DNA of 64,000 nucleotides, taken from Gemmatimonadales bacterium. GTDB lineage: Bacteria; Gemmatimonadota; Gemmatimonadetes; Gemmatimonadales; GWC2-71-9. The translations under genes and the position numbers were made by a program. Shown one piece after another: positions 1 through 64,000 of the stretch. The number at the start of each line of letters is the position of its first letter. Positions within the stretch are counted from its first letter, which is position 1. The notes under the pieces were generated by a model. It saw only the letters and a program-made list of their open reading frames with translations, made no database searches and had not been told where the DNA came from. Location: NCBI GenBank assembly GCA_039930845.1, contig JBDTTA010000001.1, positions 1,418 to 65,417 on the forward strand. Direction: 5' to 3'.

Positions 1-1365
1 CAGCTCCGCGGCCAGCCAGGCGCGCCACTCGTCCGAGCCGGAGGGTGGGGGGTCGCCGGTCCGCCCCGTCAGCGCACGCCACAGGTCGGCCAGCGTGGCG
101 TCGAACCTGGCCGTGTTCTCCCGCACATCGAGCCGGACGGTGCTGAACCGGAAAGCCTCGACCTCGCGACGCACCGGCCGCACGATGCTCGCGGCGATCT
201 CCGATCGTTCTGCCTCGCAGAGCTCGGTCTCCAGCAGCCTGAGATCGGCCACGAGCGCATCCGCCGATGCATAGTCCGCAGGGCCGGGCCGGCTATCACC
301 CCGTTCGGTGGCGACGATCATCGCGTCCAGACGGCGCAACATGCACACGAGGTACTGCCTGAACACCTCGCCCGGGTTCCGGTTCGCGATCGCCTCCGCC
401 TCACCGGTGACGGCGAGCTCCTTCTCCAGCGCCTGGCGAAAGCGGTCGGACGGCGGCAGCGCCTTTTCGGTGACGCTGAGCGCGCGCATCAACTCGTCGA
501 GCCGCCGCCGATACCGGCGGAGGACGGTCAGGCGATTCTCCAGCAGGGTGCTGCGCGTGACGGCGTTGGTCACGAAGGGATTGCCGTCGCGGTCGCCGCC
601 GACCCACGATCCAAACTGGAAAAACGGTGGCACCACCCACTCCTCCGAGGGGTAGTACTGCGCCAGCACGCGCTCGACCTTCTGGATGAGGTCGGGCACC
701 GCCTCGAAGAGCGTCTCATTGAAGAAGTGAAGTCCCCAGAAGACTTCCTGGGGAACGGTGGGCTTGGTGAGACGCAGCTCCCCCGTCATCCAGAGCAGCT
801 CGATCTCGTTGCGCAGTCCGTCCACGAGGGCCTGCCGCTCGCGGGGGGTCCACCGCGGCGACTCCAGATCCACGAGACGCCGATAGATTCGCCGGTGCTT
901 CTCGAGGACCGTGACGCGCTTGGCTTCGGTGGGGTGTGCGGTAATGACGGGACGGACGCGGAGCACCTCGAACAGCTTCCGGATTTCGGAGGCGGGGACC
1001 CTCGCGGCCGCGGCGCTCGAGATCACGTGGGCGAACGTGCCCCGCAACTGCTCGTATCCCCTCTCCACCTCGATCTGGCGACGCCGGCGCATTGCCGCGT
1101 TCTGTTCGGCGATGGACAGGAGCTGAAACCAGATGCCCTGCACCTGGAGCGTGCGGGCGAGCAGTTCGGGAGTGAGCTCGGCGGGCGTGCGCTCGCCGCG
1201 CAACACCGGCTCGACTTCGGGCATTCGCTTCCGCACGAGATCGAGCAGGAGGCCCGAGAGCAGCTCGACGACTTCGGTGGCGTAGTGCGCCGCACTTGCC
1301 GCGACCGGATCAGGTGATTCCGGCAGGTCCGCCGCGGAAAACGGCTCTAACGCCGCCTGGGTCAC
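1..1365 (-). CDS. ppc: Phosphoenolpyruvate carboxylase, N-terminal ~455 codons (gene continues beyond position 1)
   Basis: Absent from the ORF track because the frame has no stop inside the window. My own minus-strand translation from GTG (1365-1363) gives ...QGIWFQLLSIAEQNAAMRRRR..., VITAHPTEAKR and GSWVGGDRDGNPFVT. The last two are the PEP carboxylase signature motifs. The GTG overlaps the upstream stop (GTGA at 1362-1365). Confidence 0.88.
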   Translation of the reverse strand, partial: MTQAALEPFSAADLPESPDPVAASAAHYATEVVELLSGLLLDLVRKRMPEVEPVLRGERTPAELTPELLARTLQVQGIWFQLLSIAEQNAAMRRRRQIEVERGYEQLRGTFAHVISSAAAARVPASEIRKLFEVLRVRPVITAHPTEAKRVTVLEKHRRIYRRLVDLESPRWTPRERQALVDGLRNEIELLWMTGELRLTKPTVPQEVFWGLHFFNETLFEAVPDLIQKVERVLAQYYPSEEWVVPPFFQFGSWVGGDRDGNPFVTNAVTRSTLLENRLTVLRRYRRRLDELMRALSVTEKALPPSDRFRQALEKELAVTGEAEAIANRNPGEVFRQYLVCMLRRLDAMIVATERGDSRPGPADYASADALVADLRLLETELCEAERSEIAASIVRPVRREVEAFRFSTVRLDVRENTARFDATLADLWRALTGRTGDPPPSGSDEWRAWLAAEL

Positions 1366-2336
1366 ACGACGCGGTCCCGGAGCGGTGAGCCCTTGAAGAA
1401 AAGGCGAAGATTTTCGAGGGCGCGCATTCCCATCGCCACCCGGGTTTCCCGGGTCGCACTGCCGAGATGTGGCAGCAGCACGACGTTCTCCATGGCGAGG
1501 AGGGCGGCCGTGACCTGCGGTTCCTGTTCGAAGACGTCGAGCGCCGCGCCGGCGATCTTCCGCGCGACCAGCGCCTCGACCAGCGCGGCCTCGTCCACAA
1601 CATCGCCGCGCGCCGTGTTGATGAGGTAGGCGTCCGCACGCATCAGGGCGAGCCGCTCCCGGCCCATCAGGTGGCGCGTCTCGGGGGTGGCGGGACAATG
1701 CAGCGAGACGAAGTCCGCCTCCCGGAGCACCTGCTCGATCCGGGCGCGCGGCTCGGCACCGAGGGATGCGGCCACGTCGGCCGACGGCGGATACGGATCG
1801 TGGAAGATGACCTTCATGCCGAAGCCATGGTGCGCACGGCGCGCCACCGCGCGCGCAATTCGCCCCATGCCGATCAACCCGAGCGTTTTCCCGGAGACGT
1901 GGGTGCCGAGCATGTGCGTCGGCCGCCACCCGGTCCACTGGCCGGCGCGAATGTGGCGCTCGCCCTCGCCCGTACGCCGCGCCACCATCAGCAAGAGCGT
2001 GACGGCGAGGTCGGCCGTGGCGTCGGTGAGCACGTCGGGGGTGTTCGAGACCGCAATGCCCCTGGCCCGGGCGGCCTCGGTGTCGATGTGATTGAAGCCG
2101 ACGCCGAAGTTGGCGATGATGCGCGTCCGAAGGGGCTCGACCGAGAGGACGTCGGCGTTCAATCGATCGGTGACCGTGCAGAGCAGCGCGTCGGCGTGTC
2201 GCAGCGCTTCGCGAAGCCCATCGGGACCGAGGGGTCGGTCATCGGTATTGAGCCGGACGTCGAATTCACGGGTGAGTTCCTGCTCTACGGGATCGGGAAG
2301 CCGCCGCGTCACCACGACCGTCGGCCGTGCGCTCAT
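1362..2336 (-). CDS. hprA: D-isomer-specific 2-hydroxyacid dehydrogenase, glyoxylate/hydroxypyruvate reductase type
   Basis: 324-aa ORF with an NAD-binding GxGxxG (GLIGMGRIARAV) and a catalytic-region motif (NTARGDVVDEAAL...PHLGSAT). The hydroxypyruvate reductase role is inferred from serine-cycle neighbours. ATGA overlap with mtkB. Confidence 0.8.
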   Translation of the reverse strand: MSARPTVVVTRRLPDPVEQELTREFDVRLNTDDRPLGPDGLREALRHADALLCTVTDRLNADVLSVEPLRTRIIANFGVGFNHIDTEAARARGIAVSNTPDVLTDATADLAVTLLLMVARRTGEGERHIRAGQWTGWRPTHMLGTHVSGKTLGLIGMGRIARAVARRAHHGFGMKVIFHDPYPPSADVAASLGAEPRARIEQVLREADFVSLHCPATPETRHLMGRERLALMRADAYLINTARGDVVDEAALVEALVARKIAGAALDVFEQEPQVTAALLAMENVVLLPHLGSATRETRVAMGMRALENLRLFFKGSPLRDRVV

Positions 2337-3244
2337 TTCTTCACCATCGTGCGCCGCGGCTTCCTGGCCAGCGCGCCTGCCACCGTCGTGCCGAGCTCGG
2401 CGGGACTCGGCGCCACGACCAGCCCGGCCGACCGCATGATCTCGGCTTTTTCCGCCGCGGTGTCGCCGAACGCGGAGATGATGGCGCCCGCATGCCCCAT
2501 CCGGCGCCCCTTCGGCGCGGTGAGCCCGGCGACGTACCCGATGACCGGTTTCGTCATGTTCTCCTGGACGAACAGCGCCGCCTCGGCCTCCTGCGGTCCG
2601 CCGATCTCGCCGATGATCATCACGGCCTCGGTCTCCGGATCCTCCTCGAAGAGCTTGAGCATGTCCACGAACGAACTGCCGTTGATCGGGTCGCCGCCGA
2701 TGCCGACGCTTGTCGTCTGGCCGATGCCAAGGGCGTGCATCTGCGAGGCCGCTTCGTAACCGAGCGTGCCCGAGCGCGTCACCAACCCGACGGAGCCACG
2801 CGAGTAGATGTGTCCCGGCATGATGCCGAGCATCGCCTTACCGGCGCTGATGACGCCGGCACAGTTGGGGCCGATGAGCGTCGTGCGGCGCTCCTTCGGA
2901 AAGCGCCAGAGATATCGCTTCACCATCATCATGTCCTGCGCGGGGATGCCGTCGGTGATTGTCACGACCAGGCGAACGCCGGCATTGGCCGCTTCCATGA
3001 TCGAGTCGGCACAGAAGGCGGCGGGCACGAAGATGATCGTGGCGGTGGCACCGGTCTCCCGCACGGCGTCCTTGACGGTATTGAAGACCGGCCGGTCGAG
3101 GTGGCGCGTGCCGCCTTTTCCCGGCGTGACGCCGCCAACGACGTTGGTCCCGTACGCGATCGACTCCTTCGCGTGGAAGGTGGCCTTCTCGCCGGTGAAG
3201 CCCTGGAAGACGACGGGCGTCTTTTCGTCTACGAGAATGCTCAT
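2333..3244 (-). CDS. mtkB: Malate--CoA ligase (malate thiokinase) / succinyl-CoA synthetase alpha-type subunit
   Basis: 303 aa. N-terminus [45 protein letters not shown] and phosphohistidine loop MGHAGAII. Resembles my recollection of M. extorquens MtkB. Context is next to mcl and sga. Confidence 0.8.
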
Positions 3245-4440
3245 TGTCCGTTCCCGGCCGAAGCCTTTGCCTTCCGCGAGGTGGGGAGGGCGGCCACGAC
3301 GCGCTCGGCGGCCTCCGCAAGCGTATCCGCGGTGATGATGGGGAGCCCGCTCTCCTTCAGGATCTTTCGCCCTTCCTCGACGTTGGTGCCGGCGAGGCGG
3401 ACGACGAGCGGAATGCCGAGCTGGGTCTCGCGCGTGGCCTGCACCACGCCCTGCGCCACCCAGTCGCAGCGGTTGATGCCGGCGAAGATGTTCACCAGCA
3501 TCGCGTCGATGTTCGGATCGGAAAGCACGAGACGGAAGGCCGCCGCGACGCGGTCCGGGGACGCACCACCACCGACGTCGAGGAAGTTGGCCGGTGAGCC
3601 GCCCGCGTGCTTGATCATGTCCATGGTGGCCATGGCCAGGCCGGCGCCGTTGATGATGCAGCCGATGTTTCCGTCGAGCGCCACGTAGTTCAGGCCGAAC
3701 TCCGCCGCCTGCGCCTCACGCGGATCTTCTTCCGCGTAGTCGCGCAGCTCGCTCACGTTGGGCCGGCGGAACATCGCGTTATCGTCGAAGGTCATCTTGC
3801 AGTCGAGGGCCAGCACCTGCCCGTCGGTCGTGACGACGAGCGGATTGATCTCCACCATCGTGGCGTCGAGATCACGAAAGGCCCGGTAGGCGCCGAGGAG
3901 CGTCGTGACTGCCCGGCTCACCTGCGCCGGCGTCAGCCCGAGGCCGAACGCCACCTCACGGGCCTGGAACGACGTCATCCCTACCGCCGGCTCCACGACC
4001 TCGCGGACGATGGTATCGGGCGAGTTCCGGGCGATCTCCTCGATCTCCATCCCGCCCTGCGCCGAGGCGACGACCATGATCCGCTCACTCTTCCGGTCGA
4101 GCACCAAGCCGAGATAGATCTCCCGCTCGATGGGCACGGCGGCCTCGACGTAGAGCCGGTGGACCACGCGTCCCTCCGGACCGGTCTGGTGCGTCACCAG
4201 CCGCTTGCCGAGCAGCAGCTTGGCGGCCTGGCGCACCTCGTCCTCGTTGGAACAGAGCTTGATGCCGCCGGCCTTGCCGCGCGCGCCCGAGTGGATCTGC
4301 GCCTTCACCGCCCAGCGCGAGCCGCCGATTTCCGACGCGCGGTACACCGCCTGCTCGGGACTGTATGCCACGCCCCCTCGGGGAATCGCGACTCCGAAGC
4401 CGGCGAGCAGCTCTTTGGCCTGGTACTCGTGAATGTCCAT
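3241..4440 (-). CDS. mtkA: Malate--CoA ligase (malate thiokinase) / succinyl-CoA synthetase beta-type subunit
   Basis: 399 aa ATP-grasp protein: [22 protein letters not shown]...[20 protein letters not shown]...[34 protein letters not shown]. Long stretches match my memory of M. extorquens MtkA better than SucC. Confidence 0.8.
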
Positions 4441-4502
4441 GGACGAGACTCCGGTGTATGCTGGACCTGGCTCGCAATAGCCAATAGCCCTCGGTCAACG
4501 GC

Positions 4503-5441
4503 CTACTTCATTCCAATGGCCCCAGCCATCTTCACAACATTTTCCGCCATCCGTGCCGAGGCGGCGTCAATCATCTTGCCGTCGAGCTGCGCCGCGCCCT
4601 TCCCCTGGCTCGCCGCCTCGTCGAGCGCTTGGAGAATCCGCTTGGCCCGGTCCACCTCCGCGGGCGGCGGACTGAACACCTCGTTGGCCGGCTCGATCTG
4701 CGACGGATGAATCGCCCACTTGCCCTCGCTACCGAGTGCCGCGGCGCGGCGGGCCGCGGCGCGGTAGCCGTCGGGGTCCTTCAAATCGCCGAAGGGACCG
4801 TCGATGGGGCGGAGGCCATACGCGCGGCAGGCCACGATCATCCGTGAAAGTGCCGCGTGCCACTGATCCCCGGGATAGTCGGGGTTGAGGCCGCCGATAT
4901 TCACCGTGCGCGCACGGCAGCTTGCGGAGTAATCCGCAACGCCGAAATGCATCGCCTCGAGCCGGGGACTCGACTGCGCGATCGCCTCGACGTTCGTCAT
5001 GCCGAGCGCCGTCTCGATCAGCACGTCGATGCCGATCCGGTGCCCGATCCCCTTCGCCGCTTCGATCTGCGTCAGGAGCGCATCGATCATGTAGACGTCC
5101 GATGGCACCCCGACCTTGGGAATCAGCACCGTATCGAGACGGTGGCCGGCCTGTTCGATCACGTCGACGACATCGCGGTACATGTAATGGGTATCGAGCC
5201 CATTGATGCGAACGCAGATGGTCTTTCCGTGCCCGCGCCAATCGTGCTGCAGCAGCGCCGCGACGACGTTCTTTCGCGCCTGCTCCTTCTCCCCCGGCGC
5301 GACGGCATCCTCGAGATCGAGAAACACGTAGTCCGCCGCCCCCGCGAGCGCCTTCGCGAACATCGCCGGCTGGGAGCCGGGCACCGCCAGCTCACTTCGC
5401 TGCAGCCGCTGGCGCGCTGGCTCGTGCCGAGTATGACTCAT
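4503..5441 (-). CDS. mcl: L-malyl-CoA / beta-methylmalyl-CoA lyase (HpcH/CitE-like aldolase family)
   Basis: 312 aa: LQRSELAVPGS...FLDLEDAVAP..KEQARKN...RINGLDTHYMYRDVVD...IPKVGVP..VY...ACRAYGLRPIDGPFGD..DPDGY...GKWAIHPSQI. Near-collinear with the Mcl sequence I recall from M. extorquens. Confidence 0.85.
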   Translation of the reverse strand: MSHTRHEPARQRLQRSELAVPGSQPAMFAKALAGAADYVFLDLEDAVAPGEKEQARKNVVAALLQHDWRGHGKTICVRINGLDTHYMYRDVVDVIEQAGHRLDTVLIPKVGVPSDVYMIDALLTQIEAAKGIGHRIGIDVLIETALGMTNVEAIAQSSPRLEAMHFGVADYSASCRARTVNIGGLNPDYPGDQWHAALSRMIVACRAYGLRPIDGPFGDLKDPDGYRAAARRAAALGSEGKWAIHPSQIEPANEVFSPPPAEVDRAKRILQALDEAASQGKGAAQLDGKMIDAASARMAENVVKMAGAIGMK

Positions 5442-6688
5442 CGCCCGGCGCCGGCGGTGGCCTTCTCCTTCGCCGGTGCCGCTTCGGGCGCGCGCGGCGG
5501 CAGCTCGCGCCCGGGGAGCGGCGCAGCCGTGCGGCGCCAGTACTCCGAGGCCGCGGCCACACCGCTCCCAGGTGTGACGTCGATGCCCGCGTCCCGCATC
5601 GACATCTCGACGCCGGCCAGCGCACCGAGCAGCATCAGCTCGTTGAGATCGCCGAGGTGCCCGATCCGGAAGAGCTTTCCGCCCATGCGGGCCAATCCCG
5701 CGCCGAGGGCCAGGTCGTATCGGCGGTAGGCGATGTCGATCACCACCGCGGCGTTGATGCCCGCGGGCACCATGACCGCGCTCACCGTGTCAGAGTTCCA
5801 CTTCGGGGCCCGCGCACAGAGCTCGAGGCCCCACGCCTTGACCGCCCGGCGGGTGCCTTCCGCAAGCCGGTGGTGCCTCGCGAAGACGTTCTCGAGCCCC
5901 TCCTCCTGAAGGATGGCGAGCGACTCGCGCAGGCCGTACAGCATCGAGAGCGACGGGGTATACGGGAAGTAGCCCGTGGCGTTTGCCTTCCGCATGTCGC
6001 CGAAGTCGAAGAAGACGCGTGGCAGCTTGGCCTGATCGTACAGCGCGAGCGCCTTCGGGCTCACACACACGATGCCGAGCCCCGCCGGCAGCATGAATCC
6101 CTTCTGGGAGCCCGCCACCGCGAGATCGACGCCCCACTCGTCCATCCTGAAATCGATGCTGGCGATCGAGCTCACACCGTCGACCATCAGGAGCGCCGGG
6201 TGCCTGGTATCGTTCAGCGCCTTGCGCATGGCGCCCACATCGCTGGTGACGCCGGTCGCGGTCTCGTTGTGCGTGAAGAGTACCGCCTTGATCTGGTGGT
6301 TCTTGTCGGCGGCGAGCGCGTCCTGGTAGCGCTCGATCGGGGCGCCTTCTCCCCATTCCGCGTCCAGCACGTCCACCGTGAGCCCGAGCCGCTGCGCCAT
6401 GTCGATCCAGAGATGACTGAACATGCCGAATCGCGCGGCGAGCACCCGGTCCCCCGGCGAAAGGGTGTTGGAGAGCGAAGCCTCCCACACGCCGGTCCCG
6501 CTCGCGGGAAAGATGAATGCCTGGCCGGACGTGGTCTTGAACACCTTCTTCAGGTCCTCGAGGACCGGAACCGCCAGCGAAGGGAACGATGAGGAGCGAT
6601 GGTCCTCCATGGCCACGTGCATGGCGCGGAGAACGCGGTCGGGCACGTTGGTAGGGCCCGGGACGAAGAGAAAGTTGCGGCCGGCCAT
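5438..6688 (-). CDS. sga: Serine--glyoxylate aminotransferase (class V aminotransferase)
   Basis: 416 aa: GRNFLFVPGPTNVPDRVLRAM...FPASGTGVWEASLSNTL..GD.VLAARFG.FSHLWIDMAQRLGL...HNETATGVTSD...AGSQKG.MLPAGLG. ATGA overlap with mcl. GAGAGG Shine-Dalgarno sequence lies upstream. Confidence 0.85.
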   Translation of the reverse strand: MAGRNFLFVPGPTNVPDRVLRAMHVAMEDHRSSSFPSLAVPVLEDLKKVFKTTSGQAFIFPASGTGVWEASLSNTLSPGDRVLAARFGMFSHLWIDMAQRLGLTVDVLDAEWGEGAPIERYQDALAADKNHQIKAVLFTHNETATGVTSDVGAMRKALNDTRHPALLMVDGVSSIASIDFRMDEWGVDLAVAGSQKGFMLPAGLGIVCVSPKALALYDQAKLPRVFFDFGDMRKANATGYFPYTPSLSMLYGLRESLAILQEEGLENVFARHHRLAEGTRRAVKAWGLELCARAPKWNSDTVSAVMVPAGINAAVVIDIAYRRYDLALGAGLARMGGKLFRIGHLGDLNELMLLGALAGVEMSMRDAGIDVTPGSGVAAASEYWRRTAAPLPGRELPPRAPEAAPAKEKATAGAGR

Positions 6689-6758
6689 GCGCGAAACCTC
6701 TCGAAAAAAAAGTGGAACACAGGCGAGAGCAGGGTGGCCCCGCCGAGTGATGACTACA

Positions 6759-6786
6759 TTGGAGGCGGTGCGCCCCCACGAATAAT
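6759..6786 (+). promoter_or_regulatory. Candidate sigma70-like promoter for gckA (TTGGAG-16 nt-AATAAT)
   Basis: TTGGAG at 6759-6764 and AATAAT at 6781-6786, in the AT-richest patch of the sga/gckA divergent spacer. Pattern match only. Confidence 0.3.
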
Positions 6787-6800
6787 TATGCGACTTTCCT

Positions 6801-6829
6801 GATATAGCACTTTGTGCTTTTTTTCACAA
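6801..6829 (-). promoter_or_regulatory. Candidate sigma70-like promoter for the sga operon (TTGTGA-17 nt-TATATC on the minus strand)
   Basis: Minus-strand TTGTGA (6829-6824), 17-nt spacer, TATATC (6806-6801). It would give a ~105-nt leader. Pattern match only. Confidence 0.3.
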
Positions 6830-8190
6830 GGTTCCCGACCGTGGCCCAAGACCCCTCCCGATCTGCGCCATTGACCGACGCTGGCCGCCTGCTGGCCGAC
6901 CTCTATCGCGTTGCTACCGAGGCCGTTAACCCGGGGCCTGCGCTGACCACGTCCCTGGGCCGGCTGTCTCCTTTCCCCTCCCGGCCACCCTGGATCCTCG
7001 CCCTCGGCAAGGCGGCGACACCGATGGCAGCGGCTGCCGTCGACGTCCTGGCCGGGCAGGGACTCGGGCCGGCCGGCGGTCTCATCGTCGCGCCGCATGC
7101 CGACCCGTCGGCGCACCCGCGCCTCGAGGTCGTCGCCGGAGACCACCCCGAGCCGGGCCAGGGCTCGCTCGCGGCCGCCGCGGCACTCGCCCGATCTGCC
7201 GACCGGATCGGGGCGGATGACGAGGTGTGGGTCCTCCTCTCGGGTGGCACCACCAGTCTGATCGGGGCGCCGGAGACCGGGATCTCCGCCTCCGACCTCG
7301 CCATGCTCTACGCGCTGCTCCTCGGCTCGGGGCTCGACATCACCGCGATGAATCGCATCCGGAAGCGATTCTCACGGTGGGGCGGTGGAAAACTCGCCCT
7401 TGCCCTCGCGCCCGCGAGGGTACGCACCTTTGTCGTCTCCGACGTCATCGGCGACGATCCGGCATCGATCGGGTCCGGGCCCTGCGTCGCCGATCCGTGC
7501 ACCGCCACGGAGGTGCGCCGGATGCTCGAGGACGCCTCGCTCTGGGATCGCATCCCGGCGGCGGCCCGCGATCTGGTGACGGCGGCTGAAGCGGGGAGAA
7601 GAGCGGAAACGCCGAAGCCCGGCGACGACGCCTTCGCGCGCGTGTCCCTCGAGTTGATCGCCAGCAACCGTCTCGCCGTGGAGGCGGCGGCACGGCACGC
7701 GGCGGCGCTGGGTCTGGTTCCCGTCGTGAACAACGGGCCGCTGGCTGGGGAGGCCGCCGCCGCAGGTGAGCGTCTGGCCACGCGCCTGTTACAAAATTGC
7801 GGCCCGTCCACCTTCCCGCAACCGGAGGAAGCGCCGAGACGAAAGTGTTTCATTCAGGGTGGGGAGACGACGGTGACGCTCGGGGACGAGCCGCACGGAC
7901 TCGGCGGCCGGTGCCAGGAGTTGGCGCTCGCCGCGGCGCGAGTGCTCGAGGGCAACTCGATTGGCGTCGCGCTCCTCGCGGCTGGCACCGATGGGCGTGA
8001 CGGACCAACCGATGCCGCCGGCGCCATCGTGGACGGCCACACCTGGCGCGCCATACGCGCGGCGGGCCGCGACCCGGCGCACGACCTCGCGGCACACGAT
8101 GCCTACCGCGCGCTCGACGCCGCCGATGCCCTGCTCCGTCCCGGCCTCACCGGGACGAACGTGATGGATGTGGTGATCGGGGTGTGCTGA
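6814..8190 (+). CDS. gckA: Glycerate 2-kinase (MOFRL / TtuD-GckA family)
   Basis: 458-aa ORF with DPASIGSGP, GGETTVTL and AAGTDGRDGPTDAAGAIVDG...GLTGTNVMD motifs typical of the DUF4147+MOFRL glycerate kinases. The start is uncertain: GTG 6814 (ORF track) or in-frame TTG 6871. Confidence 0.8.
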   Translation: MLFFTRFPTVAQDPSRSAPLTDAGRLLADLYRVATEAVNPGPALTTSLGRLSPFPSRPPWILALGKAATPMAAAAVDVLAGQGLGPAGGLIVAPHADPSAHPRLEVVAGDHPEPGQGSLAAAAALARSADRIGADDEVWVLLSGGTTSLIGAPETGISASDLAMLYALLLGSGLDITAMNRIRKRFSRWGGGKLALALAPARVRTFVVSDVIGDDPASIGSGPCVADPCTATEVRRMLEDASLWDRIPAAARDLVTAAEAGRRAETPKPGDDAFARVSLELIASNRLAVEAAARHAAALGLVPVVNNGPLAGEAAAAGERLATRLLQNCGPSTFPQPEEAPRRKCFIQGGETTVTLGDEPHGLGGRCQELALAAARVLEGNSIGVALLAAGTDGRDGPTDAAGAIVDGHTWRAIRAAGRDPAHDLAAHDAYRALDAADALLRPGLTGTNVMDVVIGVC

Positions 8191-8193
8191 GAA

Positions 8194-8820
8194 CTACGGG
8201 TGCAGCGGAAGAGTCGGGCGGTAGTCGTTGCCCACGATCACCGTCGCGTCCACCCGACGGAGCGTGTCGAGCTGGATTCTGATTCTGCCGGCGCCGAGGG
8301 CCTCGATAACATCCTTGCCCCGCCCCGGGTCTCCACGGCGAACGGCCACCCGAGTGGTATCGGTGACGCTATCGGCGTTGCCGAAGAACACGACGTCGAT
8401 CCCGTGCTCGCGCAACACCCTCGTCGCGACTCGCGCGAGCCCCTGACGCCGCGTCCCGTTCAGCACCTCCACCGTGATCCGCTCCCGCGCCGTGGGCACA
8501 GCATAGGCGTGCCCCTGGACGCGCTCGCGAGGCGGCGGCCAGAACCGCCAGACCGCGCCACCGACAGCGAGCACGAGGACCGCGCCTATCGCGAGGCTGA
8601 TGGCGAGGCGACGAGACTGTTCCAGAAGCGCACCGTCGGTTCGGGGATGATCCAGCCGGATCGCACCAATCCCGCGACGCGGTCGCGGGCAACCTCCCGA
8701 AGCACCGACCCCGGCTCGGTCGGGTAGTCGCGGGCAAGCGTGGTACGACGCTCGACGTCCCACGGGCGGCCGGGCTCGAGGTAGTCGGCGCAGTACAGAC
8801 TCCTGCCCACCATGTCCCAC
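8194..8820 (-). CDS. LytR_C (LytR cell-envelope-related transcriptional attenuator C-terminal) domain membrane protein
   Basis: One TM helix (AISLAIGAVLVLAVGGAVW), then RITVEVLNGTRRQGLARVATRVLREHGIDVVFFGNAD...VIVGNDYRP. The 5' end is unreliable. The only canonical starts (GTG 8820, GTG 8763) overlap the upstream gene by 178-235 nt. Confidence 0.6.
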   Translation of the reverse strand: MGHGGQESVLRRLPRARPPVGRRASYHACPRLPDRAGVGASGGCPRPRRGIGAIRLDHPRTDGALLEQSRRLAISLAIGAVLVLAVGGAVWRFWPPPRERVQGHAYAVPTARERITVEVLNGTRRQGLARVATRVLREHGIDVVFFGNADSVTDTTRVAVRRGDPGRGKDVIEALGAGRIRIQLDTLRRVDATVIVGNDYRPTLPLHP

Positions 8821-9170
8821 TCGGCCAGCCCCACGGAGTGGTATCTCACCGCATCGAGCACGCCCCGGTCCACCTCGCCCTCCGCCTTGGCCCGCGCGGC
8901 GCTGGCCGGGCCGTGTCGGAGCGCGGGCGGTCCCGGTGTGCTGGATGCCAGCCGCTCGAGCTCCCCCGGCGGTGCGTCACGCAGCGCATCGTGCAGCCAG
9001 ACCGCTCGGAGCCAGCGGTTTCGCTCGTTGGCGGGAATGAGCATGTCGGCGGCCCACGACGAGACGAGGGCGGCGACACGCTCGATGTGGGCAAGGCGCG
9101 CCGGAGTGACCACGGCCCAGGACGGGAGTGTCGGACGGAGTCCCGGCGCGGCGCGGCGTTCGTCGGGCAT
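8586..9170 (-). CDS. HD-domain phosphohydrolase, YqeK-like
   Basis: 194 aa with H..(ERVA)...LHDALRD...RHGPASA...VRYHS...YCADYLEPGR spacing, typical of YqeK-type HD proteins. TGATG junction with panC. Confidence 0.6.
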   Translation of the reverse strand: MPDERRAAPGLRPTLPSWAVVTPARLAHIERVAALVSSWAADMLIPANERNRWLRAVWLHDALRDAPPGELERLASSTPGPPALRHGPASAARAKAEGEVDRGVLDAVRYHSVGLAEWDMVGRSLYCADYLEPGRPWDVERRTTLARDYPTEPGSVLREVARDRVAGLVRSGWIIPEPTVRFWNSLVASPSASR

Positions 9171-10021
9171 CAGGGGAGCCCGTCACCGAGGACGATGTTG
9201 TCGATCAGCCGCGTGCGACCGACGCGCGCGGCGATGGCGACGATCGTTTCGGCACCCACGGCCGACACCGGAGCCAGCGTGCGCGGCTCGGCGATCGCGA
9301 TGTACTCCAGGCGCACCCTCGAGAACCGCGCCAGGCGCCGCAGCATGACTCTCTCTATTGCCGGAGCGCCGGTCTCGCCGCCGCGCCAGGCGGCGTTGGC
9401 ATCGCCGAGCGCGGCGCTCAGCACCGTTGCCTCGCGTCGCTCCTCCGCATCGAGATACGCGTTCCGGCTGCTGAGCGCGAGGCCATCCGCCTCCCGGACC
9501 GTCGGCACCACGATCATGTCGATCGACCAATCAAGATCGCGCACCATCTGCCGGATCAGCACCGCCTGCTGGACGTCCTTTCGCCCGAAACACACGACGT
9601 CGGGTTCCACGATGTGGAGGAGCTTGGCGACCACTGTCAGCACCCCCGCGAAGTGGCCCGGGCGCGCCGCGCCTTCCCAACGATCCGCGGTGGGACCGGG
9701 GACAACGCGAATTTCGGCGCCCGGCGGATACATCACGCCCACACCGGGAACGAAGAGCGCATCGACCCCGCGTGCGGCCGCCAGCGAACGATCGCGGTCG
9801 AGGTCGCGCGGATATCTGTCGAAATCTTCGGTGGGACCGAATTGAAGCGGATTGACGAAGATGCTCATGACGACCGTCTCGGACCGGCGGCGGGCCTCGT
9901 CCACCAACTTGAGGTGCCCTTCGTGGAGGTAGCCCATCGTGGGCACCAACCCGATCCGGTGTCCGGCGGCGCGCTCGGTGCGAAGCCATCGGCGCAAATC
10001 TGGAATCGCGTCGAAATCCAC
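9170..10021 (-). CDS. panC: Pantoate--beta-alanine ligase
   Basis: GLVPTMGYLHEGHLKLV...VMSIFVNPLQFGPTEDFDRYPR motifs. I prefer the GTG at 10021 (284 aa, 10 nt after the panB stop) over the ORF-track start at 10084, which overlaps panB. Confidence 0.9.
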   Translation of the reverse strand: MDFDAIPDLRRWLRTERAAGHRIGLVPTMGYLHEGHLKLVDEARRRSETVVMSIFVNPLQFGPTEDFDRYPRDLDRDRSLAAARGVDALFVPGVGVMYPPGAEIRVVPGPTADRWEGAARPGHFAGVLTVVAKLLHIVEPDVVCFGRKDVQQAVLIRQMVRDLDWSIDMIVVPTVREADGLALSSRNAYLDAEERREATVLSAALGDANAAWRGGETGAPAIERVMLRRLARFSRVRLEYIAIAEPRTLAPVSAVGAETIVAIAARVGRTRLIDNIVLGDGLP

Positions 10022-10031
10022 CGCGGGCCGC

Positions 10032-10841
10032 CTAGAAGCTGTGCTCGGAACCAGGATAACGCCCGTCCCGTACCTCGGCCGCATACTCCCGCACCGCCGA
10101 TCGGACCGTTTCCCCGAGCTCGGCGAAGCGCTTCAGGAATTTGGGATTGAACTGATCGTTGAGTCCCAGCATGTCGTGAAGGACGAGCACCTGTCCGTCA
10201 CAGCCGGGTCCGGCGCCGATCCCGATCGTTGGAATCGCAACTGACTTCGAAATGCGGGTCGCCAGTTCGGCCGGCAACAGCTCGAGCACGATGGCCGCCG
10301 CGCCGGCCTCCTCGAGGGCCCCGGCGTCGGCAAGCAGGCGATCGGCAGCGAGGGCGTCGCGCCCCTGCACGCGGTAGCCGCCGAGTGTGTGCACCGACTG
10401 GGGCGTGAGGCCGAGGTGCCCCATGACTGGTATGCCGCGGTCGACCAGGGCGCGCACCGTGTCCGCCATCGGCTGTCCACCTTCCAGCTTCACTCCGTGC
10501 GCCCCGGTCTCCTGGAGCACCCGGCCCGCATTCCGGATCGCTTCCTCGATCGAGACCTGATAGGTGAGAAACGGGAGGTCCACGAAGATGAGCGATCGAC
10601 GGGATCCCCGCTTCACCGAGGCGGCATGGTAAATCATCTGGTCGAGGGTGGCGCTGAGGGTCGTCTCGTGGCCGGCAAGCACCTGGTTGAGCGAATCGCC
10701 GACGAGGAGAATGTCCACGCCGGCGTCTTCGAGCAGCCGTGCGAAGCCCGCATCGTAGCAGGTGACTACCACGATCCTGCGGCCGGCGGATTTGAAGGCC
10801 GGCAGATCGAGGATATTCATCGGACGGGATTCAGCGCTCAT
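10032..10841 (-). CDS. panB: 3-methyl-2-oxobutanoate hydroxymethyltransferase
   Basis: 269 aa: VVVTCYDAGFARLLEDAGVDILLVGDSL.QVLAGHETTL...VDLPFLTYQ...GAHGVKLEGG. Confidence 0.9.
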   Translation of the reverse strand: MSAESRPMNILDLPAFKSAGRRIVVVTCYDAGFARLLEDAGVDILLVGDSLNQVLAGHETTLSATLDQMIYHAASVKRGSRRSLIFVDLPFLTYQVSIEEAIRNAGRVLQETGAHGVKLEGGQPMADTVRALVDRGIPVMGHLGLTPQSVHTLGGYRVQGRDALAADRLLADAGALEEAGAAAIVLELLPAELATRISKSVAIPTIGIGAGPGCDGQVLVLHDMLGLNDQFNPKFLKRFAELGETVRSAVREYAAEVRDGRYPGSEHSF

Positions 10842-11266
10842 CGTGTGCCATGCGATTGCAGCTCCGCCAGCTCTCGCAGCCAGAAGTCTCGGTTGGGCAG
10901 CTCGGGATGGGGAATGATAAGGTCGGGCTCGGCGACGCGCTGATCGCCGTAGCGAACGATGTCGAGATCGAGCGTCCGCGCTCCCCAGTGCTCGCCGCGG
11001 GCGCGCCCCGCCTTGCGCTCGATCGCCTGCAGCGCGTCGAGCAGCGCGTGCGGCTCGAGCCCGGTCTCGAGCACGACCATCTGATTGAGGTAGGGGGGCT
11101 GATCCAGTCCGCCGAGTGGCGGCGTCTCCTCGATGGCCGATTGGGCGAGGAGGACGGTGCCGGGCAGGTGTGCGAGGGCAACGCGCGCGGTGTTCAGGTG
11201 GGCCTCGCGGTCGCCCAGATTGCTGCCGAGCGCGACGTAGGCGCGCTCGCGCCGACGTGCCTCCAC
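10838..11266 (-). CDS. folK: 2-amino-4-hydroxy-6-hydroxymethyldihydropteridine diphosphokinase
   Basis: AYVALGSNLGDR...WGARTLDLDIV.YG......PDLIIPHPELPNRDFWL. The GTG at 11266 sits 1 nt after the upstream stop. The longer ORF-track start (11341) overlaps the upstream gene. Confidence 0.85.
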   Translation of the reverse strand: MEARRRERAYVALGSNLGDREAHLNTARVALAHLPGTVLLAQSAIEETPPLGGLDQPPYLNQMVVLETGLEPHALLDALQAIERKAGRARGEHWGARTLDLDIVRYGDQRVAEPDLIIPHPELPNRDFWLRELAELQSHGTR

Positions 11267-11267
11267 G

Positions 11268-13349
11268 TCAGGTCTCGACGACGAAATGCCGAGCGATCCG
11301 CTGCAGATCGGCCGCGACGTCGCCGAGCTCGCGAATCGCACGCTCGAGGTCCGACTGACCCGACGCCGCCTCCGACGCCCGTCGCGCCAGGGCGTCGGTG
11401 TCCGCCCTGGTACGGGTAGAGCTGGCGGCGACTCGTTCGATCTGTCCGGTGAGACCGCTCACCGCATCGAGCTGCTCCGCCGCCGTCGCGGCAATGGCCT
11501 GCGCGTGCCGCCCCGCTTCGCCGGTGGTGCCCACGATGGCCTCCAGCGCCTGGCCGGCATTGGCGCTCAACTCCTCCACGCCGGCCACGGCATCTCGCCC
11601 GCGGTCCATCGTCAGCGAGACGGTGGACACCTGCGCGGCGATTTCCTCGAGCAACGTGCGCGCTTCGCCGGCCGCGTGGAGGCTCTGGGCGGCAAGGTCG
11701 CGCACCTCGTCGGCCACTACCGCGAACCCTCTTCCCTCGGCGCCCGCGCGCGCCGCTTCGATCGCCGCATTGAGCGCGATGAGGCTGGTAAGGTCCGCGA
11801 TTTCCCTGATCGTCCCGATGAATCCCGTGATGCGCGCCGTGAGCGCCCCCAGCGACGCGACCTGATCGGCGCTGGCGGAGACGAAGCCCTTGAGCCCCAC
11901 CAGCCGGTCGATCGCCTGGGCGATCACGACGCGGTTCTTTCCCGCCACCTCCGCCGCCGTGCCGCTCGCCCTGGCGGCCTGCGCGCCCTGCGAAGCCATG
12001 GCGCGAGTGGCCGAGGCGAGGAGATCGGTCGCGCGGAGCCCGCCGGTCACGAACGCCTCGAGCTCGGTGGCCCCCTGCCGCATGCCCTGCGATGCGTCGG
12101 CGAGCGCGATCGCCGACGCGCGGAGCGACTCCGTCACGCGGACCAGCGCCGTCACCTGCAGGCCGATCTGGTCCACGGTGCTGAGCAGCGGGCGCCGGAG
12201 CTCGGCGATATGGATCGCGGTGGCCATCTGATTCGCCAGCGTGCTGAGCGCGAGGAGGTCCTTGGCGCCGTAGGCATGGCGCTTGGGATGATCCACCTCG
12301 ACGGTACCGAGCATTTCGTCGCCGAACCGGATTGGATGGATCACCATGCTGCCGACGTCGGGAATCGGCGAGCTCACCCGCGGATCGCGCCGGACATCCT
12401 TCACCACCACGGTTGCGCCGCGGGACATGGCCTCCAGGCGGAACGGTTCGGCGCCTGCGGGCGCCTCCCCCGAGCCCGTGCGCGCCAACGTCCCGCGGTA
12501 CGCGAGCATGGGACCGGTGGGCGTGACCCGGTAGACCCGGAAATCGGTCCAGTCGAGCAGCCGGTACGCGAGCCGCTCGATCTGTCCGAAGGATCCCTGG
12601 AGCGTGGCGTTGCTCGCGATCGACGCCTCCATCATGTGCACCTTGTTCAGGTCCTCCGCCCCGATGGCCTCCTCCAGAATCCTGCGCGTGAGCACGCCGA
12701 GCACGCCGAGCGCGAGGCTCACGGCGAGCCAGCCGGCGGGCGCGAGCGTGCGGATGCCCGCGACGATGATGACGGTCGCGATCAGCGTGAGCAGGTACGA
12801 GATGATTTCCCAGCGCAGGATCAGGATCTTCTCGACGTATTCGAGCTTGTCCCGGACCAGCAGGGTAAAGTAGAACAGGGCACGACTGATGAAGAAGTAA
12901 AGGCAGACCAGAATCGCGGCGGCGGGAAGCAGGTCGATCGTGAACCCGGCTCCGCCCCCCAGCGCGAGGACCGCGGCGTAGGGCCCGTACGCGGCCATGA
13001 ACGCGATGACTTCCCGGCCGGCGTTCACCAGACCGGCCCGCGGCAGCTTCCTGAGCCAGAGCACGTCAGACACGAAGACACCGGACCAGAGCCCGATGAT
13101 CACCGGTGTCGGCCCCACGCACACCGCGCCCACAAGCGCGGGAATGCTCGACTGCGTGAGATAGGAATATTTGCTGAGGCGCACCGGCGCCGCGCGCAGT
13201 GCCGCCACGGCGGTCGCCAGGAAGACGCACGTGAGCGGCTGGAGCAGCCAGCGGAGATCGGTGGCCAGCGCACCGGCGGCGATGGCCAGGCCGCCGAGCC
13301 ACAGCACCATGGCGTAGCGCTCGATGAGGCGCTGCAGATCGATGTTCAT
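11268..13349 (-). CDS. Multi-pass membrane sensor with GAF domain and methyl-accepting chemotaxis protein (MCP) signalling domain
   Basis: 693 aa. About 7 hydrophobic helices in aa 10-235. A GAF-like segment follows (...[13 protein letters not shown]...[18 protein letters not shown]...). The C-terminal coiled coil carries the MCP hairpin-tip signature [34 protein letters not shown]. No HAMP-like segment recognised. Confidence 0.8.
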
Positions 13350-14137
13350 GCGGCCGCCCCGCGGTCGAGCGCCTGGCGGAGTGACGCGAGGAAGCGGCGC
13401 ATCCCGGCGACACCATCGTGCCCCAGGACATCGACGAGCGCGCTGCCCACGACCACGCCATCGGCCAATCGTCCCACCTCGGCTGCCTGCACTGGCGTGC
13501 TGATGCCGAAACCGACGGCGACGGGAAGGCTCGTCGCCTGGCGGAGCTGAGCCACCGATTCCGCGAGACCCCTGGAGAGCGAGGCGGTCGCCCCGGTCAC
13601 GCCGAGGCGCGCCACGAGGTACACGAACCCCTCCGCGCCCGCCACCGCGGCGGCCAGACGTTCGGGGCGGGTCGTGGGCGCGACGAGACGGATGAGATCG
13701 AGCGGACTCGCCTGGACCGCCGACTCGACGGCGGGATCGCTTCCGGCCGGCAGGTCGGTGAGCAGCAGTCCACCGATCCGGAGGGCATCCGCCTCGCGCA
13801 GAAAGCGTTCGACTCCATAGCGGAGCACCGGGTTGAAGTAGCTGAAAATCACGACCGGGTGCGAGAGCTGGGCGCGGGCGATGAGCTCCAGCGTGCCGGT
13901 CAGGGTCATCCCCGCCTGCAAGGCCTCGAAGGTGGAGCGCTGAATCGTCGGGCCATCGGCGAGCGGATCGCTGAACGGCACGCCGACCTCGATGATGTCG
14001 GCAAACTCGTCCGCGGCGCGCAGCGCATCGAGGCTCTCCTGCGCCGACGGATACCCCGCGGTGAGATACGGGATCAGCGCGGTGCGCCGCCCGGCGTCAA
14101 GCGCCTCCCAGGCCACCGAGAGCCGGGACTCAGACAA
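13346..14137 (-). CDS. trpA: Tryptophan synthase alpha chain
   Basis: 263 aa: [11 protein letters not shown]...[18 protein letters not shown]...[16 protein letters not shown] start with an 8-nt overlap of the upstream HD-GYP gene. Confidence 0.9.
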
Positions 14138-15587
14138 AATAGTCGCCGACCGTCAGGCCATACCGACCCGGGTTGGTGACCTTGACGATGGAGCGCCGGA
14201 ATGCGCCGGAGTCGTCCTTGTCGCCGAGACTCACCAGCGTGCCGGGCGGCGGAATGGCCCCGCCATTCACCTCCACGGCGAGTCTGACCAGCGGACGGTT
14301 GAGCTGCTGGCTGTCGGGATCGGGGGCGGCGACGATGGCGATCTCGAGCGTGTCGAGAATCACGCAGGTCCCCACCGGATAGACACCGATGAGATTCACC
14401 AGCGCCTTGACGAGCAGCGGGTCGTACCCGCGCCTGGGATTCTCCAGCATCTCCCGGAGCACCTGGTCGGGCTCGATGGGAATCGTCTGGTAGGTGCGTC
14501 TCGTGGTGGCGGCGTCGAAGCCGTCGGCCACCGAGACGATACGCGAGAAGATGTGGAGCTTCCGTGGACGGACCACCTTCGGATACCCGGTCAGGTCGGT
14601 CTTCATGTGATGCTCATGGGCGACGAGGATCGTCCGGAAGGGCACCTCGTCCTGGCTCTTCAGGTGGAAGAGGGTGAGCGCACCGAGCCACGGATGGCCC
14701 TGCATCACGCGCCACTCCTGCTCGTCGAGGCCGGTCGTCTTGTGCAGAATATCGAGGGGGACCCGTGCCTTGCCCACGTCGTGCAGCAGCGCGGTCATGC
14801 CGAGATCGTAGAGCTGGAGCCGGGAGAGGCCGAGCTTCTTGCCGAGGGCCACCGAGAAGATGCACACATTTACAGAGTGGGTGAACGTGTATTCGTCGTA
14901 ATCGCGGATGGTGGTGAGCCCGACGAGCGAGGTCTCGTTGTTGAGCACCTGGTCCACGATGAGCTGCACCGCGCGCTTCACCTTCTTCACGCTCCCGGCG
15001 CGGCCAAGCCGGGCGCCGGTGATCACTTCCCTGGTGACCGCCACCCCCTGTGAATACACGCGCTTGGCGGCCTCGCGCTGCTCCTCGGTCTCCGCCTCGT
15101 GCTCGTTGTGCGTCGCGCGATCGATACCGATGCCCTGCACCGCGCCCTGCTGCAGGCGCGCCTCCAGCTCGTCGAAGCGGGTATCGGCATCGCCCTCCCG
15201 CTCGGACAGGCTGAGGAGGATGCTCAGGAAGATCTGCCACTCCCGTCGCGTGACGGACGAGTGCACCCGGAGTCCGCCGATGTCGAAGGCCCGGAGCATC
15301 GTGAGGATGTGGCTGAACGAGGCGTAGTTGTCGAGCTCGAGCCGGAGCCGCGTGGCGTTGACGAAGATGAAGTCGCCCGCCAGGCGGAGCTCCAGATCAG
15401 CCTCGACCTCCAGCAGCGATTTGCCGGCGACGTCGAGGTCGTCGAGCGCCTTCTGCACGGTGGCGTTCTCCACCGGATACAGCTTGAGGCTGCGGAGCGC
15501 GGTATAGAGCGCGAGCAGCAGGGTGCGGCCGCCATGGCGGAGCTGTCCGTCCGACGCGCGCGCGCTCGCTTCGCCGGCGTGGCTCAC
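14130..15587 (-). CDS. HD-GYP domain protein (putative c-di-GMP phosphodiesterase) with N-terminal unknown module
   Basis: 485 aa. HD-GYP core THSVNV...ALLHDVGKARVP...QGHPWLGA...VAHEHHMKTDLTGYPK...ADGFDAATTRRTY. GTG start in a GTGA overlap with the upstream gene. Confidence 0.8.
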   Translation of the reverse strand: MSHAGEASARASDGQLRHGGRTLLLALYTALRSLKLYPVENATVQKALDDLDVAGKSLLEVEADLELRLAGDFIFVNATRLRLELDNYASFSHILTMLRAFDIGGLRVHSSVTRREWQIFLSILLSLSEREGDADTRFDELEARLQQGAVQGIGIDRATHNEHEAETEEQREAAKRVYSQGVAVTREVITGARLGRAGSVKKVKRAVQLIVDQVLNNETSLVGLTTIRDYDEYTFTHSVNVCIFSVALGKKLGLSRLQLYDLGMTALLHDVGKARVPLDILHKTTGLDEQEWRVMQGHPWLGALTLFHLKSQDEVPFRTILVAHEHHMKTDLTGYPKVVRPRKLHIFSRIVSVADGFDAATTRRTYQTIPIEPDQVLREMLENPRRGYDPLLVKALVNLIGVYPVGTCVILDTLEIAIVAAPDPDSQQLNRPLVRLAVEVNGGAIPPPGTLVSLGDKDDSGAFRRSIVKVTNPGRYGLTVGDYFV

Positions 15588-17263
15588 GACGCGCTCTCCC
15601 GAAGCGCGCGACTCACGGCGTTCCGGACCACCAGGTCCTTGTCCTCCGCGGCGCGACGCAGCACGTCGCGGGCCTCGACGGTGCGGATCTTTCCGAGCGC
15701 GATGGCGGCGCAGGCCCTGGTCTCCGACGCCTCCTTCATCCGCAACAACCCGCGTGGAAGCAGGATTGCGCTCATCGTCTTGAGGCCGGCCGCGCCGGCG
15801 ATGGCGCCGTACGCCTCGAAGAAGGCCATCTTTTCCGTGAGATCCATCCCCTTCACGCCCTTCCCGAGCACGATGGCCTCCACCCGGCGCTGCGCCCCCT
15901 TGTACCCCCGCGCCGCCACGACCCGGACCGCCGCCAACCGGACGCCGCGATCTTCATCCTCCAGCGCTTTCTCGATGAGGGCGAGCGCGGCCGGCGTGGC
16001 GAGCTGCGCGAGCGTCTGCACCGACGCCAGGCGGACGGCCGGATCCGGATGGAGGATCGTCTCGCCGAGTCCCGGGACCGTCTGATGGAGGTTGAGCCGT
16101 CCGCACACGCCGATCACGGAGACGAGCGCCGCCGAATCCTTGTCGCGGAGAATGCGGAGGACCTCGGCGGTGTGCGCTTCGGCCAGTCGGTCGGCGACGC
16201 CTTCGAGCAGTGTTCTGAGCGGCGCCGACGAGAGCACGGGCAGCCAGCCGAGGATCGGTTCCAGCGCCGTCGCACGCAGCTCGCGCAGCACTTCCGCCAC
16301 TTGCGGCTCGGTCGCGATTGCCGACGACTCGTCGAGCGACTGGATGAGCTGGCTCACGATGGCCGCCTCGCTCAGCCGGCTGACGAAGCCCTCCAGCCGC
16401 TCCCCCTGTCCCGGGAGAATCCCCGAGGTGCGGCTCGACAGCAACCGGCACTCGCGGATGATCGTTGCGGCAGCCCGGAAATCCCGGGCATTCAGGAAGG
16501 TGGGGAACAACTGCTCCATGATGTCGAGGATCTCGTCGCGAATGTCCTGCCCCTGCTCCAGCTCAAACAGGTCGAACAGGGCGGCGAGCGCCGAGGCCCG
16601 CACGTCCCGGCGGTATTCCTCCTCGATCTCGGCGGCGATCGTATTGATCTCGTTCTCGTCCAGGAAGTACAGGGTGGAATCGAAGTCCTCCACGTCCACC
16701 ACGCCCTTGGGGCGCGGCGGCGCTTCCTCGGCGGCCTGGGCGTGTCGCTCGCCCGCGCCACCCGCGTTGTACGTCCCGCTGCGTTCCGGCAGCGAACCGC
16801 CGCCTTCCCCGAAGAACTCGATGAACTTGTACTGGATGAACTGGAATTCCTGCTCCCAGAGCAACGTCAGCAGATCGTCCCCTGCATCCGATGTCAGGAA
16901 TCGGGCCCGGTTGATCAGCTCGAGGAAGCGGGACAGCTCCTCCGCTTCGGCGCCGCGGCGGAGCGTCAGCGAGCGCATGCCGTCCTTGAACACGCCCCAG
17001 GCGATACTCTCGCTCTTGTTCGGCTGATGATAGACCACCTGCTCTTCCCAGACGAAATCGGTTTCCGCCACCGTGAGGACGACTTCGTCGTGGCTCTCCC
17101 AGACCGGCTCGAAGGCCGCGCGGAGGTTGTCGGTCGAGCGTTGGTGAATCGGATTGTTGGGGAGGTACATGTGGTAGGCCCGGAGCGCCTTCACCAGACT
17201 GTTCAACAGCTCGGTGATCAGCGACGCCGGGAGTGCGTCCGCCGAGGGCGTCGGCCGGGTCAC
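15584..17263 (-). CDS. HEAT-repeat protein with N-terminal module resembling that of the adjacent HD-GYP protein
   Basis: The C-terminal half has HEAT/PBS-lyase-like repeats ([17 protein letters not shown]..., [17 protein letters not shown]..., [16 protein letters not shown]). I place the start at GTG 17263 (GTGA overlap with the trpB stop). The ORF-track start 17476 would overlap trpB by 217 nt. Confidence 0.6.
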
Positions 17264-18462
17264 ACCGTGTGCCCCAGCAGCGCGGCGACGTGCGCGACGT
17301 CCTTGTCGCCGCGGCCGCTGAGGCAGACGAGCACGAGCGCGTCGTCGTCCCACTGCCCCGCCATTCGCCGCACCCACGCGAGCGCATGCGCGGTCTCGAG
17401 CGCCGGGATGATGCCCTCCGTTCGGCAGAGTGACCGAAAGGCGTCGAGCGCCTCCGCGTCGGTGGCCGATTCGCATGCGACGCGCCCGCTGTCGCGGAGG
17501 AAGCTGAGCTCGGGCCCCACGCCCGGGTAGTCGAGTCCCGCCGAAATGGAATGTGCCGGCGACACCTGGCCATCGGCGTCCTGCAGGAGGTAACTCAGGC
17601 TGCCGTGCAGCACGCCGGGCGAGCCGGCGCCGAGCGTGGCGCTGTGGTGTCCCGACTCGAGCCCCTCGCCGGCGGCCTCGACCCCGACCAGGCGGACATC
17701 GCGATCATCGAGGAAGCCGGAGAAGATGCCCATCGCGTTCGATCCGCCGCCCACGCACGCCACGACGCTGTGGGGAAGGCGACCGTAGCGCGACAGCATT
17801 TGTGCGCGCGCCTCGCGACCGATCACCGACTGGAAGTCGCGCACCATGCGCGGATACGGATCGGGGCCGACGACCGAACCGATGATGTAGTGGGTCGTGG
17901 GGACGTTGGTGACCCAGTCACGAAGCGCCTCATTGGTCGCATCCTTGAGCGTCCGGGTGCCCGAGTCCACCGGCACGACGGTGGCGCCCAGTAACTCCAT
18001 GCGATACACGTTGAGCCGCTGGCGGGCCACATCCTCGGCGCCCATGTACACCACGCACTCGAGGCCGAAGCGCGCGCATACCGTGGCCGTCGCCACGCCG
18101 TGCTGGCCCGCCCCGGTCTCGGCGATGATGCGCCGCTTGCCCATTCTGAGTGCGAGCAGCGCCTGCCCGATCGTGTTGTTGATCTTGTGCGCGCCGGTAT
18201 GATTGAGGTCCTCCCGCTTGAGCACAACCGTGGCGCCCACTTCCGCGCCCAGGCGCGGCGCCTCTGAAATCGGCGACGGGCGCCCGACGAAGTCGGCAAG
18301 CAGCTGTTCGTAATCCGCCCAGAACGGCGGATCTCCTCGGACGGAATCGTACAGCGCGGCGAGGTCGTCCAGCGCCGCGACGAGCGTTTCAGGCACGTAA
18401 CGGCCGCCGTACGGGCCGAATCGTCCGCCCACCGCTCGTTCAGGAGACAGCGCTATGGCCAC
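17260..18462 (-). CDS. trpB: Tryptophan synthase beta chain
   Basis: 400 aa: [13 protein letters not shown]...[16 protein letters not shown] (PLP lysine)...GGGSNAMG. Confidence 0.95.
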
Positions 18463-19084
18463 ACACCGCCCCCATGAAGCGCGCGATTTTCGCTGAATCC
18501 TTGATTCCCGGCAGGCTCTCGACGCCGGAACTTACATCCACGACATCGGGACGAACGAGTACCGCCGCCTCGGCAACGGTCGCCGGGTCGAGCCCGCCCG
18601 CCAGCACCATTGGATGTCCGGCCAGACGAAGACGAGCGGCACGCGCCACGGCCAGATCGAGCGCGACGCCCGCGCCACCGGAAAGATGCGACACCATCGG
18701 TTCCACGAGAACGGCATCGGAATCGGGCACCGATGAGTCGAGCACATCGACATCCGCAGGAGCGGCGATGCGTACCACCCGCCAGACCACGAGTCCCTCG
18801 CGCCGCAGCCGGCTCGCCGCCTCCCGGCCATACGGGCCGTGGAGCTGCGCCCCCTTCAGCCTCGCACCGTCACTTGTATGGAGAATCTCTTCGACGGTCT
18901 GATCCCCGAAGATACCGAAGACCGGGATGGCGCCCCCGGCACGCGAGATCTCGGAAGCCAGCGGCACCGAGATCTGACGGGGTCCCCCCGCAAAAACGAC
19001 GCCCAGGTAGGACGCACCCGCCTCCACGGCGGCCTCGGCGTCACCCGGCCGGGTCAATCCACAGATCTTGACCCTAACGGGCAT
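18440..19084 (-). CDS. trpF: Phosphoribosylanthranilate isomerase
   Basis: 214 aa: [31 protein letters not shown]...[11 protein letters not shown]. Confidence 0.85.
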
Positions 19085-19862
19085 GTCGAGCGACCTCCGT
19101 GAGCGTGGCCAGCAGCGCCGCGGGATCCCGGGCGGCCGATAGTGCGGTACCCATCAGCACGGCATCCGCCCCGGCCGCCGCCGCGGCTTCGACGTCAACC
19201 CGCGAAGCCATGCCGCTCTCGGCCACCACGAGCACCTCACGCGGCACCGAGCGGATGATGTTCCACGCCCTGGCGGTGTCGATCCGGAAGGTATCGAGAT
19301 CGCGGCTGTTGACGCCGATGAGCCGGGCGCCACAGTCGAGCGCCACCGCAAGCTCCCCTCGATCGTGGACCTCCACCAGGGCGTCGAGTCCCCACGTCGC
19401 CGCCGAGGCGAGGAGACTGCGAAGGCGCAATGGGAGGAGCGCGCGGACGATGAGCAGGATGGCGGAGGCGCCCGCCGCGCGCGCCTCGAGGATCTGCACC
19501 TCATCGAGGATGAAGTCCTTACGGAGCACCGGGACGGAAACGCTCCGGGTGACCAGGCGAAGATCGTCGAGCGAGCCGCCAAAGAACGGGCCATCCGTCA
19601 GCACGGAAATCGCCGAGGCGCCGGCGGCGGCATAGCACGCCGCGAGCGAGACGGGGTCGAGGTCTTCGCGGATCGGCCCCGCGCTTGGCGATCTGCGCTT
19701 GACCTCCGCAACGACGGCCACCTCGGATCCGGCCAGCGCGCGCTCGAACGACCGCAGGGCGGGCGTCGCGGAGGCCTCGCGCTCGAGTTCCGCTCGCCGC
19801 CCATGGAGAGCGGGGAGCTGCCGGCGTGTGGAGTCCAGAATCTGTTCGAGCGAAACAGGCAT
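19074..19862 (-). CDS. trpC: Indole-3-glycerol phosphate synthase
   Basis: Internal ATG at 19862 (MPVSLEQILDSTRR...) preceded by GAAGGA. Motifs VVAEVKRRSPSAG, SVLTDGPFFGGS, PVLRKDFI. The ORF-track N-terminal extension to 20054 runs antisense into lexA and looks non-coding. Confidence 0.9.
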   Translation of the reverse strand: MPVSLEQILDSTRRQLPALHGRRAELEREASATPALRSFERALAGSEVAVVAEVKRRSPSAGPIREDLDPVSLAACYAAAGASAISVLTDGPFFGGSLDDLRLVTRSVSVPVLRKDFILDEVQILEARAAGASAILLIVRALLPLRLRSLLASAATWGLDALVEVHDRGELAVALDCGARLIGVNSRDLDTFRIDTARAWNIIRSVPREVLVVAESGMASRVDVEAAAAAGADAVLMGTALSAARDPAALLATLTEVARHAR

Positions 19863-19869
19863 CTTGTCC

Positions 19870-19910
19870 TTCGGCCGGTCTTCGGGTAGTCTTATTCGGC
19901 CTCTATTCGG
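19870..19910. repeat. Four phased TTCGG direct repeats in the trpC/lexA divergent spacer
   Basis: TTCGG at 19870, 19881, 19895 and 19906 (spacing 11/14/11 nt). The two right copies extend to TATTCGG. Confidence 0.4.
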
Positions 19911-19939
19911 TGGCCAACCCGAGCGACGAGGAGAATGCC

Positions 19940-20548
19940 ATGCCCCTGACCAAGCGACAGAGCGAAATTCTCGGCTATCTGCACGGACATATCCAGCAGC
20001 AGGGATACGCGCCGAGCTTCGAGGAAATAGCCGAGCGGTTCGGCTTCCAGTCACTCGCCACGGTCCACGAGCATCTCACTAATCTCGAGCGCAAGGGCTA
20101 CATCAAGCGCGCCTACAACGAAAGCCGGTCCATCGAGGTCCTGCCTCCGCGCGGCACGTCGGCAGCCAGCGACATTCCGCTCCTCGGCAAGGTGGCGGCA
20201 GGCACTCCGATCGAATCGCTCATGCACCAGGAAACCATCGCCGTACCCGACCACATGCTGCCACGGCGCGGCCCCAACTACGCGCTGCGCGTGCAGGGCA
20301 CTTCCATGGTCGACGAGCACATCATGGACGGCGATGTCGTCGTCGTGCACGGCAAGCAAACAGCGGAAAACGGCGAAATGGTCATCGCGCTCGTCAACGG
20401 CAGCGAAGCCACGGTCAAGAAGTTCTATCGCGAGCCGGGTGGCTGGATCAGGTTGCAGCCGGCCAATTCCAGCATGCAGCCCATGCGGTTTCAGGAGCGA
20501 GAAGTGCTCATCCAGGGCGTGGTCGTCGGCGTCATTCGGAAGTACTAG
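19940..20548 (+). CDS. lexA: LexA repressor
   Basis: Internal ATG at 19940 preceded by GAGGAG. MPLTKRQSEILGYL... winged-helix N-terminus, VAAG cleavage site, GTSM (Ser) and TVKKF (Lys) of the S24 peptidase dyad. 202 aa. Confidence 0.9.
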   Translation: MPLTKRQSEILGYLHGHIQQQGYAPSFEEIAERFGFQSLATVHEHLTNLERKGYIKRAYNESRSIEVLPPRGTSAASDIPLLGKVAAGTPIESLMHQETIAVPDHMLPRRGPNYALRVQGTSMVDEHIMDGDVVVVHGKQTAENGEMVIALVNGSEATVKKFYREPGGWIRLQPANSSMQPMRFQEREVLIQGVVVGVIRKY

Positions 20549-20549
20549 C

Positions 20550-21575
20550 TCAGCCCGACCGGAGTCGCGCCAGCGCGTCGGCGCCGGCCCCCGTATCGAG
20601 CGATTCACGCGCCCGCACCGCCGACTCCTCGAGCGACCATCCCCGTCCCGATACGTAGAGCGCAGTCGCGGCGTTCAGGATCACCGCACACCGCTCCACC
20701 GCCCTTCCCCGCCCCCGCAGCAGCGCCTCGATCCGGGTCGCGTTTTCGGCCGGTGTTCCGCCGGCCAGCCCGTCCAGCCCGACGCAATCCAGACCGTGCG
20801 TCGCCGGATCGATCTCCCGCACAGTCACGTTTCCGTTGACCTCCCACGCATCCGTCACGCCCGATGGGCTCACCTCGTCCATGCCGACTCTGGCGTGAAC
20901 CACAATCGCGTGCGTGGCGCCCAGGTGCTGGAGCGCACCCGCAACCAGCCGCCCGCGACTTTCGTCCGCCACACCGACCACCTGCCTGACTACCCCCGCG
21001 GGATTCACCAGCGGCCCGAGCACGTTCATGATCGTGGCAACACCGAGCTCTTTTCGCACCTGTGAGACGTGCCGCATCGCCGGATGGTACGCCGGTGCGA
21101 AAAGGAAGACGATGCCCGCGCGGCGCAACACCTCCGCCGCGCGATCCGGCGCCAGCTCGATATCGATCCCCAGCGCCTCGAGCACATCGGCCGAGCCCGA
21201 GCGCGAGGTGTAGCTGCGATTGCCGTGCTTCGCGACTCCGATGCCCGCTCCCGCCACGACGAACGCCGCCGCCGTCGAGAGATTGAGCGTGCCAACCTTG
21301 CCACCCCCCGTCCCGCAGGTGTCCACCAGCGAGCCGGCGTCTTCAACCTCGAGCCGGACCATCGCCGAGCGGAGCGCCACGGCGGCACCCGCAATTTCCT
21401 CGGCGGTCTCGCCCTTGGAGCGCAGGCCGATGAGCAATCCGGCGATCTGCGCTGGAGTCGCATCGCCGCGCATGACCACACCGAACGCCGCCGCGGCATC
21501 CTCCGCGGAAAGCGAGGCACCGCGTGCGAGCTCCTGAAGAGCCGAACGGAGGGCGGCGTCCTGGGTCACGGGCAT
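20550..21575 (-). CDS. trpD: Anthranilate phosphoribosyltransferase
   Basis: 341 aa: GLLIGLRSKGETAEEI...VDTCGTGGGKVGTLNLSTAAAFVVAGAG..VAKHGNRS.TS.SGSADVLEALG. Confidence 0.9.
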   Translation of the reverse strand: MPVTQDAALRSALQELARGASLSAEDAAAAFGVVMRGDATPAQIAGLLIGLRSKGETAEEIAGAAVALRSAMVRLEVEDAGSLVDTCGTGGGKVGTLNLSTAAAFVVAGAGIGVAKHGNRSYTSRSGSADVLEALGIDIELAPDRAAEVLRRAGIVFLFAPAYHPAMRHVSQVRKELGVATIMNVLGPLVNPAGVVRQVVGVADESRGRLVAGALQHLGATHAIVVHARVGMDEVSPSGVTDAWEVNGNVTVREIDPATHGLDCVGLDGLAGGTPAENATRIEALLRGRGRAVERCAVILNAATALYVSGRGWSLEESAVRARESLDTGAGADALARLRSG

Positions 21576-21615
21576 GCGCGGCCGGAGGTGGTGGAGGTCG
21601 GTGAAAGCGACGGAA

Positions 21616-21645
21616 AGTGTATCGGAGAAGAGGCTCTTTTGTCAA
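21616..21645 (-). promoter_or_regulatory. Candidate sigma70-like promoter for trpD (TTGACA-18 nt-TACACT on the minus strand)
   Basis: Perfect TTGACA (21645-21640), 18-nt spacer, TACACT (21621-21616), about 40 nt upstream of the trpD ATG. The -35 lies inside the palindrome TTGTCA-ATCG-TGACAA (21639-21654). Confidence 0.45.
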
Positions 21646-21667
21646 TCGTGACAAGCAGTTGCGTAAC

Positions 21668-21696
21668 TTGCCCGGGGGGTGCGAAACGGCTAGATT
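21668..21696 (+). promoter_or_regulatory. Candidate promoter for truA (TTGCCC-17 nt-TAGATT), implying a leaderless or near-leaderless mRNA
   Basis: TTGCCC 21668-21673, 17-nt spacer, TAGATT 21691-21696. The ATG lies 8 nt after the -10, with no Shine-Dalgarno between them. Confidence 0.35.
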
Positions 21697-21704
21697 CCGG
21701 GCCG

Positions 21705-22514
21705 ATGAGCCGGACATTTCTCGCCACCCTCCACTTCGATGGCACCGGGTTCCTCGGGTGGCAGCGCCAGCCGTCCGGCCGCTCCGTCCAACTCGAATTC
21801 GAGCGTGTCCTGGAGCGATTGTTTGAGCGTCCGACAGTGGCGCATGCGTCGGGCCGCACCGACGCCGGCGTACACGCCGAGGGCATCGGCGTGAGCTTCA
21901 GCGCCCCGGCGCAGTGGCAAGCTCCCGCCGTGCATCGCGCCCTCAACGCCCTCCTGCCGCGGGACTGCTGGATCGAGTCGGTGCGCCCGGCGCGGCCCGA
22001 CTTCCACGCGCGGAGGAGCGCCATCGCGCGCCGCTATCGCTACGACATCGGCCTCGATGCCGCCTCGGCGTCGCCCTTCCGGCGACCGTTCGAATGGTCC
22101 CTCGCCCGCGCTCTCGACCCGACGGCGCTTGGTGATTCCGCCGGACGGGTTCTGGGACAACACGACTTCCGCGCATTCGCCGCCAAGGGCGAGCCCAGGC
22201 CCCACTACCTCTGCACCATCCGGCTCTGCCGGTGGCTCGAGCGCCCCGAGGGGCGTGGGGTCAGCCTCCACATCGAGGCCGATCGCTTTCTCCACCACAT
22301 GGTGCGCATGCTCGTGGGGACCATGGTGGACATCGGCATCGGTCGGCGGCCGGCGGCGGACATCGACATGCTCCTCGCCAGCGATGACAATCAGGCGACG
22401 AGTCCGCCGGCGCCCGCCCAGGGGCTGTATTTCGTTTGCGCGACGTATCCGCCGGACTGTTTCGCGCTACCCGTGGTAGAGGAGGAGGCGCATGCGCTGG
22501 TGCACGACGCGTAA
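21705..22514 (+). CDS. truA: tRNA pseudouridine(38-40) synthase
   Basis: Internal ATG 21705: MSRTFLATLHFDGTGFLGWQRQP......GRTDAGVHA (catalytic Asp)...FLHHMVR.LVG. The ORF-track extension back to 21069 is antisense to trpD. Confidence 0.85.
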   Translation: MSRTFLATLHFDGTGFLGWQRQPSGRSVQLEFERVLERLFERPTVAHASGRTDAGVHAEGIGVSFSAPAQWQAPAVHRALNALLPRDCWIESVRPARPDFHARRSAIARRYRYDIGLDAASASPFRRPFEWSLARALDPTALGDSAGRVLGQHDFRAFAAKGEPRPHYLCTIRLCRWLERPEGRGVSLHIEADRFLHHMVRMLVGTMVDIGIGRRPAADIDMLLASDDNQATSPPAPAQGLYFVCATYPPDCFALPVVEEEAHALVHDA

Positions 22515-23928
22515 GGGCGCCCTGCTCGTCTGCCTTGCCACGCTCGGCTGCCGGGATAATCCGCCGGTCGAAAGCGCGATGTCGGTGGCCTCCGCCGCGG
22601 CGCAGGTGCAGGCAGCCGCACAGACGCGGAAGGCCGGGGTCCAGCTGCACACAAACGACTCACGCCGCACCGCGCTGGTGACCGCCACGGAGCGCGTCGC
22701 GTCCGCAGTCGTGTCGATCAACGTCACATCGCACCGCGAGGCCCCCGCGCGATCGCCCTGGGACTTCTTCTTCGTGCCCGAGGGCGCCCGCCTCGTGCAG
22801 GGTTACGGTACCGGGTTCGTCATCCGCCCCTCCGGGATCATCGTCACCAACCAGCACGTCGTGGCGGACGCCGAGAGAGTGGTCGTCACGCTCTCCGACG
22901 GCAGCGACCTCCCCGCCAGAGTGCTCGGCGAAGACCCGCTCACCGATATCGCCGTCCTGAAGGTCGACCGGCAGGGACTGACGCCCATCGTCCCGGGCCG
23001 GAGCACGGACCTGATGATCGGCGAATGGGTAGTGGCCCTCGGTAATCCGTACGCGTATCTCCTCGGCAATGCCGAGCCGACGGTCACGGTCGGCGTGGTC
23101 AGCGCGGCGGGGCGCAATATCCTTCCAAGCGGCGACCAGACCGGTCTCTACCTCGACATGATTCAGACCGATGCCGCCATCAATCCGGGCAACTCCGGCG
23201 GTCCGCTCACGAACGCACTCGGCGAAGTCGTGGGCGTGAACTCCTCGATCTTCAGCAGCAGCGGGGGCTCGGTCGGACTCGGCTTCGCCATCCCCATCGA
23301 GCGCGCCCTGCGTGTGGCTGATGAGATCATCCGCAAGGGCAGCGTGCGTCGGGCGTGGGTGGGGCTCGAGGTGGAGGGCGCTTCCGCCATGCGGGACTGG
23401 AAGAGTCAGGGCGGCGTCGTGGTGTCGAGTGTCGCGCCGGGCGGCCCGGCGGCCAAGGCCGGCATTCACGCCGGCGATGTGCTCGTGGAAGCCAACGGGC
23501 GCCGGCTCAGAAATTATCTCGACTGGGAAGCGGTAAAGCTCGACCTTCACGTGGGCGATGGCGTGGCGCTGACGACACGAACCGACAACGACACCACGAG
23601 CCACCGGATCGTGACCGGGGATCTGCCGACCGTCACCGCCGAAAAACTCACAGTGCTTCAGGATCTGCAGCTCATCACGATTACGCCGTCGGTGCAGGCC
23701 GAGCGAGGTGTCAGGAGCGAGCACGGCGCGCTGATCTTCAAGATGTCCCCGCAGGTGAGCCGGGCAACGGGCCTTGAGGCGGGGGACGTGATCGTGGCCG
23801 TCGACCGGGAACCGGTGCGGAGCGCGGAGCAGGTGCAGCAGCTCATGAACGTTCGTCCAGGCCAGCTCATCCGCGTCTACTTCGAGCGCGACGGCCAGAT
23901 TTCCTTCACCGATCTCGCCTTCCGATGA
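22492..23928 (+). CDS. HtrA/DegP-family serine protease with PDZ domains, probable lipoprotein
   Basis: 478 aa. Signal/lipobox LLVCLATLGC. Trypsin-like core GTGFVI...TNQHVV (His)...DIAVLKV (Asp)...TDAAINPGNSGGPL (Ser). Two PDZ-like segments follow. Confidence 0.85.
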   Translation: MRWCTTRKGALLVCLATLGCRDNPPVESAMSVASAAAQVQAAAQTRKAGVQLHTNDSRRTALVTATERVASAVVSINVTSHREAPARSPWDFFFVPEGARLVQGYGTGFVIRPSGIIVTNQHVVADAERVVVTLSDGSDLPARVLGEDPLTDIAVLKVDRQGLTPIVPGRSTDLMIGEWVVALGNPYAYLLGNAEPTVTVGVVSAAGRNILPSGDQTGLYLDMIQTDAAINPGNSGGPLTNALGEVVGVNSSIFSSSGGSVGLGFAIPIERALRVADEIIRKGSVRRAWVGLEVEGASAMRDWKSQGGVVVSSVAPGGPAAKAGIHAGDVLVEANGRRLRNYLDWEAVKLDLHVGDGVALTTRTDNDTTSHRIVTGDLPTVTAEKLTVLQDLQLITITPSVQAERGVRSEHGALIFKMSPQVSRATGLEAGDVIVAVDREPVRSAEQVQQLMNVRPGQLIRVYFERDGQISFTDLAFR

Positions 23929-25367
23929 CCGACGACGATCGCTGGCGGTCTCCGCTCGGGACTCGATACGCCTCGCCCGCCATGCAATCGTTGTGGGGAG
24001 AGCCGCACCGGATCGCGCTCTGGCGTCGGCTCTGGCTCGCCCTCGCCGAGGCGGAACAGGCGCTGGGGGTCGACATTCCCGAGGAGGCGCTCGGACAGAT
24101 GCGGGCGCACCTCGACGATGCCGATCTGGCGGCCGCCGCGCGGTACGAGCGCCGCTTCCGCCACGACGTCATGGCGCACGTGCACGCGTTCGGCGAGCAG
24201 GCTCCGGCCGCGCGCCCCTACCTCCATCTCGGCGCCACCAGCGCGTTCGTCACCGACAACGCCGATCTGATCGTGATGCGCGACGGGATGCGCCTGCTGC
24301 TCGGACGCGTCATCGCCGTGCTGTCCGCGCTCGAGGGGTTCGCCGTCCGCAACGCGGCGGTCCCTTGTCTCGCGTACACCCATTTCCAGCCCGCCCAGCT
24401 GACTACGGTCGGCAAGCGCGCGACGCTCTGGATGCAGGACTTCGCGCTCGACGTCGAAGAACTGATTCACCGGCTCGAGTCGCTTCGCTTCCGTGGCTGC
24501 CAGGGCACCACCGGTACCCAGGCCTCGTTCCTCGAGCTCTTCGGCGGGGATCACCGCAAGGTCCGCGAGCTGGAGCGGCGCGTCACGGCCAACCTCGGGT
24601 TTGCGGCGCAATTCGCGGTCACCGGGCAGACCTATCCCCGCAAGGCCGACAGCATGGTGCTCGACGTGCTGAGCGGCATCGCGCAGTCGGCATCGAAGAT
24701 GGCCGGTGATCTCCGGCTGCTGCAGCACGAGGGTGAATTGCTCGAGCCCTTCGAGTCCGAGCAGATCGGCTCGAGCGCGATGGCGTACAAGCGGAACCCG
24801 ATGCGGGCGGAGCGGATCGCGGGCATCGCCCGGTTCGTCATCTCGCTCCAGGCCAACGGCCCCAATACCGCTGCCGGCCAGTGGCTGGAGCGAACGCTCG
24901 ATGACAGCGCCAACCGGCGGCTCACCCTGCCCGAGGCTTTCCTGGGCACCGACGCCATCCTGGTGCTGGCCGCCAACATCGCGGCGGGCATCGAGGTGCG
25001 GGACGACGTCATTGGGCGCCACGTGAACGAGCAGATGCCCTTCATGGTCACCGAGCGCTGTCTTCTGCTCGGCGTCGGGGCCGGAGGAGACCGCCAGACG
25101 CTGCATGAGGTCATTCGCGGGCACAGCCTCGCGGTGGCCGAGCGGGTAAGCCGCGGCTTGCCCAATGACCTGCTGGAGAGGCTCACCGCCGATCCGGCAT
25201 TCAAGGGCGTGCCGGTCGAGCGACTCCGCGCCGAGCTCGATCCCGCGATGTACACCGGGCGCGCCGCCGAGCAGGTCGGCGAGTTCATCGCAGAATACCT
25301 GCATCCCCTGCTCGAGAAGGCGCGCCCGCTCGCCGCCGAGGCGGGCGCCACCGAGGTCCGCGTATGA
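23925..25367 (+). CDS. purB: Adenylosuccinate lyase
   Basis: 480 aa: SPLGTRYASPAM..LW......W..LW..LAEAE..LG...GSSAMAYKRNPMR (signature). Confidence 0.9.
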   Translation: MTDDDRWRSPLGTRYASPAMQSLWGEPHRIALWRRLWLALAEAEQALGVDIPEEALGQMRAHLDDADLAAAARYERRFRHDVMAHVHAFGEQAPAARPYLHLGATSAFVTDNADLIVMRDGMRLLLGRVIAVLSALEGFAVRNAAVPCLAYTHFQPAQLTTVGKRATLWMQDFALDVEELIHRLESLRFRGCQGTTGTQASFLELFGGDHRKVRELERRVTANLGFAAQFAVTGQTYPRKADSMVLDVLSGIAQSASKMAGDLRLLQHEGELLEPFESEQIGSSAMAYKRNPMRAERIAGIARFVISLQANGPNTAAGQWLERTLDDSANRRLTLPEAFLGTDAILVLAANIAAGIEVRDDVIGRHVNEQMPFMVTERCLLLGVGAGGDRQTLHEVIRGHSLAVAERVSRGLPNDLLERLTADPAFKGVPVERLRAELDPAMYTGRAAEQVGEFIAEYLHPLLEKARPLAAEAGATEVRV

Positions 25368-26284
25368 CGGCGCTCGCCGAGAGCCGCCTCCCGCTCCCGC
25401 TGCTGCGGCGTGGCAAAGTGCGGGAGGTGTACGGGGTCGACGGCGACCATCTCCTGCTGGTCGCGAGCGACCGCGTGAGCGCCTTCGATGTCGTCATGCG
25501 GGAGCCGATCCCGCGGAAGGGCGTTGTGCTCACCCAGATGAGCGCGTTCTGGTTCGATCGGTTGTCCGCCGTCTTCCCCTCGCACTTCGTCACCGCGACG
25601 AACGATGAGATCGTACGCCGCATTCCCGCGCTCCGCTCGCACGCGGCCGAGATGGCGGGCCGATCCATGCTGGTCCGTCGCACGGAACCGGTCCCCTTCG
25701 AATGCGTGGTGCGGGGATATCTGTCGGGTTCGGCCTGGGTGGAGTATGCGCGATCAGGGACGCTTGCGGGCCAGCCGTTGCCCCCCGGATACGCGGAGAG
25801 CGGCCGGCTCGACCCCCCGCTCTTCTCTCCTGCCACGAAGGCGGAGTCGGGTCACGACGAGAACGTCGCGTTCGAGCGCGTCTCGGCGGAGCTGGGCGAG
25901 CCGCTCGCGACGCGGCTTCGGGAAGCGAGCTTTGCGCTCTACCGGGCCGGACGTGATCACGCGGCCACGCGGGGGATCATCATCGCCGATACGAAGCTCG
26001 AGTTCGGCACCGACTCCACCGGTGCGCTCAGGGTAATCGACGAGATGCTCACCCCGGATTCGTCGCGCTTCTGGCCGGCGGACGTCTATCAGCCCGGCCG
26101 GAGCCAGCCGAGCTACGACAAGCAGCCGCTTCGCGATTATCTGTCCGGCCTCCGCGCGGAGGGCCGGTGGAACGGCGAAGCGCCGCCGCCGACGCTCCCG
26201 CCCGAAGTGGTGGACGCGACCAGTCTGAGGTACCTCGAAGCGTACCGGCGGATCACCGGTCACCAGCTCGGGGCAGCCACATGA
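25364..26284 (+). CDS. purC: Phosphoribosylaminoimidazole-succinocarboxamide synthase
   Basis: 306 aa: RGKVREVY......LLLVASDRVSAFDVVM...IADTKLEFG...DE.LTPDSSRFW. Confidence 0.9.
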   Translation: MTALAESRLPLPLLRRGKVREVYGVDGDHLLLVASDRVSAFDVVMREPIPRKGVVLTQMSAFWFDRLSAVFPSHFVTATNDEIVRRIPALRSHAAEMAGRSMLVRRTEPVPFECVVRGYLSGSAWVEYARSGTLAGQPLPPGYAESGRLDPPLFSPATKAESGHDENVAFERVSAELGEPLATRLREASFALYRAGRDHAATRGIIIADTKLEFGTDSTGALRVIDEMLTPDSSRFWPADVYQPGRSQPSYDKQPLRDYLSGLRAEGRWNGEAPPPTLPPEVVDATSLRYLEAYRRITGHQLGAAT

Positions 26285-26931
26285 TCCGCACGGCGCCTGA
26301 GGGCCGCTGGTTCATCATCGGCGCGTGGACCATCGCCGTGGCGCTCGTCATCGCGGCCGTACGAAGCGGCGGCGCCGGATGGTGGATCGGAGCCGCAGCC
26401 TGGGCGCTGGTGGCGGTATGGGTCGTCGCGTTCTTCCGCGACCCGGAGCGGCAGTGCACCCACGGGAAAGACCTGATGGTGGCCCCCGCCGATGGGAAGG
26501 TCGTCAGCGTGATCGACGTCGACGAGCCGGCGTTCTTCCAGGGGCGCGCGAGGCGCGTCTCGATCTTCATGAACGTCTTCGACTGTCACGTGAACCGGTA
26601 TCCGGCCGATGGAACGGTCGCGTACCGGCACTACAATCCGGGCAAGTTCGGGCACGCCGGCGCCGAAAAGGCGAGTCTCTCCAACGAGCAGTCCTCGGTG
26701 GGCCTGGACACGGGAAGAGGCAAATTGTTGATCCGCCAGATCGCGGGTTTCGTCGCGCGGCGCATCGTTACCGACCACGAGGTCGGCACCGCCGTCGGCC
26801 AGTGCGATCGCATGGGAATGATCCGGTTTGGATCGCGGGTGGACCTCTTCATTCCGCTGGGCGCCCGGGTTCGGGTCCAGCCGGGTGACACGACGAAGGT
26901 GGGGGTAACCGTGGTGGCCGAATGGAACTGA
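26281..26931 (+). CDS. psd: Phosphatidylserine decarboxylase-related protein (short, archaetidylserine-decarboxylase-like form)
   Basis: ATG 26281 in an ATGA overlap with purC. Two N-terminal TM helices, then FFRDPER......APADGKV......[14 protein letters not shown].....Y..GKF....EKAS..NE......IRFGSRVD (GS processing site). Confidence 0.8.
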
Positions 26932-27797
26932 GATCGCGGCGGGACAGACTGCGGCGCCCCACCATGCGCCAGGTGGTGATCGTGATGCCGAGCGCCTTTA
27001 CCCTGGGCAACCTCTTCTTCGGCTTCTGGGCGATCGTGTCGGCGTTCAACGGCAACTTTCGCTGGGCCGGATGGTTCATCGTCTTCTCCGGCATTCTCGA
27101 CATGCTCGACGGCAGGGTGGCGCGGCTCTCGAATACCGGTTCGCGCTTCGGTGCGGAGCTCGACTCCCTGGTGGACGTGATCTCCTTCGGGGTGGCGCCG
27201 GCGCTGCTGATCTACTTCCTCGACTTCGCCAGCGCCGGACGGTTCGCCTGGATCCTCTCCTACATCTACGTGACAGCCGTCGCGCTCAGACTGGCCCGGT
27301 TCAATGTCGTCTCCGCCGGCAAGCCGGCCACCGGGTGGTTTACCGGCATGCCCTCGCCGGCCGCCGGAATGACGCTGGCGGTCTACTACCCGTTCAGCCA
27401 GACCGAGTGGTATCGGGCATCGCTGGCCTATCTCGATCTCCAGCACCAGGGGCTCGTCGTCCTCGTGCTGCTGCTGGCGCTGCTCATGGTGAGCAACGTG
27501 CGGTATCCCAAGTTTCCCCCGATCGGACTGCGGAGCGCGCGTGGCATCTTCGGCATCGTGGTGCATCTCACGATCCTCATCGGCGGAGTCTTCTTCCCTG
27601 AGTATTTTCTCTTTCCGCTCGGATTGTTCTACATGACCTTCGGTGTCTCCCGGGCGCTCGTCCTCGGCCTCATGGAACGGCCCGAGCACGGCGCCGCTCC
27701 CGAGGCTGAAGAACCGGTCGTCCAGGCCGCGGCGGCGCCGGTGGGTCCCGAGCGCCGGGGAGACTGGATCGACCGCCGGCAACCGGAGGACCGATGA
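26922..27797 (+). CDS. pssA: CDP-diacylglycerol--serine O-phosphatidyltransferase
   Basis: 291 aa with the CDP-alcohol phosphotransferase motif DMLDGRVAR.....[19 protein letters not shown]. Multiple TM helices. Confidence 0.85.
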
Positions 27798-28042
27798 GCT
27801 ATCGAGTGCATGTGCGCGTGATGCCGCGGGCCGGATTGCTGGACCCGCAGGGACAGGCGGTGGAGCACGCCCTTTCGGCGCTCGGGTTCGGAGAGGCCGG
27901 TGGCGTCAGGATCGGACGCGCCATCGAGCTCGAGGTGAGCACGCCGACCCGGGGCGAGGCCGAGACCCGGGTCCGGCAGATGTGCGAAAAGCTTCTCGCC
28001 AATCCGGTCACGGAGGACTATCTCCTCGTGGTGGAGGAATGA
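27794..28042 (+). CDS. purS: Phosphoribosylformylglycinamidine synthase subunit PurS
   Basis: 82 aa: [21 protein letters not shown]......RIGR.IEL......EA...[14 protein letters not shown]. Confidence 0.9.
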
Positions 28043-28779
28043 TCAGGGTCGCCGTCGTGCGGTTTCCGGGGAGCAACTGCGAGATCGACTCGCTGCGCGC
28101 CGTCGAGCGGGCCGGCGCGGAGGGCCATATCGTGTGGCACCGCGAGGCCGACCTCCGCGCCGCCGATGTCGTCGTGCTCCCCGGGGGGTTCAGCTATGGC
28201 GACTACCTGCGATCGGGCGCCATCGCCCGGTTCAGCCCGATCATGCACGCGGTGCAGGAGCACGCCGCCGCCGGGGGAGCGGTCCTCGGGATCTGCAACG
28301 GTTTCCAGATCCTCTGCGAGGCGCACCTGCTCCCGGGCGCCTTGCAGCGGAACGCGGCGCTGAGGTTCGTCGCCAAGCCGGTGGACGTCATCGTGGAGCG
28401 AACCGGGACCGCCTTCACCTCCGCCTACGCGCCAGGCGATCGCCTGCGGCTGCCCGTCGCCCACGGCGACGGCCGCTACGTCGCCTCCGACGACACGCTC
28501 CGGCTCCTCGAGGCGGAGGGCCGTGTGGTGCTGCGATACGTCGCCGAGAGCGAGGGATCGCCGATGCAGCCCAATCCGAACGGGTCGGCCAATCACATCG
28601 CCGGCATCTGCAATGCTGCCGGCACCGTCGTGGGCATCATGCCGCATCCCGAGCGCGTCGCCGAGTCGGTACTGGGATCCCTCGATGGTCTCGGCTTCTT
28701 CACGTCGATCGCGGCGCTCACCCAAGGGACCCCATCTCCAACCCTCAGAGCCAATGACCACCGACAAGCCCAGCCGTAA
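28039..28779 (+). CDS. purQ: Phosphoribosylformylglycinamidine synthase glutaminase subunit PurQ
   Basis: ATG 28039 (ATGA overlap with purS). [16 protein letters not shown]...LPGGFSYGDYLR.GAIA...GICNGFQIL (Cys nucleophile)...MPHPER. Confidence 0.9.
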   Translation: MIRVAVVRFPGSNCEIDSLRAVERAGAEGHIVWHREADLRAADVVVLPGGFSYGDYLRSGAIARFSPIMHAVQEHAAAGGAVLGICNGFQILCEAHLLPGALQRNAALRFVAKPVDVIVERTGTAFTSAYAPGDRLRLPVAHGDGRYVASDDTLRLLEAEGRVVLRYVAESEGSPMQPNPNGSANHIAGICNAAGTVVGIMPHPERVAESVLGSLDGLGFFTSIAALTQGTPSPTLRANDHRQAQP

Positions 28780-29083
28780 CGAGGACGAGTACTTCGTCAA
28801 GCAGGACGCCGAACTGCTCAAGCGCCAGCGTGAGCTCGCCGAGTCCGCCGCCCTCGAGGGCGAGCGGCGCTCTCATTACATGAAATGCCCGAAGGACGGG
28901 TACGACCTCGCCAGCAGCAAGTATCACGGGGTACAGATCGAGACCTGTCCCAACTGTGGGGGCATGTGGCTCGACGCCGGCGAGATCGACCTGGTGGCCA
29001 AGGAGGAGCGCCCTGCCTTGTTTACCCGCGTGCTCTCCGACGCCTTTGCCACCCTCAGGGCGCGCGGGGAAAAGAAGTCGTGA
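28754..29083 (+). CDS. Small zinc-ribbon protein (zf-TFIIB/TF_Zn_ribbon-like, CPxDG...CPxCGGxWLDxGE)
   Basis: 109 aa from ATG 28754: ...[40 protein letters not shown]... Overlaps the purQ 3' end by 26 nt in another frame and ends in a GTGA overlap with purL. Low-complexity-free, protein-like sequence. Confidence 0.6.
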
Positions 29084-31392
29084 CCGGTTTTGCCGTCGAG
29101 GGCGTCACGGAGGCCTTCGCCTTCGAAGGAGAGCGTCCGGTCACGCCCGACGTCGTTCGCGAGCACAATCTCAACGACCTCGAATACGGCCGCATCGTCG
29201 AGATGCTCGGCCGCGCTCCGACGCTCACCGAGCTCGGCATCTTCTCGGCCCTCTGGTCGGAGCACTGCAGCTACAAGCACTCCCGGGCGGTGCTCAAGAC
29301 CTTCCCGACCACCGGCGCGCAGGTGGTGCAGGGCCCGGGCGAGAACGCCGGCGTGCTCCGGCTGCCTGATGGATGGGCCGTGGCGTTCAAGATCGAGTCG
29401 CACAACCATCCATCCGCGGTCGAACCCTATCAGGGAGCGGCGACCGGTGTGGGAGGGATTCTCCGCGACGTATTCACCATGGGCGCGCGCCCGGTCGCGA
29501 TGCTGAACAGCCTGCGCTTCGGTCCGCTCGACATGCCGCGCAACAGATACCTCCTTGCCGGCGTGGTTCGCGGAGTCGGCGACTACGGCAATTGTGTCGG
29601 TATCCCGACCCTCGGCGGCGAGGTCGGATTCGCCGAAGGCTACACCGGCAATCCGCTGGTCAACGCCATGTGCGTCGGACTGCTCAAGGAATCGGACCTG
29701 ATCCGGGCCGCGGCACACGGCGTTGGCAACATCCTCCTCTGCGTCGGCGCGCGTACGGGGCGTGACGGCATCCACGGGGCCAGCTTCGCCTCGGAAGCGC
29801 TCTCCGAGAAGAGCGAGGCGCGACGCCCGCAGGTGCAGGTCGGCGACCCCTTCACCGAAAAGCTGCTCCTCGAGGCCAGCCTCGAGCTGATCACTTCGGG
29901 GCTCATCGTCGCCATCCAGGACATGGGCGCGGCGGGACTGACCAGCTCAAGCGCGGAAATGGCGGCGCGCGGCGGCGTCGGAGTGGAAATCGACACGGCG
30001 CTGGTGCCGACGCGCGAGCCGGGAATGACGCCCTACGAGATCCTGCTTTCCGAATCCCAGGAACGGATGCTCGTGGTGGCCGAGCCCCCGCGGGTAGCGG
30101 AAGTCGAGGCGGTGTGCGCCCGATGGGACCTCGGCGCCGCGCCGATCGGCCGCGTCACCGACGACGGCATCTTCCGGGTGCGGCACGCCGGGCTCGTCGT
30201 CGCCGCCATTCCCGGCCAGCGACTGGTGGACGATTGCCCCATGTACCACCCCGAGGCGCGCGAAGGCGCCGACGCCCGCACGCGCCGGGCCTCCCGCCCG
30301 ACCGGCGCTCCCACGACCGATCTCAGGGGTGCGCTGGAGCTGCTGCTCGACAGCCCCAACATCGCGAGCAAGCAATGGATGTACGAGCAGTTCGACTCGA
30401 CCATCCAGGCATCTACCGTGATCGGGCCCGGCGGCGATGCGGGGGTGCTTCGTGTGCCGGGCACGGGCTTCGGCCTATCCGTCTCGGTCGATTGCAACAG
30501 CCGGCTGGTCGGCCTCGACCCCTACGAGGGCGGCAAGTCCACGGTCGCCGAGGCGGCGCGCAACGTTGCCTGTACGGGCGCGGTTCCCCTGGGAATCACC
30601 GACTGTCTCAACTTCGGAAACCCTGAAAAGCCCGAAGTGTTTCATCAGTTCAGGGAAGCCTGTCGGGGCATCGCCGAGGCGTGCCTCGCATTCGACACGC
30701 CGGTGACCGGCGGCAACGTCTCGTTCTACAACGAGAGCCCGAAGGGCGCGATCGACCCCACCCCCACGGTCGGTATGGTGGGCCTGTTACACAATATTGA
30801 GGACCGGGTGCCTAGCCATTTCACGGCGGCCGGAGACGAGGTCGTCATTCTCGGAGCCACCCGCGGCGCGCTCGGCGGCTCGGCATACTGGGCCGAAGTT
30901 CGCGGATTTGTCGGCGGGCAGCCGGCCATAGTCGATCTCGACGCGGAGCGGCGGCTGCAGCGCTTCCTGGTGACTGCGGCCAGACACCGCCTGCTCCACT
31001 CCGCGCACGACTGCTCCGACGGCGGACTCCTGGTGGCGCTCGCGGAAGCAGCGATTGGCGGGGCATACGCAGCGGAAGGGTATGGGGCCGCCTGTGACCT
31101 GACCGGCTATGGTGCCGGCGTGCAACCGGCAGGCCTGCTGTACGGTGAAGATGGGGCCAGGGTGGTACTCTCCTGTACCTCCGAGGACGCCCCGCGCGTC
31201 GAGGCGCTGGCGCGGGAGCATGGCGTGCCGCTGTTTCGCGCGGGCCGGGTCGAGCGCGGCTCCGGCGATCTGACGATCACGACAGCCGGCGAGACGCTCA
31301 CATGGAGCGTCCCGGCATTGCGCAGGATCTACTTCGAGGCAATCCCACGGCGGATGCGGCATCCCGACGTGGATCGAGCGGTGGGAGCGTAA
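29080..31392 (+). CDS. purL: Phosphoribosylformylglycinamidine synthase subunit PurL (small-PurL type)
   Basis: GTG 29080. ...[26 protein letters not shown]...GENAGV......[27 protein letters not shown]. 770 aa. Confidence 0.9.
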
Positions 31393-31395
31393 CGG

Positions 31396-32790
31396 ATGTG
31401 CGGCATCATCGGAGTTTCCGGAATCCCCGACGCGGCCCGGCTCGCGTATCTCGGCCTGTACGCCCTGCAGCACCGGGGACAGGAGAGTGCGGGCATCGTG
31501 GCGGTGGATCGCGAGTGTGTGGCGCGGAGCCACCGCGGCATGGGGCTCGTCAGCGAAAACTTCGATGACGCGATTCTCGCGGCCCTGCCCGGCGACGTCG
31601 CCGTGGGCCACACGCGCTACAGCACGACCGGCAGCACAGTGCTGGCCAACGCACAACCATGCAGCGCCAACACGCGGTGCGGCCCGCTGGCCATCGCCCA
31701 CAACGGCAATCTGGTGAACGCCGCCGAAATCAAACGGGGATTGGTGGAGCGCGGCGCCATCTTCACCAGTTCCTCGGATACCGAAGTCCTGGTACACCTG
31801 ATCGCGCGGTCGGAAGCGGACACCGTCGAGGGGCAGATCCGCGACGCGCTCGAGCAGGTGGACGGGGCCTACAGCCTCGTCATCGCGGTGGGCCGCACGG
31901 TCTACGCGGTCATCGACAGCCGGGGATTCCGCCCGCTCGTCCTCGGCCGACTGGGCGCCGGCATGGTCGTCGCGTCGGAGAGCTGCGCGCTCGACCTGCT
32001 GGGCGCCACCCCGGCGTGCGAGCTTCAGCCGGGGGAATTCATCCGGATCGACGATGGAAAGGTCACCGAGCTGGCGCGGCTGAGCCCGCGTCCGGTCAGC
32101 CGCTGCGTCTTCGAGCTCGTGTACTTTGCCCGTCCCGACAGCACCGTATTCGGCGAATCGGTGGACCGTGCCCGCCGCGAACTCGGCCGGCAGCTCGCCC
32201 GCGAACAGCCCGCCCCGCGAGGCCAGGTGGTGTTCAGCGTGCCGGACTCCTCGAACGCCATGGCGCTCGGCTTTTCTGAGGTGTCCGGCATCAAGCTCGA
32301 GTACGGGCTCATCCGCAACCACTACGTCGGTCGGACGTTCATCAACCCGACGCAGGATCATCGTGTCGCCAAGGTGAAGATCAAGTTCAATCCCGTCCGC
32401 GACGTGATCGAGGGCAATTCCGTCGTCGTGGTGGATGACAGCCTCGTCCGCGGCAATACCAGCAAGAGCCTTGTGCAGATGATTCGCGCGGCCGGCGCGC
32501 GGGAGGTCCACCTGCGGCTCGGCTCGCCTCCGATCACCGGGCCCTGTCTGTACGGCATCGACACGCCTACCAGCGAAGAACTGATCGCGGCCACGCACTC
32601 CGTCGAGGAAATCCAGCAATTTCTCGGCGTCGACTCGCTGGGCTACCTCTCGCTGCCCGGCATGCTGCGTGCGGCCGGCAGCGTCCACGGCTTCTGTCAC
32701 GCCTGCTTCTCGGGCGACTACCCCACCCCACTCCCCGGAGACCTGGTGCAACTGCGGCACGCCTCGCCACTCGTTGCGACACCCGCATGA
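31396..32790 (+). CDS. purF: Amidophosphoribosyltransferase
   Basis: 464 aa beginning MCGIIGV (N-terminal Cys nucleophile)...LQHRGQESAGI...VVDDSLVRGNTS...C.YGIDTP...CFSGDYP. Confidence 0.95.
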   Translation: MCGIIGVSGIPDAARLAYLGLYALQHRGQESAGIVAVDRECVARSHRGMGLVSENFDDAILAALPGDVAVGHTRYSTTGSTVLANAQPCSANTRCGPLAIAHNGNLVNAAEIKRGLVERGAIFTSSSDTEVLVHLIARSEADTVEGQIRDALEQVDGAYSLVIAVGRTVYAVIDSRGFRPLVLGRLGAGMVVASESCALDLLGATPACELQPGEFIRIDDGKVTELARLSPRPVSRCVFELVYFARPDSTVFGESVDRARRELGRQLAREQPAPRGQVVFSVPDSSNAMALGFSEVSGIKLEYGLIRNHYVGRTFINPTQDHRVAKVKIKFNPVRDVIEGNSVVVVDDSLVRGNTSKSLVQMIRAAGAREVHLRLGSPPITGPCLYGIDTPTSEELIAATHSVEEIQQFLGVDSLGYLSLPGMLRAAGSVHGFCHACFSGDYPTPLPGDLVQLRHASPLVATPA

Positions 32791-35456
32791 GCGATCCGTA
32801 CACGCAACAGCCGCTGGTCTACTTCTTCGGAAGCGGCCGCGCCGAGGGCACCGCGGCCATGAAAGACGTGCTCGGCGGCAAGGGCGCCGGGTTGGCGGAA
32901 ATGACGACGATCGGCATTCCCGTGCCGCCCGGATTCACCATCGCCAGCAGTATCTGCCAGCACTATCTCGAAAGCACCCAGTTTCCCAGGCGGCTCCAGC
33001 TTCAGGTCGAGGGCGCGCTCCACCGTCTCGAGGCGGCCACGGGCAAGATTTTCGGCGATGCCGACAAACCGTTGCTCGTGTCGGTCCGATCCGGCGCGGC
33101 GGTGTCGATGCCCGGCATGATGGAAACCATCCTCAACCTCGGGCTCAACGACACCACCGTCGAAGGCCTGACCCGGCAGAGCCGGAATCCGCACTTCGCC
33201 TGGGACTCCTACCGGCGATTCGTACAGATGTACGGCGTCGTCGTGTTCGATCTCCCCAAGAAGCCGTTCGAGGAGATCCTCGAGGAACACCGGCAGCGCG
33301 GCGGGGTCGAACGCGACATCGACCTGCCGGTGAGCGAGATCCAGTCCATCGTGCGCCGGCTCAAGGAACGGGTGAAGGAAGAATCGGGTCGCGATTTCCC
33401 CGACCACCCCGTCGACCAGCTCTGGGGGGCCATCGCCGCCGTGTTCGAGAGCTGGAACACTCGCCGCGCCATCGACTACCGCAAGCTTCACGACATTCCC
33501 GATGCGATGGGCACGGCCGTCAACGTCGTGGCGATGGTGTTCGGCAACCTCGGCGAAGACTCGGGCACCGGCGTCGCGTTCAGTCGTGATCCCTCGACGG
33601 GCGAGTCCGCCATGTACGGGGAGTATCTGCTCAACGCGCAAGGCGAGGACGTGGTCTCCGGTACGCGCACGCCCCTGCCTCTCACGACGCTCAAGGACCG
33701 CCTCCCGGCCTCCTTTCAGGAGCTCGAGCGGGTGGCACGAACGCTGGAGCGACACTTTCGCGATCTCCAGGACATGGAGTTCACCATCGAGCGCGGCAGG
33801 CTCTACATGCTGCAGACGAGGCGCGGCCAGCGATCGGGCCATGCGGCCGTCCGGATCGCCTGCGAAATGGTGGATGAGGGGCTCATCTCCGAGGAAGAGG
33901 CCGTCGCCCGGATCCCCCCCAGCGATCTGAATCAGCTCCTCCATCCCACGATCGATCCGGCCAGCGAGCTCGGACTGCTCACGACCGGACTCCCCGCCTC
34001 GCCCGGCGCCGCGTGCGGCACCGTGGTATTCGACGCGGACAGGGCCGAACAACTCGGCCGCGCCGGACAGCCCGTCATCCTGGTCAGACGGGAGACCTCC
34101 CCTGAGGATTTCCACGGCATGGTCATGGCCAAGGCGGTGCTCACCGCGCGCGGCGGCATGACCTCACATGCCGCCGTGGTCGCACGCGGGATGGGCAAGC
34201 CGTGCGTGGCGGGGGCGCAGGCATTGCAGGTGGACGAGCGCGCCAATCGCATGATCGTGGGCGACAGCCAGATTGCCGAGGGCGACTGGATCACGGTGGA
34301 CGGCAGCACTGGCAGGGTGTTCGCCGGGCAGGCCGCGCTCGTGACGCCGGAGCTCGGGAGCGACTTCCTTCGCCTCATGCAGTGGGCCGATCGCATCCGC
34401 CAGCTCCGCGTGCGCGTGAACGCGGATACGCCGGCCGACGCGCACCGGGGGCGCGATTTCGGAGCGGAAGGCATCGGCCTCTGTCGCACCGAGCACATGT
34501 TCTTCGACGGCGAGCGGCTCACCGCCATGCGGGAGATGATCGTCGCGCAGGACACGAAGGGGCGGGAGCACGCGCTGGCCAAGCTGCTCCCCATGCAGCG
34601 CTCCGATTTCGAAGCCATCTTCCGCGCGATGGAGGGGTTTCCCGTCACCATCCGGTTGCTCGACCCGCCGCTCCACGAGTTCCTGCCGAGGGAGGCGTCG
34701 GAAGTGACGGCGCTCGCCGGCGAGATGGGCATCACCGTCGAGAAGCTTCAGGGGGTGATCGACCGGCTCCACGAAGTCAATCCGATGCTCGGTCTGCGCG
34801 GCTGCCGTCTGGGCATCATTTACCCCGAGATCACGGCCATGCAGGTGCGCGCCATTTTCGAGGCGGCGTGCACGGTCGCGTCACGGAAGGGCCGCGTGAT
34901 GCCGGAGGTGATGATCCCGCTGACGGCGAGTGTCGTGGAGTTCCGGAAGCAGGCGCTCATCGTGCGGCAGGTGGCGGAGGAGGTCTTCCGGGAGCGCCAG
35001 ATCACTGTGCCCTTCCTCCTCGGCACGATGATCGAGCTCCCGCGCGCCGCCCTTACCGCCGACGAGCTCGCGCGCGAGGCGCAGTTCTTTTCATTCGGCA
35101 CCAATGATCTCACGCAGACCACCTGGGGTCTGTCGCGGGACGACGCCGGGCACTTCTTGCCCTACTATCTCGAGCACGGCGTGATCGAAGCCGATCCGTT
35201 CCAGGTGCTCGACCAGGCCGGCGTGGGCAAGCTGATCCAGATGGCCTGCGACCTCGGCCGGCGGACCCGCCCCGATCTCAAGCTCGGCATCTGCGGGGAG
35301 CACGGGGGCGAGCCCGCGGCGGTGGCCTTCTGCGACCGGCTTGGCGTCAACTACGTCTCCTGCTCCCCGTTCAGAGTGCCCATCGCCCGCCTTGCCGCGG
35401 CCCAGGCCGCGCTCGCGACACGAGGAACGATGGACCGGACGAGGGCGACGGTGTAG
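32787..35456 (+). CDS. ppdK: Pyruvate, phosphate dikinase
   Basis: 889 aa: GGKGAGLAEM...TARGGMTSHAAVVARGMGKPCV (phosphohistidine)...GLCRTEHMFF...FFSFGTNDLTQ...ICGEHGG. Confidence 0.95.
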   Translation: MSDPYTQQPLVYFFGSGRAEGTAAMKDVLGGKGAGLAEMTTIGIPVPPGFTIASSICQHYLESTQFPRRLQLQVEGALHRLEAATGKIFGDADKPLLVSVRSGAAVSMPGMMETILNLGLNDTTVEGLTRQSRNPHFAWDSYRRFVQMYGVVVFDLPKKPFEEILEEHRQRGGVERDIDLPVSEIQSIVRRLKERVKEESGRDFPDHPVDQLWGAIAAVFESWNTRRAIDYRKLHDIPDAMGTAVNVVAMVFGNLGEDSGTGVAFSRDPSTGESAMYGEYLLNAQGEDVVSGTRTPLPLTTLKDRLPASFQELERVARTLERHFRDLQDMEFTIERGRLYMLQTRRGQRSGHAAVRIACEMVDEGLISEEEAVARIPPSDLNQLLHPTIDPASELGLLTTGLPASPGAACGTVVFDADRAEQLGRAGQPVILVRRETSPEDFHGMVMAKAVLTARGGMTSHAAVVARGMGKPCVAGAQALQVDERANRMIVGDSQIAEGDWITVDGSTGRVFAGQAALVTPELGSDFLRLMQWADRIRQLRVRVNADTPADAHRGRDFGAEGIGLCRTEHMFFDGERLTAMREMIVAQDTKGREHALAKLLPMQRSDFEAIFRAMEGFPVTIRLLDPPLHEFLPREASEVTALAGEMGITVEKLQGVIDRLHEVNPMLGLRGCRLGIIYPEITAMQVRAIFEAACTVASRKGRVMPEVMIPLTASVVEFRKQALIVRQVAEEVFRERQITVPFLLGTMIELPRAALTADELAREAQFFSFGTNDLTQTTWGLSRDDAGHFLPYYLEHGVIEADPFQVLDQAGVGKLIQMACDLGRRTRPDLKLGICGEHGGEPAAVAFCDRLGVNYVSCSPFRVPIARLAAAQAALATRGTMDRTRATV

Positions 35457-35483
35457 GAAGGCCAATCGCCAGAAAGGAATTCC

Positions 35484-35978
35484 ATGCCCCACCCGCTCGT
35501 CGGCATCGTCATGGGAAGCGACTCGGACTGGGAAGTGATGCAGCACTCGGCGGCGCGGCTCGCGGAGTTCGGCGTGCCGCACGAGAGTCGCGTCGTCTCC
35601 GCCCACCGGACGCCCGACCTCCTCTTCCGCTACGCCGAGGAGGCGGCAGGCCGGGGCCTCCGCTGCATCATCGCCGGCGCGGGAGGCGCCGCCCACCTGC
35701 CGGGCATGCTCGCGGCCAAGACAACGCTTCCGATACTCGGTGTGCCGGTACCGACGCGGCACCTTCAGGGGCTCGATTCGCTCCTCTCGATCGTGCAGAT
35801 GCCCGCCGGTGTTCCGGTCGCGACCTTCGCGATCGGCACCTCGGGGGCACAGAACGCCGCGCTCTATGCGATCGGCATTCTGGCGCTCTCCGATTCCCCG
35901 CTCTCCACGAAGCTCTCCGAGTTCCGCCGGGCGCAGGCGGCGCGCGTGAGCGAGCTCAGGCTGCCCGCTCCCGGATGA
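35484..35978 (+). CDS. purE: N5-carboxyaminoimidazole ribonucleotide mutase
   Basis: 164 aa: [13 protein letters not shown].......[14 protein letters not shown]......[24 protein letters not shown]. Confidence 0.9.
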
Positions 35979-37129
35979 TTCTGCCCGGCGCCACCCTCGG
36001 AGTGCTCGGCGGCGGCCAGCTCGGGCGGATGTTCGCCCTCCGCGCGAGGACGATGGGGTACCGGGTTGTTGTTCTCGATCCCGATCTCGAGTCGCCCGCG
36101 GGCCAGGTAGCCGATCGCCACATTCGTGCGCAATACGATGATGCGCGCGCCCTGGAGGACCTGGCCGGCTTGTGCGCCGCCGTCACCACCGAATTCGAGA
36201 ACGTCTCCGCCACCACACTCGAGCGACTCGCCCACTCCACCATCGTGCATCCCGGCGCGGCCGCCGTCGCCATCGCCCAGGACAGAATCGCCGAGAAGTC
36301 GTTTCTCCTGGCCGGCGGATTTGCCGTCGCGCCGTTCCGTCCCGTGGAGCGCGCGAGCGACCTCACCGCCGCCCTGATGGCGGTACGGCTCCCTGCCCTG
36401 CTCAAGACGAGCCGCCTGGGCTACGACGGCAAGGGACAGGTCACGATCTCGACGCCTGAGGAGGGCGCCGATGCCTTTCGGACGTTGCGCGGTGTCGCCT
36501 GTGTCATGGAGGAGCGGCTCGACCTGGAGCTCGAGCTTTCGGTGGTCCTGGCACGAGGCGCCGACGGACACGTCGCGACCTTTCCGCCGGGGGAGAACCG
36601 GCATCGCGATGGGATACTTGAGACGACGACGGTTCCCGCCCGGGTGCCGGAGCGGCTCGCCCTGGAGGCGCAACGACTGGCCACGGCCATCGCGGATGCA
36701 CTCGGCTACGTCGGCGTGCTGGGCGTGGAGCTGTTCGTCGCGGACGGCGGACGTCTCTTCGTCAACGAGATCGCGCCCCGGCCGCACAATAGCGGGCACT
36801 ACACGCTGGACGCGTGCACGGTGGATCAGTTCGAGCTGCAGGTACGCACGCTCTGCGGGCTGCCGCTTCAGCCGCCGCGCCTGCTCTCGCCGGTCACGAT
36901 GGTCAACCTTCTCGGCGATCTCTGGTGCGACGGAGAGCCGCGCTGGGCCGAGGCGTTTCAACGGCCCGGCGTCCGTCTCCACCTCTACGGGAAGTCATCG
37001 CCCCGCCCCGGCCGCAAGATGGGCCATCTCAATTGTCTCGCGACCGATTCCGACCGGGCGCTCGCGCTCGCCATCGAGACGCGAAACGCCCTCTGCCCGG
37101 GAAACTCGATCCCGCTCAAGCCGGCGTAG
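35975..37129 (+). CDS. purK: N5-carboxyaminoimidazole ribonucleotide synthase
   Basis: 384-aa ATP-grasp protein: [12 protein letters not shown]......GY.V.VLDP...P....AD......YDD...L.....GYDGKGQ......[12 protein letters not shown]....KMGH. Confidence 0.9.
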
Positions 37130-38354
37130 CCACTTCCCGTTTCACCAGGCTCCGCACTCCCTCGACGAGGCGGTCCACCTCCTCGGTGGTGGTGTAGCAC
37201 GCGCATCCGGCGCGCACCAGTCCCTTGCCGGAGAGCCCCAGTCGCGCAACGACGGTGGTCGCGTAGAAGTCCCCGTTCGACACGAAGACCCCGCGCTCCG
37301 CGAGGGCGGCGGCCACCTCATCTGACGTCTTCCCTTCGACAGTAAAGGCCACGGTCGGCGTGTGCGGCTGACTCGGCGGAGGGCCGAACAGCGTCACCCC
37401 TCGCGTCGTCCGTAGTCCCTCCCACAAGCGTTCGAGCAATTCCTGCCCGCGGGCGTGCAGCCCGGCGAACGCACTTGCGAGCCGCTCGCGACGGCTTGCT
37501 CCCCTGCCGAGCGATGCCAGGAACTCCACCGCCGAGCCGGCGCCCGCGATCCCCTCGTGATTGAGCGTTCCCGTTTCCAGTCGCTCCGGAGCACTCTCGG
37601 ACGCGGGTGCGAGCTTGGGTGCGTCGAGCGCCTCGATTCGCTCCTTCCGGCCGTAGAGCACACCGATGTGGGGGCCGTAGAACTTGTAGGCCGAGCAGGC
37701 GAGGAAGTCGCAGCCGATGGCGCGCACGTCCACCAGGTTGTGGGGCGCATAGTGCACCGCGTCCACGAAGGTGAGCGCCCCGGCGGCCTGTGCGAGGCGC
37801 GCCGCACGGGTGACGTCGGTAACCGTTCCCAGCGCATTCGACGCGGCGCCGATCGCCACCAGCCGGGTGCGGGAAGAGAGCGCCTGTTCGAGTGCGGTCC
37901 AGTCGAGCTGGCCGGTCTCGACCACCAGCGGGATGGTCCGGATGGTGACCCCGCGCTCGCGCTGCAGCGCCGTCCATGGCGCGACGTTGGCGTGATGATC
38001 GAGCTCGGTCACGACGATCTCGTCACCTGGACCCCATTCGCGACCCAGCGCGCGGCCGAGATGGAATGTGAGGGTGGTCATATTCGCGCCGAATACCACC
38101 TCGTTCGGCTGCGCCCCGAGAAAGTCCGCGAGCGCGCCGCGCGCGGCGGCAATGATACCGTCGGTCTCCCGGCTGGTCGGATAGTGCCAGTGGGTGTTGG
38201 CATTGTGCCGATAGAGATAGTCGGCCATGGACTCGACGACGGCGCCGGGTACCTGGGTGCCGCCAGGTCCGTCGAAATAGGCGACGGGGTGCCCGTGATG
38301 CCGGCGCTCGAGGGCCAGGAACTGTGCTCGAATCTGTGATGTGGACAGCGTCAT
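37116..38354 (-). CDS. Cysteine desulfurase-like class V aminotransferase
   Basis: 412 aa. PLP-lysine context CSAYKFYGPHIGVLYG. Motifs FDGPGGTQVP..V and NA.G.V.DV. Its 3' end overlaps purK by 14 nt (convergent). Confidence 0.75.
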   Translation of the reverse strand: MTLSTSQIRAQFLALERRHHGHPVAYFDGPGGTQVPGAVVESMADYLYRHNANTHWHYPTSRETDGIIAAARGALADFLGAQPNEVVFGANMTTLTFHLGRALGREWGPGDEIVVTELDHHANVAPWTALQRERGVTIRTIPLVVETGQLDWTALEQALSSRTRLVAIGAASNALGTVTDVTRAARLAQAAGALTFVDAVHYAPHNLVDVRAIGCDFLACSAYKFYGPHIGVLYGRKERIEALDAPKLAPASESAPERLETGTLNHEGIAGAGSAVEFLASLGRGASRRERLASAFAGLHARGQELLERLWEGLRTTRGVTLFGPPPSQPHTPTVAFTVEGKTSDEVAAALAERGVFVSNGDFYATTVVARLGLSGKGLVRAGCACYTTTEEVDRLVEGVRSLVKREVATPA

Positions 38355-38442
38355 GGGCCCTCGGAGAAATGGCGGATCTGCCTTGAGGATTTACCTGATT
38401 ACGCCGACGATAACTCCATATCTGTCAATTCAATAGGGCACA

Positions 38443-38463
38443 ACATTGGACAAACATTGAACA
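38443..38463. repeat. Tandem ACATTG(G/A)ACA direct repeat in an AT-rich spacer
   Basis: ACATTGGACA (38443-38452) and ACATTGAACA (38454-38463), 11 nt start-to-start. Lies about 90-110 nt upstream of the cysteine desulfurase-like gene start. Confidence 0.35.
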
Positions 38464-38497
38464 GGTGTTCAGGCCCGGTTGGCGCCTGGGCAGGCGC

Positions 38498-38545
38498 GGA
38501 AAACGACGACGGCGGGATCGCCGTGGAGGCGGTCCCGCCGTCGTC
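38498..38545 (-). terminator. Intrinsic terminator immediately downstream of tmRNA
   Basis: 13-bp perfect stem GACGACGGCGGGA / TCCCGCCGTCGTC (38545-38533 and 38517-38505), 15-nt loop, followed on the minus strand by GTTTTCC. Confidence 0.6.
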
Positions 38546-38547
38546 AG

Positions 38548-38911
38548 TGGAGGCGCAGGGAATCGAACCCTGGTCCGAGTAAGCGTCCAGAACAGCGTCT
38601 ACGTGCGTAGGTAGGGCTTTTTGCCGTGGCCTCAGGGCGGTGCCGAACCGACCTCCCCCTGGTCTAGCTCCGTGCAACTCTCGCCATCAGCGTCGGAGCG
38701 ACGCGTCAGGCCAGCCCGGTTTTGCGATTCGACAAGCGGCGCTCCAGGCGGGCTCCACCAGCCGAAGGCGCGTCAAGCGAGTCTAGCTCAGCTTACGCGG
38801 CCAGTGCCAGTTCAGTGTTGGCAGTTAGAACGTTCCAGACGGTTTTACCAGGACTCTGGACCTGGGCACGCTGCCATCCCTTCAACAAACCCGTCGAAGC
38901 CAGTCGCCCCC
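38548..38911 (-). ncRNA. ssrA: Transfer-messenger RNA (tmRNA, SsrA), ~364 nt
   Basis: Minus-strand 5' end GGGGGCGACTGGCTTCGACGGG and 3' end GGACCAGGGTTCGATTCCCTGCGCCTCCA (tRNA-Ala-like T-arm and acceptor with a G3:U pair). Internal tag ORF ...GCC AAC ACT GAA CTG GCA CTG GCC GCG TAA = ANTELALAA* (stop at 38795-38793). Confidence 0.88.
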
Positions 38912-38921
38912 GGGTGTCACA

Positions 38922-38927
38922 AATATA
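38922..38927 (-). promoter_or_regulatory. Candidate -10 box (TATATT) for tmRNA
   Basis: TATATT on the minus strand, 10 nt upstream of the mature 5' end. No convincing -35. Confidence 0.35.
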
Positions 38928-38969
38928 CGCTCACCTCAGACTGGTCGGTAGCCGGAGCCCTCCCATCGG

Positions 38970-38991
38970 CCCTTTCCCCGTTCCCCACCCC
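38970..38991 (-). other. Canonical G-quadruplex motif GGGG-T-GGGG-AAC-GGGG-AAA-GGG
   Basis: Read on the minus strand, starting at the last base of the diguanylate cyclase stop codon. Four G-runs with loops of 1/3/3 nt. Confidence 0.45.
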
Positions 38992-40466
38992 TACGCGCTC
39001 CCGGCGCGCTCCACCCGGTTCCGGCCGGTATTCTTGGCCACGTAGAGGGCGGCGTCGGCCTGACCGGCGAGGTTGGCCAGGCTCTGGCTGGTCTCGGGGC
39101 TGCCCGCCACGCCGAAGGAGGCGGTCATGGGCCAGGCTCGCCCCTGCCAGGACCATGCCGTGGTGCTCAGACTGATGCGGATACGCTCGGCGATGCTCAG
39201 GGCGGCCTCGAGGTCGGTGCCCGGCAGCCAGACGGCAAATTCCTCCCCGCCAATTCGTGCGGCCGAATCCACCCCTCTGATCTGCCCCTGGATGATTCGG
39301 GCGAAATGGGCGAGCGCCGCATCGCCGGCGGGGTGTCCGAGGGTGTCGTTGAGATGCTTGAATTTGTCGAGGTCGGCGTAGACGAGCGCGCCGGTCTTGG
39401 CCGCGCCTTGCCGCGTCATCATTTCCTCGAGCCCCCTGCGGTTGAGCAATCCGGTGAGTCGATCGCCGACGGCGCGGCCGAGATGCTGGTCAACCTTGCG
39501 TGCGCGATAGAGCCGCGGTCCGGCGCTATCAAGCGCGGCGGCGAGCTCGGCCGCGGCCGCGCCGACCGGCTCACGCCCGCCTGGCGGCCAGATCGCCACC
39601 GCCCCGACCGCCTCACCCGCCGACCGAATCTGGCGCAGAAAGACCCCGCTCGACCGCTGGCGCCGATCCGCGACCGCGCCGCCAAGCGGGTCACTGGAAA
39701 TCGATCCGTCGGGGAGGTTTCCGAGAGCGACTTCGCTGAGCGCGCAGCCATCGGGAAGAAGGGTATCCAGCAGCCGGCGATCCGCCTGTCCCGACACACC
39801 GATGACCCGCACGCGGAGGTCGTTGGCTCGCGGATCGCGCACCAGGGTGTCAGGGAGCAGGCGCGCCGCTACGAGTACCTGTGCGTCGAGCGCGCGCTCG
39901 AGCTGATACGCCAGGCGGAGGCCGACGCTGCTCACCGACTCGGGAGAGGCTTCGTCGGCCTGGGCCTGCGCGAGCTCGACGATCTGCGGCCGTCGGCGCA
40001 CGCCGTCGAGCAACCGCTTCAGATCGTCCTCGGCCAGCGAGAGGCGCGCGGCATCGGCCGAGCCCGGAAGCAGGAGGCCTACCGCCGCTCCAGCCGCCGC
40101 GTGGAACACGAGAATGCCGCTCTCCATCCGCTCGACGCCGCTCTGCTCCTGGTCGCGCGCCCGCTCGAGTCTCCGGTCAACGGCTACGATCTGCGCCACC
40201 CCCAGGTGCTCCGCGTCGACGATCCGTTCCGCACGCGGGCCTTCCTCCCGCGGGTCGAGCTCCGCGACCCAGATGCCCAGCGCCTCGTGCGAGCGTCTCA
40301 GCCACTCGAGCGCGGGTTCCGGCAGGAGATGCGGCCCGACGCCCGGCGCCAGCGACACTCCCCCTCTCCGGCGGGCCAGCCGCCAACCCGCGGCCGCGCC
40401 CACCACGAGCGAGAGAAGCAGCGCCAGCAGGGTCACCCCCGTAACCATCCTCTCCGCCGGAACCAC
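38991..40466 (-). CDS. Diguanylate cyclase (GGDEF) with N-terminal TM helix and uncharacterised sensor region
   Basis: 491 aa. C-terminal GGDEF domain RLTGLLNRRGL...YADLDKFKHLNDTLGHPAGD..L......ARIGGEEFAVWLP (GGEEF active site). The start could be ATG 40448. Confidence 0.8.
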   Translation of the reverse strand: MVPAERMVTGVTLLALLLSLVVGAAAGWRLARRRGGVSLAPGVGPHLLPEPALEWLRRSHEALGIWVAELDPREEGPRAERIVDAEHLGVAQIVAVDRRLERARDQEQSGVERMESGILVFHAAAGAAVGLLLPGSADAARLSLAEDDLKRLLDGVRRRPQIVELAQAQADEASPESVSSVGLRLAYQLERALDAQVLVAARLLPDTLVRDPRANDLRVRVIGVSGQADRRLLDTLLPDGCALSEVALGNLPDGSISSDPLGGAVADRRQRSSGVFLRQIRSAGEAVGAVAIWPPGGREPVGAAAAELAAALDSAGPRLYRARKVDQHLGRAVGDRLTGLLNRRGLEEMMTRQGAAKTGALVYADLDKFKHLNDTLGHPAGDAALAHFARIIQGQIRGVDSAARIGGEEFAVWLPGTDLEAALSIAERIRISLSTTAWSWQGRAWPMTASFGVAGSPETSQSLANLAGQADAALYVAKNTGRNRVERAGSA

Positions 40467-41383
40467 AGGAAGATGACGAGCGTCACCACCCCCATCGCCG
40501 CGAGGATGGCGGGATAGCCCCAGTGTTCCCTGAGCTCCGGCATGAACTGGAAGTTCATTCCGTAGACTCCGACGATGAACGTGAGCGGGAGGAAAAAGAC
40601 GCTGAAGACCGTCAGCACCCGCATCACCTCGTTCGTCCGATGCGTCGCGAGGGACAGCTGGATGTTGAGCAAGGTGTTGACGTCATCCAGCAGCTCGTCC
40701 GCATAGAAGTGATAGCTCTCCACATTCTCCTGGACGTCCCGGAAGAGCGAGGCCGCACGTCCGCTCGGTGGCGTCATCCGCTGCACCACTTCGAGGAAGC
40801 GCCAGAGCAGCCGTTTTACCAGTGTCACCTGGCGCTTGATAAGATGGATCTCGCGTAGCGTGGCCGCGAGGGCGGTCGCCGGGGCATCGGTGCTCGCAAA
40901 GACCGATTCCTCGTACCGGTCGATCCGCGCCTCGAGGGCCTCGAGTGGCTGCGAGTAGGTATCGGCCGCCGCATTCAGGAGACGGGTGATGACCCGCGCC
41001 TGCACCGACTCCCGCTCCTTCGCCCCCGCTGTCGACGCGTCGCCGATCAGCCGCTGCTCGATCCGACTCAGCCATCCCTGTTCCTTGCGATGGATGATGA
41101 TCAGGAACGCCGGGGCGTAGAAGACCGCAACCTTCCGGGTCAGCTCCTGGACGGTCGAGCAGGTCGCCGACGACGATTCGTCGTACACGCGGATGATGGC
41201 GAAAGCATAGGTCTCGAACTGCTCGAACTTGGGCAGGTGCTCCGGATCGAGACAGTCCTGGACAGACACACTGTGCAGCCCGTGCGAGGTGGCGATCCCC
41301 GAAAGCTCCTCAGGGGACGGATTCACCACGTCGAGCCATGCGAAGCCCGCGGTCGCCGCCTCCAGCACCGTCCGGACCGTCAT
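40433..41383 (-). CDS. corA: CorA-family divalent cation (Mg/Co/Ni) transporter
   Basis: 316 aa. Two C-terminal TM helices with the GVYGMNF signature. Confidence 0.85.
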   Translation of the reverse strand: MTVRTVLEAATAGFAWLDVVNPSPEELSGIATSHGLHSVSVQDCLDPEHLPKFEQFETYAFAIIRVYDESSSATCSTVQELTRKVAVFYAPAFLIIIHRKEQGWLSRIEQRLIGDASTAGAKERESVQARVITRLLNAAADTYSQPLEALEARIDRYEESVFASTDAPATALAATLREIHLIKRQVTLVKRLLWRFLEVVQRMTPPSGRAASLFRDVQENVESYHFYADELLDDVNTLLNIQLSLATHRTNEVMRVLTVFSVFFLPLTFIVGVYGMNFQFMPELREHWGYPAILAAMGVVTLVIFLWFRRRGWLRG

Positions 41384-42135
41384 GCGCGACAGATCCGGCT
41401 TGCGGCGGCGGCGGCCCCGAACCCGTTGTCAATATTGACGACCGTGACGCCTGCGGCGCAGGAGTTGAGCATCCCCAGCAGCGCCGCGAGGCCGCCGAAG
41501 GCCGCGCCATAGCCGACGCTGGTGGGTACGGCGATGACCGGCGCCGCGACCAGCCCGCCGACCACGCTGGGGAGCGCCCCTTCCATGCCCGCGACGACGA
41601 TGATGACGCTCGCGCGCGCAAGCTGGTCGCCGGCCGCGAGGAGCCGGTGCAATCCGGCGACGCCCACGTCGTTGAGCCGCTCGACGGTATGCCCGAACGC
41701 CTCGGCGACGACGGCGGCCTCCTCCGAAACGGGAAGGTCGCTCGTGCCGGCGGAGATTACGAGAATCGTCGCGGAGCCCGGGGGAGACGCCGATGCCTCA
41801 GGGGGTGGGAGAAATGCGGTGCGTGCCAGTGCATTCCATTCCATGCGAGGGAAGCGCGCCTTGAGCGCGGCGGCGGTGGCTTCGGGAACTCGGGTGCCGA
41901 GGAAGCCTCCGCTTGCCGCCTCGAGCCGCCCGCAGATGGCGACGACCTGATCGGCGGTCTTGCGCTCGCAGAAGACCACTTCAGGCTGACCCTGGCGGAG
42001 TTCGCGATGGTGGTCGATCCGCGCGAAGGGAAGATCTTCGAAGGGGAGGTGGCGCAGCCGGGCTATCGCCTGATCGGGCGCAAGCCGCCCGGCGGCGACG
42101 TCGGCGAGCAAGGCCTCGAGCTGCTCGGCTCTCAC
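41380..42135 (-). CDS. larB: LarB-like PurE-related carboxylase/hydrolase (nickel-pincer cofactor biosynthesis, COG1691 family)
   Basis: 251 aa. N-terminal ...ARIDHHRELRQGQPEVVFCERKT..Q, then a PurE-like fold: ILVISAGTSDLPV.EEA......G......DVGVAGLHRLL......VVAGMEGALPSVVGGL...PVIAVPTSVGYG. Confidence 0.7.
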   Translation of the reverse strand: MRAEQLEALLADVAAGRLAPDQAIARLRHLPFEDLPFARIDHHRELRQGQPEVVFCERKTADQVVAICGRLEAASGGFLGTRVPEATAAALKARFPRMEWNALARTAFLPPPEASASPPGSATILVISAGTSDLPVSEEAAVVAEAFGHTVERLNDVGVAGLHRLLAAGDQLARASVIIVVAGMEGALPSVVGGLVAAPVIAVPTSVGYGAAFGGLAALLGMLNSCAAGVTVVNIDNGFGAAAAASRICRA

Positions 42136-43115
42136 GCCACTGCGGCGACCGGCTCGAGGTAGTCCAGAAAGATGTGCTCCGCCTCCGCGATCGACTCGAT
42201 GGCGAAGAGGCGCTGCCGCAGGTCACTCGCCCCATGCAGGCCCCGGGTGTACCAGCCAAGATGCTTGCGGAACTCGAGCACCGTCCTGCGAGTGTCGCCC
42301 TGGAGACGCAGCGCCAGCCGTGCGTGCGTGAGCGCCACCGCAAAACGTTCAGTCGCGGCCGGGGGCGGGGGCACGGCCTGACCCGAGAGTAGTGCCCGCC
42401 CATCGCGGAAGAGCCACGGATTGCCGAAGGCGCCGCGCCCCACCATCACTCCCGCACACTTTGTATGATCCCGCATCCGGACGATGTCTTCAGCCGACGA
42501 AATATCGCCGTTGCCGATCACCGGAATGTCCAGCGCCTCCACGACGCGGGCGATCTCGTCCCACCGCGCCTTGCCCGAAAACATCTGTGTGCGCGTTCGT
42601 GCGTGCAGCGTGAAGGCCCGCGCGCCCGCATCCTGCATCCGAAGCGCGATGCCGACCGGATCGCGTGTCTCGTCACACCAGCCACTTCTGGTCTTCACCG
42701 TGACCGGAAGGTGGGTGGCGCCGATGACCGCACGAATGATCCGCTGCACCAGGTCGAGATCGCGAAGGCAGCCGGATCCACCGTTCCGGTGCACGACCTT
42801 CTTCACCGGACATCCGAAGTTGATATCGATGAACTCGGGACGGTAATGCTCGGTGATGAGCCCCGCCGCCTCCGCCATCGCGTCCGCGCTCGCGCCGTAG
42901 ATCTGAATGCCGATCGGGCGCTCGACCGCTTCGAACTCGGCGCCCTCCAGGGTGTTCCTGATCCGGCGACGGATGGCCTCGGACGAAAGGAACTCCGACA
43001 ACACGACGTCGGCCCCCAGCGTGCGGCAGATTTGCCGGAAGGGCGCCTCGGACACCCCGGCCATCGGAGCCAGGAGGAGCGGGAATGGTTGGGCGGAGTA
43101 GTAGGGCAACTGCAT
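42132..43115 (-). CDS. dus: tRNA-dihydrouridine synthase
   Basis: Internal ATG 43115 (MQLPYYSAQPFPLLLAPMAGVSE.PFR...). Motifs IDINFGCPVKKV and GNGDI. The ORF-track extension to 43271 overlaps the divergent gene. Confidence 0.85.
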   Translation of the reverse strand: MQLPYYSAQPFPLLLAPMAGVSEAPFRQICRTLGADVVLSEFLSSEAIRRRIRNTLEGAEFEAVERPIGIQIYGASADAMAEAAGLITEHYRPEFIDINFGCPVKKVVHRNGGSGCLRDLDLVQRIIRAVIGATHLPVTVKTRSGWCDETRDPVGIALRMQDAGARAFTLHARTRTQMFSGKARWDEIARVVEALDIPVIGNGDISSAEDIVRMRDHTKCAGVMVGRGAFGNPWLFRDGRALLSGQAVPPPPAATERFAVALTHARLALRLQGDTRRTVLEFRKHLGWYTRGLHGASDLRQRLFAIESIAEAEHIFLDYLEPVAAVA

Positions 43116-43149
43116 GCGAAGAAAATACTTGGCGGTCCGCGGGGTGGCA

Positions 43150-44475
43150 ATGGAACCTGAATTGGAACCCTCAAGCGGAACCTCCCGTATCGCTTGGATG
43201 ACCCTCCTTCTCCTCTGTAGCCTCGCCCTGCTCCAATCCGAGCCGGTGGCCCAGCCCGATCCGGTGATCATTTCGCGCTCCGAGTATCAACTCGCCGTAA
43301 AGGCGTACGAGGGACGCGACTACGCCGACTTCCTCGATCATGCCAGGCGCGCGCAGCAGCTTCGGCCGTCGCATGGCGGTGTCATTTATGGTCTCGCGTC
43401 GGCCTATGCGCTCACCGGCCGCCGCGATAGCGCCATCGGGATGTTGAACCGGTTTGCCACCCTCGGCTATGTCGCGGATGTCGCGGCCGACTCCGATTTC
43501 ATCGCGCTCCGCGGGTCACCCGGATACGCCGGAGTACGCCGTGCGCTGGCATCGAACCACACACCGATCGTGCGAAGCACCGTGGCATTTACCCTTCCCG
43601 AGAAGGATTTGCTGACCGAAGGAATCGCCTACGACCCGTTGAGCAAGGCGTACTTTGTCGGCAGCGTTCATCACCGCAAGATCCTCCGCGTGGCCGGTGA
43701 CGGCACCGTCAGCGAATTCGTTCCCGCGGCCCGCGATGGCATGTGGGCCCCGCTCGGCATGAAAGTCGATGCGGGGCGAAAGGCTCTCTGGGTGGCGGTG
43801 GCCGGCGTGCCCCAGATGCGGGATCACTCCCCGGGAGACCTCGGACGCAGCGGGATTTACCGGTTCGATCTCGCTACCGGCAAACTGACGGGACGATTCC
43901 TCATCCGAGACCGGGCGCCGCACGTACTCGGCGACCTCACCCTCGCTCCCAACGGCGACGTCTATTCGAGCGATAGCCGGGCCCCGATGCTCTGGCGAGT
44001 GCGGGCCGGTGCCGATAGCATCGAGCGCTTCCTCGAATCGCCCCTGCTGCTCTCCGCCCAGGGGCTGGCCGTCACGCCGGACGGCCGCTCGCTCTATCTC
44101 GCCGATTACTCGCGGGGCGTGCTCCGGGTCGATCTGGTCACACGGCGAGTCGCCCTCCTCCCGTGCCGCGCGAGCGTGTTGCCGCTCGGCATCGACGGCC
44201 TGTATCTCGTGGGAGGCCGCCTCATCGGCATTCAGAACGGCATCGAGCCGCATCGAGTCGTTCGGCTCACGCTCGATGCACGAGGCGATAGTCTGATCGG
44301 GATGGAGGTGCTGGAGCGGCTGCATCCGAGTTACGCCGAACCCACGCTGGGTGTCGTGGTCGGAGGCAATCTCTTCTACATTGCCAACAGCCAGTGGGAG
44401 CGCTTCGGTGAAACCGCCGAGATCGCGCATCCCGGCGAGCTACAGCGCCCGACGATTCTCAGACTCCGGCTTTGA
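43150..44475 (+). CDS. Secreted hypothetical protein: TPR-like N-terminal region plus beta-propeller (SMP-30/NHL-like) region
   Basis: Signal-like WMTLLLLCSLALL. Repeated propeller-like strands (GIAYDP...YFVGS, LWVAVAG, GDVYSSDS, LYLADYS, LYLVGG, LFYIANS). The start is uncertain (43114, 43150 or later). Fold assignment is by eye only. Confidence 0.45.
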   Translation: MEPELEPSSGTSRIAWMTLLLLCSLALLQSEPVAQPDPVIISRSEYQLAVKAYEGRDYADFLDHARRAQQLRPSHGGVIYGLASAYALTGRRDSAIGMLNRFATLGYVADVAADSDFIALRGSPGYAGVRRALASNHTPIVRSTVAFTLPEKDLLTEGIAYDPLSKAYFVGSVHHRKILRVAGDGTVSEFVPAARDGMWAPLGMKVDAGRKALWVAVAGVPQMRDHSPGDLGRSGIYRFDLATGKLTGRFLIRDRAPHVLGDLTLAPNGDVYSSDSRAPMLWRVRAGADSIERFLESPLLLSAQGLAVTPDGRSLYLADYSRGVLRVDLVTRRVALLPCRASVLPLGIDGLYLVGGRLIGIQNGIEPHRVVRLTLDARGDSLIGMEVLERLHPSYAEPTLGVVVGGNLFYIANSQWERFGETAEIAHPGELQRPTILRLRL

Positions 44476-44484
44476 CACTCCACC

Positions 44485-44508
44485 GCGGCGGATATAGGTT
44501 GCCGCCGC
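44485..44508 (+). promoter_or_regulatory. GC hairpin abutting the ptsN-like start codon
   Basis: GCGGCGG (44485-44491), 10-nt AT-rich loop (ATATAGGTTG), CCGCCGC (44502-44508). The ATG is at 44510. No obvious Shine-Dalgarno. Confidence 0.3.
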
Positions 44509-44509
44509 C

Positions 44510-44962
44510 ATGCAACTCGTCGATTTCCTCACGCCCGATGCGGTCTCCCTCGACCTGCGCGCAACCACCAAGGACGACATCCTGGTGGAGCTCGTCGCGC
44601 TGCTGCGTCTGGACGACCGCTCCGGCGAGACACTACTGCGCATGCTCCAGCGCCGGGAGACGCTCGGGTCCACCGGAGTGGGACGCGGGATCGCCATCCC
44701 CCACTGCCGCTCGCTCGTCGTCAGCCGCCTGCGACTCGCGTACGGCCACGCACGCACGGCGGTGGACTTTCAGGCGATCGACGCGGGCCCCGTGTCCGAT
44801 TTCTTTCTCATCGTGGCGCCGCCAACCGAAGTCTCCAACCAGTACCTTCCGGTGCTGGGGAGGATTGCCCAGTTCGCCAAGGAAGGGGACGTGCCGGCCC
44901 GCCTTGCCACCCTGCCCACGCCCGAGGCATTTTTCGATCTGCTCAGGGAGAAAGGAGTGTAG
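44510..44962 (+). CDS. ptsN: PTS EIIA type-2 domain protein (PtsN / EIIA-Ntr-like)
   Basis: 150 aa: ...R..LGSTGVGRGIAIPHCR (phosphorylatable His context)...F.L.VAP. Confidence 0.7.
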   Translation: MQLVDFLTPDAVSLDLRATTKDDILVELVALLRLDDRSGETLLRMLQRRETLGSTGVGRGIAIPHCRSLVVSRLRLAYGHARTAVDFQAIDAGPVSDFFLIVAPPTEVSNQYLPVLGRIAQFAKEGDVPARLATLPTPEAFFDLLREKGV

Positions 44963-44965
44963 GAC

Positions 44966-47185
44966 GTGAAACTCGGCCTGGCCGCACTCCTGCTCCTCGC
45001 TCCATTCGCGATCGCAGCAGGTCAACGCCCCGCCGATCGTATCGCGCTCGACAGGCTGCACGATTCTCTCCGCGCATTGACTCCATTCGACACCGCCGCT
45101 CTCCGCACCGAATACCGGACCCTTTCCGGTCACGCCCCGTCGATTCGGGCTCCCCTCACGACGCTTCAATCGGGGCTCGTCGCCCTCCGTCTCGGTGAGC
45201 TCGGCGCGGACGCCGATTTCGGGGAAGCGCTGGCCTCGCTCCGAAGGGCAACGAGGCTCGAGTCGGACTGGCCCGCTCCGTGGTACCTGCTCGGTGTGGC
45301 CGCATCGCGGCGCGCCGCGTGGGAACAGGCGGACCCGCTTGCGCTCGGAAACCGCGTCGGCGTCGGGACGCTCGAGCACGCGGCGGAGTACTATGCAAAG
45401 GCCCTGTCAGCCGACCCGGGATACGCGCGCGCCGCCATTGCCCTCGGCGGCCTGGTCCTCTCGCTGCACGACACGGCCCTGTACGCCGGCGCGCTCAACG
45501 CCCTGCGTCGCGCCGGGCGAGCGGGGCGATCTCCCGACGTGCTCCTCGCATTGGGGCGGGTCGAACGGGCGGCGGGCGAATCCGATTCCGCCATCGCCGC
45601 CTTCGAGGCGGCACGAGCCGCCAGGGGACCGGGGGCGCTCGAGTTGCTGGAGATCGCGCGGACACGGCTGGCCTCGGGCCAGCCTGAAGGTCCATCGGCC
45701 TACTTTGAGGGCGCGTCGGCCGACGACTCCGCGGCGGTCGCGGAATACCGGGCCGACCTCACCCCGATCGCGACCGAATCCGAGCTGGCGGAGTTCGACG
45801 CATCGCTCGGGGCGGCACGAGCGGACTTTCTCAGACACTTCTGGCTCGAGCGCGATCGCGCGGAGCTGAGAGGCGAGGGAGAGCGGCTGCAGGAGCACTA
45901 TCGCCGCCTGTCGTATGCCCGGAGAAACTTCGCGCTCACGCTGAGCCGCCGGTTCTACGGATCGGCCGATGCGTATCGGTCGGGCAGCACCGAGCTGGAC
46001 GACCGCGGCGTCATCTACGTGCGGCACGGCGATCCGGCGGAGCGCCTGCATCCGTTCGTGTTCGGGCTCATGCCCAACGAAACGTGGCGGTACGACCGCG
46101 CCGACGGCGATCTCCTCTTTCACTTCTCCTCGGGCTCGGACGAGAACGGCGGGGGGGACCTGTACGACTACCGACTCGTGGAGAGCGTGCTCGATCTCCA
46201 CGGAGCGTCGGACGCGCCGGTGGATCAGCTCCTTCTGTCCCGGCAGTCGCTCTCGCCGGTGTACGGCAGGATGCTCAACTGGGGTCACTACGGCGCGGGG
46301 CGCTCCCGCGCGAGAGAGCGCGGCATCGGCCAGGCCAGCATCGCGTTCGGGACCACCACCGACAGCTATGAGCTGCAATTTGCCCACCGATTATCGGTGG
46401 CGGCAAACCTCATCGCGATCGGCCGCGAGGCGGGCCGACCGATCGGCCACTTCGTATTTGCCCTCGCATCGCCGGACAGCGCGCCGCCCCTGCGTGGGGG
46501 CGGGAGTTATGCTGTTCGGGTGCGTCTCGCGGTCATCGATGGCGCGGGCCAGGCCTTTGCCACGGTGGACACTGTTGTCGCCGTGCGGGCACCGGCCAGA
46601 CTCGAGCCGGGGCAGTACCTGCTCGGGCGGGCGCAACTGCCGCTGCCACCCGGCACCTGGGACTGGCGGGCGGCGGTACAGATCGGCGAAGACGCCGGCG
46701 CTGTGCTTCCACGCGATACAGTCCGCGTGGCGGCGGCAGGAGGGCGCCTTTCCCTCGGCGACCTCGCGCTCGGCGTAGTCGGCGCGAGCGCCATCTGGCT
46801 GCCGAGTCCGGTGGACACCGCCTACATGACGCCGTTCGGGATCGTACGCGAGGGAAGCGAGCTCGAGCTCTATTACGAGGCGACGGGCGCTTCTCCCGCC
46901 GCCAGGTACGCGCACGAGATCGCCGTGTACCGGCTGAAGGGAGAGCCGGCGGTGGCCGAGCGTCGGCCGGTGGTGCGGGTAGGTTTCTCGGAGGCTGCGG
47001 GTGATTCGGTGATCCGCGCACGACGCACGCTGCAGCTCCAGCGGCTCAAGCCCGGGCGGTACCTGGTGGAAGTCCGGGTCTCGGGCCCCGACGGCCTCAG
47101 CGACGCTCGCCGCCGCGAGATCATGGTCATTCCCATTCGATCGTTGCGGGCGGCTTCGAGCTCACGTCGTACACCACCCGATTGA
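44966..47185 (+). CDS. Secreted TPR-like / GWxTD-family-like protein
   Basis: 739 aa. Signal peptide [19 protein letters not shown]. Central segment [23 protein letters not shown]......PNETWRY resembles the GWxTD domain with a degenerate first motif. Family call is from memory only. Confidence 0.45.
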
Positions 47186-48683
47186 CTCCATCCACCTCAT
47201 TGGCGATACGGTTGGAAATTCCTGCCAGCACCTCCGCCGGAAAGGGGAACCAGTCAGCCGTCATCCCATCACGGCTGGTGACCGCTCGGAGTGCGAGCAC
47301 CTGGTCATAGCTTCGGAAGTCTCCCTGCACTCCCACCGATCTGATGGGGAGCAGCACGGAGAATGCCTGCCAGATCTCGTCGTACAGCCCCGCCGCGCGG
47401 ATCTCCTCGATGTAGATGTGGTCGGCAAGACGGAGAATTTCGAGAGCGGGGCGCGTCACCTCTCCCAGTATCCTGATGGCGAGCCCCGGCCCCGGAAACG
47501 GATGGCGGCCCACCATCTCCTCGGGTAATCCGAGCTCCCGACCCACCTGTCGCACTTCGTCCTTGAACAGCTCGCGCAACGGCTCCAGCAGCGCGAACGG
47601 CAGCCGCTCGGGCAGTCCACCCACATTGTGATGGGTCTTGATGGTCACCGACGGTCCACCGCGCGGCGACAGCGATTCGATCACATCGGGATAGAGCGTC
47701 CCCTGTACCAGGAATCGGACGTCGCTGCCCACCGACTTCGCTTCCTGTTCGAACACCTCGATGAAGGTGTGGCCGATCCGCCTGCGCTTTTCCTCGGGGT
47801 CGGAGACGCCGGCCAGCCGCTCGAGGAACAGGTCCGACGCATCGACGACACGCAGATCGATGCCGAGGTGACGGCGGAAGGTGGTTTCCACCTGCTCGCG
47901 CTCATGGAGCCGAAGGAGTCCGTGATCCACGAAAATGCAGGTGAGCCGGTCGCCGACGGCGCGGTGTACGAGCACGGCGGCCACCGATGAGTCCACTCCG
48001 CCGGACAGCCCGCAGATGACGCGCCCCTCGGGGCCCACCAGCTCATGCACGCGGGCAATCTCGCTTTCGACGAAATGCGAGGGGGTCCAGTCCGGGACGC
48101 AGTGGCAGACCTCGAACAGGAAATTCGAGATGATCTCGCGCCCCCGCGGCGTGTGAGCCACCTCGGGATGGAATTGCACCCCGAAGAGGGGGCGCTCGCG
48201 ATGCTCGAAGGCCGCGATCGGAGAGTTGTCACTCGACGCGGTGACGTTGTACCCTGGCGGCGGCACGTCGACGTGATCGCCGTGACTCATCCAGACCGGC
48301 GTCTCCTCTCCCTCCCCGAAGCCCTCGAACAGCCTGCCACCGAGGACGGTGACACTGGCGCGGCCGTACTCTCGGCGCGACGCGGGGGTCACATGCCCGC
48401 CGGACAGGTGCGCGAGGAGCTGCATCCCGTAGCAGAGGCCAAGGACGGGTGTGCCGAGCTCGAGGAGCTCGGGGTCGGCGGTTGGCACGCTCTCGCCGTA
48501 GACCGAGGCGGGGCCGCCGGAGAGGATGATGCCGCGCGGGTTCCACGCGCGGATCCACTCGATCGTGCGTGACGGGGGATGGATCTCGCAGTAGACGTGC
48601 GCCTCACGCACCCGCCGCGCAATCAGCTGCGTGTACTGGGAGCCGAAGTCGACGATCAGGATGCCGTCATGATGCTGGGCCAT
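47127..48683 (-). CDS. guaA: GMP synthase (glutamine-hydrolysing)
   Basis: Internal ATG 48683: [22 protein letters not shown]......LGLCYGMQL (Cys)...[10 protein letters not shown] (P-loop)...ends TIEWE. Confidence 0.95.
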
Positions 48684-48691
48684 GGATTCGC

Positions 48692-49987
48692 TCAGGGGTT
48701 CAGGCGCTCGTGGCGATAGAGGTCCTCGATGGTCTCGCGCGGGCGCGCGATCCACCAGGAGTCGCCGTCCACGACCACCTCCGCGGGTCGCGGGCGGGAA
48801 TTGTAATTGGACGCCATGACGAAGCCGTACGCACCCGCGCCGAGCACCGCGAGCCGCTCGCCCGGCCCGACATCGGGGAGCGACCGATCGAGCGCCAGGA
48901 AGTCTCCCGTCTCACAGACCGGGCCGACGACGTCCACCCGGATCGGCGGGCGTCCCCGCTCGTCGACCTCCACGATTTCGTGGTACGCCTGGTAGTGGCT
49001 GGGCCGGACCAGGTCGTTCATTCCCGCGTCCACGACCACGAATTCCTTCCCGCCCGAGTGCTTGCGATAGAGCACCTCGGTGAGCAGTACACCGGCCCCG
49101 CCCACCAGAAATCGGCCCGGCTCGAGATAGACGGTATAGCCGGTCGGCGCGAGCAGCGGCACGACTGCCTCCGCGAACCGCCGCGAGTCCATCGAGCGCT
49201 CGTCGCCGTAGCGGATGCCGAGCCCGCCGCCGATGTCGAGCACCTTCAGCGTGGTCGTCCCGCGGGCGCGAAGACTGCCGGCCAGCTCCAGCAATCGGGC
49301 GATGCCTTGCTGGAACGGTGCGGTATCCACGAGCTGGCTGCCGAGGTGCATGGCGAGGGTCGTCAATTCGAGCCTGGGGTGGGCCGCGATCAGGCTCGCG
49401 GCGCCCGCCACCTGGTCGATCGGCACGCCGAACTTGATGCCGCTCTTGCCGGTGGAGATGTAGGGGTGGGTTTCGGTCGTCACGTCGGGATTCACCCTGA
49501 TGCCCACCGACACGGACCGGCGCTCGTCGGCTGCGATGGTGGCAAGACGATCGAGCTCCTCGCGGGATTCGACGTTGAGGTGGCCGAGCCCCGCGCGGAC
49601 GCCGGCGCGGAGCTCATCAGGAGACTTGCCGACTCCGCTGAAGACGATGCTGGAAGGCTCGAAGCCGGCGGCGAGCACGCGAGACAGCTCGCCCCCCGAG
49701 ACGATGTCGGCGCCGGCGCCGAGATCGCGAAGAATCCGGAGCACCGCGAGAGTGCTGTTGGCTTTGACGGCAAAGCAGATTCGGTGCGGAATCGCGGCAA
49801 GGGCCCCGTCGAGCTCGCGATACTTCTCGCGGATGGCGGCCGCGTTATACACGTAGACCGGTGTGCCCACCCGGTCCGCGATATCGGCCAGGAGCACGCC
49901 TCCGAGCCGCAAGCCGCGCCCGTCACGGCGGAGGCCCGCGTCGGCGAAGAGCCCGGCGACGCCGCCGCTCAGTACGCCTTGGCCCAC
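48692..49987 (-). CDS. lysA: Diaminopimelate decarboxylase
   Basis: 431 aa: TPVYVY......Y........CFAVKANS (PLP Lys)...DIGGGLGI...EPGR......CE.GD. Confidence 0.9.
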
Positions 49988-51417
49988 ACCGCCTCAGCGA
50001 CGCTGGGGCGGCCGCACCACATGCAGATCGTCGGCGGCACCGGCGAGCGGAACTCCTCGTCGGGAAGGACCCGGATCGTTGCCTTGGTCTGCTCCTTGAT
50101 CTCGGCTTCGCACGAGGCCAGTCCGCAGAACCCCGCGTAGACAAATCCCCCGTCGCCGTCGATGTGCGCGAGGAACTGTGCCCTGGTAGCGCCGCGGATG
50201 CTCGCGGCCTCGCGTCGTGCGCGCGCAGTCTCGAGCAGATCGGACTGCATCCGCTCCGCGATTTCCAGAAGCCTGGTGGACAACCCGATCATCGGCAGCG
50301 ATTCCTTCTTGCCGCCGGTCCGGCGCGCGAGCACCACCGTGCCCGATGCGACGTCCCGGGGCCCGACTTCGAGACGGAGCGGGACGCCCCGGCCCTCCCA
50401 CTCGTAGTACTTGGCGCCCGGCTTCATCCCTTCACGGGCATCCACGTGCACCCGGATGCCGGCGGTCGCCAGCTCCTTCTTCAGCGTCTGTGCGACCTCG
50501 ACCACGGACGCGCGTTCATCGTCGGTGCGGTAGATCGGGACGATGACGACCTGGTACTGGGCGAGGCGCGGCGGGCAGACGAGGCCGGCGTCGTCCCCAT
50601 GCGTCATGATCAGCGCGCCGACCAGCCGGGTGGACACGCCCCACGATGTGTTCCACACGTGGTCGAGACCGCCCGCCGCCGTCTGGAAGGTGACCTCGAA
50701 GGCCCGGGCGAAATTCTGACCGAGGTTGTGGCTGGTGCCCGCCTGGAGCGCCTTGTTGTCCTGCATCAGCGCTTCGCAACTGTAGGTGCGCAGAGCGCCG
50801 GCAAAGCGCTCGCTATCGGTCTTCCGGCCGGTGATCACCGGCATCGCCATCCACTCCTCCATGAATGTGCGATACACGCCGAGCATCCGGAGGGTCTCCT
50901 CCTCCGCCTCCGACTCGGTGGCGTGGGCGGTATGCCCCTCCTGCCAGAGGAACTCGGTCGTCCGCAGGAAGAGGCGGGTGCGCATTTCCCAGCGGACGAC
51001 GTTGGCCCACTGGTTGATGAGAAGCGGCAGGTCCCGGTAGCTCTGGATCCACTTGGCGTACATCGCATAGATGATCGTCTCGGAGGTGGGCCGGACGACG
51101 AGCGGCTCATCGAGCAACTTGCCGCCGCCGTGGGTGACGACGGCCGTCTCCGGCGCGAACCCCTCGACGTGCTGCGCCTCGCGCGCGAGGAAGCTCTGGG
51201 GGATGAAGAGCGGGAAGTAGGCGTTCTGGTGGCCGGTGTCCTTGAACATCTGGTCAAGCGCACGCTGCATCTGCTCCCAGATAGCATAGCCGTTGGGACG
51301 GATGACCATGCAGCCCCGCACCGGGCTGTAGTCCGCCAGCTCGGCACGTGCGATCAACTCGTTGTACCAGGCGCTGAAGTCGGTTGCGCGGGGTGTAAGG
51401 GCCTTCACGTCGGCCAT
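49969..51417 (-). CDS. proS: Prolyl-tRNA synthetase, archaeal/eukaryote-like (short, no insertion editing domain)
   Basis: 482 aa: FS.WY.E......[20 protein letters not shown]...FRDE...C..CG and a C-terminal ...AKAY (terminal Tyr), typical of this ProRS architecture. Confidence 0.9.
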
Positions 51418-51433
51418 CGGGGCTCCAGGGGGG

Positions 51434-52741
51434 CTATTGGCTACCAGCTATTGTCTGCCGTTGGTGCGCACGCAGTATCGCCACCACCCGCTCTCGCGCC
51501 ACGGCTTCCTGCGTGTTCTTCTCGAGGTCCCTCAGGACCACCTCGCCGCGCGCACGCTCGTCGGGGCCCACCACCACCGCCCACCGTGCATGCCGGGCGT
51601 TGGCCAGCTCCAGCTGCTTCCTCAACGGCTGAACGGCGAGCGCGTACTCGACCCCCAGGCCGGCATCGCGGAGCTCATGCGCCAGCGAGAGCACGTACGG
51701 GACGTCCTCCGCCGTCGCCCCGGCGATGAAGACGTCGATTGACGCCTCGAACGCCGGCACCACGCCGCGCTCGCGCAGCAGCTCCCCCAGAACGACGTCA
51801 CCCATCCCGAAGCCGAGCGCCGGCAGGTCGATCCCACCGAGCGACTCAAGGAGGTTGTCGTACCGGCCACCGCCGCAGATGGCGCGCAACGTCTTCCCCA
51901 CGTCGAACAGCTCGAAGACCGTCCCGGTGTAGTAGGCCAGCCCGCGCACGATGGTCAGGTCGAGATCGACGAAATCGGCGAGTCCCATCGCACCCAGCGC
52001 ATCGAGTACGGCCTGAAGCGGGGCCGCGTTCGGAGCGGCGGCGGGAAAGCGGCTCATGACGGCTTCGAGGGTGCTCAGATCCTTGAGCTCCTCGAGGGCC
52101 GCTATGCCACCGGACGTGGCCCCCGCTTCGCCGAGCGCCTGGATACGCGGAGCGTACTCCCGGCGGCCGGTCTTGTCGAGCGCCTGGTGCGCCAACGGTT
52201 CCCTGTCGCCCCCGAGGCCGATTTCCGTGAGGATCGCGGCGAGGAGCCGCCGATCGGAGACCCGGACGCGGACGTCGGTGGGGCCGAGCCCGAATGCGCG
52301 CATCACGTCGAGCGCGAGCGCCATGACTTCGGCGTCGCCGAGCGGGCCTGGCTCCCCGATGAGGTCGCAATTGAGCTGAAAATGCTCCCGGAGCCGCCCC
52401 CGCTGCTGGCGCTCGTAACGAAAGAGCTGGGGAATCGAAAACCAGCGGATCGGTTTCTTCAGGCCGTTGGCGCGCGCCGCCACCATCCGGGCCAGCGTCG
52501 GTGTCATCTCCGGGCGCAGGGCCACACGCCGCTCGCCCTTGTCCTCGAACTCGTAGAGCTGCCCCACGATTTCGTCTCCGCTCTTCGCCGTATACAGCTC
52601 GAGCGGCTCAAGCGGCGGCCCATCGTATTCCTCGAAGCCATACCTCGCGGCCACGGCCCGCCAGGTGCGGAAGATGTGGGAGCGGAGCGCGAGGTCGGCG
52701 GGGTAGAAATCACGAAAGCCCGGGAGGGCCTGGGTTTGCAT
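51434..52741 (-). CDS. hisS: Histidyl-tRNA synthetase
   Basis: 435 aa: LPGFRDFYP......YGF.E.D.P.LE...L......GDEIV.Q.Y.F.DKG.R...LRPE.T....R...GGGRYD.L. Confidence 0.9.
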
Positions 52742-52756
52742 GGGGGGAAAATAGAC

Positions 52757-52791
52757 GGGGAACGGGGAACAGGGAACAGAGAACGGCGAAT
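52757..52791. repeat. Tandem heptamer repeat (GGGGAAC GGGGAAC AGGGAAC AGAGAAC, plus degenerate GGCGAAT)
   Basis: Four to five head-to-tail 7-nt units fill most of the 52-nt folC-hisS spacer. On the transcribed (minus) strand they read GTTCTCT GTTCCCT GTTCCCC GTTCCCC. Confidence 0.7.
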
Positions 52792-52793
52792 CC

Positions 52794-54104
52794 CTACACT
52801 TCCATCCCCAGCGCCGTCATCACGTCGCCCACCGTGTGGAACGATCCGGTGACCAGGACCGTCCCCGCACCCTCGGTCACCGTCTCGAGTGCCGCGCTGA
52901 AGTTCGGTTCCAGTGTCCACACCGAGCGCGCTGGCGGCCGGCCGCGGTCGCGGAGCCAGCGACGGAGCCAGCGGGTGTCCCATCCCCGCCCCGCGGCCGT
53001 CGGTGCCACGGTGAGCACGCCGCGGTCGATCACCCGGTCCAGCTCCACCAGCATCTCGGGCCACTCCTTGTCTCCCAGAATCGACACCAGTGCGTGCACC
53101 GGCCGCGGCGGCCGCATCGCCTCCAGCGAGGCGATGAGTGCCCGCATTCCGTCGGGGTTGTGGGCGACGTCGAAGAGCCACTTTCCCCTGCGGTCGAGTC
53201 GTCCCGCGACGCGGGCGCGACCGAAGCCCTCCTCGATCGCGTCGAGCGGCGGCCGATAGGGCTCGGGAAGCGCCATCAGAATGGCGTGGGCCACCCCGGC
53301 ATTCCGACGCTGATGCGGCCCCGCCAGCCTCAGCGGGCCGCTCCATTCGTACGCCGCCGGCAGGACCCGCACATCCGCCACCCCCGTCGAAGCAGCGGCG
53401 GCCACGGCCCGCCTGGCCTCGGCGCGAAGCACCTCCACCACGGCCGGATCCCTCTCGCCCACCACGAACGGCACACCCGGCTTGGCGATGCCTGCCTTCT
53501 CGCGAGCGATCAGTTCCAGCGTATCGCCCAGGTATTTCATGTGGTCCCATTCGATCTTGGTGACCGCGCTGACGAGGGGGCGGATGACATTGGTGCTGTC
53601 GAGCCGGCCGCCGAGTCCGACTTCGACGACGGCGATCTCGGCGCCGCGCGCGGCGAAGTCGGCAAAGGCGATAGCGGTAGTGATTTCGAAGAACGTCGCC
53701 CGGCGCCCGAGAATCGAGTCGTAGAGGCGGTCGGTCCACATCGCCACCGCATCTTCACTGATGGGAATGCCGTCGACCCGGATGCGCTCCCTGAACGAAA
53801 CGAGGTGTGGCGACGTGTAGAGACCGACCCGCCATCCCGCGGCCGCCAGCGCGGCCGCAACGAGCGCCGATACGCTTCCCTTCCCGTTGGTGCCTCCGAT
53901 GTGTACCGAAGGCATCAGTTGGTGGGGGTCGCCGATCTCCTTCAGCAGCAGGCGGGTGGTCGCCAGCCCGAACTTGATGGTCGTGGTCCGGGGAAAGAGA
54001 AACTCGAGAGCTTCGGCGTAGCTCAGTGGCATTCGACCCCGGCTTGAACGAAGACGCCCCACCCAAGCTGGCCGTGGGTGGGGCGCCGATCGCGAAGAGA
54101 ACAA
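52794..54104 (-). CDS. folC: Bifunctional folylpolyglutamate synthase / dihydrofolate synthase
   Basis: HIGGTNGKGS (P-loop)...LYTSPHLV.F.ERI. The start may be ATG 54032 (MPLSYAEALEFLF...) rather than 54104. Confidence 0.85.
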   Translation of the reverse strand: MFSSRSAPHPRPAWVGRLRSSRGRMPLSYAEALEFLFPRTTTIKFGLATTRLLLKEIGDPHQLMPSVHIGGTNGKGSVSALVAAALAAAGWRVGLYTSPHLVSFRERIRVDGIPISEDAVAMWTDRLYDSILGRRATFFEITTAIAFADFAARGAEIAVVEVGLGGRLDSTNVIRPLVSAVTKIEWDHMKYLGDTLELIAREKAGIAKPGVPFVVGERDPAVVEVLRAEARRAVAAAASTGVADVRVLPAAYEWSGPLRLAGPHQRRNAGVAHAILMALPEPYRPPLDAIEEGFGRARVAGRLDRRGKWLFDVAHNPDGMRALIASLEAMRPPRPVHALVSILGDKEWPEMLVELDRVIDRGVLTVAPTAAGRGWDTRWLRRWLRDRGRPPARSVWTLEPNFSAALETVTEGAGTVLVTGSFHTVGDVMTALGMEV

Positions 54105-54111
54105 TCAGGCG

Positions 54112-54987
54112 TCAGCTCTGCTCGGCCATCTCCACGTGGGGACGCTGCCCCTGCATGTGACGGAGCAGGCGGGCGGTGGTGTCCCGAAGTGAGGCCCGCG
54201 GGACGACGTCGTCTATCTGGCCGTGCTCGAGGAGGAACTCCGCCGTCTGGAACCCCTCGGGGAGATCCTGCCCGATCGTCTGCTTGATCACCCGCTGTCC
54301 CGCGAACCCGATCACCGCGCCCGGCTCGGCGAGGATCACGTCGCCCTGCATGGCGAACGAGGCCGAGACACCGCCGGTAGTCGGATCGGTGAGGATCGAG
54401 ATATACGGAATGGAGTCGCGGTGGAGCTGGGCGATGACGGCCGAGGTCTTGGCCATCTGCATCAGGGAGAGCACGCCCTCCTGCATCCGGGCGCCGCCGG
54501 AGGTGGAGACGATGACGAGCGGGACCTTCTTTTCGTGGGAGCGCCGCGCCAGTCGGGCGATCTTTTCGCCCACCACCGAACCCATCGACCCACCCATGAA
54601 CGTGAAATTCATTACGCCCAGATTGAACGGGAGCCCATCGAGCCGGGCGGTGCCGGTGATGATGGCGTCGGCCTCCCCACCCTTCTTCCGGGCCGCGATG
54701 AGGCGTTCCGCGTAGCTCTCGAAACCGAGGGGATCCACCGACCTCAGATTGGCGTAAAGCTCGCGCCAGGTACCGGGATCGGTGAGAAGCTCGACATACT
54801 CTTCGGCGCTGATGCGCCGGTGTCGCCCGCACTCGGGACAGACGTTGAGCGCCTTCTCGAACTTCTCTCGAATGTCGATATGGCCGCAGCCGTCGCACTT
54901 TTCCCACGCGTCAGGCGGAATTTCCAGCCGTTCGCGCTGCGACTTCCGAGGCTTCCGTTCTTTCTTAAACCATGCCATCACGGCCAT
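54112..54987 (-). CDS. accD: Acetyl-CoA carboxylase carboxyltransferase beta subunit
   Basis: N-terminal zinc ribbon W.KCDGCG......CPECG.H.R. Motif MGGSMGSVVGEK. Alternative start ATG 54978. Confidence 0.9.
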   Translation of the reverse strand: MAVMAWFKKERKPRKSQRERLEIPPDAWEKCDGCGHIDIREKFEKALNVCPECGRHRRISAEEYVELLTDPGTWRELYANLRSVDPLGFESYAERLIAARKKGGEADAIITGTARLDGLPFNLGVMNFTFMGGSMGSVVGEKIARLARRSHEKKVPLVIVSTSGGARMQEGVLSLMQMAKTSAVIAQLHRDSIPYISILTDPTTGGVSASFAMQGDVILAEPGAVIGFAGQRVIKQTIGQDLPEGFQTAEFLLEHGQIDDVVPRASLRDTTARLLRHMQGQRPHVEMAEQS

Positions 54988-55089
54988 AGGAGATGGGGAT
55001 CACCCGAAGAGGGAAGCAGTCGGCCAAGGGGACGCTGCAATTTCGGGTATTCGGCTCCGCGGCGCTAGGCCCCATACTGTAACCTCTTG

Positions 55090-56331
55090 CTATACATCAG
55101 GATAGCCTGACTGCCTGGAGTCCCACGCCACCCGGAGTGCCAGGCCAAGACAGGTCGAGCATATAATGAAGAAGGAGCCGCCGTACGAAAAAAATGGGAG
55201 TGGAATTCCCGTGATCGGCATCAAATTGACCGTCATGCCGACGTTTTCGAAGACGTGTGTGAAGAACAGACCGAGAATTCCGAAGGTGACCAGGCTGCTG
55301 AATGGATCGGTGGCCCGCCGGGCGATTCGCAGGAGCGCCATGAAGAGCATCAGGAAGAGCGTGAGCGCCACCAGCACTCCGACGAATCCCAGTTCCTCGC
55401 CCACGATGGGGAAGACGAAATCGGTATGCTGCTCCGGCAGGAAGGCCAGGCGCTTCTGGGGACCCTGGGTGTAGCCGGTGCCGAACCACCCGCCGGAGCC
55501 GATGGCCACGCGCGACTGAATGGCGTGATAGCCGGCGGCGCGCGGATCGGCCTCAGGGTTGAGAAACGTCAGGAGGCGGTTCTGCTGGTACGGGGCGAGT
55601 CGTCGCCAGAGTGGCAGCGCGATCGTCCCCATGGCGACGTTCAGGAACCAGATGAGCAGCGCATCGTAGATGTAGGGCCGCCAGATGACCAACAGCGCCG
55701 TCACCGCCACCATCCAGGCTCCCCATGCCCAGTTGTTGAAGGCGAGCAGCAGGCTGAGGCCAGGCGACGCGACCAGAAACAGCAGCCGCGCGGGAACACC
55801 AGCCCAGAAGAGCATCGCGAACGAGATCCCGATGAACACGATGGCGCTGCCAAGGTCGGGCTGTTTGAGCACCAGAAGGAACGGTACGCCGACGATGACC
55901 GCCGGGATGAGCAGGTCGCGGAGCGACCTCGGGGGCTCCTTCCGGCCCGCGAGATACCGGGCGAGCATGAGCACGGTGGCTACCTTGGCGAGCTCGGACG
56001 GCTGCCCGATCTGGTGGCCGCCAACCGAGAGCCAACTATGGCTGCTCTGGGCCGTTCCCGCACCGGTGCCCACGGCAAGCACCACGGCCAGCAGCAGCAG
56101 ACTGACGCCATAAAAGGCCGGCGCCAGCCACTCGAGCAGCCGAAGCGAGATGTGAAACACCGCCCAGCCCGCCACGATGCCGATACCAAACCAGAGAAAC
56201 TGCCGGTACCACGCGCCGGCGGCGTGGGTCGGGACGTCGGTTTGCCCCGCCGAGTAGAGTGTGAGGAGGCCGAAGACCATCAGGCAGCCGCTGACGATGA
56301 CCAATCGCCGGTCGAGCGTCGCCGATCTCAC
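55090..56331 (-). CDS. rodA: Rod shape-determining SEDS protein RodA (peptidoglycan glycosyltransferase)
   Basis: 413 aa, about 10 TM helices. FtsW/RodA/SpoVE motifs (QPSE.AK, TDFVF..VGEE.G, GIPLPF.SYGGS). Directly downstream of mrdA. Confidence 0.85.
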   Translation of the reverse strand: MRSATLDRRLVIVSGCLMVFGLLTLYSAGQTDVPTHAAGAWYRQFLWFGIGIVAGWAVFHISLRLLEWLAPAFYGVSLLLLAVVLAVGTGAGTAQSSHSWLSVGGHQIGQPSELAKVATVLMLARYLAGRKEPPRSLRDLLIPAVIVGVPFLLVLKQPDLGSAIVFIGISFAMLFWAGVPARLLFLVASPGLSLLLAFNNWAWGAWMVAVTALLVIWRPYIYDALLIWFLNVAMGTIALPLWRRLAPYQQNRLLTFLNPEADPRAAGYHAIQSRVAIGSGGWFGTGYTQGPQKRLAFLPEQHTDFVFPIVGEELGFVGVLVALTLFLMLFMALLRIARRATDPFSSLVTFGILGLFFTHVFENVGMTVNLMPITGIPLPFFSYGGSFFIICSTCLGLALRVAWDSRQSGYPDV

Positions 56332-58238
56332 GACTGCCGGCCCTGCCGTCGCGCCGAATCCGCCGCCGCCTGGACCGCGGCTGAGTCCGGGTCGAGCTCC
56401 ACCGGGCGTGGCGCGCTGTCCTGCACGGCGGCCGTCTCATCGAGGAGAACCTTGACCTTGATGGCGCCGGCGGTATCGGGGCCGAGGATGTAGCGACGGA
56501 GCGCTTGCACGACGTAGGGCGCCGCCACCGTGCCATGCTTTGCAAATTCCATGATGGCGCCCACGACCAGCTCAGGTTTTTCCGCGGGCGCGAAGCCGAT
56601 GAACCACCCATGGTCCTCGCCGTGGGGGTTTTGCGCGGTGCCCGTCTTGCCGGCAACTGCCAGGTCGGCGTGGCGGCTTCGCGACGCTGTGCCGTGCTCC
56701 ACGACGGCAATCAGCGCGGCCCGGAGCCCATCGAGCTGCTCGGCGCTCAGCCCGAGGGAGCGGGGCTTCGACGGGGCCGGCCGAACCAGGTACGGCGACG
56801 CCGCATTGCCATCGCCGGCCAGTCCCTCGTAGAAGCGCATCATGTTGATGAGCGTCTGGGTGTTCTCCCCCTGGCCGATGGAGAAGTTGAGCGTGGTGGC
56901 CGGGGGGCTCCATCGGCGGGGGCCGTACAGCCGGTCGAAATACGCGGTGGACGAGGGGTAGATGGGATCGACCTCGTTCTCGAGATCGATGCCGCTCTTG
57001 TCCTTGAAGCCCATCAGGACGCCGTCCTGGATGATGGCGTTGAGGCCCAGCCGAAGCCCGAGCTGGTAGAAATAGACATCACAGCTCGCGGCGACGGCGC
57101 CGACGAGATCGAGTGAGCCGTGACCTTCCTTTTTCCAGCAGCGGAAGACACGGTTGCCGAGCCTGAGACCGCCGCGACAGGGCTGAGGCATGTGCGTGTC
57201 GAGTCCGATGAGCCCCCGCTTCAGCGCCATCGCCGAGATCGCCAGCTTGAACGGCGAGGCCGGCGGATACCGGGCCTGGATCACACGGTTGAGCAGTGGG
57301 CGCGCCGAGTCGGTGTTGAGCGCCCGCCATTCGCCGCTCGAAATGCCGCCGACGAAATCGTTCGGATTGTAGGTAGGCGATGAATAGAGCGCGCGGACCT
57401 TTCCGTCGGGGGTCATCGCGACGAGCGCCCCGCGGATGCCCGCCGGCCAGATGCTGTCCACGTAGCGCTGCAGATCGAGATCGATCGTGGTCTCGATGGG
57501 CTTTCCCGGGGTGGGCAGCAGCGAGGCGGCGGCCGCCTCTTCGCGAACGAGCCGGCCCCGGGCGTTGACCTCGATGTAGCGCACCCCTTCGACGCCGCGA
57601 AGGGTGTCGTCGTATTCCTTTTCGAGCCCTGCCTTGCCGACGATAGAGCCGAGCCCGGCGCCGGGGTAGCGGTTGGAGGCCAGGTCCTGCTCGGTGACTT
57701 CGGAGACATACCCGACGAGGTGCGCCACCGCCTTGCCGGCGGGGTAGAGCCGCTTCGGCTCCGCCTGGATGACGAGGCCCGGCAGGACAAATCGATGTTC
57801 CTCGAGGCGGGCGACTGTCTCGAACGCGGCGTCCCCGAAGACGAGGGCGGGCTGGTAGCGCGCCTGGGCAAACCTGCGGACGACGTCTTCGACGTCGCTG
57901 GTGTCGAGTGGAACAAACCGCTCCATCCGCACCAGCACGGCGCGGAGCGAATCGGCTGATGGCGCGAGGAGCTTGACGGAGTAGCCGGGAACGTTTTCGG
58001 CGATGATCTTGCCGCGACGATCATAGATGGCGCCCCGGGGCGCGGTTACGCCGATAGGCCGAAGCCGGTTGGTCTCGGCCTTGAGCTGGAACTTTTCATG
58101 CTGGAGTATTTGCGTCCGGAAGAAGGCCCCGGTGAGCACGAGAAAGGCGATGACCAGGATCCACTGCGCCACCTCCGCTCGTTCCCGCAGCCGATAGGAA
58201 TCGAATCCGTTCATGCGTCGAGCCTGAAGGAGAACCAT
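56328..58238 (-). CDS. mrdA: Penicillin-binding protein 2 (elongasome transpeptidase)
   Basis: 636 aa. N-terminal TM helix. SxxK (PASPFK), SxN and KTGT (GKTGTAQ) motifs. Sits between mreD and rodA. Confidence 0.9.
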   Translation of the reverse strand: MVLLQARRMNGFDSYRLRERAEVAQWILVIAFLVLTGAFFRTQILQHEKFQLKAETNRLRPIGVTAPRGAIYDRRGKIIAENVPGYSVKLLAPSADSLRAVLVRMERFVPLDTSDVEDVVRRFAQARYQPALVFGDAAFETVARLEEHRFVLPGLVIQAEPKRLYPAGKAVAHLVGYVSEVTEQDLASNRYPGAGLGSIVGKAGLEKEYDDTLRGVEGVRYIEVNARGRLVREEAAAASLLPTPGKPIETTIDLDLQRYVDSIWPAGIRGALVAMTPDGKVRALYSSPTYNPNDFVGGISSGEWRALNTDSARPLLNRVIQARYPPASPFKLAISAMALKRGLIGLDTHMPQPCRGGLRLGNRVFRCWKKEGHGSLDLVGAVAASCDVYFYQLGLRLGLNAIIQDGVLMGFKDKSGIDLENEVDPIYPSSTAYFDRLYGPRRWSPPATTLNFSIGQGENTQTLINMMRFYEGLAGDGNAASPYLVRPAPSKPRSLGLSAEQLDGLRAALIAVVEHGTASRSRHADLAVAGKTGTAQNPHGEDHGWFIGFAPAEKPELVVGAIMEFAKHGTVAAPYVVQALRRYILGPDTAGAIKVKVLLDETAAVQDSAPRPVELDPDSAAVQAAADSARRQGRQS

Positions 58239-58708
58239 TGCCGGGAGGCGAGGAGCACCAGCAGCGCAAAGGCGGCAGTGGCCAGTGCCTCGAGCGGGCT
58301 ATAGACGGTGAGCTCCGTGAAGAGGGGCCGATCCCCCGCCCCGCTCAGCAGCAGCATGAGGAGATCGCGCACCCAGAGCCCCACCCCAACGAATGCCGCG
58401 TTGACCAGAATGTTCTCAGCGAAGAATCCCGCCCTGGCCCACGATGCGAAGTACGCGACGAGCGTGTGGGCCAGCATGCCCGCCCCGAACCGGGCCGGCG
58501 TGAGGGCGTCGCTCGCCAGGCCCACGAGAAAGCCGGCGACCGCCGCGACGCCGGGGCTGCTCCGGAGGGCGAACAACATGAGACCGAGAAAGACGAAGTC
58601 GGGACTCACTCGCGGACCCCAGAGGCGTGGCCGCACGTAGAACTGCAGCACGACCAGCAGCAGCAGGACGAGCGCGACCTGAACGCGGTTGGCGCGCGTC
58701 GGCATCAT
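58211..58708 (-). CDS. mreD: Rod shape-determining protein MreD
   Basis: Internal ATG 58708 (ATGA overlap with the mreC stop). 165-aa polytopic membrane protein in the canonical position. The ORF-track N-terminal extension overlaps mreC. Confidence 0.7.
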   Translation of the reverse strand: MMPTRANRVQVALVLLLLVVLQFYVRPRLWGPRVSPDFVFLGLMLFALRSSPGVAAVAGFLVGLASDALTPARFGAGMLAHTLVAYFASWARAGFFAENILVNAAFVGVGLWVRDLLMLLLSGAGDRPLFTELTVYSPLEALATAAFALLVLLASRQWFSFRLDA

Positions 58709-59673
58709 CTCGCGGAGTCCACACGCGAGGAGTCGGACGCACGGCGTCTGGCCGTCGCCGCCTCCCGCGCGGCCTGCGCGAGCGAGTCGAGGCGCCGGGC
58801 ACGGAGCAGGGAATCGAGCCGCTGCGCCTTGAGCAGGGAGTCGCTCGGGAAGGCGGCGGCGAGATCGGATGACGGTGGTGCAACCAGGATCAGCACGTGG
58901 CCAACGGAGCCGGGGTTTGCCGCGGGCAAGAGCCGGTACACTCGCTCCCACCCTGCCTGCTCACGGACCAGGCCGGTGACGGTGCCGACCGGGATGCCTT
59001 TCGGATAGACGCCGCCGAGGCCGGACGAAAGCACGAGCGAACCGGCGGGCACCGAGTCGCGATACGGCACGCCCCTGAACTCGAGCGCCCCTTCCCCGCT
59101 CCCTTCGAAGAGCGATGGTGCAACGACGCCCGCCGCATTTCCGGTCACGGTAAAGGCGCTGACCCTGAATTCGGGATGTGCCCAGGTCATGGCGATGCTG
59201 GTGCGCTGCGCCGTGCTCAGGACGACGCCGATCAATCCCTCGGGCGCCACCACCGGATCGAACGGCGCGACGCCCCGGCTCGAGCCGGCGCTCAGGAGCA
59301 GTGTCCGGCCATCGGTAGCCTGCGACTGGTGCAGCACTTCGGCGGCCACATAGGCGCTGGACAGTCGCCGGCTCAGCGCGAGAAGCTGCCGGAGCCGCTC
59401 GTTCTCGGCGAGCAGCGATGGGAGTCCCTGCGCGAGATAGGATGAGGAGTCCCGCTGAGCGGTGATTTCCCGAAGCCGCTCACGGCTCGTCCGGCCCTCT
59501 TCGGCGCGCACCTGCAGCCAGACGAGTGGCGCCAATATGGTTTCGCGGAGAGTGTCGGCCACGGAGAGCCCGATCCCCATCGGCGCCACCAGCCCGACGA
59601 CGGAGAGCGCAAGGCAGACGAGGAGCATCACGGTGTCCCGGCGCGTGTAGGTACGATCCGACGCGCTGGCCAT
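58705..59673 (-). CDS. mreC: Rod shape-determining protein MreC
   Basis: 322 aa: N-terminal TM helix, a coiled coil with LLAENERLR, then a beta-rich core (G..VVT.GL.G.YP.G.PVG.V). Confidence 0.85.
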   Translation of the reverse strand: MASASDRTYTRRDTVMLLVCLALSVVGLVAPMGIGLSVADTLRETILAPLVWLQVRAEEGRTSRERLREITAQRDSSSYLAQGLPSLLAENERLRQLLALSRRLSSAYVAAEVLHQSQATDGRTLLLSAGSSRGVAPFDPVVAPEGLIGVVLSTAQRTSIAMTWAHPEFRVSAFTVTGNAAGVVAPSLFEGSGEGALEFRGVPYRDSVPAGSLVLSSGLGGVYPKGIPVGTVTGLVREQAGWERVYRLLPAANPGSVGHVLILVAPPSSDLAAAFPSDSLLKAQRLDSLLRARRLDSLAQAAREAATARRRASDSSRVDSAR

Positions 59674-59675
59674 GC

Positions 59676-60713
59676 TCAGACGGACAGAACGCTGCGGTAT
59701 TTCTCGTAATCGTCGAGGATGCGACCCGTGCCCCGCACGACGCAGGTGAGCGGGTCCTCGTCCACGTGGATCGGCAGGCCGGTTTCCTGGGCCAGCAGGA
59801 TGTCGAGGCCCCGGATGAGCGCACCACCGCCGGTCATCACGATGCCCCGGTCGACGATATCGCTGGCGAGCTCGGGGGGCGTGATCTCGAGAGCCCGGCG
59901 GACCGCGTCGACGATCTGCTGAATCGGCTCCTGCACCGCCTCGCGGATTTCTGCGGAGTGCACCCGAACCGTCTTGGGAATGCCCGAGACGAGGTCCCGA
60001 CCCTTTACTTCCATTTCACGCTCGTCGCCGGTGGGCGCCGCCGACCCGATCTTGATCTTGATCATCTCCGCGGTGGGCTCGCCGACGAGGAGGTTGTAAT
60101 TCTTCCGCATGAACTGGACAATGGCCTGGTCGAGCTCGTCGCCGCCGGTGCGGATCGACGTATCGGACACGATGCCGGAGAGCGCGATGACGGCGATCTC
60201 GGTGGTGCCCCCGCCGATGTCGATGACCATGTTGCCCGTGGGCGTCTCGACCGGGAGGCCGACGCCGATCGCCGCCGCCATCGGCTCCGCCACCATGAGC
60301 ACCTGCTTGGCGCCCGCGGTTTCCGCGGAATCGCGCACGGCGCGGCGCTCGACCTCGGTGATGCCCGATGGCACGCAGACGATGACCTTGGGCTTCACGC
60401 GGAAGACGTGCTTGTCGATGATCGTCTTGAGGAAGTAGCGGAGCATCTTCTCGGTCACGTCGAAGTCGGCGATGACGCCGTCCTTGAGCGGCCGCACCGC
60501 GAGGATGCCCTCGGGGGTGCGACCGAGCATCCGCTTGGCCTCGAGACCGATGCCCTTGATCTTGCCGGTGCTCTTCTCGATGGCCACGACGGAAGGCTCG
60601 TTCAGGACGATGCCTTCGCCCTTCACGTAGATCAGCGTGTTGGCCGTGCCGAGATCCACCGCAATTTCGTTGGCGGGGAGCCAGGAGGTCAGATTCAATG
60701 CCGGAAATTTCAT
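59676..60713 (-). CDS. mreB: Rod shape-determining actin homologue MreB
   Basis: [27 protein letters not shown]...DIGGGTTE...[13 protein letters not shown] 60713 gives an N-terminus of normal length. The ORF-track GTG 60740 adds 9 aa. Confidence 0.95.
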
Positions 60714-60781
60714 CAGGTGACCGCGCGACGCATGGGACACAAGGTAAATGGGGGCTATGGTATCGGGAAGCCGCTGTTGCG

Positions 60782-61219
60782 CTACTGTCCCGTGCTGCCG
60801 AACCCGCCGGCGCCGCGCGCCGTCTCGGGCAAACGATCGACCGGCTGGAAGGTCACCCGTTCCACCCGGGCGATGATCATCTGCGCGATCCGCATCCCTC
60901 TCGTGATCTCGAACGGCTCGGTGCCGAGGTTCACCATCGGGATCATCACCTCGCCGCGATAGTCGCTGTCAATCGTTGCGGGCGAGTTTGGCAGGGTGAT
61001 GCCGTGACGCAACGCCAGTCCCGAGCGCGGCCTGATCTGGCATTCGAAGCCCTGGGGCACCGCGATGGCAAAACCGGTCCGGAAGAGCCGTCGCTCGAGT
61101 GGCGCGAGCACCCCGTTGTCGGCGCTGACCACGTCGTACCCCGCGGCCCCGGGCGTCGCCAGCCTCGGCAGCGGCAGGCCTTCGGCGTGTGGCAGCCTCG
61201 CCACCAGAACCTCGGTCAT
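60782..61219 (-). CDS. dut: dUTP diphosphatase
   Basis: Internal ATG 61219, 146 aa: AAGYD......IRPRSGLA...G......IDSDYRGE......GFGSTG. Confidence 0.9.
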
Positions 61220-61232
61220 CGAACGACGGGGG

Positions 61233-62345
61233 TCACAGTACCGTGGCGACGTCGACCAGCGGGAGCCGGAAGGCCTCGGCAACCCCCGGGTAGACGACCT
61301 TCCCCTCGACCACGTTGAGCCCGAGGCGCAGCGCGGAGTCGGCCTTGCACGCCGCACGCCACCCCTGGCGGGCGAGCTTAAGTGCGTACGGGAGCGTGGC
61401 ATTGGTCAGGGCAAGGGTCGAGGTGCGGGGAACGCCACCGGGCATATTGGCGACGGCGTAGTGCAGAATACCATCGACAAAGTAGGTAGGGTTTTCGTGC
61501 GTGGTCGGCTTGATGGTCTCGACGCACCCGCCCTGGTCCACCGCGACGTCCACGATGACGGAGCCCGGCTTCATGACCTTGAGATCGGGGCGCTTGACGA
61601 GGTGCGGCGCCTTGGCGCCGGGGAGGAGGACTGCCCCGATGACCAGGTCGGCCCGGCGAATGGCGTCGAGGATGTTATGGCGGTTGGAGTAGGCGGTATC
61701 GACATTGGCCGGAAGGACGTCGTCGAGATAGCGGAGCCGGTCGAGCGAGATGTCGAGGATGATCACGTGCGCGCCCAGGCCCGCGGCCATCTTCGCCGCG
61801 TTGATGCCGACGACGCCGCCGCCGATGATCACGACCTCGCCGGGCGCCACTCCCGGAACGCCTCCGAGCAGGACGCCGCTGCCGCCGAAGACCTTCTCCA
61901 GATACTTGGCCCCCTCCTGTACCGCCATCCGGCCCGCCACCTCGGACATCGGCGTGAGGAGCGGCAGCTCGCCACTGGACAACTGCACCGTCTCGTACGC
62001 CACCGCGACCACGCCGGACGCGATGACCGCACGGGTGAGCTCCTCCGCCGCGGCAAAGTGGAAGTAGGTGTAGACCACCTGCCCCTTCCGCATCCGTGGC
62101 CACTCGACCGCGATCGGCTCCTTCACCTTCATGATCATCTCGGCGCGCTGCCAGACCTCGTCGGCCGTCGCCACGATGGCGGCACCGACGCCCTCATAGG
62201 CCGCGTCGGGAAACCCGCTGCCGAGCCCGGCGCCCTGCTCGACCAGGACCGCGTGGCCTGCGGCGGTGAGCGCCTCGGCGCCCGCCGGGACGAGGGCGAT
62301 CCTGTTCTCGTTGGTCTTGATCTCCCTGGGAACGCCGATGAGCAT
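61233..62345 (-). CDS. ald: Alanine dehydrogenase
   Basis: 370 aa: [16 protein letters not shown]......[24 protein letters not shown] Shine-Dalgarno 6 nt upstream. Confidence 0.95.
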
Positions 62346-62369
62346 GGTGCCTCGATCAGTAAGAGTCGT

Positions 62370-62451
62370 AAAAGGAGAAAGGAGAAAGGAGGAAGGAAAA
62401 AGGAGGGGGGCGCGTTCAGCTCCCTTCTCCCTTCCCCTTTCCCTCTTCTCC
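62370..62451. repeat. 41-nt homopurine run / 9-nt spacer / 32-nt homopyrimidine run (inverted arrangement)
   Basis: 62370-62410 is entirely A/G. 62411-62419 is CGCGTTCAG and contains the M16 peptidase stop. 62420-62451 is entirely C/T and encodes the ...EEGKGKGEGS tail on the minus strand. Confidence 0.8.
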
Positions 62452-63705
62452 GCTGTCTGGCCCCAGCCTCATCACCGTCTGCCTCGCGGACGGGAAAAAC
62501 TCCGCCGCCACCTCGCGAACGGCGGCGGGCGTGACGGCGTCGATCTCGGCCAGCACGTCACCGATGGGACGGTAGTGCTCATCGTGCAGCTCGAACCCCG
62601 CGAGCCGGCCCATGCGCGCCGCCGGACTCTCGAGCGAGAGCACTACCTGCCCCTTGAGCTGCTGCTTCCCATCGGCCAGCTCGTCATCGGGAAGGCCTTC
62701 GCCGGCCAGGCGGTCGTACTCCGCTTCGATGGCCGCCACGGCGGCGTCCGCGGTGCCGGGCTGCGTGCCGATGTAGGAGCCGAGCTGTCCTGAGCTGCGA
62801 TGGAAGTGATTGTACGCGAAGATGGCGTAGGCGAGCCCCATCTCCTCGCGCACCCGCTGAAACAGCCGGCTGGACATCCCGCCGCCGAACACATTTGTGA
62901 GAATCGCGAGCGTGAAGCGGCGGGGATCCCGCAGCGGAAAGGTGTCGGTCCCGAAGACGATGTGGGTCTGCGCCGTGTCGCGCACCTCGCTCTGGCGGCT
63001 GCCGCGCACCGCCGGCGACGGCTCCACCGGCGGCCTCGCCGCCTCGCGCCCCTGCCCGTCGAACCATCCTTCACGACCGAGCGCGTCGAGCAGGCGCGCG
63101 TGTTCGAGGTTTCCGGCCGCGGCGATCACGATGTTCCCGCGATGGTAGCCGTCCTGGTGGAGGCATCGGAGATCGCCGGCGGAGAGGGCCGCCAGCGTCG
63201 CGGATGTTCCGAGGATCGAATAGCCGTAAGGATGGTTGGGCCACATGGCCGCGGAGTGCAGCTCGAAGACGAGATCGTCGGGCGTGTCCGCGACGCCGTT
63301 GATTTCTTCGAGAATGACGTTCCGCTCGGGCTCGAGATCGCTTTCGCGGAGCAGCGGTCGCCGGACCAGATCGGTGAGGATGTCCACGGCGACGGGAACA
63401 TCGTCGTCGAGAATGTGCGCCTGATAGCTGGTGTAGTCGCGGCCGGTGAACGCGTCGAGACTGCCGCCGCGGACTTCGAGCTCGAGCGCGAGCTGCCGGG
63501 CCGACCGCCGCTCGGTACCCTTGAACACCATGTGCTCGAGCAGGTGGGAGATGCCCATCTGCGCGGGGCGCTCGTGCGCACTGGCCGTGCGCACGTAGAC
63601 ACCCACGGCCGCCGAGCGAACGCCCGGCAGCAGTTCGCTGAGGACGGTCAGTCCGTTCGGCGCCGTGGTGCGGAAGAGTCCTTGGTCGAGGCGAACGGTG
63701 TCCAC
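62416..63705 (-). CDS. M16-family (insulinase/pitrilysin-like) zinc peptidase
   Basis: 429 aa with the inverted zinc motif HLLEHMVFKGT and downstream E. GTG start. Sits immediately after pnp. Confidence 0.85.
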   Translation of the reverse strand: MDTVRLDQGLFRTTAPNGLTVLSELLPGVRSAAVGVYVRTASAHERPAQMGISHLLEHMVFKGTERRSARQLALELEVRGGSLDAFTGRDYTSYQAHILDDDVPVAVDILTDLVRRPLLRESDLEPERNVILEEINGVADTPDDLVFELHSAAMWPNHPYGYSILGTSATLAALSAGDLRCLHQDGYHRGNIVIAAAGNLEHARLLDALGREGWFDGQGREAARPPVEPSPAVRGSRQSEVRDTAQTHIVFGTDTFPLRDPRRFTLAILTNVFGGGMSSRLFQRVREEMGLAYAIFAYNHFHRSSGQLGSYIGTQPGTADAAVAAIEAEYDRLAGEGLPDDELADGKQQLKGQVVLSLESPAARMGRLAGFELHDEHYRPIGDVLAEIDAVTPAAVREVAAEFFPSARQTVMRLGPDSGEEGKGKGEGS

Positions 63706-63711
63706 GACGGC

Positions 63712-64000
63712 CTACTCCTTCGGAATCAGCGCCTTCCGGGAGAGTTTCATCCGCCCGCGATCGTCCACCTCGAGCAGCTTGACCTGGACGATATCGCCCT
63801 TCTTGACGACGTCTTCCGTTTTCTCGGTGCGGCCGTGCTGCAGCTCGCTGATGTGCAGGAGGCCTTCGACTCCCGGAAGGATCTCGACGAAGGCACCGAA
63901 GGCGGTGGTGCTCTTGACCGGTCCTTCGTAGGTGCGGCCCACCTCGGGCTCGGTGGTGATGGCGGCAACCATTGCCCGGGCCTTCTCACCCGCCTCGCCG
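63712..64000 (-). CDS. pnp: Polyribonucleotide nucleotidyltransferase (PNPase), C-terminal S1 domain only; gene continues beyond 64000
   Basis: ...GRTYEGPVKSTTAFGAFVEILPGVEGLLHISEL......GD.V.VKLLEVDDRGR.KLSRKA, the S1 RNA-binding domain at the PNPase C-terminus. Confidence 0.85.
   Translation of the reverse strand, partial: GEAGEKARAMVAAITTEPEVGRTYEGPVKSTTAFGAFVEILPGVEGLLHISELQHGRTEKTEDVVKKGDIVQVKLLEVDDRGRMKLSRKALIPKE

Follow-up and report, generated by a model that had tools for sequence, protein, structure and literature searches.

A probable serine-cycle operon with a divergent glycerate 2-kinase gene in Gemmatimonadales

The serine cycle is the biomass-building route of many methanol- and methylamine-eating bacteria. 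Seven genes at positions 1-8190 of the window, the 64,000-nucleotide stretch of DNA analysed here, raise the question of whether such a cycle is encoded and which carbon source it would serve. The minus strand carries sga, mcl, mtkA, mtkB, an hprA-type dehydrogenase gene and the 5' half of ppc, and a MOFRL-type glycerate 2-kinase gene, gck, lies on the plus strand opposite sga. This content, order and divergence had been proposed in a first-pass annotation; the ORFs, Pfam and NCBIfam agree with it, and the product assignments are the same. GC3 is 0.82-0.89 in all seven ORFs. The locus is probably a Gemmatimonadales serine-cycle operon, sga-mcl-mtkA-mtkB-hprA-ppc with a divergent gck, that is chromosomal and vertically inherited in the order.

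Four of the five junctions within the operon are 4-nt overlaps, read directly from the sequence at the positions first reported: ATGA at 5438-5441 (sga/mcl), 3241-3244 (mtkA/mtkB, where the mtkB start overlaps the mtkA stop) and 2333-2336 (mtkB/hprA), and GTGA at 1362-1365, where the GTG start of ppc overlaps the hprA stop. These stop/start overlaps favour coupled translation. The sole non-overlapping junction is the 62-nt mcl-mtkA spacer (4441..4502, minus strand), the sequence of which is not conserved among Gemmatimonadales relatives and has no Rfam match; a simple scan that included this spacer found no promoter or terminator consensus. Despite their enrichment in the cluster (4/5 junctions against 9/37 elsewhere, Fisher p = 0.026), 4-nt overlaps are a genome-wide style, occurring in 13 of 42 same-strand neighbour pairs and linking unrelated genes such as MCP/trpA and purF/PPDK.

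The mcl product (4503..5441, minus strand) was assigned as an L-malyl-CoA/beta-methylmalyl-CoA lyase from its PDB matches and active-site residues. It scored 409 bits against MclA (5ugr; 67% identity), 309 bits against Mcl1 of R. sphaeroides (4l9y; 51%) and just 124 bits against CitE in the PDB. Set against a CitE-like protein devoid of malyl-CoA lyase residues, the product is MclA-like and retains all six MCLR active-site/Mg residues (E44, D45, R78, E143, D170 and D292); at the lid position it has the lyase-type Asp, where the thioesterase has Glu. The first operon gene, sga (5438..6688, minus strand), encodes a serine-glyoxylate aminotransferase that matched PDB 6pk1 at 488 bits and AGXT enzymes at approximately 150.

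The product of mtkA (3241..4440, minus strand), the beta (ATP-grasp) subunit of malate-CoA ligase (malate thiokinase), passes the equivalog NF010647 'malate--CoA ligase subunit beta' (711.8 bits, cut-off 604) and scored 552 on the SucC model, approximately 160 bits lower. The MtkA of Aminobacter, used as a control, gave the same pattern (724 and 556), and the closest database matches to the mtkA product, Gemmatimonadales proteins with 82-93% identity, are named malate-CoA ligase beta. The initial impression that MtkA, Mcl and Sga resemble the methylotroph types more closely than SucC, CitE and AGXT is thus upheld by all three pairs of scores. The alpha (CoA-binding) subunit encoded by mtkB (2333..3244, minus strand; Pfam CoA_binding and Ligase_CoA) scores 426 bits on the SucD equivalog model, above its cut-off of 336; this was the only NCBIfam model matched, no MtkB-specific model being returned, and the available models cannot separate MtkB from SucD. 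Both subunits also match solved SucCD structures at 360-430 bits each. The gene is paired with mtkA beside mcl in 60 of the 60 loci that possess the trio.

The hprA-type gene (1362..2336, minus strand) encodes a D-2-hydroxyacid dehydrogenase (Pfam 2-Hacid_dh_C and 2-Hacid_dh) that presumably acts as a hydroxypyruvate, and glyoxylate, reductase. It reaches no curated NCBIfam cut-off, the top match being the glyoxylate reductase PRK13243 (317 bits, cut-off 455). Pyrococcus-type glyoxylate reductases in the PDB scored 258 bits, slightly above the Hyphomicrobium glycerate dehydrogenase 1gdh at 214. The product is 59% identical to hpr of the Aminobacter cluster and both match the same NCBIfam profile. 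The gene belongs not to the Methylobacterium/Hyphomicrobium HprA lineage but, as in the Aminobacter operon, to the glyoxylate/hydroxypyruvate-reductase (GyaR/GhrB-like) one. The last gene, ppc (1..1365, minus strand), is an open ORF cut by the window edge, of which the 5' part, 455 of approximately 926 codons, is present, the full length being taken from a relative. Its product matches Pfam PEPcase (3e-83) over profile positions 57-431 of 919. In that relative (L001), a radical-SAM gene in convergent orientation and aspS come after a full-length 926-aa phosphoenolpyruvate carboxylase orthologue, and in relatives ppc is the end of the operon.

As annotated, gck (6814..8190, plus strand) encodes a MOFRL/DUF4147-type glycerate 2-kinase (Pfam DUF4147 and MOFRL) that falls under the cut-offs of the archaeal glycerate 2-kinase NCBIfam models and matches PDB 1x3l and 2b8n ('glycerate kinase, putative'), with alignments beginning at residues 25-28. 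Its divergent placement is conserved in nine Gemmatimonadales loci. The start at GTG 6814 is probably wrong, because a conserved non-coding element spans it and the solved homologues align only from residues 25-28; the true start is probably GTG 6841 or TTG 6871.

The element itself, TTGTGAAAAAAAGCACAAAGTGCTAT (26 bp, 6805..6830, minus strand), lies in the gck-sga divergent region upstream of sga. Five Gemmatimonadales loci share it with the window, at that position and nowhere else, and in L003, L006 and L007 it does not overlap the coding sequence of gck. Within the element is TGTGA-N6-GCACA, found a single time in the window where 0.03 occurrences were expected, and in L006 and L007 the corresponding sequence is a perfect palindrome, TGTGA-N6-TCACA. 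The element may serve the sga operon as promoter or operator. Another reading of it is TTGTGA and TG-n-TATATC separated by a 17-nt spacer. No secR gene adjoins sga and no SecR box (CCYACCCG) is found upstream of it.

The suspicion that the context is non-proteobacterial proved correct, the genome being of a soil-type Gemmatimonadales bacterium and the nearest homologues and syntenic flanks being those of Gemmatimonadales MAGs. Synteny of the trpA, MCP, panBC, HD and LytR_C flanks extends over four Gemmatimonadales genomes, including where gck identity is down to 54%. Gemmatimonadales Mcl and MtkAB sequences form one clade in a combined Mcl and MtkAB tree, which argues for long residence of the operon in this lineage. 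The compact arrangement, at first thought unusual, is not: among 80 species-representative genome loci retrieved, the order sga-mcl-mtkA-mtkB-hprA-ppc is identical in 20 (8 Gemmatimonadales and 12 Gammaproteobacteria), with near-identical orders in Aminobacter, Mesorhizobium and Hyphomicrobium, the first two having sga-mcl-mtkAB-hprA. The classical methylotroph genes had been supposed to be split over several clusters, yet M. extorquens itself has six of its serine-cycle genes in one methylotrophy cluster (PMC2680597).

With substrates assigned from homology and the literature, the products would complete a cycle together with enzymes encoded elsewhere. SHMT (encoded elsewhere) would form serine from glycine and methylene-H4F, and Sga would convert serine and glyoxylate to hydroxypyruvate and glycine. 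The HprA-type reductase would yield D-glycerate, Gck 2-phosphoglycerate, enolase (encoded elsewhere) PEP, and Ppc, with CO2, oxaloacetate. Malate dehydrogenase (encoded elsewhere) would then supply malate, which MtkAB would activate to malyl-CoA at the expense of ATP, and Mcl would cleave this to acetyl-CoA, the product, and glyoxylate, which returns to Sga. The six minus-strand genes probably form one transcript that would start at the conserved element approximately 120 nt upstream of sga.

By analogy with the homologous alphaproteobacterial operons, the most likely role would be to assimilate C1 units derived from methanol or from methylated compounds. Genes for C1 oxidation, H4MPT, H4F interconversion (mtdA, fch, ftfL, folD) and glyA are absent from the whole 64-kb window, in agreement with the first-pass annotation on C1-oxidation and folate-interconversion genes, and from the 10-kb flanks of those Gemmatimonadales relatives that were examined. 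Its caution between C1 and C2 substrates is therefore fair, and the C1 role draws on phylum-level literature rather than on this genome. A 2016 paper reported soil Gemmatimonadetes to be methylotrophs with a serine pathway, in which XoxF and the H4MPT pathway are also encoded and expressed (PMC5103831); XoxF is reported in further Gemmatimonadetes MAGs (PMC10875860, PMC11264602).

It is unlikely, though far from negligible, that the same enzymes serve C2 (glycolate/glyoxylate) assimilation or a photorespiration-like loop in a non-methylotroph. Glyoxylate would be aminated to glycine, two glycine would give serine by glycine cleavage and SHMT, and serine would pass through hydroxypyruvate, glycerate, PEP and oxaloacetate to malate; Mtk and Mcl would regenerate glyoxylate or, in reverse, join it with acetyl-CoA. 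The missing C1 genes, the nearness of the reductase to glyoxylate reductases and an aminotransferase just under the cut-off of BhcA, a glyoxylate-assimilation enzyme model, are consistent with such a loop, and the proposed C1 use of one Gemmatimonadota MAG has been questioned. The mcl-mtkAB core also occurs in many bacteria (SAR11, Acidimicrobiia) that are without the remaining cluster genes, so Mcl and Mtk must serve other roles as well. However, the complete seven-gene set including ppc and gck has been genetically defined as methylotrophy-specific (PMC2680597), the orthologous Aminobacter operon is methylamine-induced via serine-cycle regulators, and the soil Gemmatimonadetes noted above combine C1 oxidation with the serine pathway.

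A BhcA identity for the aminotransferase, with the locus part of a beta-hydroxyaspartate cycle for glyoxylate assimilation, is very improbable: BhcA is its top NCBIfam match, but at 625 bits it falls under the curated cut-off of 650, the serine-cycle Sga of the Aminobacter, Hyphomicrobium and Mesorhizobium clusters are similarly sub-threshold (582-596), no bhcB-, bhcC- or bhcD-like genes were found in the window with NCBIfam or Pfam, and the neighbours are mcl, mtkAB, hprA and ppc. The proposal that ordinary SucCD and a CitE-like protein lie in a chance neighbourhood of central metabolism draws on the SucD and SucCD matches above but is largely refuted already and scarcely credible, given the malate-CoA ligase score of the beta subunit, the MclA-like lyase and an order conserved in 20 species across two phyla, which rules out chance.

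The serine-cycle operon is most readily compared with the alphaproteobacterial clusters, an arrangement described in a 2026 paper as the "Type I/II" serine-cycle cluster (PMC13199381). The order and orientation sga-mcl-mtkAB-hpr-ppc are shared, and identities to the Aminobacter, Mesorhizobium and Hyphomicrobium loci are 58-61% for Sga, 70-74% for Mcl, 66-70% for MtkA and 58-59% for the GyaR-like Hpr. In Aminobacter sp. NyZ550 the operon (sga, mcl, mtkBA, hpr, gck), which likewise includes a MOFRL gck, is co-transcribed and methylamine-induced, and a secR1-secR2 double mutant no longer shows this induction (PMC13199381). Here, by contrast, the host is a member of the Gemmatimonadota, neither secR nor its box is present beside sga, a different conserved element lies upstream, and gck is divergent instead of at the operon end. 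Alphaproteobacterial spacers range from overlaps to approximately 175 nt and those of the gammaproteobacterial loci inspected from approximately 40 to 260 nt, against the 4-nt overlaps seen here. The gammaproteobacterial MAG clusters (Chromatiales, Thiotrichales, Ca. Oxydemutatoraceae, Ca. Porisulfidus and others) share the six-gene order in the 12 species, with Mcl 73-78% and MtkA 58-75% identical, but have no divergent gck, have intergenic spacers in place of overlaps and fall in separate clades of the Mcl and MtkAB tree.

M. extorquens has the same enzymes (sga, hpr, mtkAB, ppc, mcl, gck), and the solved MclA is the 67% match noted above, whereas its gene order differs, its Hpr is of another lineage and its gck is unlinked (PMC2680597); the present cluster has neither mtdA nor fch, and no LysR-type regulator near it. 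The soil Gemmatimonadetes of Butterfield et al. 2016 (PMC5103831) share the phylum and the inferred pathway (XoxF, H4MPT and a malate-intermediated serine pathway). The available part of that paper does not mention malyl-CoA or malate thiokinase, and the operon layout is apparently not described in it; in the legend of its pathway figure the enzyme is 'glycerate kinase' for Gemmatimonadetes but 'glycerate 2-kinase' for Rokubacteria, and gck here is of the MOFRL 2-kinase type. The operon is real but ordinary, its gene order already described in other bacteria and its pathway already reported for the phylum; specific to the lineage are the conserved 26-bp element upstream of sga, with no SecR gene or box, and the divergent gck.

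The cluster occupies positions 1-8190 and consists of six consecutive minus-strand open reading frames (ORFs) and one plus-strand ORF, within DNA whose G+C content of 66-70% is even along the whole window. Third-position G+C of all cluster ORFs was 0.82-0.89, as high as in real genes of this genome. ORFs were found at the coordinates assigned by the first-pass annotation, and the start/stop overlaps that it had claimed were read from the minus-strand sequence as ATGA at 5438-5441 (sga/mcl), 3241-3244 (mtkA/mtkB) and 2333-2336 (mtkB/hprA) and as GTGA at 1362-1365 (hprA/ppc). The mcl/mtkA junction, on the same strand, is a 62-nt gap. The annotation had also described the genes as tightly coupled. 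This stands in so far as 4-nt overlaps are present and modestly enriched in the cluster (4/5 junctions versus 9/37 elsewhere; Fisher p = 0.026), but not as a distinguishing feature, with such overlaps at 13 of the window's 42 same-strand neighbour pairs when longest-ORF starts are used. Unrelated genes are among them, such as those for a GAF-domain methyl-accepting chemotaxis protein (GAF-MCP) and trpA, purF and pyruvate phosphate dikinase (PPDK), and CorA/AIRC-like/Dus. The genome as a whole favours four-base start/stop overlaps, which are real but nothing special to the cluster. The ppc gene is truncated by the window edge, its first 455 codons being present here compared with 926 amino acids in the orthologue of the closest relative; in relatives it is the last gene of the predicted operon, with a convergent radical-SAM gene and aspS beyond it.

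Scanning of 1-9000 yielded no sigma-70 promoters, four intrinsic-terminator matches at chance level (all plus-strand, three within minus-strand genes) and, at E≤1, a single chance-level Rfam match. The 62-nt mcl-mtkA spacer was rejected as a conserved internal promoter or RNA element, being neither conserved among relatives nor matched by an RNA family.

The methylotrophy-specific serine-cycle gene set was defined genetically in Methylobacterium extorquens as sga, hpr, gck, ppc, mtkA, mtkB, mcl and glyA (PMC2680597), and seven of these eight genes are adjacent at 1-8190. The eighth, glyA, is absent from the 64-kb window and is likewise unlinked in M. extorquens (PMC2680597). No other C1 genes were found in the 64 kb, as the first reading had reported, and the remainder of the window is given over to housekeeping functions: trp, pur, PPDK, aminoacyl-tRNA synthetases and mreBC/rodA/PBP2.

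Several features of these neighbouring genes were observed. The trp genes (13346-20054) are interrupted, trpA (13346-14137) lying apart from trpB (17260-18462), trpF and trpC, with an HD_5 (HD-GYP-like) gene and a 630-aa HEAT-repeat gene in between; the HD_5-trpA-MCP stretch, in which the GAF-MCP gene shares its 4-nt overlap with trpA, is kept in three of the numbered loci from other species-representative genomes (L001, L003 and L004). A purine-biosynthesis cluster at 23925-37129 contains purB, purC, purQ, purL, purF, purE and purK, and the PPDK gene (32787-35456) sits between purF and purE with a 4-nt overlap with purF. Taken from their longest-ORF starts, a LytR_C-domain ORF (8194-8820) and an HD-domain ORF (8586-9170) share 235 nt in different frames; since both are kept in relatives, at least one start must have been over-called.

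The enzyme assignments of the cluster are sound overall, those of MtkB, the dehydrogenase and Gck being putative. MtkA (3241-4440) scored 711.8 bits on the NCBIfam malate-CoA ligase subunit beta equivalog NF010647 (cut-off 604) and 552 bits, 160 lower, on the SucC model NF001913; MtkA of the Aminobacter cluster, used as a control, behaved in the same manner (724 versus 556 bits). MtkB (2333-3244) matches SucD models only (426 bits), with no match to an MtkB-specific model, and its putative assignment is based on the overlap with mtkA and the invariable pairing next to mcl. Neither the window nor the 80 loci retrieved with Mcl as query contained a second, sucCD-like copy; with no sucCD paralogue to serve as outgroup for an MtkA/SucC tree, classification was based upon curated HMM cut-offs and not upon a rooted phylogeny. 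Mcl (4503-5441) matched PDB 5ugr, which we take to be the M. extorquens enzyme, with 409 bits and 67% identity, Rhodobacter sphaeroides Mcl1 (4l9y) with 309 bits and 51% identity, and citrate lyase 3qll with only 124 bits. In the numbering of MCLR, a subgroup of the CitE-like superfamily, malyl-CoA lyase is defined by Arg76 and Asp299 in catalysis, Glu141 and Asp168 as ligands of Mg, and Glu44 and Asp45 as ligands of water; residue 299 is Asp in lyases and Glu in malyl-CoA thioesterase (PMC3832036). All six were kept in the alignment of Mcl, as E44, D45, R78, E143, D170 and D292, the lid residue being the lyase-type Asp and not the thioesterase-type Glu. A reading of the thiokinase pair and the lyase as SucCD and CitE is effectively excluded by the MtkA equivalog score, the Mcl scores and these residues. 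At about residues 190-192, Mcl is missing a 15-residue loop of the 5ugr MclA and has 9 residues fewer than Mcl1 of R. sphaeroides; a length of roughly 312 aa is shared by most of the 80 retrieved Mcl homologues, and the short-loop form is therefore the common one.

Sga (5438-6688) scored 488 bits against the solved serine-glyoxylate aminotransferase PDB 6pk1 and 145-165 bits against AGXT, SPT and the archaeal serine aminotransferase. Its best NCBIfam match was the model for BhcA, the aspartate-glyoxylate aminotransferase of the beta-hydroxyaspartate cycle, at 625 bits and under the cut-off of 650. The same shortfall was seen in control Sga proteins of the Aminobacter, Hyphomicrobium and Mesorhizobium clusters (582-596 bits), so a sub-threshold score is the usual behaviour of Sga on this model; with bhcBCD genes also absent from the window, a role in the beta-hydroxyaspartate cycle is effectively excluded. 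The dehydrogenase (1362-2336) belongs to the D-2-hydroxyacid dehydrogenase family (Pfam) and reached no curated NCBIfam cut-off; archaeal glyoxylate reductases matched it slightly better (258 bits) than did the glycerate dehydrogenase of Hyphomicrobium, 1gdh (214 bits). The dehydrogenase shares 59% identity, operon position and NCBIfam profile with hpr of the Aminobacter cluster, and the name hydroxypyruvate reductase is thus a putative one drawn from context. The product of gck (6814-8190) has both domains of class II glycerate 2-kinases, DUF4147 and MOFRL (Pfam); it scored 152-162 bits on archaeal glycerate 2-kinase equivalog models, far under their cut-offs of 550-670, and its PDB matches are uncharacterised or putative glycerate kinases. 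The first-pass annotation had judged by eye that the MtkA-, Mcl- and Sga-like proteins were not generic SucC, CitE or AGXT. The scores bear this out, at 488 versus about 150 bits in the case of Sga, and the malyl-CoA lyase residues, named beforehand as the point on which a CitE assignment would turn, are retained.

Taken together, the seven genes would supply every step of the serine cycle that is not common to central metabolism. Sga would form hydroxypyruvate and glycine from serine and glyoxylate, the reductase would yield glycerate from hydroxypyruvate, and Gck would phosphorylate glycerate to 2-phosphoglycerate; Ppc would form oxaloacetate from PEP and CO2, MtkAB malyl-CoA from malate, and Mcl would cleave malyl-CoA to acetyl-CoA and glyoxylate. 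Other parts of the genome would have to supply SHMT, enolase and malate dehydrogenase. A role in C1 assimilation is the best-supported reading of this set and, judged by comparison with other genomes, probably the correct one, because the orthologous operon of Aminobacter is C1-induced (PMC13199381) and because soil Gemmatimonadetes genomes carry XoxF, the H4MPT pathway and a 'canonical malate-intermediated serine pathway' (PMC5103831). XoxF is given there as the most abundant soil protein, and further surveys of Gemmatimonadetes MAGs also report XoxF (PMC10875860, PMC11264602). For the genome of the window this role is an inference: no C1 genes were linked to the cluster there or in the flanks of its relatives. 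The main rival explanation, a glycolate/glyoxylate assimilation loop, would employ the same enzymes; set against the C1 induction in Aminobacter and the gene content of the soil genomes, it is considered somewhat unlikely.

A 26-bp element, TTGTGAAAAA-N4-RCAAWGTGYTAT, lies between gck and sga at 6805-6830 on the minus (sga) strand. It was found in the window and in five relatives (L001 8614-8639, L002 3177-3202, L003 8606-8631, L006 3462-3487 and L007 1841-1866), at the gck-sga site only, and was missing in the more distant Gemmatimonadales L004 and L010 and in all proteobacterial loci. In three relatives it is clearly non-coding, falling outside gck. Its TGTGA-N6-GCACA motif has a single occurrence in the window, where 0.03 would be expected; L006 and L007 carry the perfect palindrome TGTGA-N6-TCACA. 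From its sequence, the element can be read as a candidate CRP/FNR-like palindrome or as a candidate extended -10 promoter composed of TTGTGA, a 17-nt spacer and TG-n-TATATC. The longest-ORF start of gck, GTG 6814, falls within the element. As this position lies in conserved non-coding sequence and solved Gck homologues align from residue 25-28 onward only, GTG 6814 is probably spurious; GTG 6841 or TTG 6871 is the likelier start.

Clusters of Types I-IV have a gene for SecR, a regulator of serine-cycle clusters, beside sga, which is itself preceded by a SecR box (CCYACCCG) (PMC13199381); the cluster in the window has neither. The box is absent from 1-9000, its three matches elsewhere in the window being fewer than expected by chance, and no secR or other response-regulator or LuxR-type gene adjoins the cluster. 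It is conceivable, though on balance quite unlikely, that the Gemmatimonadales operon has been rewired. Free of SecR and QscR control and with gck captured as a divergent partner, it would be governed through the 26-bp element as a lineage-specific CRP/FNR-like operator/promoter and so tied to a different signal (e.g. energy, oxygen or C2 status); it could then serve glycolate/glyoxylate assimilation instead of or besides methanol assimilation, and its genes would have moved together between Gammaproteobacteria and Gemmatimonadota.

The non-proteobacterial context suggested by the first reading was confirmed. The nearest database homologues of MtkA (82-93% identity) are from MAGs labelled Gemmatimonadales by NCBI and are named 'malate--CoA ligase subunit beta'. 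When 185,579 species-representative genomes were scanned with Mcl, the best loci were again Gemmatimonadales MAGs, the top one, on a 1.45-Mb contig, exhibiting 86% identity in Mcl and 95% in MtkA. The flanking LytR_C, HD, panC, panB, GAF-MCP, trpA and HD_5 genes are syntenic in four Gemmatimonadales MAGs, even where the identity of gck is down to 54%, and the Mcl, MtkA and MtkB sequences of Gemmatimonadales form one clade. The cluster has thus long resided in the chromosome of this lineage and is not a recent island; recent horizontal acquisition was rejected, as the G+C content of 0.67-0.69 matches that of the flanks and synteny of the flanking genes extends across Gemmatimonadales. In the concatenated tree, mcl-mtkA-mtkB of L011 (CANGPO010000011.1), a contig labelled 'Actinobacteria bacterium', is nested in the Gemmatimonadales clade beside L004 and L010, either because the contig is mis-binned or mislabelled or through transfer.

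Gemmatimonadota are abundant soil bacteria whose role in the turnover of methanol and other C1 compounds has been inferred almost wholly from metagenomes; the C1 use claimed for at least one member is disputed. A complete, well-conserved and chromosomally stable operon offers a clean marker with which to separate Gemmatimonadales that have the full assimilation route from those that do not, and the conserved upstream element offers a concrete handle on regulation of the pathway outside Proteobacteria. The cluster itself is a Gemmatimonadales instance of a described operon type, in a phylum to which the pathway has already been attributed. Apart from two small additions, the lineage-specific upstream element and the divergent gck, there is no new enzyme, pathway or architecture.

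So compact a cluster had been regarded as unusual in the first-pass annotation, and the implied novelty was not borne out. The complete order sga-mcl-mtkA-mtkB-hprA-ppc was recovered in 20 of the 80 loci, from 8 Gemmatimonadales and 12 gammaproteobacterial species, and matches that of the Type I serine-cycle cluster, sga-mcl-mtkBA-hpr-ppc (PMC13199381). The Aminobacter operon is a single transcription unit, induced by methylamines and activated by SecR regulators (PMC13199381); for the six genes in the window, the overlaps and the shared strand make a common transcript probable. Even M. extorquens has six of its serine-cycle genes together, and complete sets in one cluster are known from other Proteobacteria (PMC2680597). 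The arrangement is therefore not unusual.

Variant arrangements also occur in the 80-locus set: sga-mcl-mtkAB-hprA-gck in Aminobacter, sga-mcl-mtkAB-hprA in Mesorhizobium and sga-mcl-mtkAB in Hyphomicrobium. The mcl-mtkA-mtkB core only was observed in SAR11 (L047-L051, L054, L056, L062, L063, L066, L069 and L071) and Acidimicrobiia (L025, L029 and L057), at Mcl identities of 67-78% and with no sga, hprA or ppc in line, so this marine module evidently serves another role than a complete clustered serine cycle. In the distant Gemmatimonadales searched (L024, L049 and L022), glyA, ftfL, mtdA and fch were not linked to the cluster, the sole addition being an acyl-CoA dehydrogenase gene after ppc. 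This gene encodes 405 aa on the same strand, 17-28 nt past ppc (L024 16756-17976, L049 16709-17926), and is missing in the closest relatives of the window; it could be an added operon member, with a possible tie to glyoxylate regeneration or acyl-CoA metabolism.

Within the 80-locus sample, gck is divergent upstream of sga in nine Gemmatimonadales loci and nowhere else. The overlaps that fuse neighbouring genes are retained in L001 and nearly so in L007, whereas the gammaproteobacterial loci inspected have spacers of roughly 40-260 nt and those of Alphaproteobacteria range from overlap to ~175 nt.

Follow-up and report, generated by a model that had tools for sequence, protein, structure and literature searches.

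Tryptophan synthase genes trpB and trpA are near-universally adjacent. In the stretch of DNA analysed here (64 kb, termed the window), which comes from the soil-bacterium lineage Gemmatimonadales, they are separated by 3.1 kb of unrelated sequence encoding two signalling-type proteins, a HEAT-repeat protein and an HD-GYP phosphodiesterase-type protein. The locus is a natural example of this adjacency being broken over very long evolutionary time, with overlapping stop and start codons along the gene chain apparently rescuing expression of the subunits. It raises the question whether the two inserted genes serve tryptophan synthesis, as a sequence-only reading had proposed, or reside in its operon for other reasons.

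Gene organization and operon boundaries

The minus-strand gene order is trpB, HEAT, HD-GYP, trpA and a gene for a membrane GAF/MCP-signalling-domain protein, with consecutive overlaps of 4, 4, 8 and 4 nucleotides (Table 1). Direct reading of the sequence confirmed all coordinates and overlapping junctions of the sequence-only reading. The longest open reading frame of the HEAT gene (15584–17476, 630 residues) was rejected in favour of the start at 17263, which yields the NCBI-annotated protein P0001 with 100% identity and coverage; homologues comprise 559–566 residues. The GTGA junction between the HEAT and HD-GYP genes is preceded by a Shine-Dalgarno-like GGGAG motif that is conserved across loci.

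Table 1. Genes, junctions and control region of the trp locus in the window.
Feature	Position	Strand	Basis or remark
lexA, 202 aa	19940..20548	+	LexA_DNA_bind 76 bits, Peptidase_S24 104 bits
lexA/trpC divergent control region, 77 nt	19863..19939		near-invariant in ~70 loci
trpC	19074..19862	-	IGPS domain; true ATG at 19862
trpF	18440..19084	-	PRAI domain
trpB, tryptophan synthase beta chain (TrpB1 type), 400 aa	17260..18462	-	TIGR00263 and PALP domain
trpB stop/HEAT start, GTGA overlap	17260..17263	-	sequence reading; -4 in 64/67 loci
HEAT-repeat partner protein, 559 aa	15584..17263	-	HEAT_2; identity with P0001; AlphaFold2 model
HEAT stop/HD-GYP start, GTGA overlap	15584..15587	-	sequence reading; -4 in 63/66 loci
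HD-GYP phosphodiesterase-type protein, 485 aa	14130..15587	-	HD_5; PDB sequence matches; kept motifs
HD-GYP/trpA overlap, ...TAT TTT GTC TGA	14130..14137	-	8 nt; HD-GYP TGA at 14132-14130, trpA TTG at 14137
trpA, tryptophan synthase alpha chain, 263 aa	13346..14137	-	TIGR00262; TTG start
trpA stop/MCP start, ATGA overlap	13346..13349	-	sequence reading
Membrane GAF/MCP-signalling-domain protein, 693 aa	11268..13349	-	MCPsignal and GAF_2
folK, panB, panC, small HD-domain protein	8586..11341	-	HPPK, Pantoate_transf, Pantoate_ligase, HD domains

The product of trpB scores 599.6 bits against TIGR00263 (cut-off 392.45) and that of trpA 215.8 bits against TIGR00262 (cut-off 102.35), equivalog-level matches which assign them to a predicted TrpB1-type tryptophan synthase pair; the TrpB2-type model gives 165.6 for trpB, far below its cut-off of 366. 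The MCP-like protein matches MCPsignal with 101.6 bits (cut-off 34.6) and GAF_2 with 37.5 bits, contains about seven hydrophobic segments within residues 12–225 and carries the conserved hairpin-tip sequence of MCP signalling domains. Its gene is accessory and outside the core HEAT/HD-GYP pair; it is missing in L004, L084 and all loci in which the pair stands alone.

The operon reads trpC-trpF-trpB-[HEAT-HDGYP]-trpA-(MCP)-folK-panB-panC and starts at the trpC ATG at 19862. An open reading frame between trpD and trpC was discarded as an antisense shadow of the plus-strand lexA gene, and trpD therefore forms a separate unit. The single trp operon implied by the sequence-only reading has to be corrected in this respect, as the opposite-strand lexA divides trpD from the rest. 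A lexA gene is annotated at the same place in L084, L085, L089 and L091, and the long operon is predicted to have its promoter in common with this divergent gene. The near-invariant control region between them carries four TTCGG repeats arranged as TTCGG-N6-TTCGG-N9-TTCGG-N6-TTCGG on the lexA strand. In the window TTCGG-N6-TTCGG occurs twice against 0.25 matches expected, exclusively in the lexA/trpC region, and the motif is still found beside lexA in L078, a locus devoid of trp genes (see below). The control region is too short for an attenuator, and an Rfam search returned no attenuator, T-box or other element. The combination of tryptophan, folate and pantothenate genes, the downstream order folK-panB-panC being kept in at least 39 full-length loci, makes this a mixed housekeeping operon, with nothing pointing to tryptophan-responsive control.

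Age of the arrangement and probable coupling to trpA

The order trpB-HEAT-HDGYP-trpA was found in 66 of 80 related species genomes; a further 13 loci end at contig ends yet agree with it, and one is an exception. Six additional, divergent loci with a HEAT protein identity of just 39–49% share the same order, which brings the record of the arrangement to at least 72 loci. In related loci TrpB has an identity of 66–91%. The overlaps are conserved as well, with -4 junctions on both sides of the HEAT gene in nearly all loci (Table 1) and the -8 overlap between HD-GYP and trpA in 58 of 66; L091 has a gap of 59 nucleotides ahead of HEAT. For L084 and L085, gene prediction made independently places the trpA start at the same -8 position. 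The layout is more than chance, since dozens of species show the same gene order and overlaps. In composition the inserted genes (GC 0.66–0.67, GC3 0.88–0.89) lie near trpB and trpA (GC 0.69–0.71, GC3 0.85). A repeat scan of the locus detected just short imperfect repeats typical for high-GC DNA, and mobility genes are not present near the inserted pair. On the basis of these comparisons the two-gene unit is considered an old, stable resident between the tryptophan synthase genes in Gemmatimonadales. The previous view of an integrated operon part rather than a recent insertion is thereby borne out, and close relatives, in which an adjacent trpBA pair would have refuted it, keep the split order.

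A sign of selection is found at the junction of HD-GYP and trpA. There, the rare phenylalanine codon TTT together with the G of the following GTC forms the TTG start of trpA, which is thus placed within the final codons of the HD-GYP gene. The motif TTTGTCTGA is present at this overlap in 65 sequences, and in all six loci without a following trpA (L078, L081, L082, L087, L088 and L090) the codon is TTC; the TTT share of phenylalanine codons is 9% in this operon and 12.5% across loci. The pattern indicates purifying selection on the HD-GYP/trpA overlap at least, and the rare-codon signature provides an easily tested indicator that coupling is selected for. Each junction carries a conserved stop/start overlap, as expected for a coupled gene chain, and -4 and -1 overlaps are reported to bring about tight translational coupling (PMC10666635). 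The conserved overlaps and the retention of TTT only where trpA follows make co-expression of the pair with tryptophan synthase, apparently under selection, very likely. TrpA synthesis would most likely depend on ribosomes which complete the HD-GYP gene. The earlier proposal that the dosage of the pair is tied to tryptophan synthase expression is consequently retained as far as co-expression is concerned, on the strength of the overlaps and the TTT codon, but not with respect to a specific tryptophan function.

The HEAT and HD-GYP proteins

The HEAT protein (73.9 bits against HEAT_2, PF13646; cut-off 27.7) is built up of an α/β domain (residues ~13–150), a disordered linker (150–196) and a helical-repeat solenoid (200–559). 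The AlphaFold2 model has a pLDDT of 87 and values >90 for the helical part, and a fold search against the PDB retrieved generic alphaRep/HEAT/ARM matches only. At E ≤ 1e-3, the family defined by its N-terminal domain has 2014 representatives, almost all of which are 555–600 residues long. An alignment of this domain with the N-terminal domain of the HD-GYP protein (hhalign probability 92%, E 6e-7, 110 columns in register) and the identical predicted order of secondary structure elements (H-H-E-E-E-H-E-H-H-E) argue that the two domains are homologous. Named relatives of both proteins belong without exception to the Gemmatimonadota. The HEAT protein may thus be described as the N-terminal domain of the enzyme furnished with a protein-binding solenoid at the place where the catalytic domain would be. 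Its role is probably to pair with the HD-GYP enzyme via the shared domain and to control, localise or target this enzyme; we infer such a heterodimerisation from the homology of the domains.

The HD-GYP protein consists of an N-terminal domain (residues ~16–157), a linker helix, the HD-GYP domain (~228–400) and a conserved C-terminal β domain (405–485). It scores 58.2 bits against HD_5 and contains the HD, HH and GYP motifs, judged by the criteria that Galperin and Chou (bioRxiv 10.1101/2021.11.05.467447) set out for class II cyclic-di-GMP phosphodiesterases. The best PDB sequence matches are V-cGAP3 (VCA0931, 5z7c; E 3.5e-25) and PmGH (4mcw; E 7e-17), with which metal ligands and GYP motif align, and the catalytic domain can be aligned to the active enzymes PmGH, PA4781 and V-cGAP3. 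Residues H237, H269, D270, H298, H326, H327 and D355 correspond to H189, H221, D222, H250, H276, H277 and D305 of PmGH. All 70 trp-embedded homologues possess these seven binuclear metal ligands without change; G334-Y335-P336 is invariant in the same 70 and in all 38 stand-alone relatives, 25 of which carry Ala or Ser in place of the ligand D355. The position of the third-metal glutamate of PmGH (E185) is taken by an invariant tyrosine (Tyr233), as in V-cGAP3, and the protein therefore falls into the binuclear HD-GYP subgroup. The KPG motif reads K-T-T-G with K283 kept, HHE reads HHM, and RxY[K/R] reads R-x-Y-Q, where R364 and Y366 are kept and the lysine, present in the RxxK of V-cGAP3 and PmGH, is replaced by Gln367 in 62 of the 70 sequences. 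The sensor domains also differ, V-cGAP3 having tandem HD-GYP domains and PmGH a GAF domain.

We predict the protein to be catalytically active as a cyclic-dinucleotide phosphodiesterase with a binuclear metal site; it likely converts c-di-GMP to pGpG, 3′3′-cGAMP being a further possible substrate. As an appreciable but unlikely alternative, it might not be a c-di-GMP phosphodiesterase, being instead specific for another nucleotide such as 3′3′-cGAMP or acting mainly in binding or as a scaffold. This would agree with the cGAMP-specific V-cGAP3 as top PDB sequence match sharing the tyrosine at the E185 position, and with the replacement of the guanine-contacting lysine of RxY[K/R]. Changes of the latter motif have been linked to cGAMP use, and inactive HD-GYP proteins which act via protein contacts exist (Galperin and Chou, bioRxiv 10.1101/2021.11.05.467447). 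However, the binuclear ligands and the HD and GYP motifs are all invariant. According to the same source, HdgA retains c-di-GMP hydrolysis with Ser in place of that lysine, and changes in the KPG and RxY[K/R] motifs can either leave the substrate as it is or alter it.

A possible structural relative is the Bd1817 family (DUF3391-HD-GYP; Bd1817, PA4108 and VC2497), whose members are likewise single cytoplasmic proteins in which a long linker helix joins an N-terminal domain of ~120–150 residues to the HD-GYP domain at the C-terminus. In Foldseek, the model of the HD-GYP protein matches Bd1817 best (E 7e-7, 340 columns, TM 0.56 on the target), but the rmsd is 19 Å at a model pLDDT of 74. DUF3391 (PF11871) is matched in the linker by profile positions 92–135 only (14.4 bits, E 0.056); the best relative, P0419, reaches 25.4 bits and is still below the cut-off of 27.8. 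In contrast to this family, the N-terminal domain opens with two helices and not with four strands, a conserved C-terminal β domain is added and an obligate adjacent HEAT partner carries the same N-terminal domain. A literature search for a HEAT partner sharing the N-terminal domain of an HD-GYP protein found none. The pair presents an uncharacterised, apparently Gemmatimonadota-wide module which could be a new way to regulate or target HD-GYP phosphodiesterases, enzymes with poorly understood sensor domains.

Autonomy of the pair and its position in the trp operon

The HEAT and HD-GYP genes are adjacent in every locus, including six of a sister clade (L081, L082, L087, L088, L090 and L092) in which the pair stands alone among unrelated neighbours with no trp genes within 8–10 kb. 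In L078, all five trp genes are gone from the locus; HEAT-HDGYP-MCP-folK-panBC is kept with an intact GTGA junction, and the pair lies 560 nucleotides from lexA. Neighbour-joining trees of the two proteins are congruent, each with a stand-alone and an embedded clade and with L078 nested in the latter, and the two genes co-evolve. As the pair is also found without tryptophan genes, it is best regarded as a stably captured passenger rather than a tryptophan sensor. In our favoured and, on balance, probable explanation it is a self-standing cyclic-dinucleotide phosphodiesterase cassette that a housekeeping operon took up in the distant past. The self-contained two-gene unit would have entered between trpB and trpA in the ancestor of a large Gemmatimonadales clade, with co-expression with core biosynthetic genes and no tryptophan-specific function as a consequence of the location. 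Its position would later have been locked in because excision must restore trpB-trpA expression precisely. The stand-alone and the embedded pairs could be related as paralogues within the same genomes rather than as orthologues of different lineages; the polarity of the capture would then be weaker, the L078 argument being unaffected.

Two other explanations bear on the position of the pair. The cassette might be expressed independently from its own promoter in the 3′ part of trpB, such that its dosage is not tied to trpCFB and trpA is provided by an internal transcript or reinitiation only. Signalling proteins are usually required in amounts far below those of biosynthetic enzymes, the L078 pair must be expressed from a site 560 nucleotides off lexA, and L091 has a gap before the HEAT gene. 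We nevertheless regard this as unlikely: intergenic space before the HEAT gene is absent in the window and in 64 of 67 loci, a minus-strand scan for sigma-70-like sites (weak for this phylum) gave matches only at 21645 and 19282 and thus none directly upstream of 17263, and a scan for terminator-like sites at the gene ends found none. A still less probable explanation, advanced in the sequence-only reading, is a metabolic-signalling coupling in which the HEAT and HD-GYP proteins act with tryptophan synthase, either by binding of the solenoid to TrpA/TrpB or by sensing of tryptophan, indole or serine through the N-terminal domains, the turnover of cyclic dinucleotides thereby serving as a readout of tryptophan synthesis. 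The pair has held its site exactly between the subunit genes through deep divergence (HEAT identity down to ~39%), and an adaptive link with tryptophan synthase could lie behind this very long retention. The selected coupling of trpA, an uncharacterised N-terminal domain on both proteins that could bind a ligand, and the full catalytic set of the embedded clade as opposed to the frequent D355 loss in stand-alone relatives point in the same direction. On the other hand, the pair exists without trp genes in six loci and outlives the loss of all of them in L078, folate and pantothenate genes share the operon, a tryptophan-responsive leader is absent, and the profile scores of TrpB and TrpA are those of ordinary members of their families. 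That the pair occurs independently of trp genes speaks against a dedicated tryptophan or indole function, and the proposed tryptophan/indole-responsive role finds no direct support.

The most elaborate form of such a coupling, which we consider decidedly improbable, would make the pair a metabolic checkpoint within tryptophan synthase expression: the shared domain would sense indole, serine, tryptophan or IGP, or the solenoid would dock to TrpA/TrpB, and breakdown of the second messenger would be set by the flux through the last step. If so, the downstream GAF/MCP protein would perhaps tie motility to this flux, and the embedded clade would have kept an active enzyme for the purpose, the stand-alone relatives having let the metal ligand decay. 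Returning to the captured cassette, the locus may be taken as a warning against deriving function, in annotation, from the place of a gene in an operon; the same pair exists elsewhere without trp genes.

Unrelated genes in trp operons are not without precedent. According to Kagan et al. 2008 (PMC2395257, citing Xie et al. 2003), non-trp genes occur between trpB and trpA in Burkholderia, some Flavobacterium and one Sargasso Sea contig. As described there, the Burkholderia and Flavobacterium operons resemble the present one in having same-strand unrelated genes between the subunit genes and non-trp neighbours (truA, folate genes) next to trpF/B/A, the neighbours here being truA and folK. Comparing the inserts by description, the Gemmatimonadales locus differs by two signalling genes over 3.1 kb, an overlap at every junction and a record of at least 72 loci. 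For Sinorhizobium, PMC6614838 reports the mixed operons trpFBA-accD-folC and ppiD-trpDC-moaC-moeA. There, trp genes are similarly co-transcribed with unrelated pathways and split over several units, but trpB and trpA are adjacent, whereas here foreign genes split the subunit pair.

Gene order and junctions between trpB and trpA

Two genes, encoding a 559-aa HEAT-repeat protein and a 485-aa HD-GYP protein, are located between trpB and trpA of the window in a region of high GC content (about 0.66–0.72). The sequence-only reading had described them as an integrated part of the operon with overlaps at every junction, and direct inspection of the four junctions confirmed this layout (see table). 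Its further statements that the inserted genes lack both a composition shift and flanking repeats also hold, as their GC3 is 0.88–0.89 compared to 0.85 for trpB and trpA, and repeats around them occur at chance level only. The HEAT protein has a 100% identical counterpart at NCBI, annotated in a Gemmatimonadales metagenome-assembled genome. A longer HEAT reading frame of 630 aa (the longest one, start at 17476) was rejected as the gene, since the annotated form has 559 aa and the homologues 559–566 aa.

Genes and junctions of the trp region in window coordinates; junctions were read directly in the sequence, and the last two columns give an overlap (nt) and the related loci having it
Feature	Position	Strand	Sequence or context	Overlap	Loci
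lexA	19940-20548	plus	between trpD and trpC		
trpC	19074-19862	minus			
trpF	18440-19084	minus			
trpB	17260-18462	minus			
trpB/HEAT junction	17263-17260	minus	GTGA	-4	64/67
HEAT-repeat gene	15584-17263	minus			
HEAT/HD-GYP junction	15587-15584	minus	GTGA	-4	63/66
HD-GYP gene	14130-15587	minus			
HD-GYP/trpA junction	14137 (TTG start)	minus	8-nt overlap	-8	58/66
trpA	13346-14137	minus			
trpA/MCP junction	13349-13346	minus	ATGA	-4	46/54
MCP gene (multi-pass membrane GAF/MCP-signalling)	11268-13349	minus			
folK, panB, panC, small HD-domain gene		minus	3' of MCP gene		

In a scan with one genome per species, relatives of the HEAT protein were detected in 389 genomes, and the loci of the best 80 of these 389, all from Gemmatimonadales or Gemmatimonadota, were compared with the window. 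The order trpB-HEAT-HDGYP-trpA is present in 66 of the best 80 loci, and 13 others are broken by contig ends yet consistent with it, leaving L078 as the sole deviating locus. The commonest full pattern, found in 39 loci, is trpD / lexA (antisense) / trpC-trpF-trpB-HEAT-HDGYP-trpA-MCP-folK-panB-panC-HD. Even divergent loci (L083–L086, L089 and L091), whose HEAT proteins are 39–49% identical, retain trpB-HEAT-HDGYP-trpA; trpF is absent from L084, L089 and L091, and a 59-nt gap precedes the HEAT gene in L091. The comparison shows that the insertion between trpB and trpA is old and fixed. The GAF/MCP protein is accessory, having been gained and lost within the clade with trp-embedded pairs; its gene is absent from L004 and L084, and folB takes its place in the latter. 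Downstream, the conserved block ends after panC with the small HD-domain protein (194 aa, 8586–9170, minus strand), after which relatives encode a LytR_C-domain protein, and L085 has panD as an additional gene after panC.

The HD-GYP gene terminates in TAT TTT GTC TGA, and its last Phe codon TTT together with the following G provides the TTG start of trpA, which was also chosen at the -8 position by independent gene callers. TTT is a rare codon, accounting for 9 of 101 Phe codons in the window operon and for 12.5% across the loci, and the terminal TTT is the only one in the HD-GYP gene. The string TTTGTCTGA is present in 65 sequences. TTC replaces TTT in all six loci without trpA after the HD-GYP gene (L078, L081, L082, L087, L088 and L090), a contrast to which no formal probability is attached because the sequences are related by descent. 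This pattern is what selection for the overlapping trpA start would produce. Altogether, the loci show a chain of overlaps with at least one junction apparently under selection.

The pair outside the trp operon

The HEAT family, defined by the N-terminal 365 residues of the protein, has 2014 representatives with E<=1e-3, almost all of them 555–600 aa long, and all named members belong to Gemmatimonadota. The HD-GYP gene lies directly 3' of the HEAT gene in every locus examined, and midpoint-rooted neighbour-joining trees of the HEAT and the HD-GYP protein are congruent, with stand-alone and trp-embedded clades split from each other; the taxonomy of the stand-alone clade is resolved to the Gemmatimonadota level only. 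These data show that the two genes are obligately paired and have evolved together. The loci also show that the pair is independent of trp genes, as L081, L082, L087, L088, L090 and L092 carry it in other, unrelated surroundings where no trp gene lies within 8–10 kb. The deviating locus L078 (DASTSO010000117.1, 8800–17500; Gemmatimonadales) is nested in the embedded clade, its HEAT protein being 57% identical to that of the window. There, trpD, trpC, trpF, trpB, trpA and truA are gone, and lexA, HEAT-HDGYP-MCP and folK-panBC are retained; the genome is either that of a tryptophan auxotroph or has its trp genes relocated. The pair can therefore do without trp genes next to it.

No third gene is common to all stand-alone loci, and a conserved third partner beside the pair was discarded, the downstream proteins of L081, L088 and L090 being mutually unrelated and unrelated to the MCP protein. 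L088 and L092 have neighbours in common, namely Fer2_2 and DUF3187 proteins on the upstream side and an ABC-F ATPase plus an aminotransferase on the downstream side; the stand-alone context thus seems to be conserved within at least one sub-lineage. Two apparent gene fusions were likewise rejected. The HEAT-HD-GYP fusion P0347 (a 738-aa database protein of L090) was not accepted as Rosetta-stone evidence, as it derives from a long-read contig of 2x coverage with many fragmented genes and its junction resembles frameshifted sequence; a frameshift artefact is the most likely explanation. The 1068-aa reading frame of L078 proved, after checking the frames, to be an open alternative frame.

Architecture of the two proteins

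In the model of the HEAT protein (pLDDT 87), a disordered linker joins an α/β domain (13–150) to a helical solenoid (200–559), and the solenoid matches generic repeat proteins only. A search of the PADLOC defence families gave a marginal HEAT-ARM match only. Profile comparison indicates that the N-terminal domains of the HEAT and HD-GYP proteins are homologous: hhalign with diverse alignments aligned 110 columns in register (probability 92%, E 6e-7), and helices and strands are predicted to follow one another in the same order in both. The relationship is marginal with shallow alignments (probability 25%) and not significant in a direct BLASTP of the two regions (E 0.6). A PDB profile search with the shared domain gave nothing meaningful and a Pfam search nothing above threshold. 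We infer that the HEAT protein would associate with the HD-GYP enzyme via this shared domain, leaving the solenoid to bind another target.

The catalytic domain of the HD-GYP protein aligns to V-cGAP3 (E 3.5e-25), PmGH (7e-17), PA4781, DvhD and Bd1817, the last also being the closest structural match of its model (pLDDT 74); a DUF3391 signal remained below threshold. The PmGH residues H189, H221, D222, H250, H276, H277 and D305 correspond to H237, H269, D270, H298, H326, H327 and D355, and these seven ligands and the GYP motif are present in 70/70 sequences of the embedded clade. Because the position of the third-metal Glu is occupied by an invariant Tyr, the protein falls into the binuclear subgroup, whose members typically halt at pGpG (Galperin and Chou, bioRxiv 10.1101/2021.11.05.467447). 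The guanine-contact motifs are changed from KPG to K-T-T-G and from RxY[K/R] to R-x-Y-Q. On the basis of these residues we infer a presumably active binuclear phosphodiesterase with a cyclic dinucleotide as putative substrate. In the stand-alone clade (alignment A2; loci L081, L082, L087, L088 and L092), D355 is replaced by Ala or Ser in 25/38 sequences and K273, the Lys of HDxGK, by Met in 20/38. Many enzymes of the stand-alone clade, in contrast to the trp-embedded ones, may therefore have reduced or no activity.

Position in the operon and control region

The effect of the location would be co-expression of the pair with core biosynthetic genes, and the position would be hard to undo because excision must restore TrpA expression. 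[quoted passage not shown] Unlike those interruptions, the present one is a two-gene signalling cassette with a complete overlap chain, broad conservation and a putative codon-level signature of selection. A literature search returned nothing on HD-GYP with HEAT proteins or on Gemmatimonadetes trp operons. The arrangement is of moderate value for understanding operon evolution and points to a protein that may be a new partner of HD-GYP enzymes.

As the trpD-trpC interval encodes LexA on the opposite strand, trpD is a unit separate from the long operon. The end of lexA is 2 nt from the trpD stop, and the order trpD / lexA (antisense) / trpC is kept in essentially all related loci. A 185-aa minus-strand reading frame in this interval (20051–20608) was rejected, as it contains no domain, has a junk-like sequence and lies opposite to LexA. 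In L083, one of the divergent embedded loci, a 437-aa GAF-domain protein (4279–5592) is encoded immediately upstream of trpD and overlaps it, a further case of a signalling-type gene joined to a trp gene.

The long operon begins at the trpC ATG (19862), 77 nt away from the divergent lexA start. The sequence-only reading had speculatively linked the signalling genes to tryptophan or indole, but nothing points to tryptophan-responsive control: the 77-nt region is too short to hold an attenuator, and an Rfam search of 8000–23000 gave no matches. This region (19863–19939) hardly varies among about 70 related loci and contains, on the lexA strand, four repeats arranged as TTCGG-N6-TTCGG-N9-TTCGG-N6-TTCGG. 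Within the 64 kb the paired motif TTCGG-N6-TTCGG is confined to it (2 matches vs 0.25 expected), and the repeats still adjoin lexA in L078. They are a candidate LexA operator, which would bring the trpC…panC operon under SOS control. Their 11-bp direct-repeat spacing is reminiscent of the alphaproteobacterial GTTC-N7-GTTC box.
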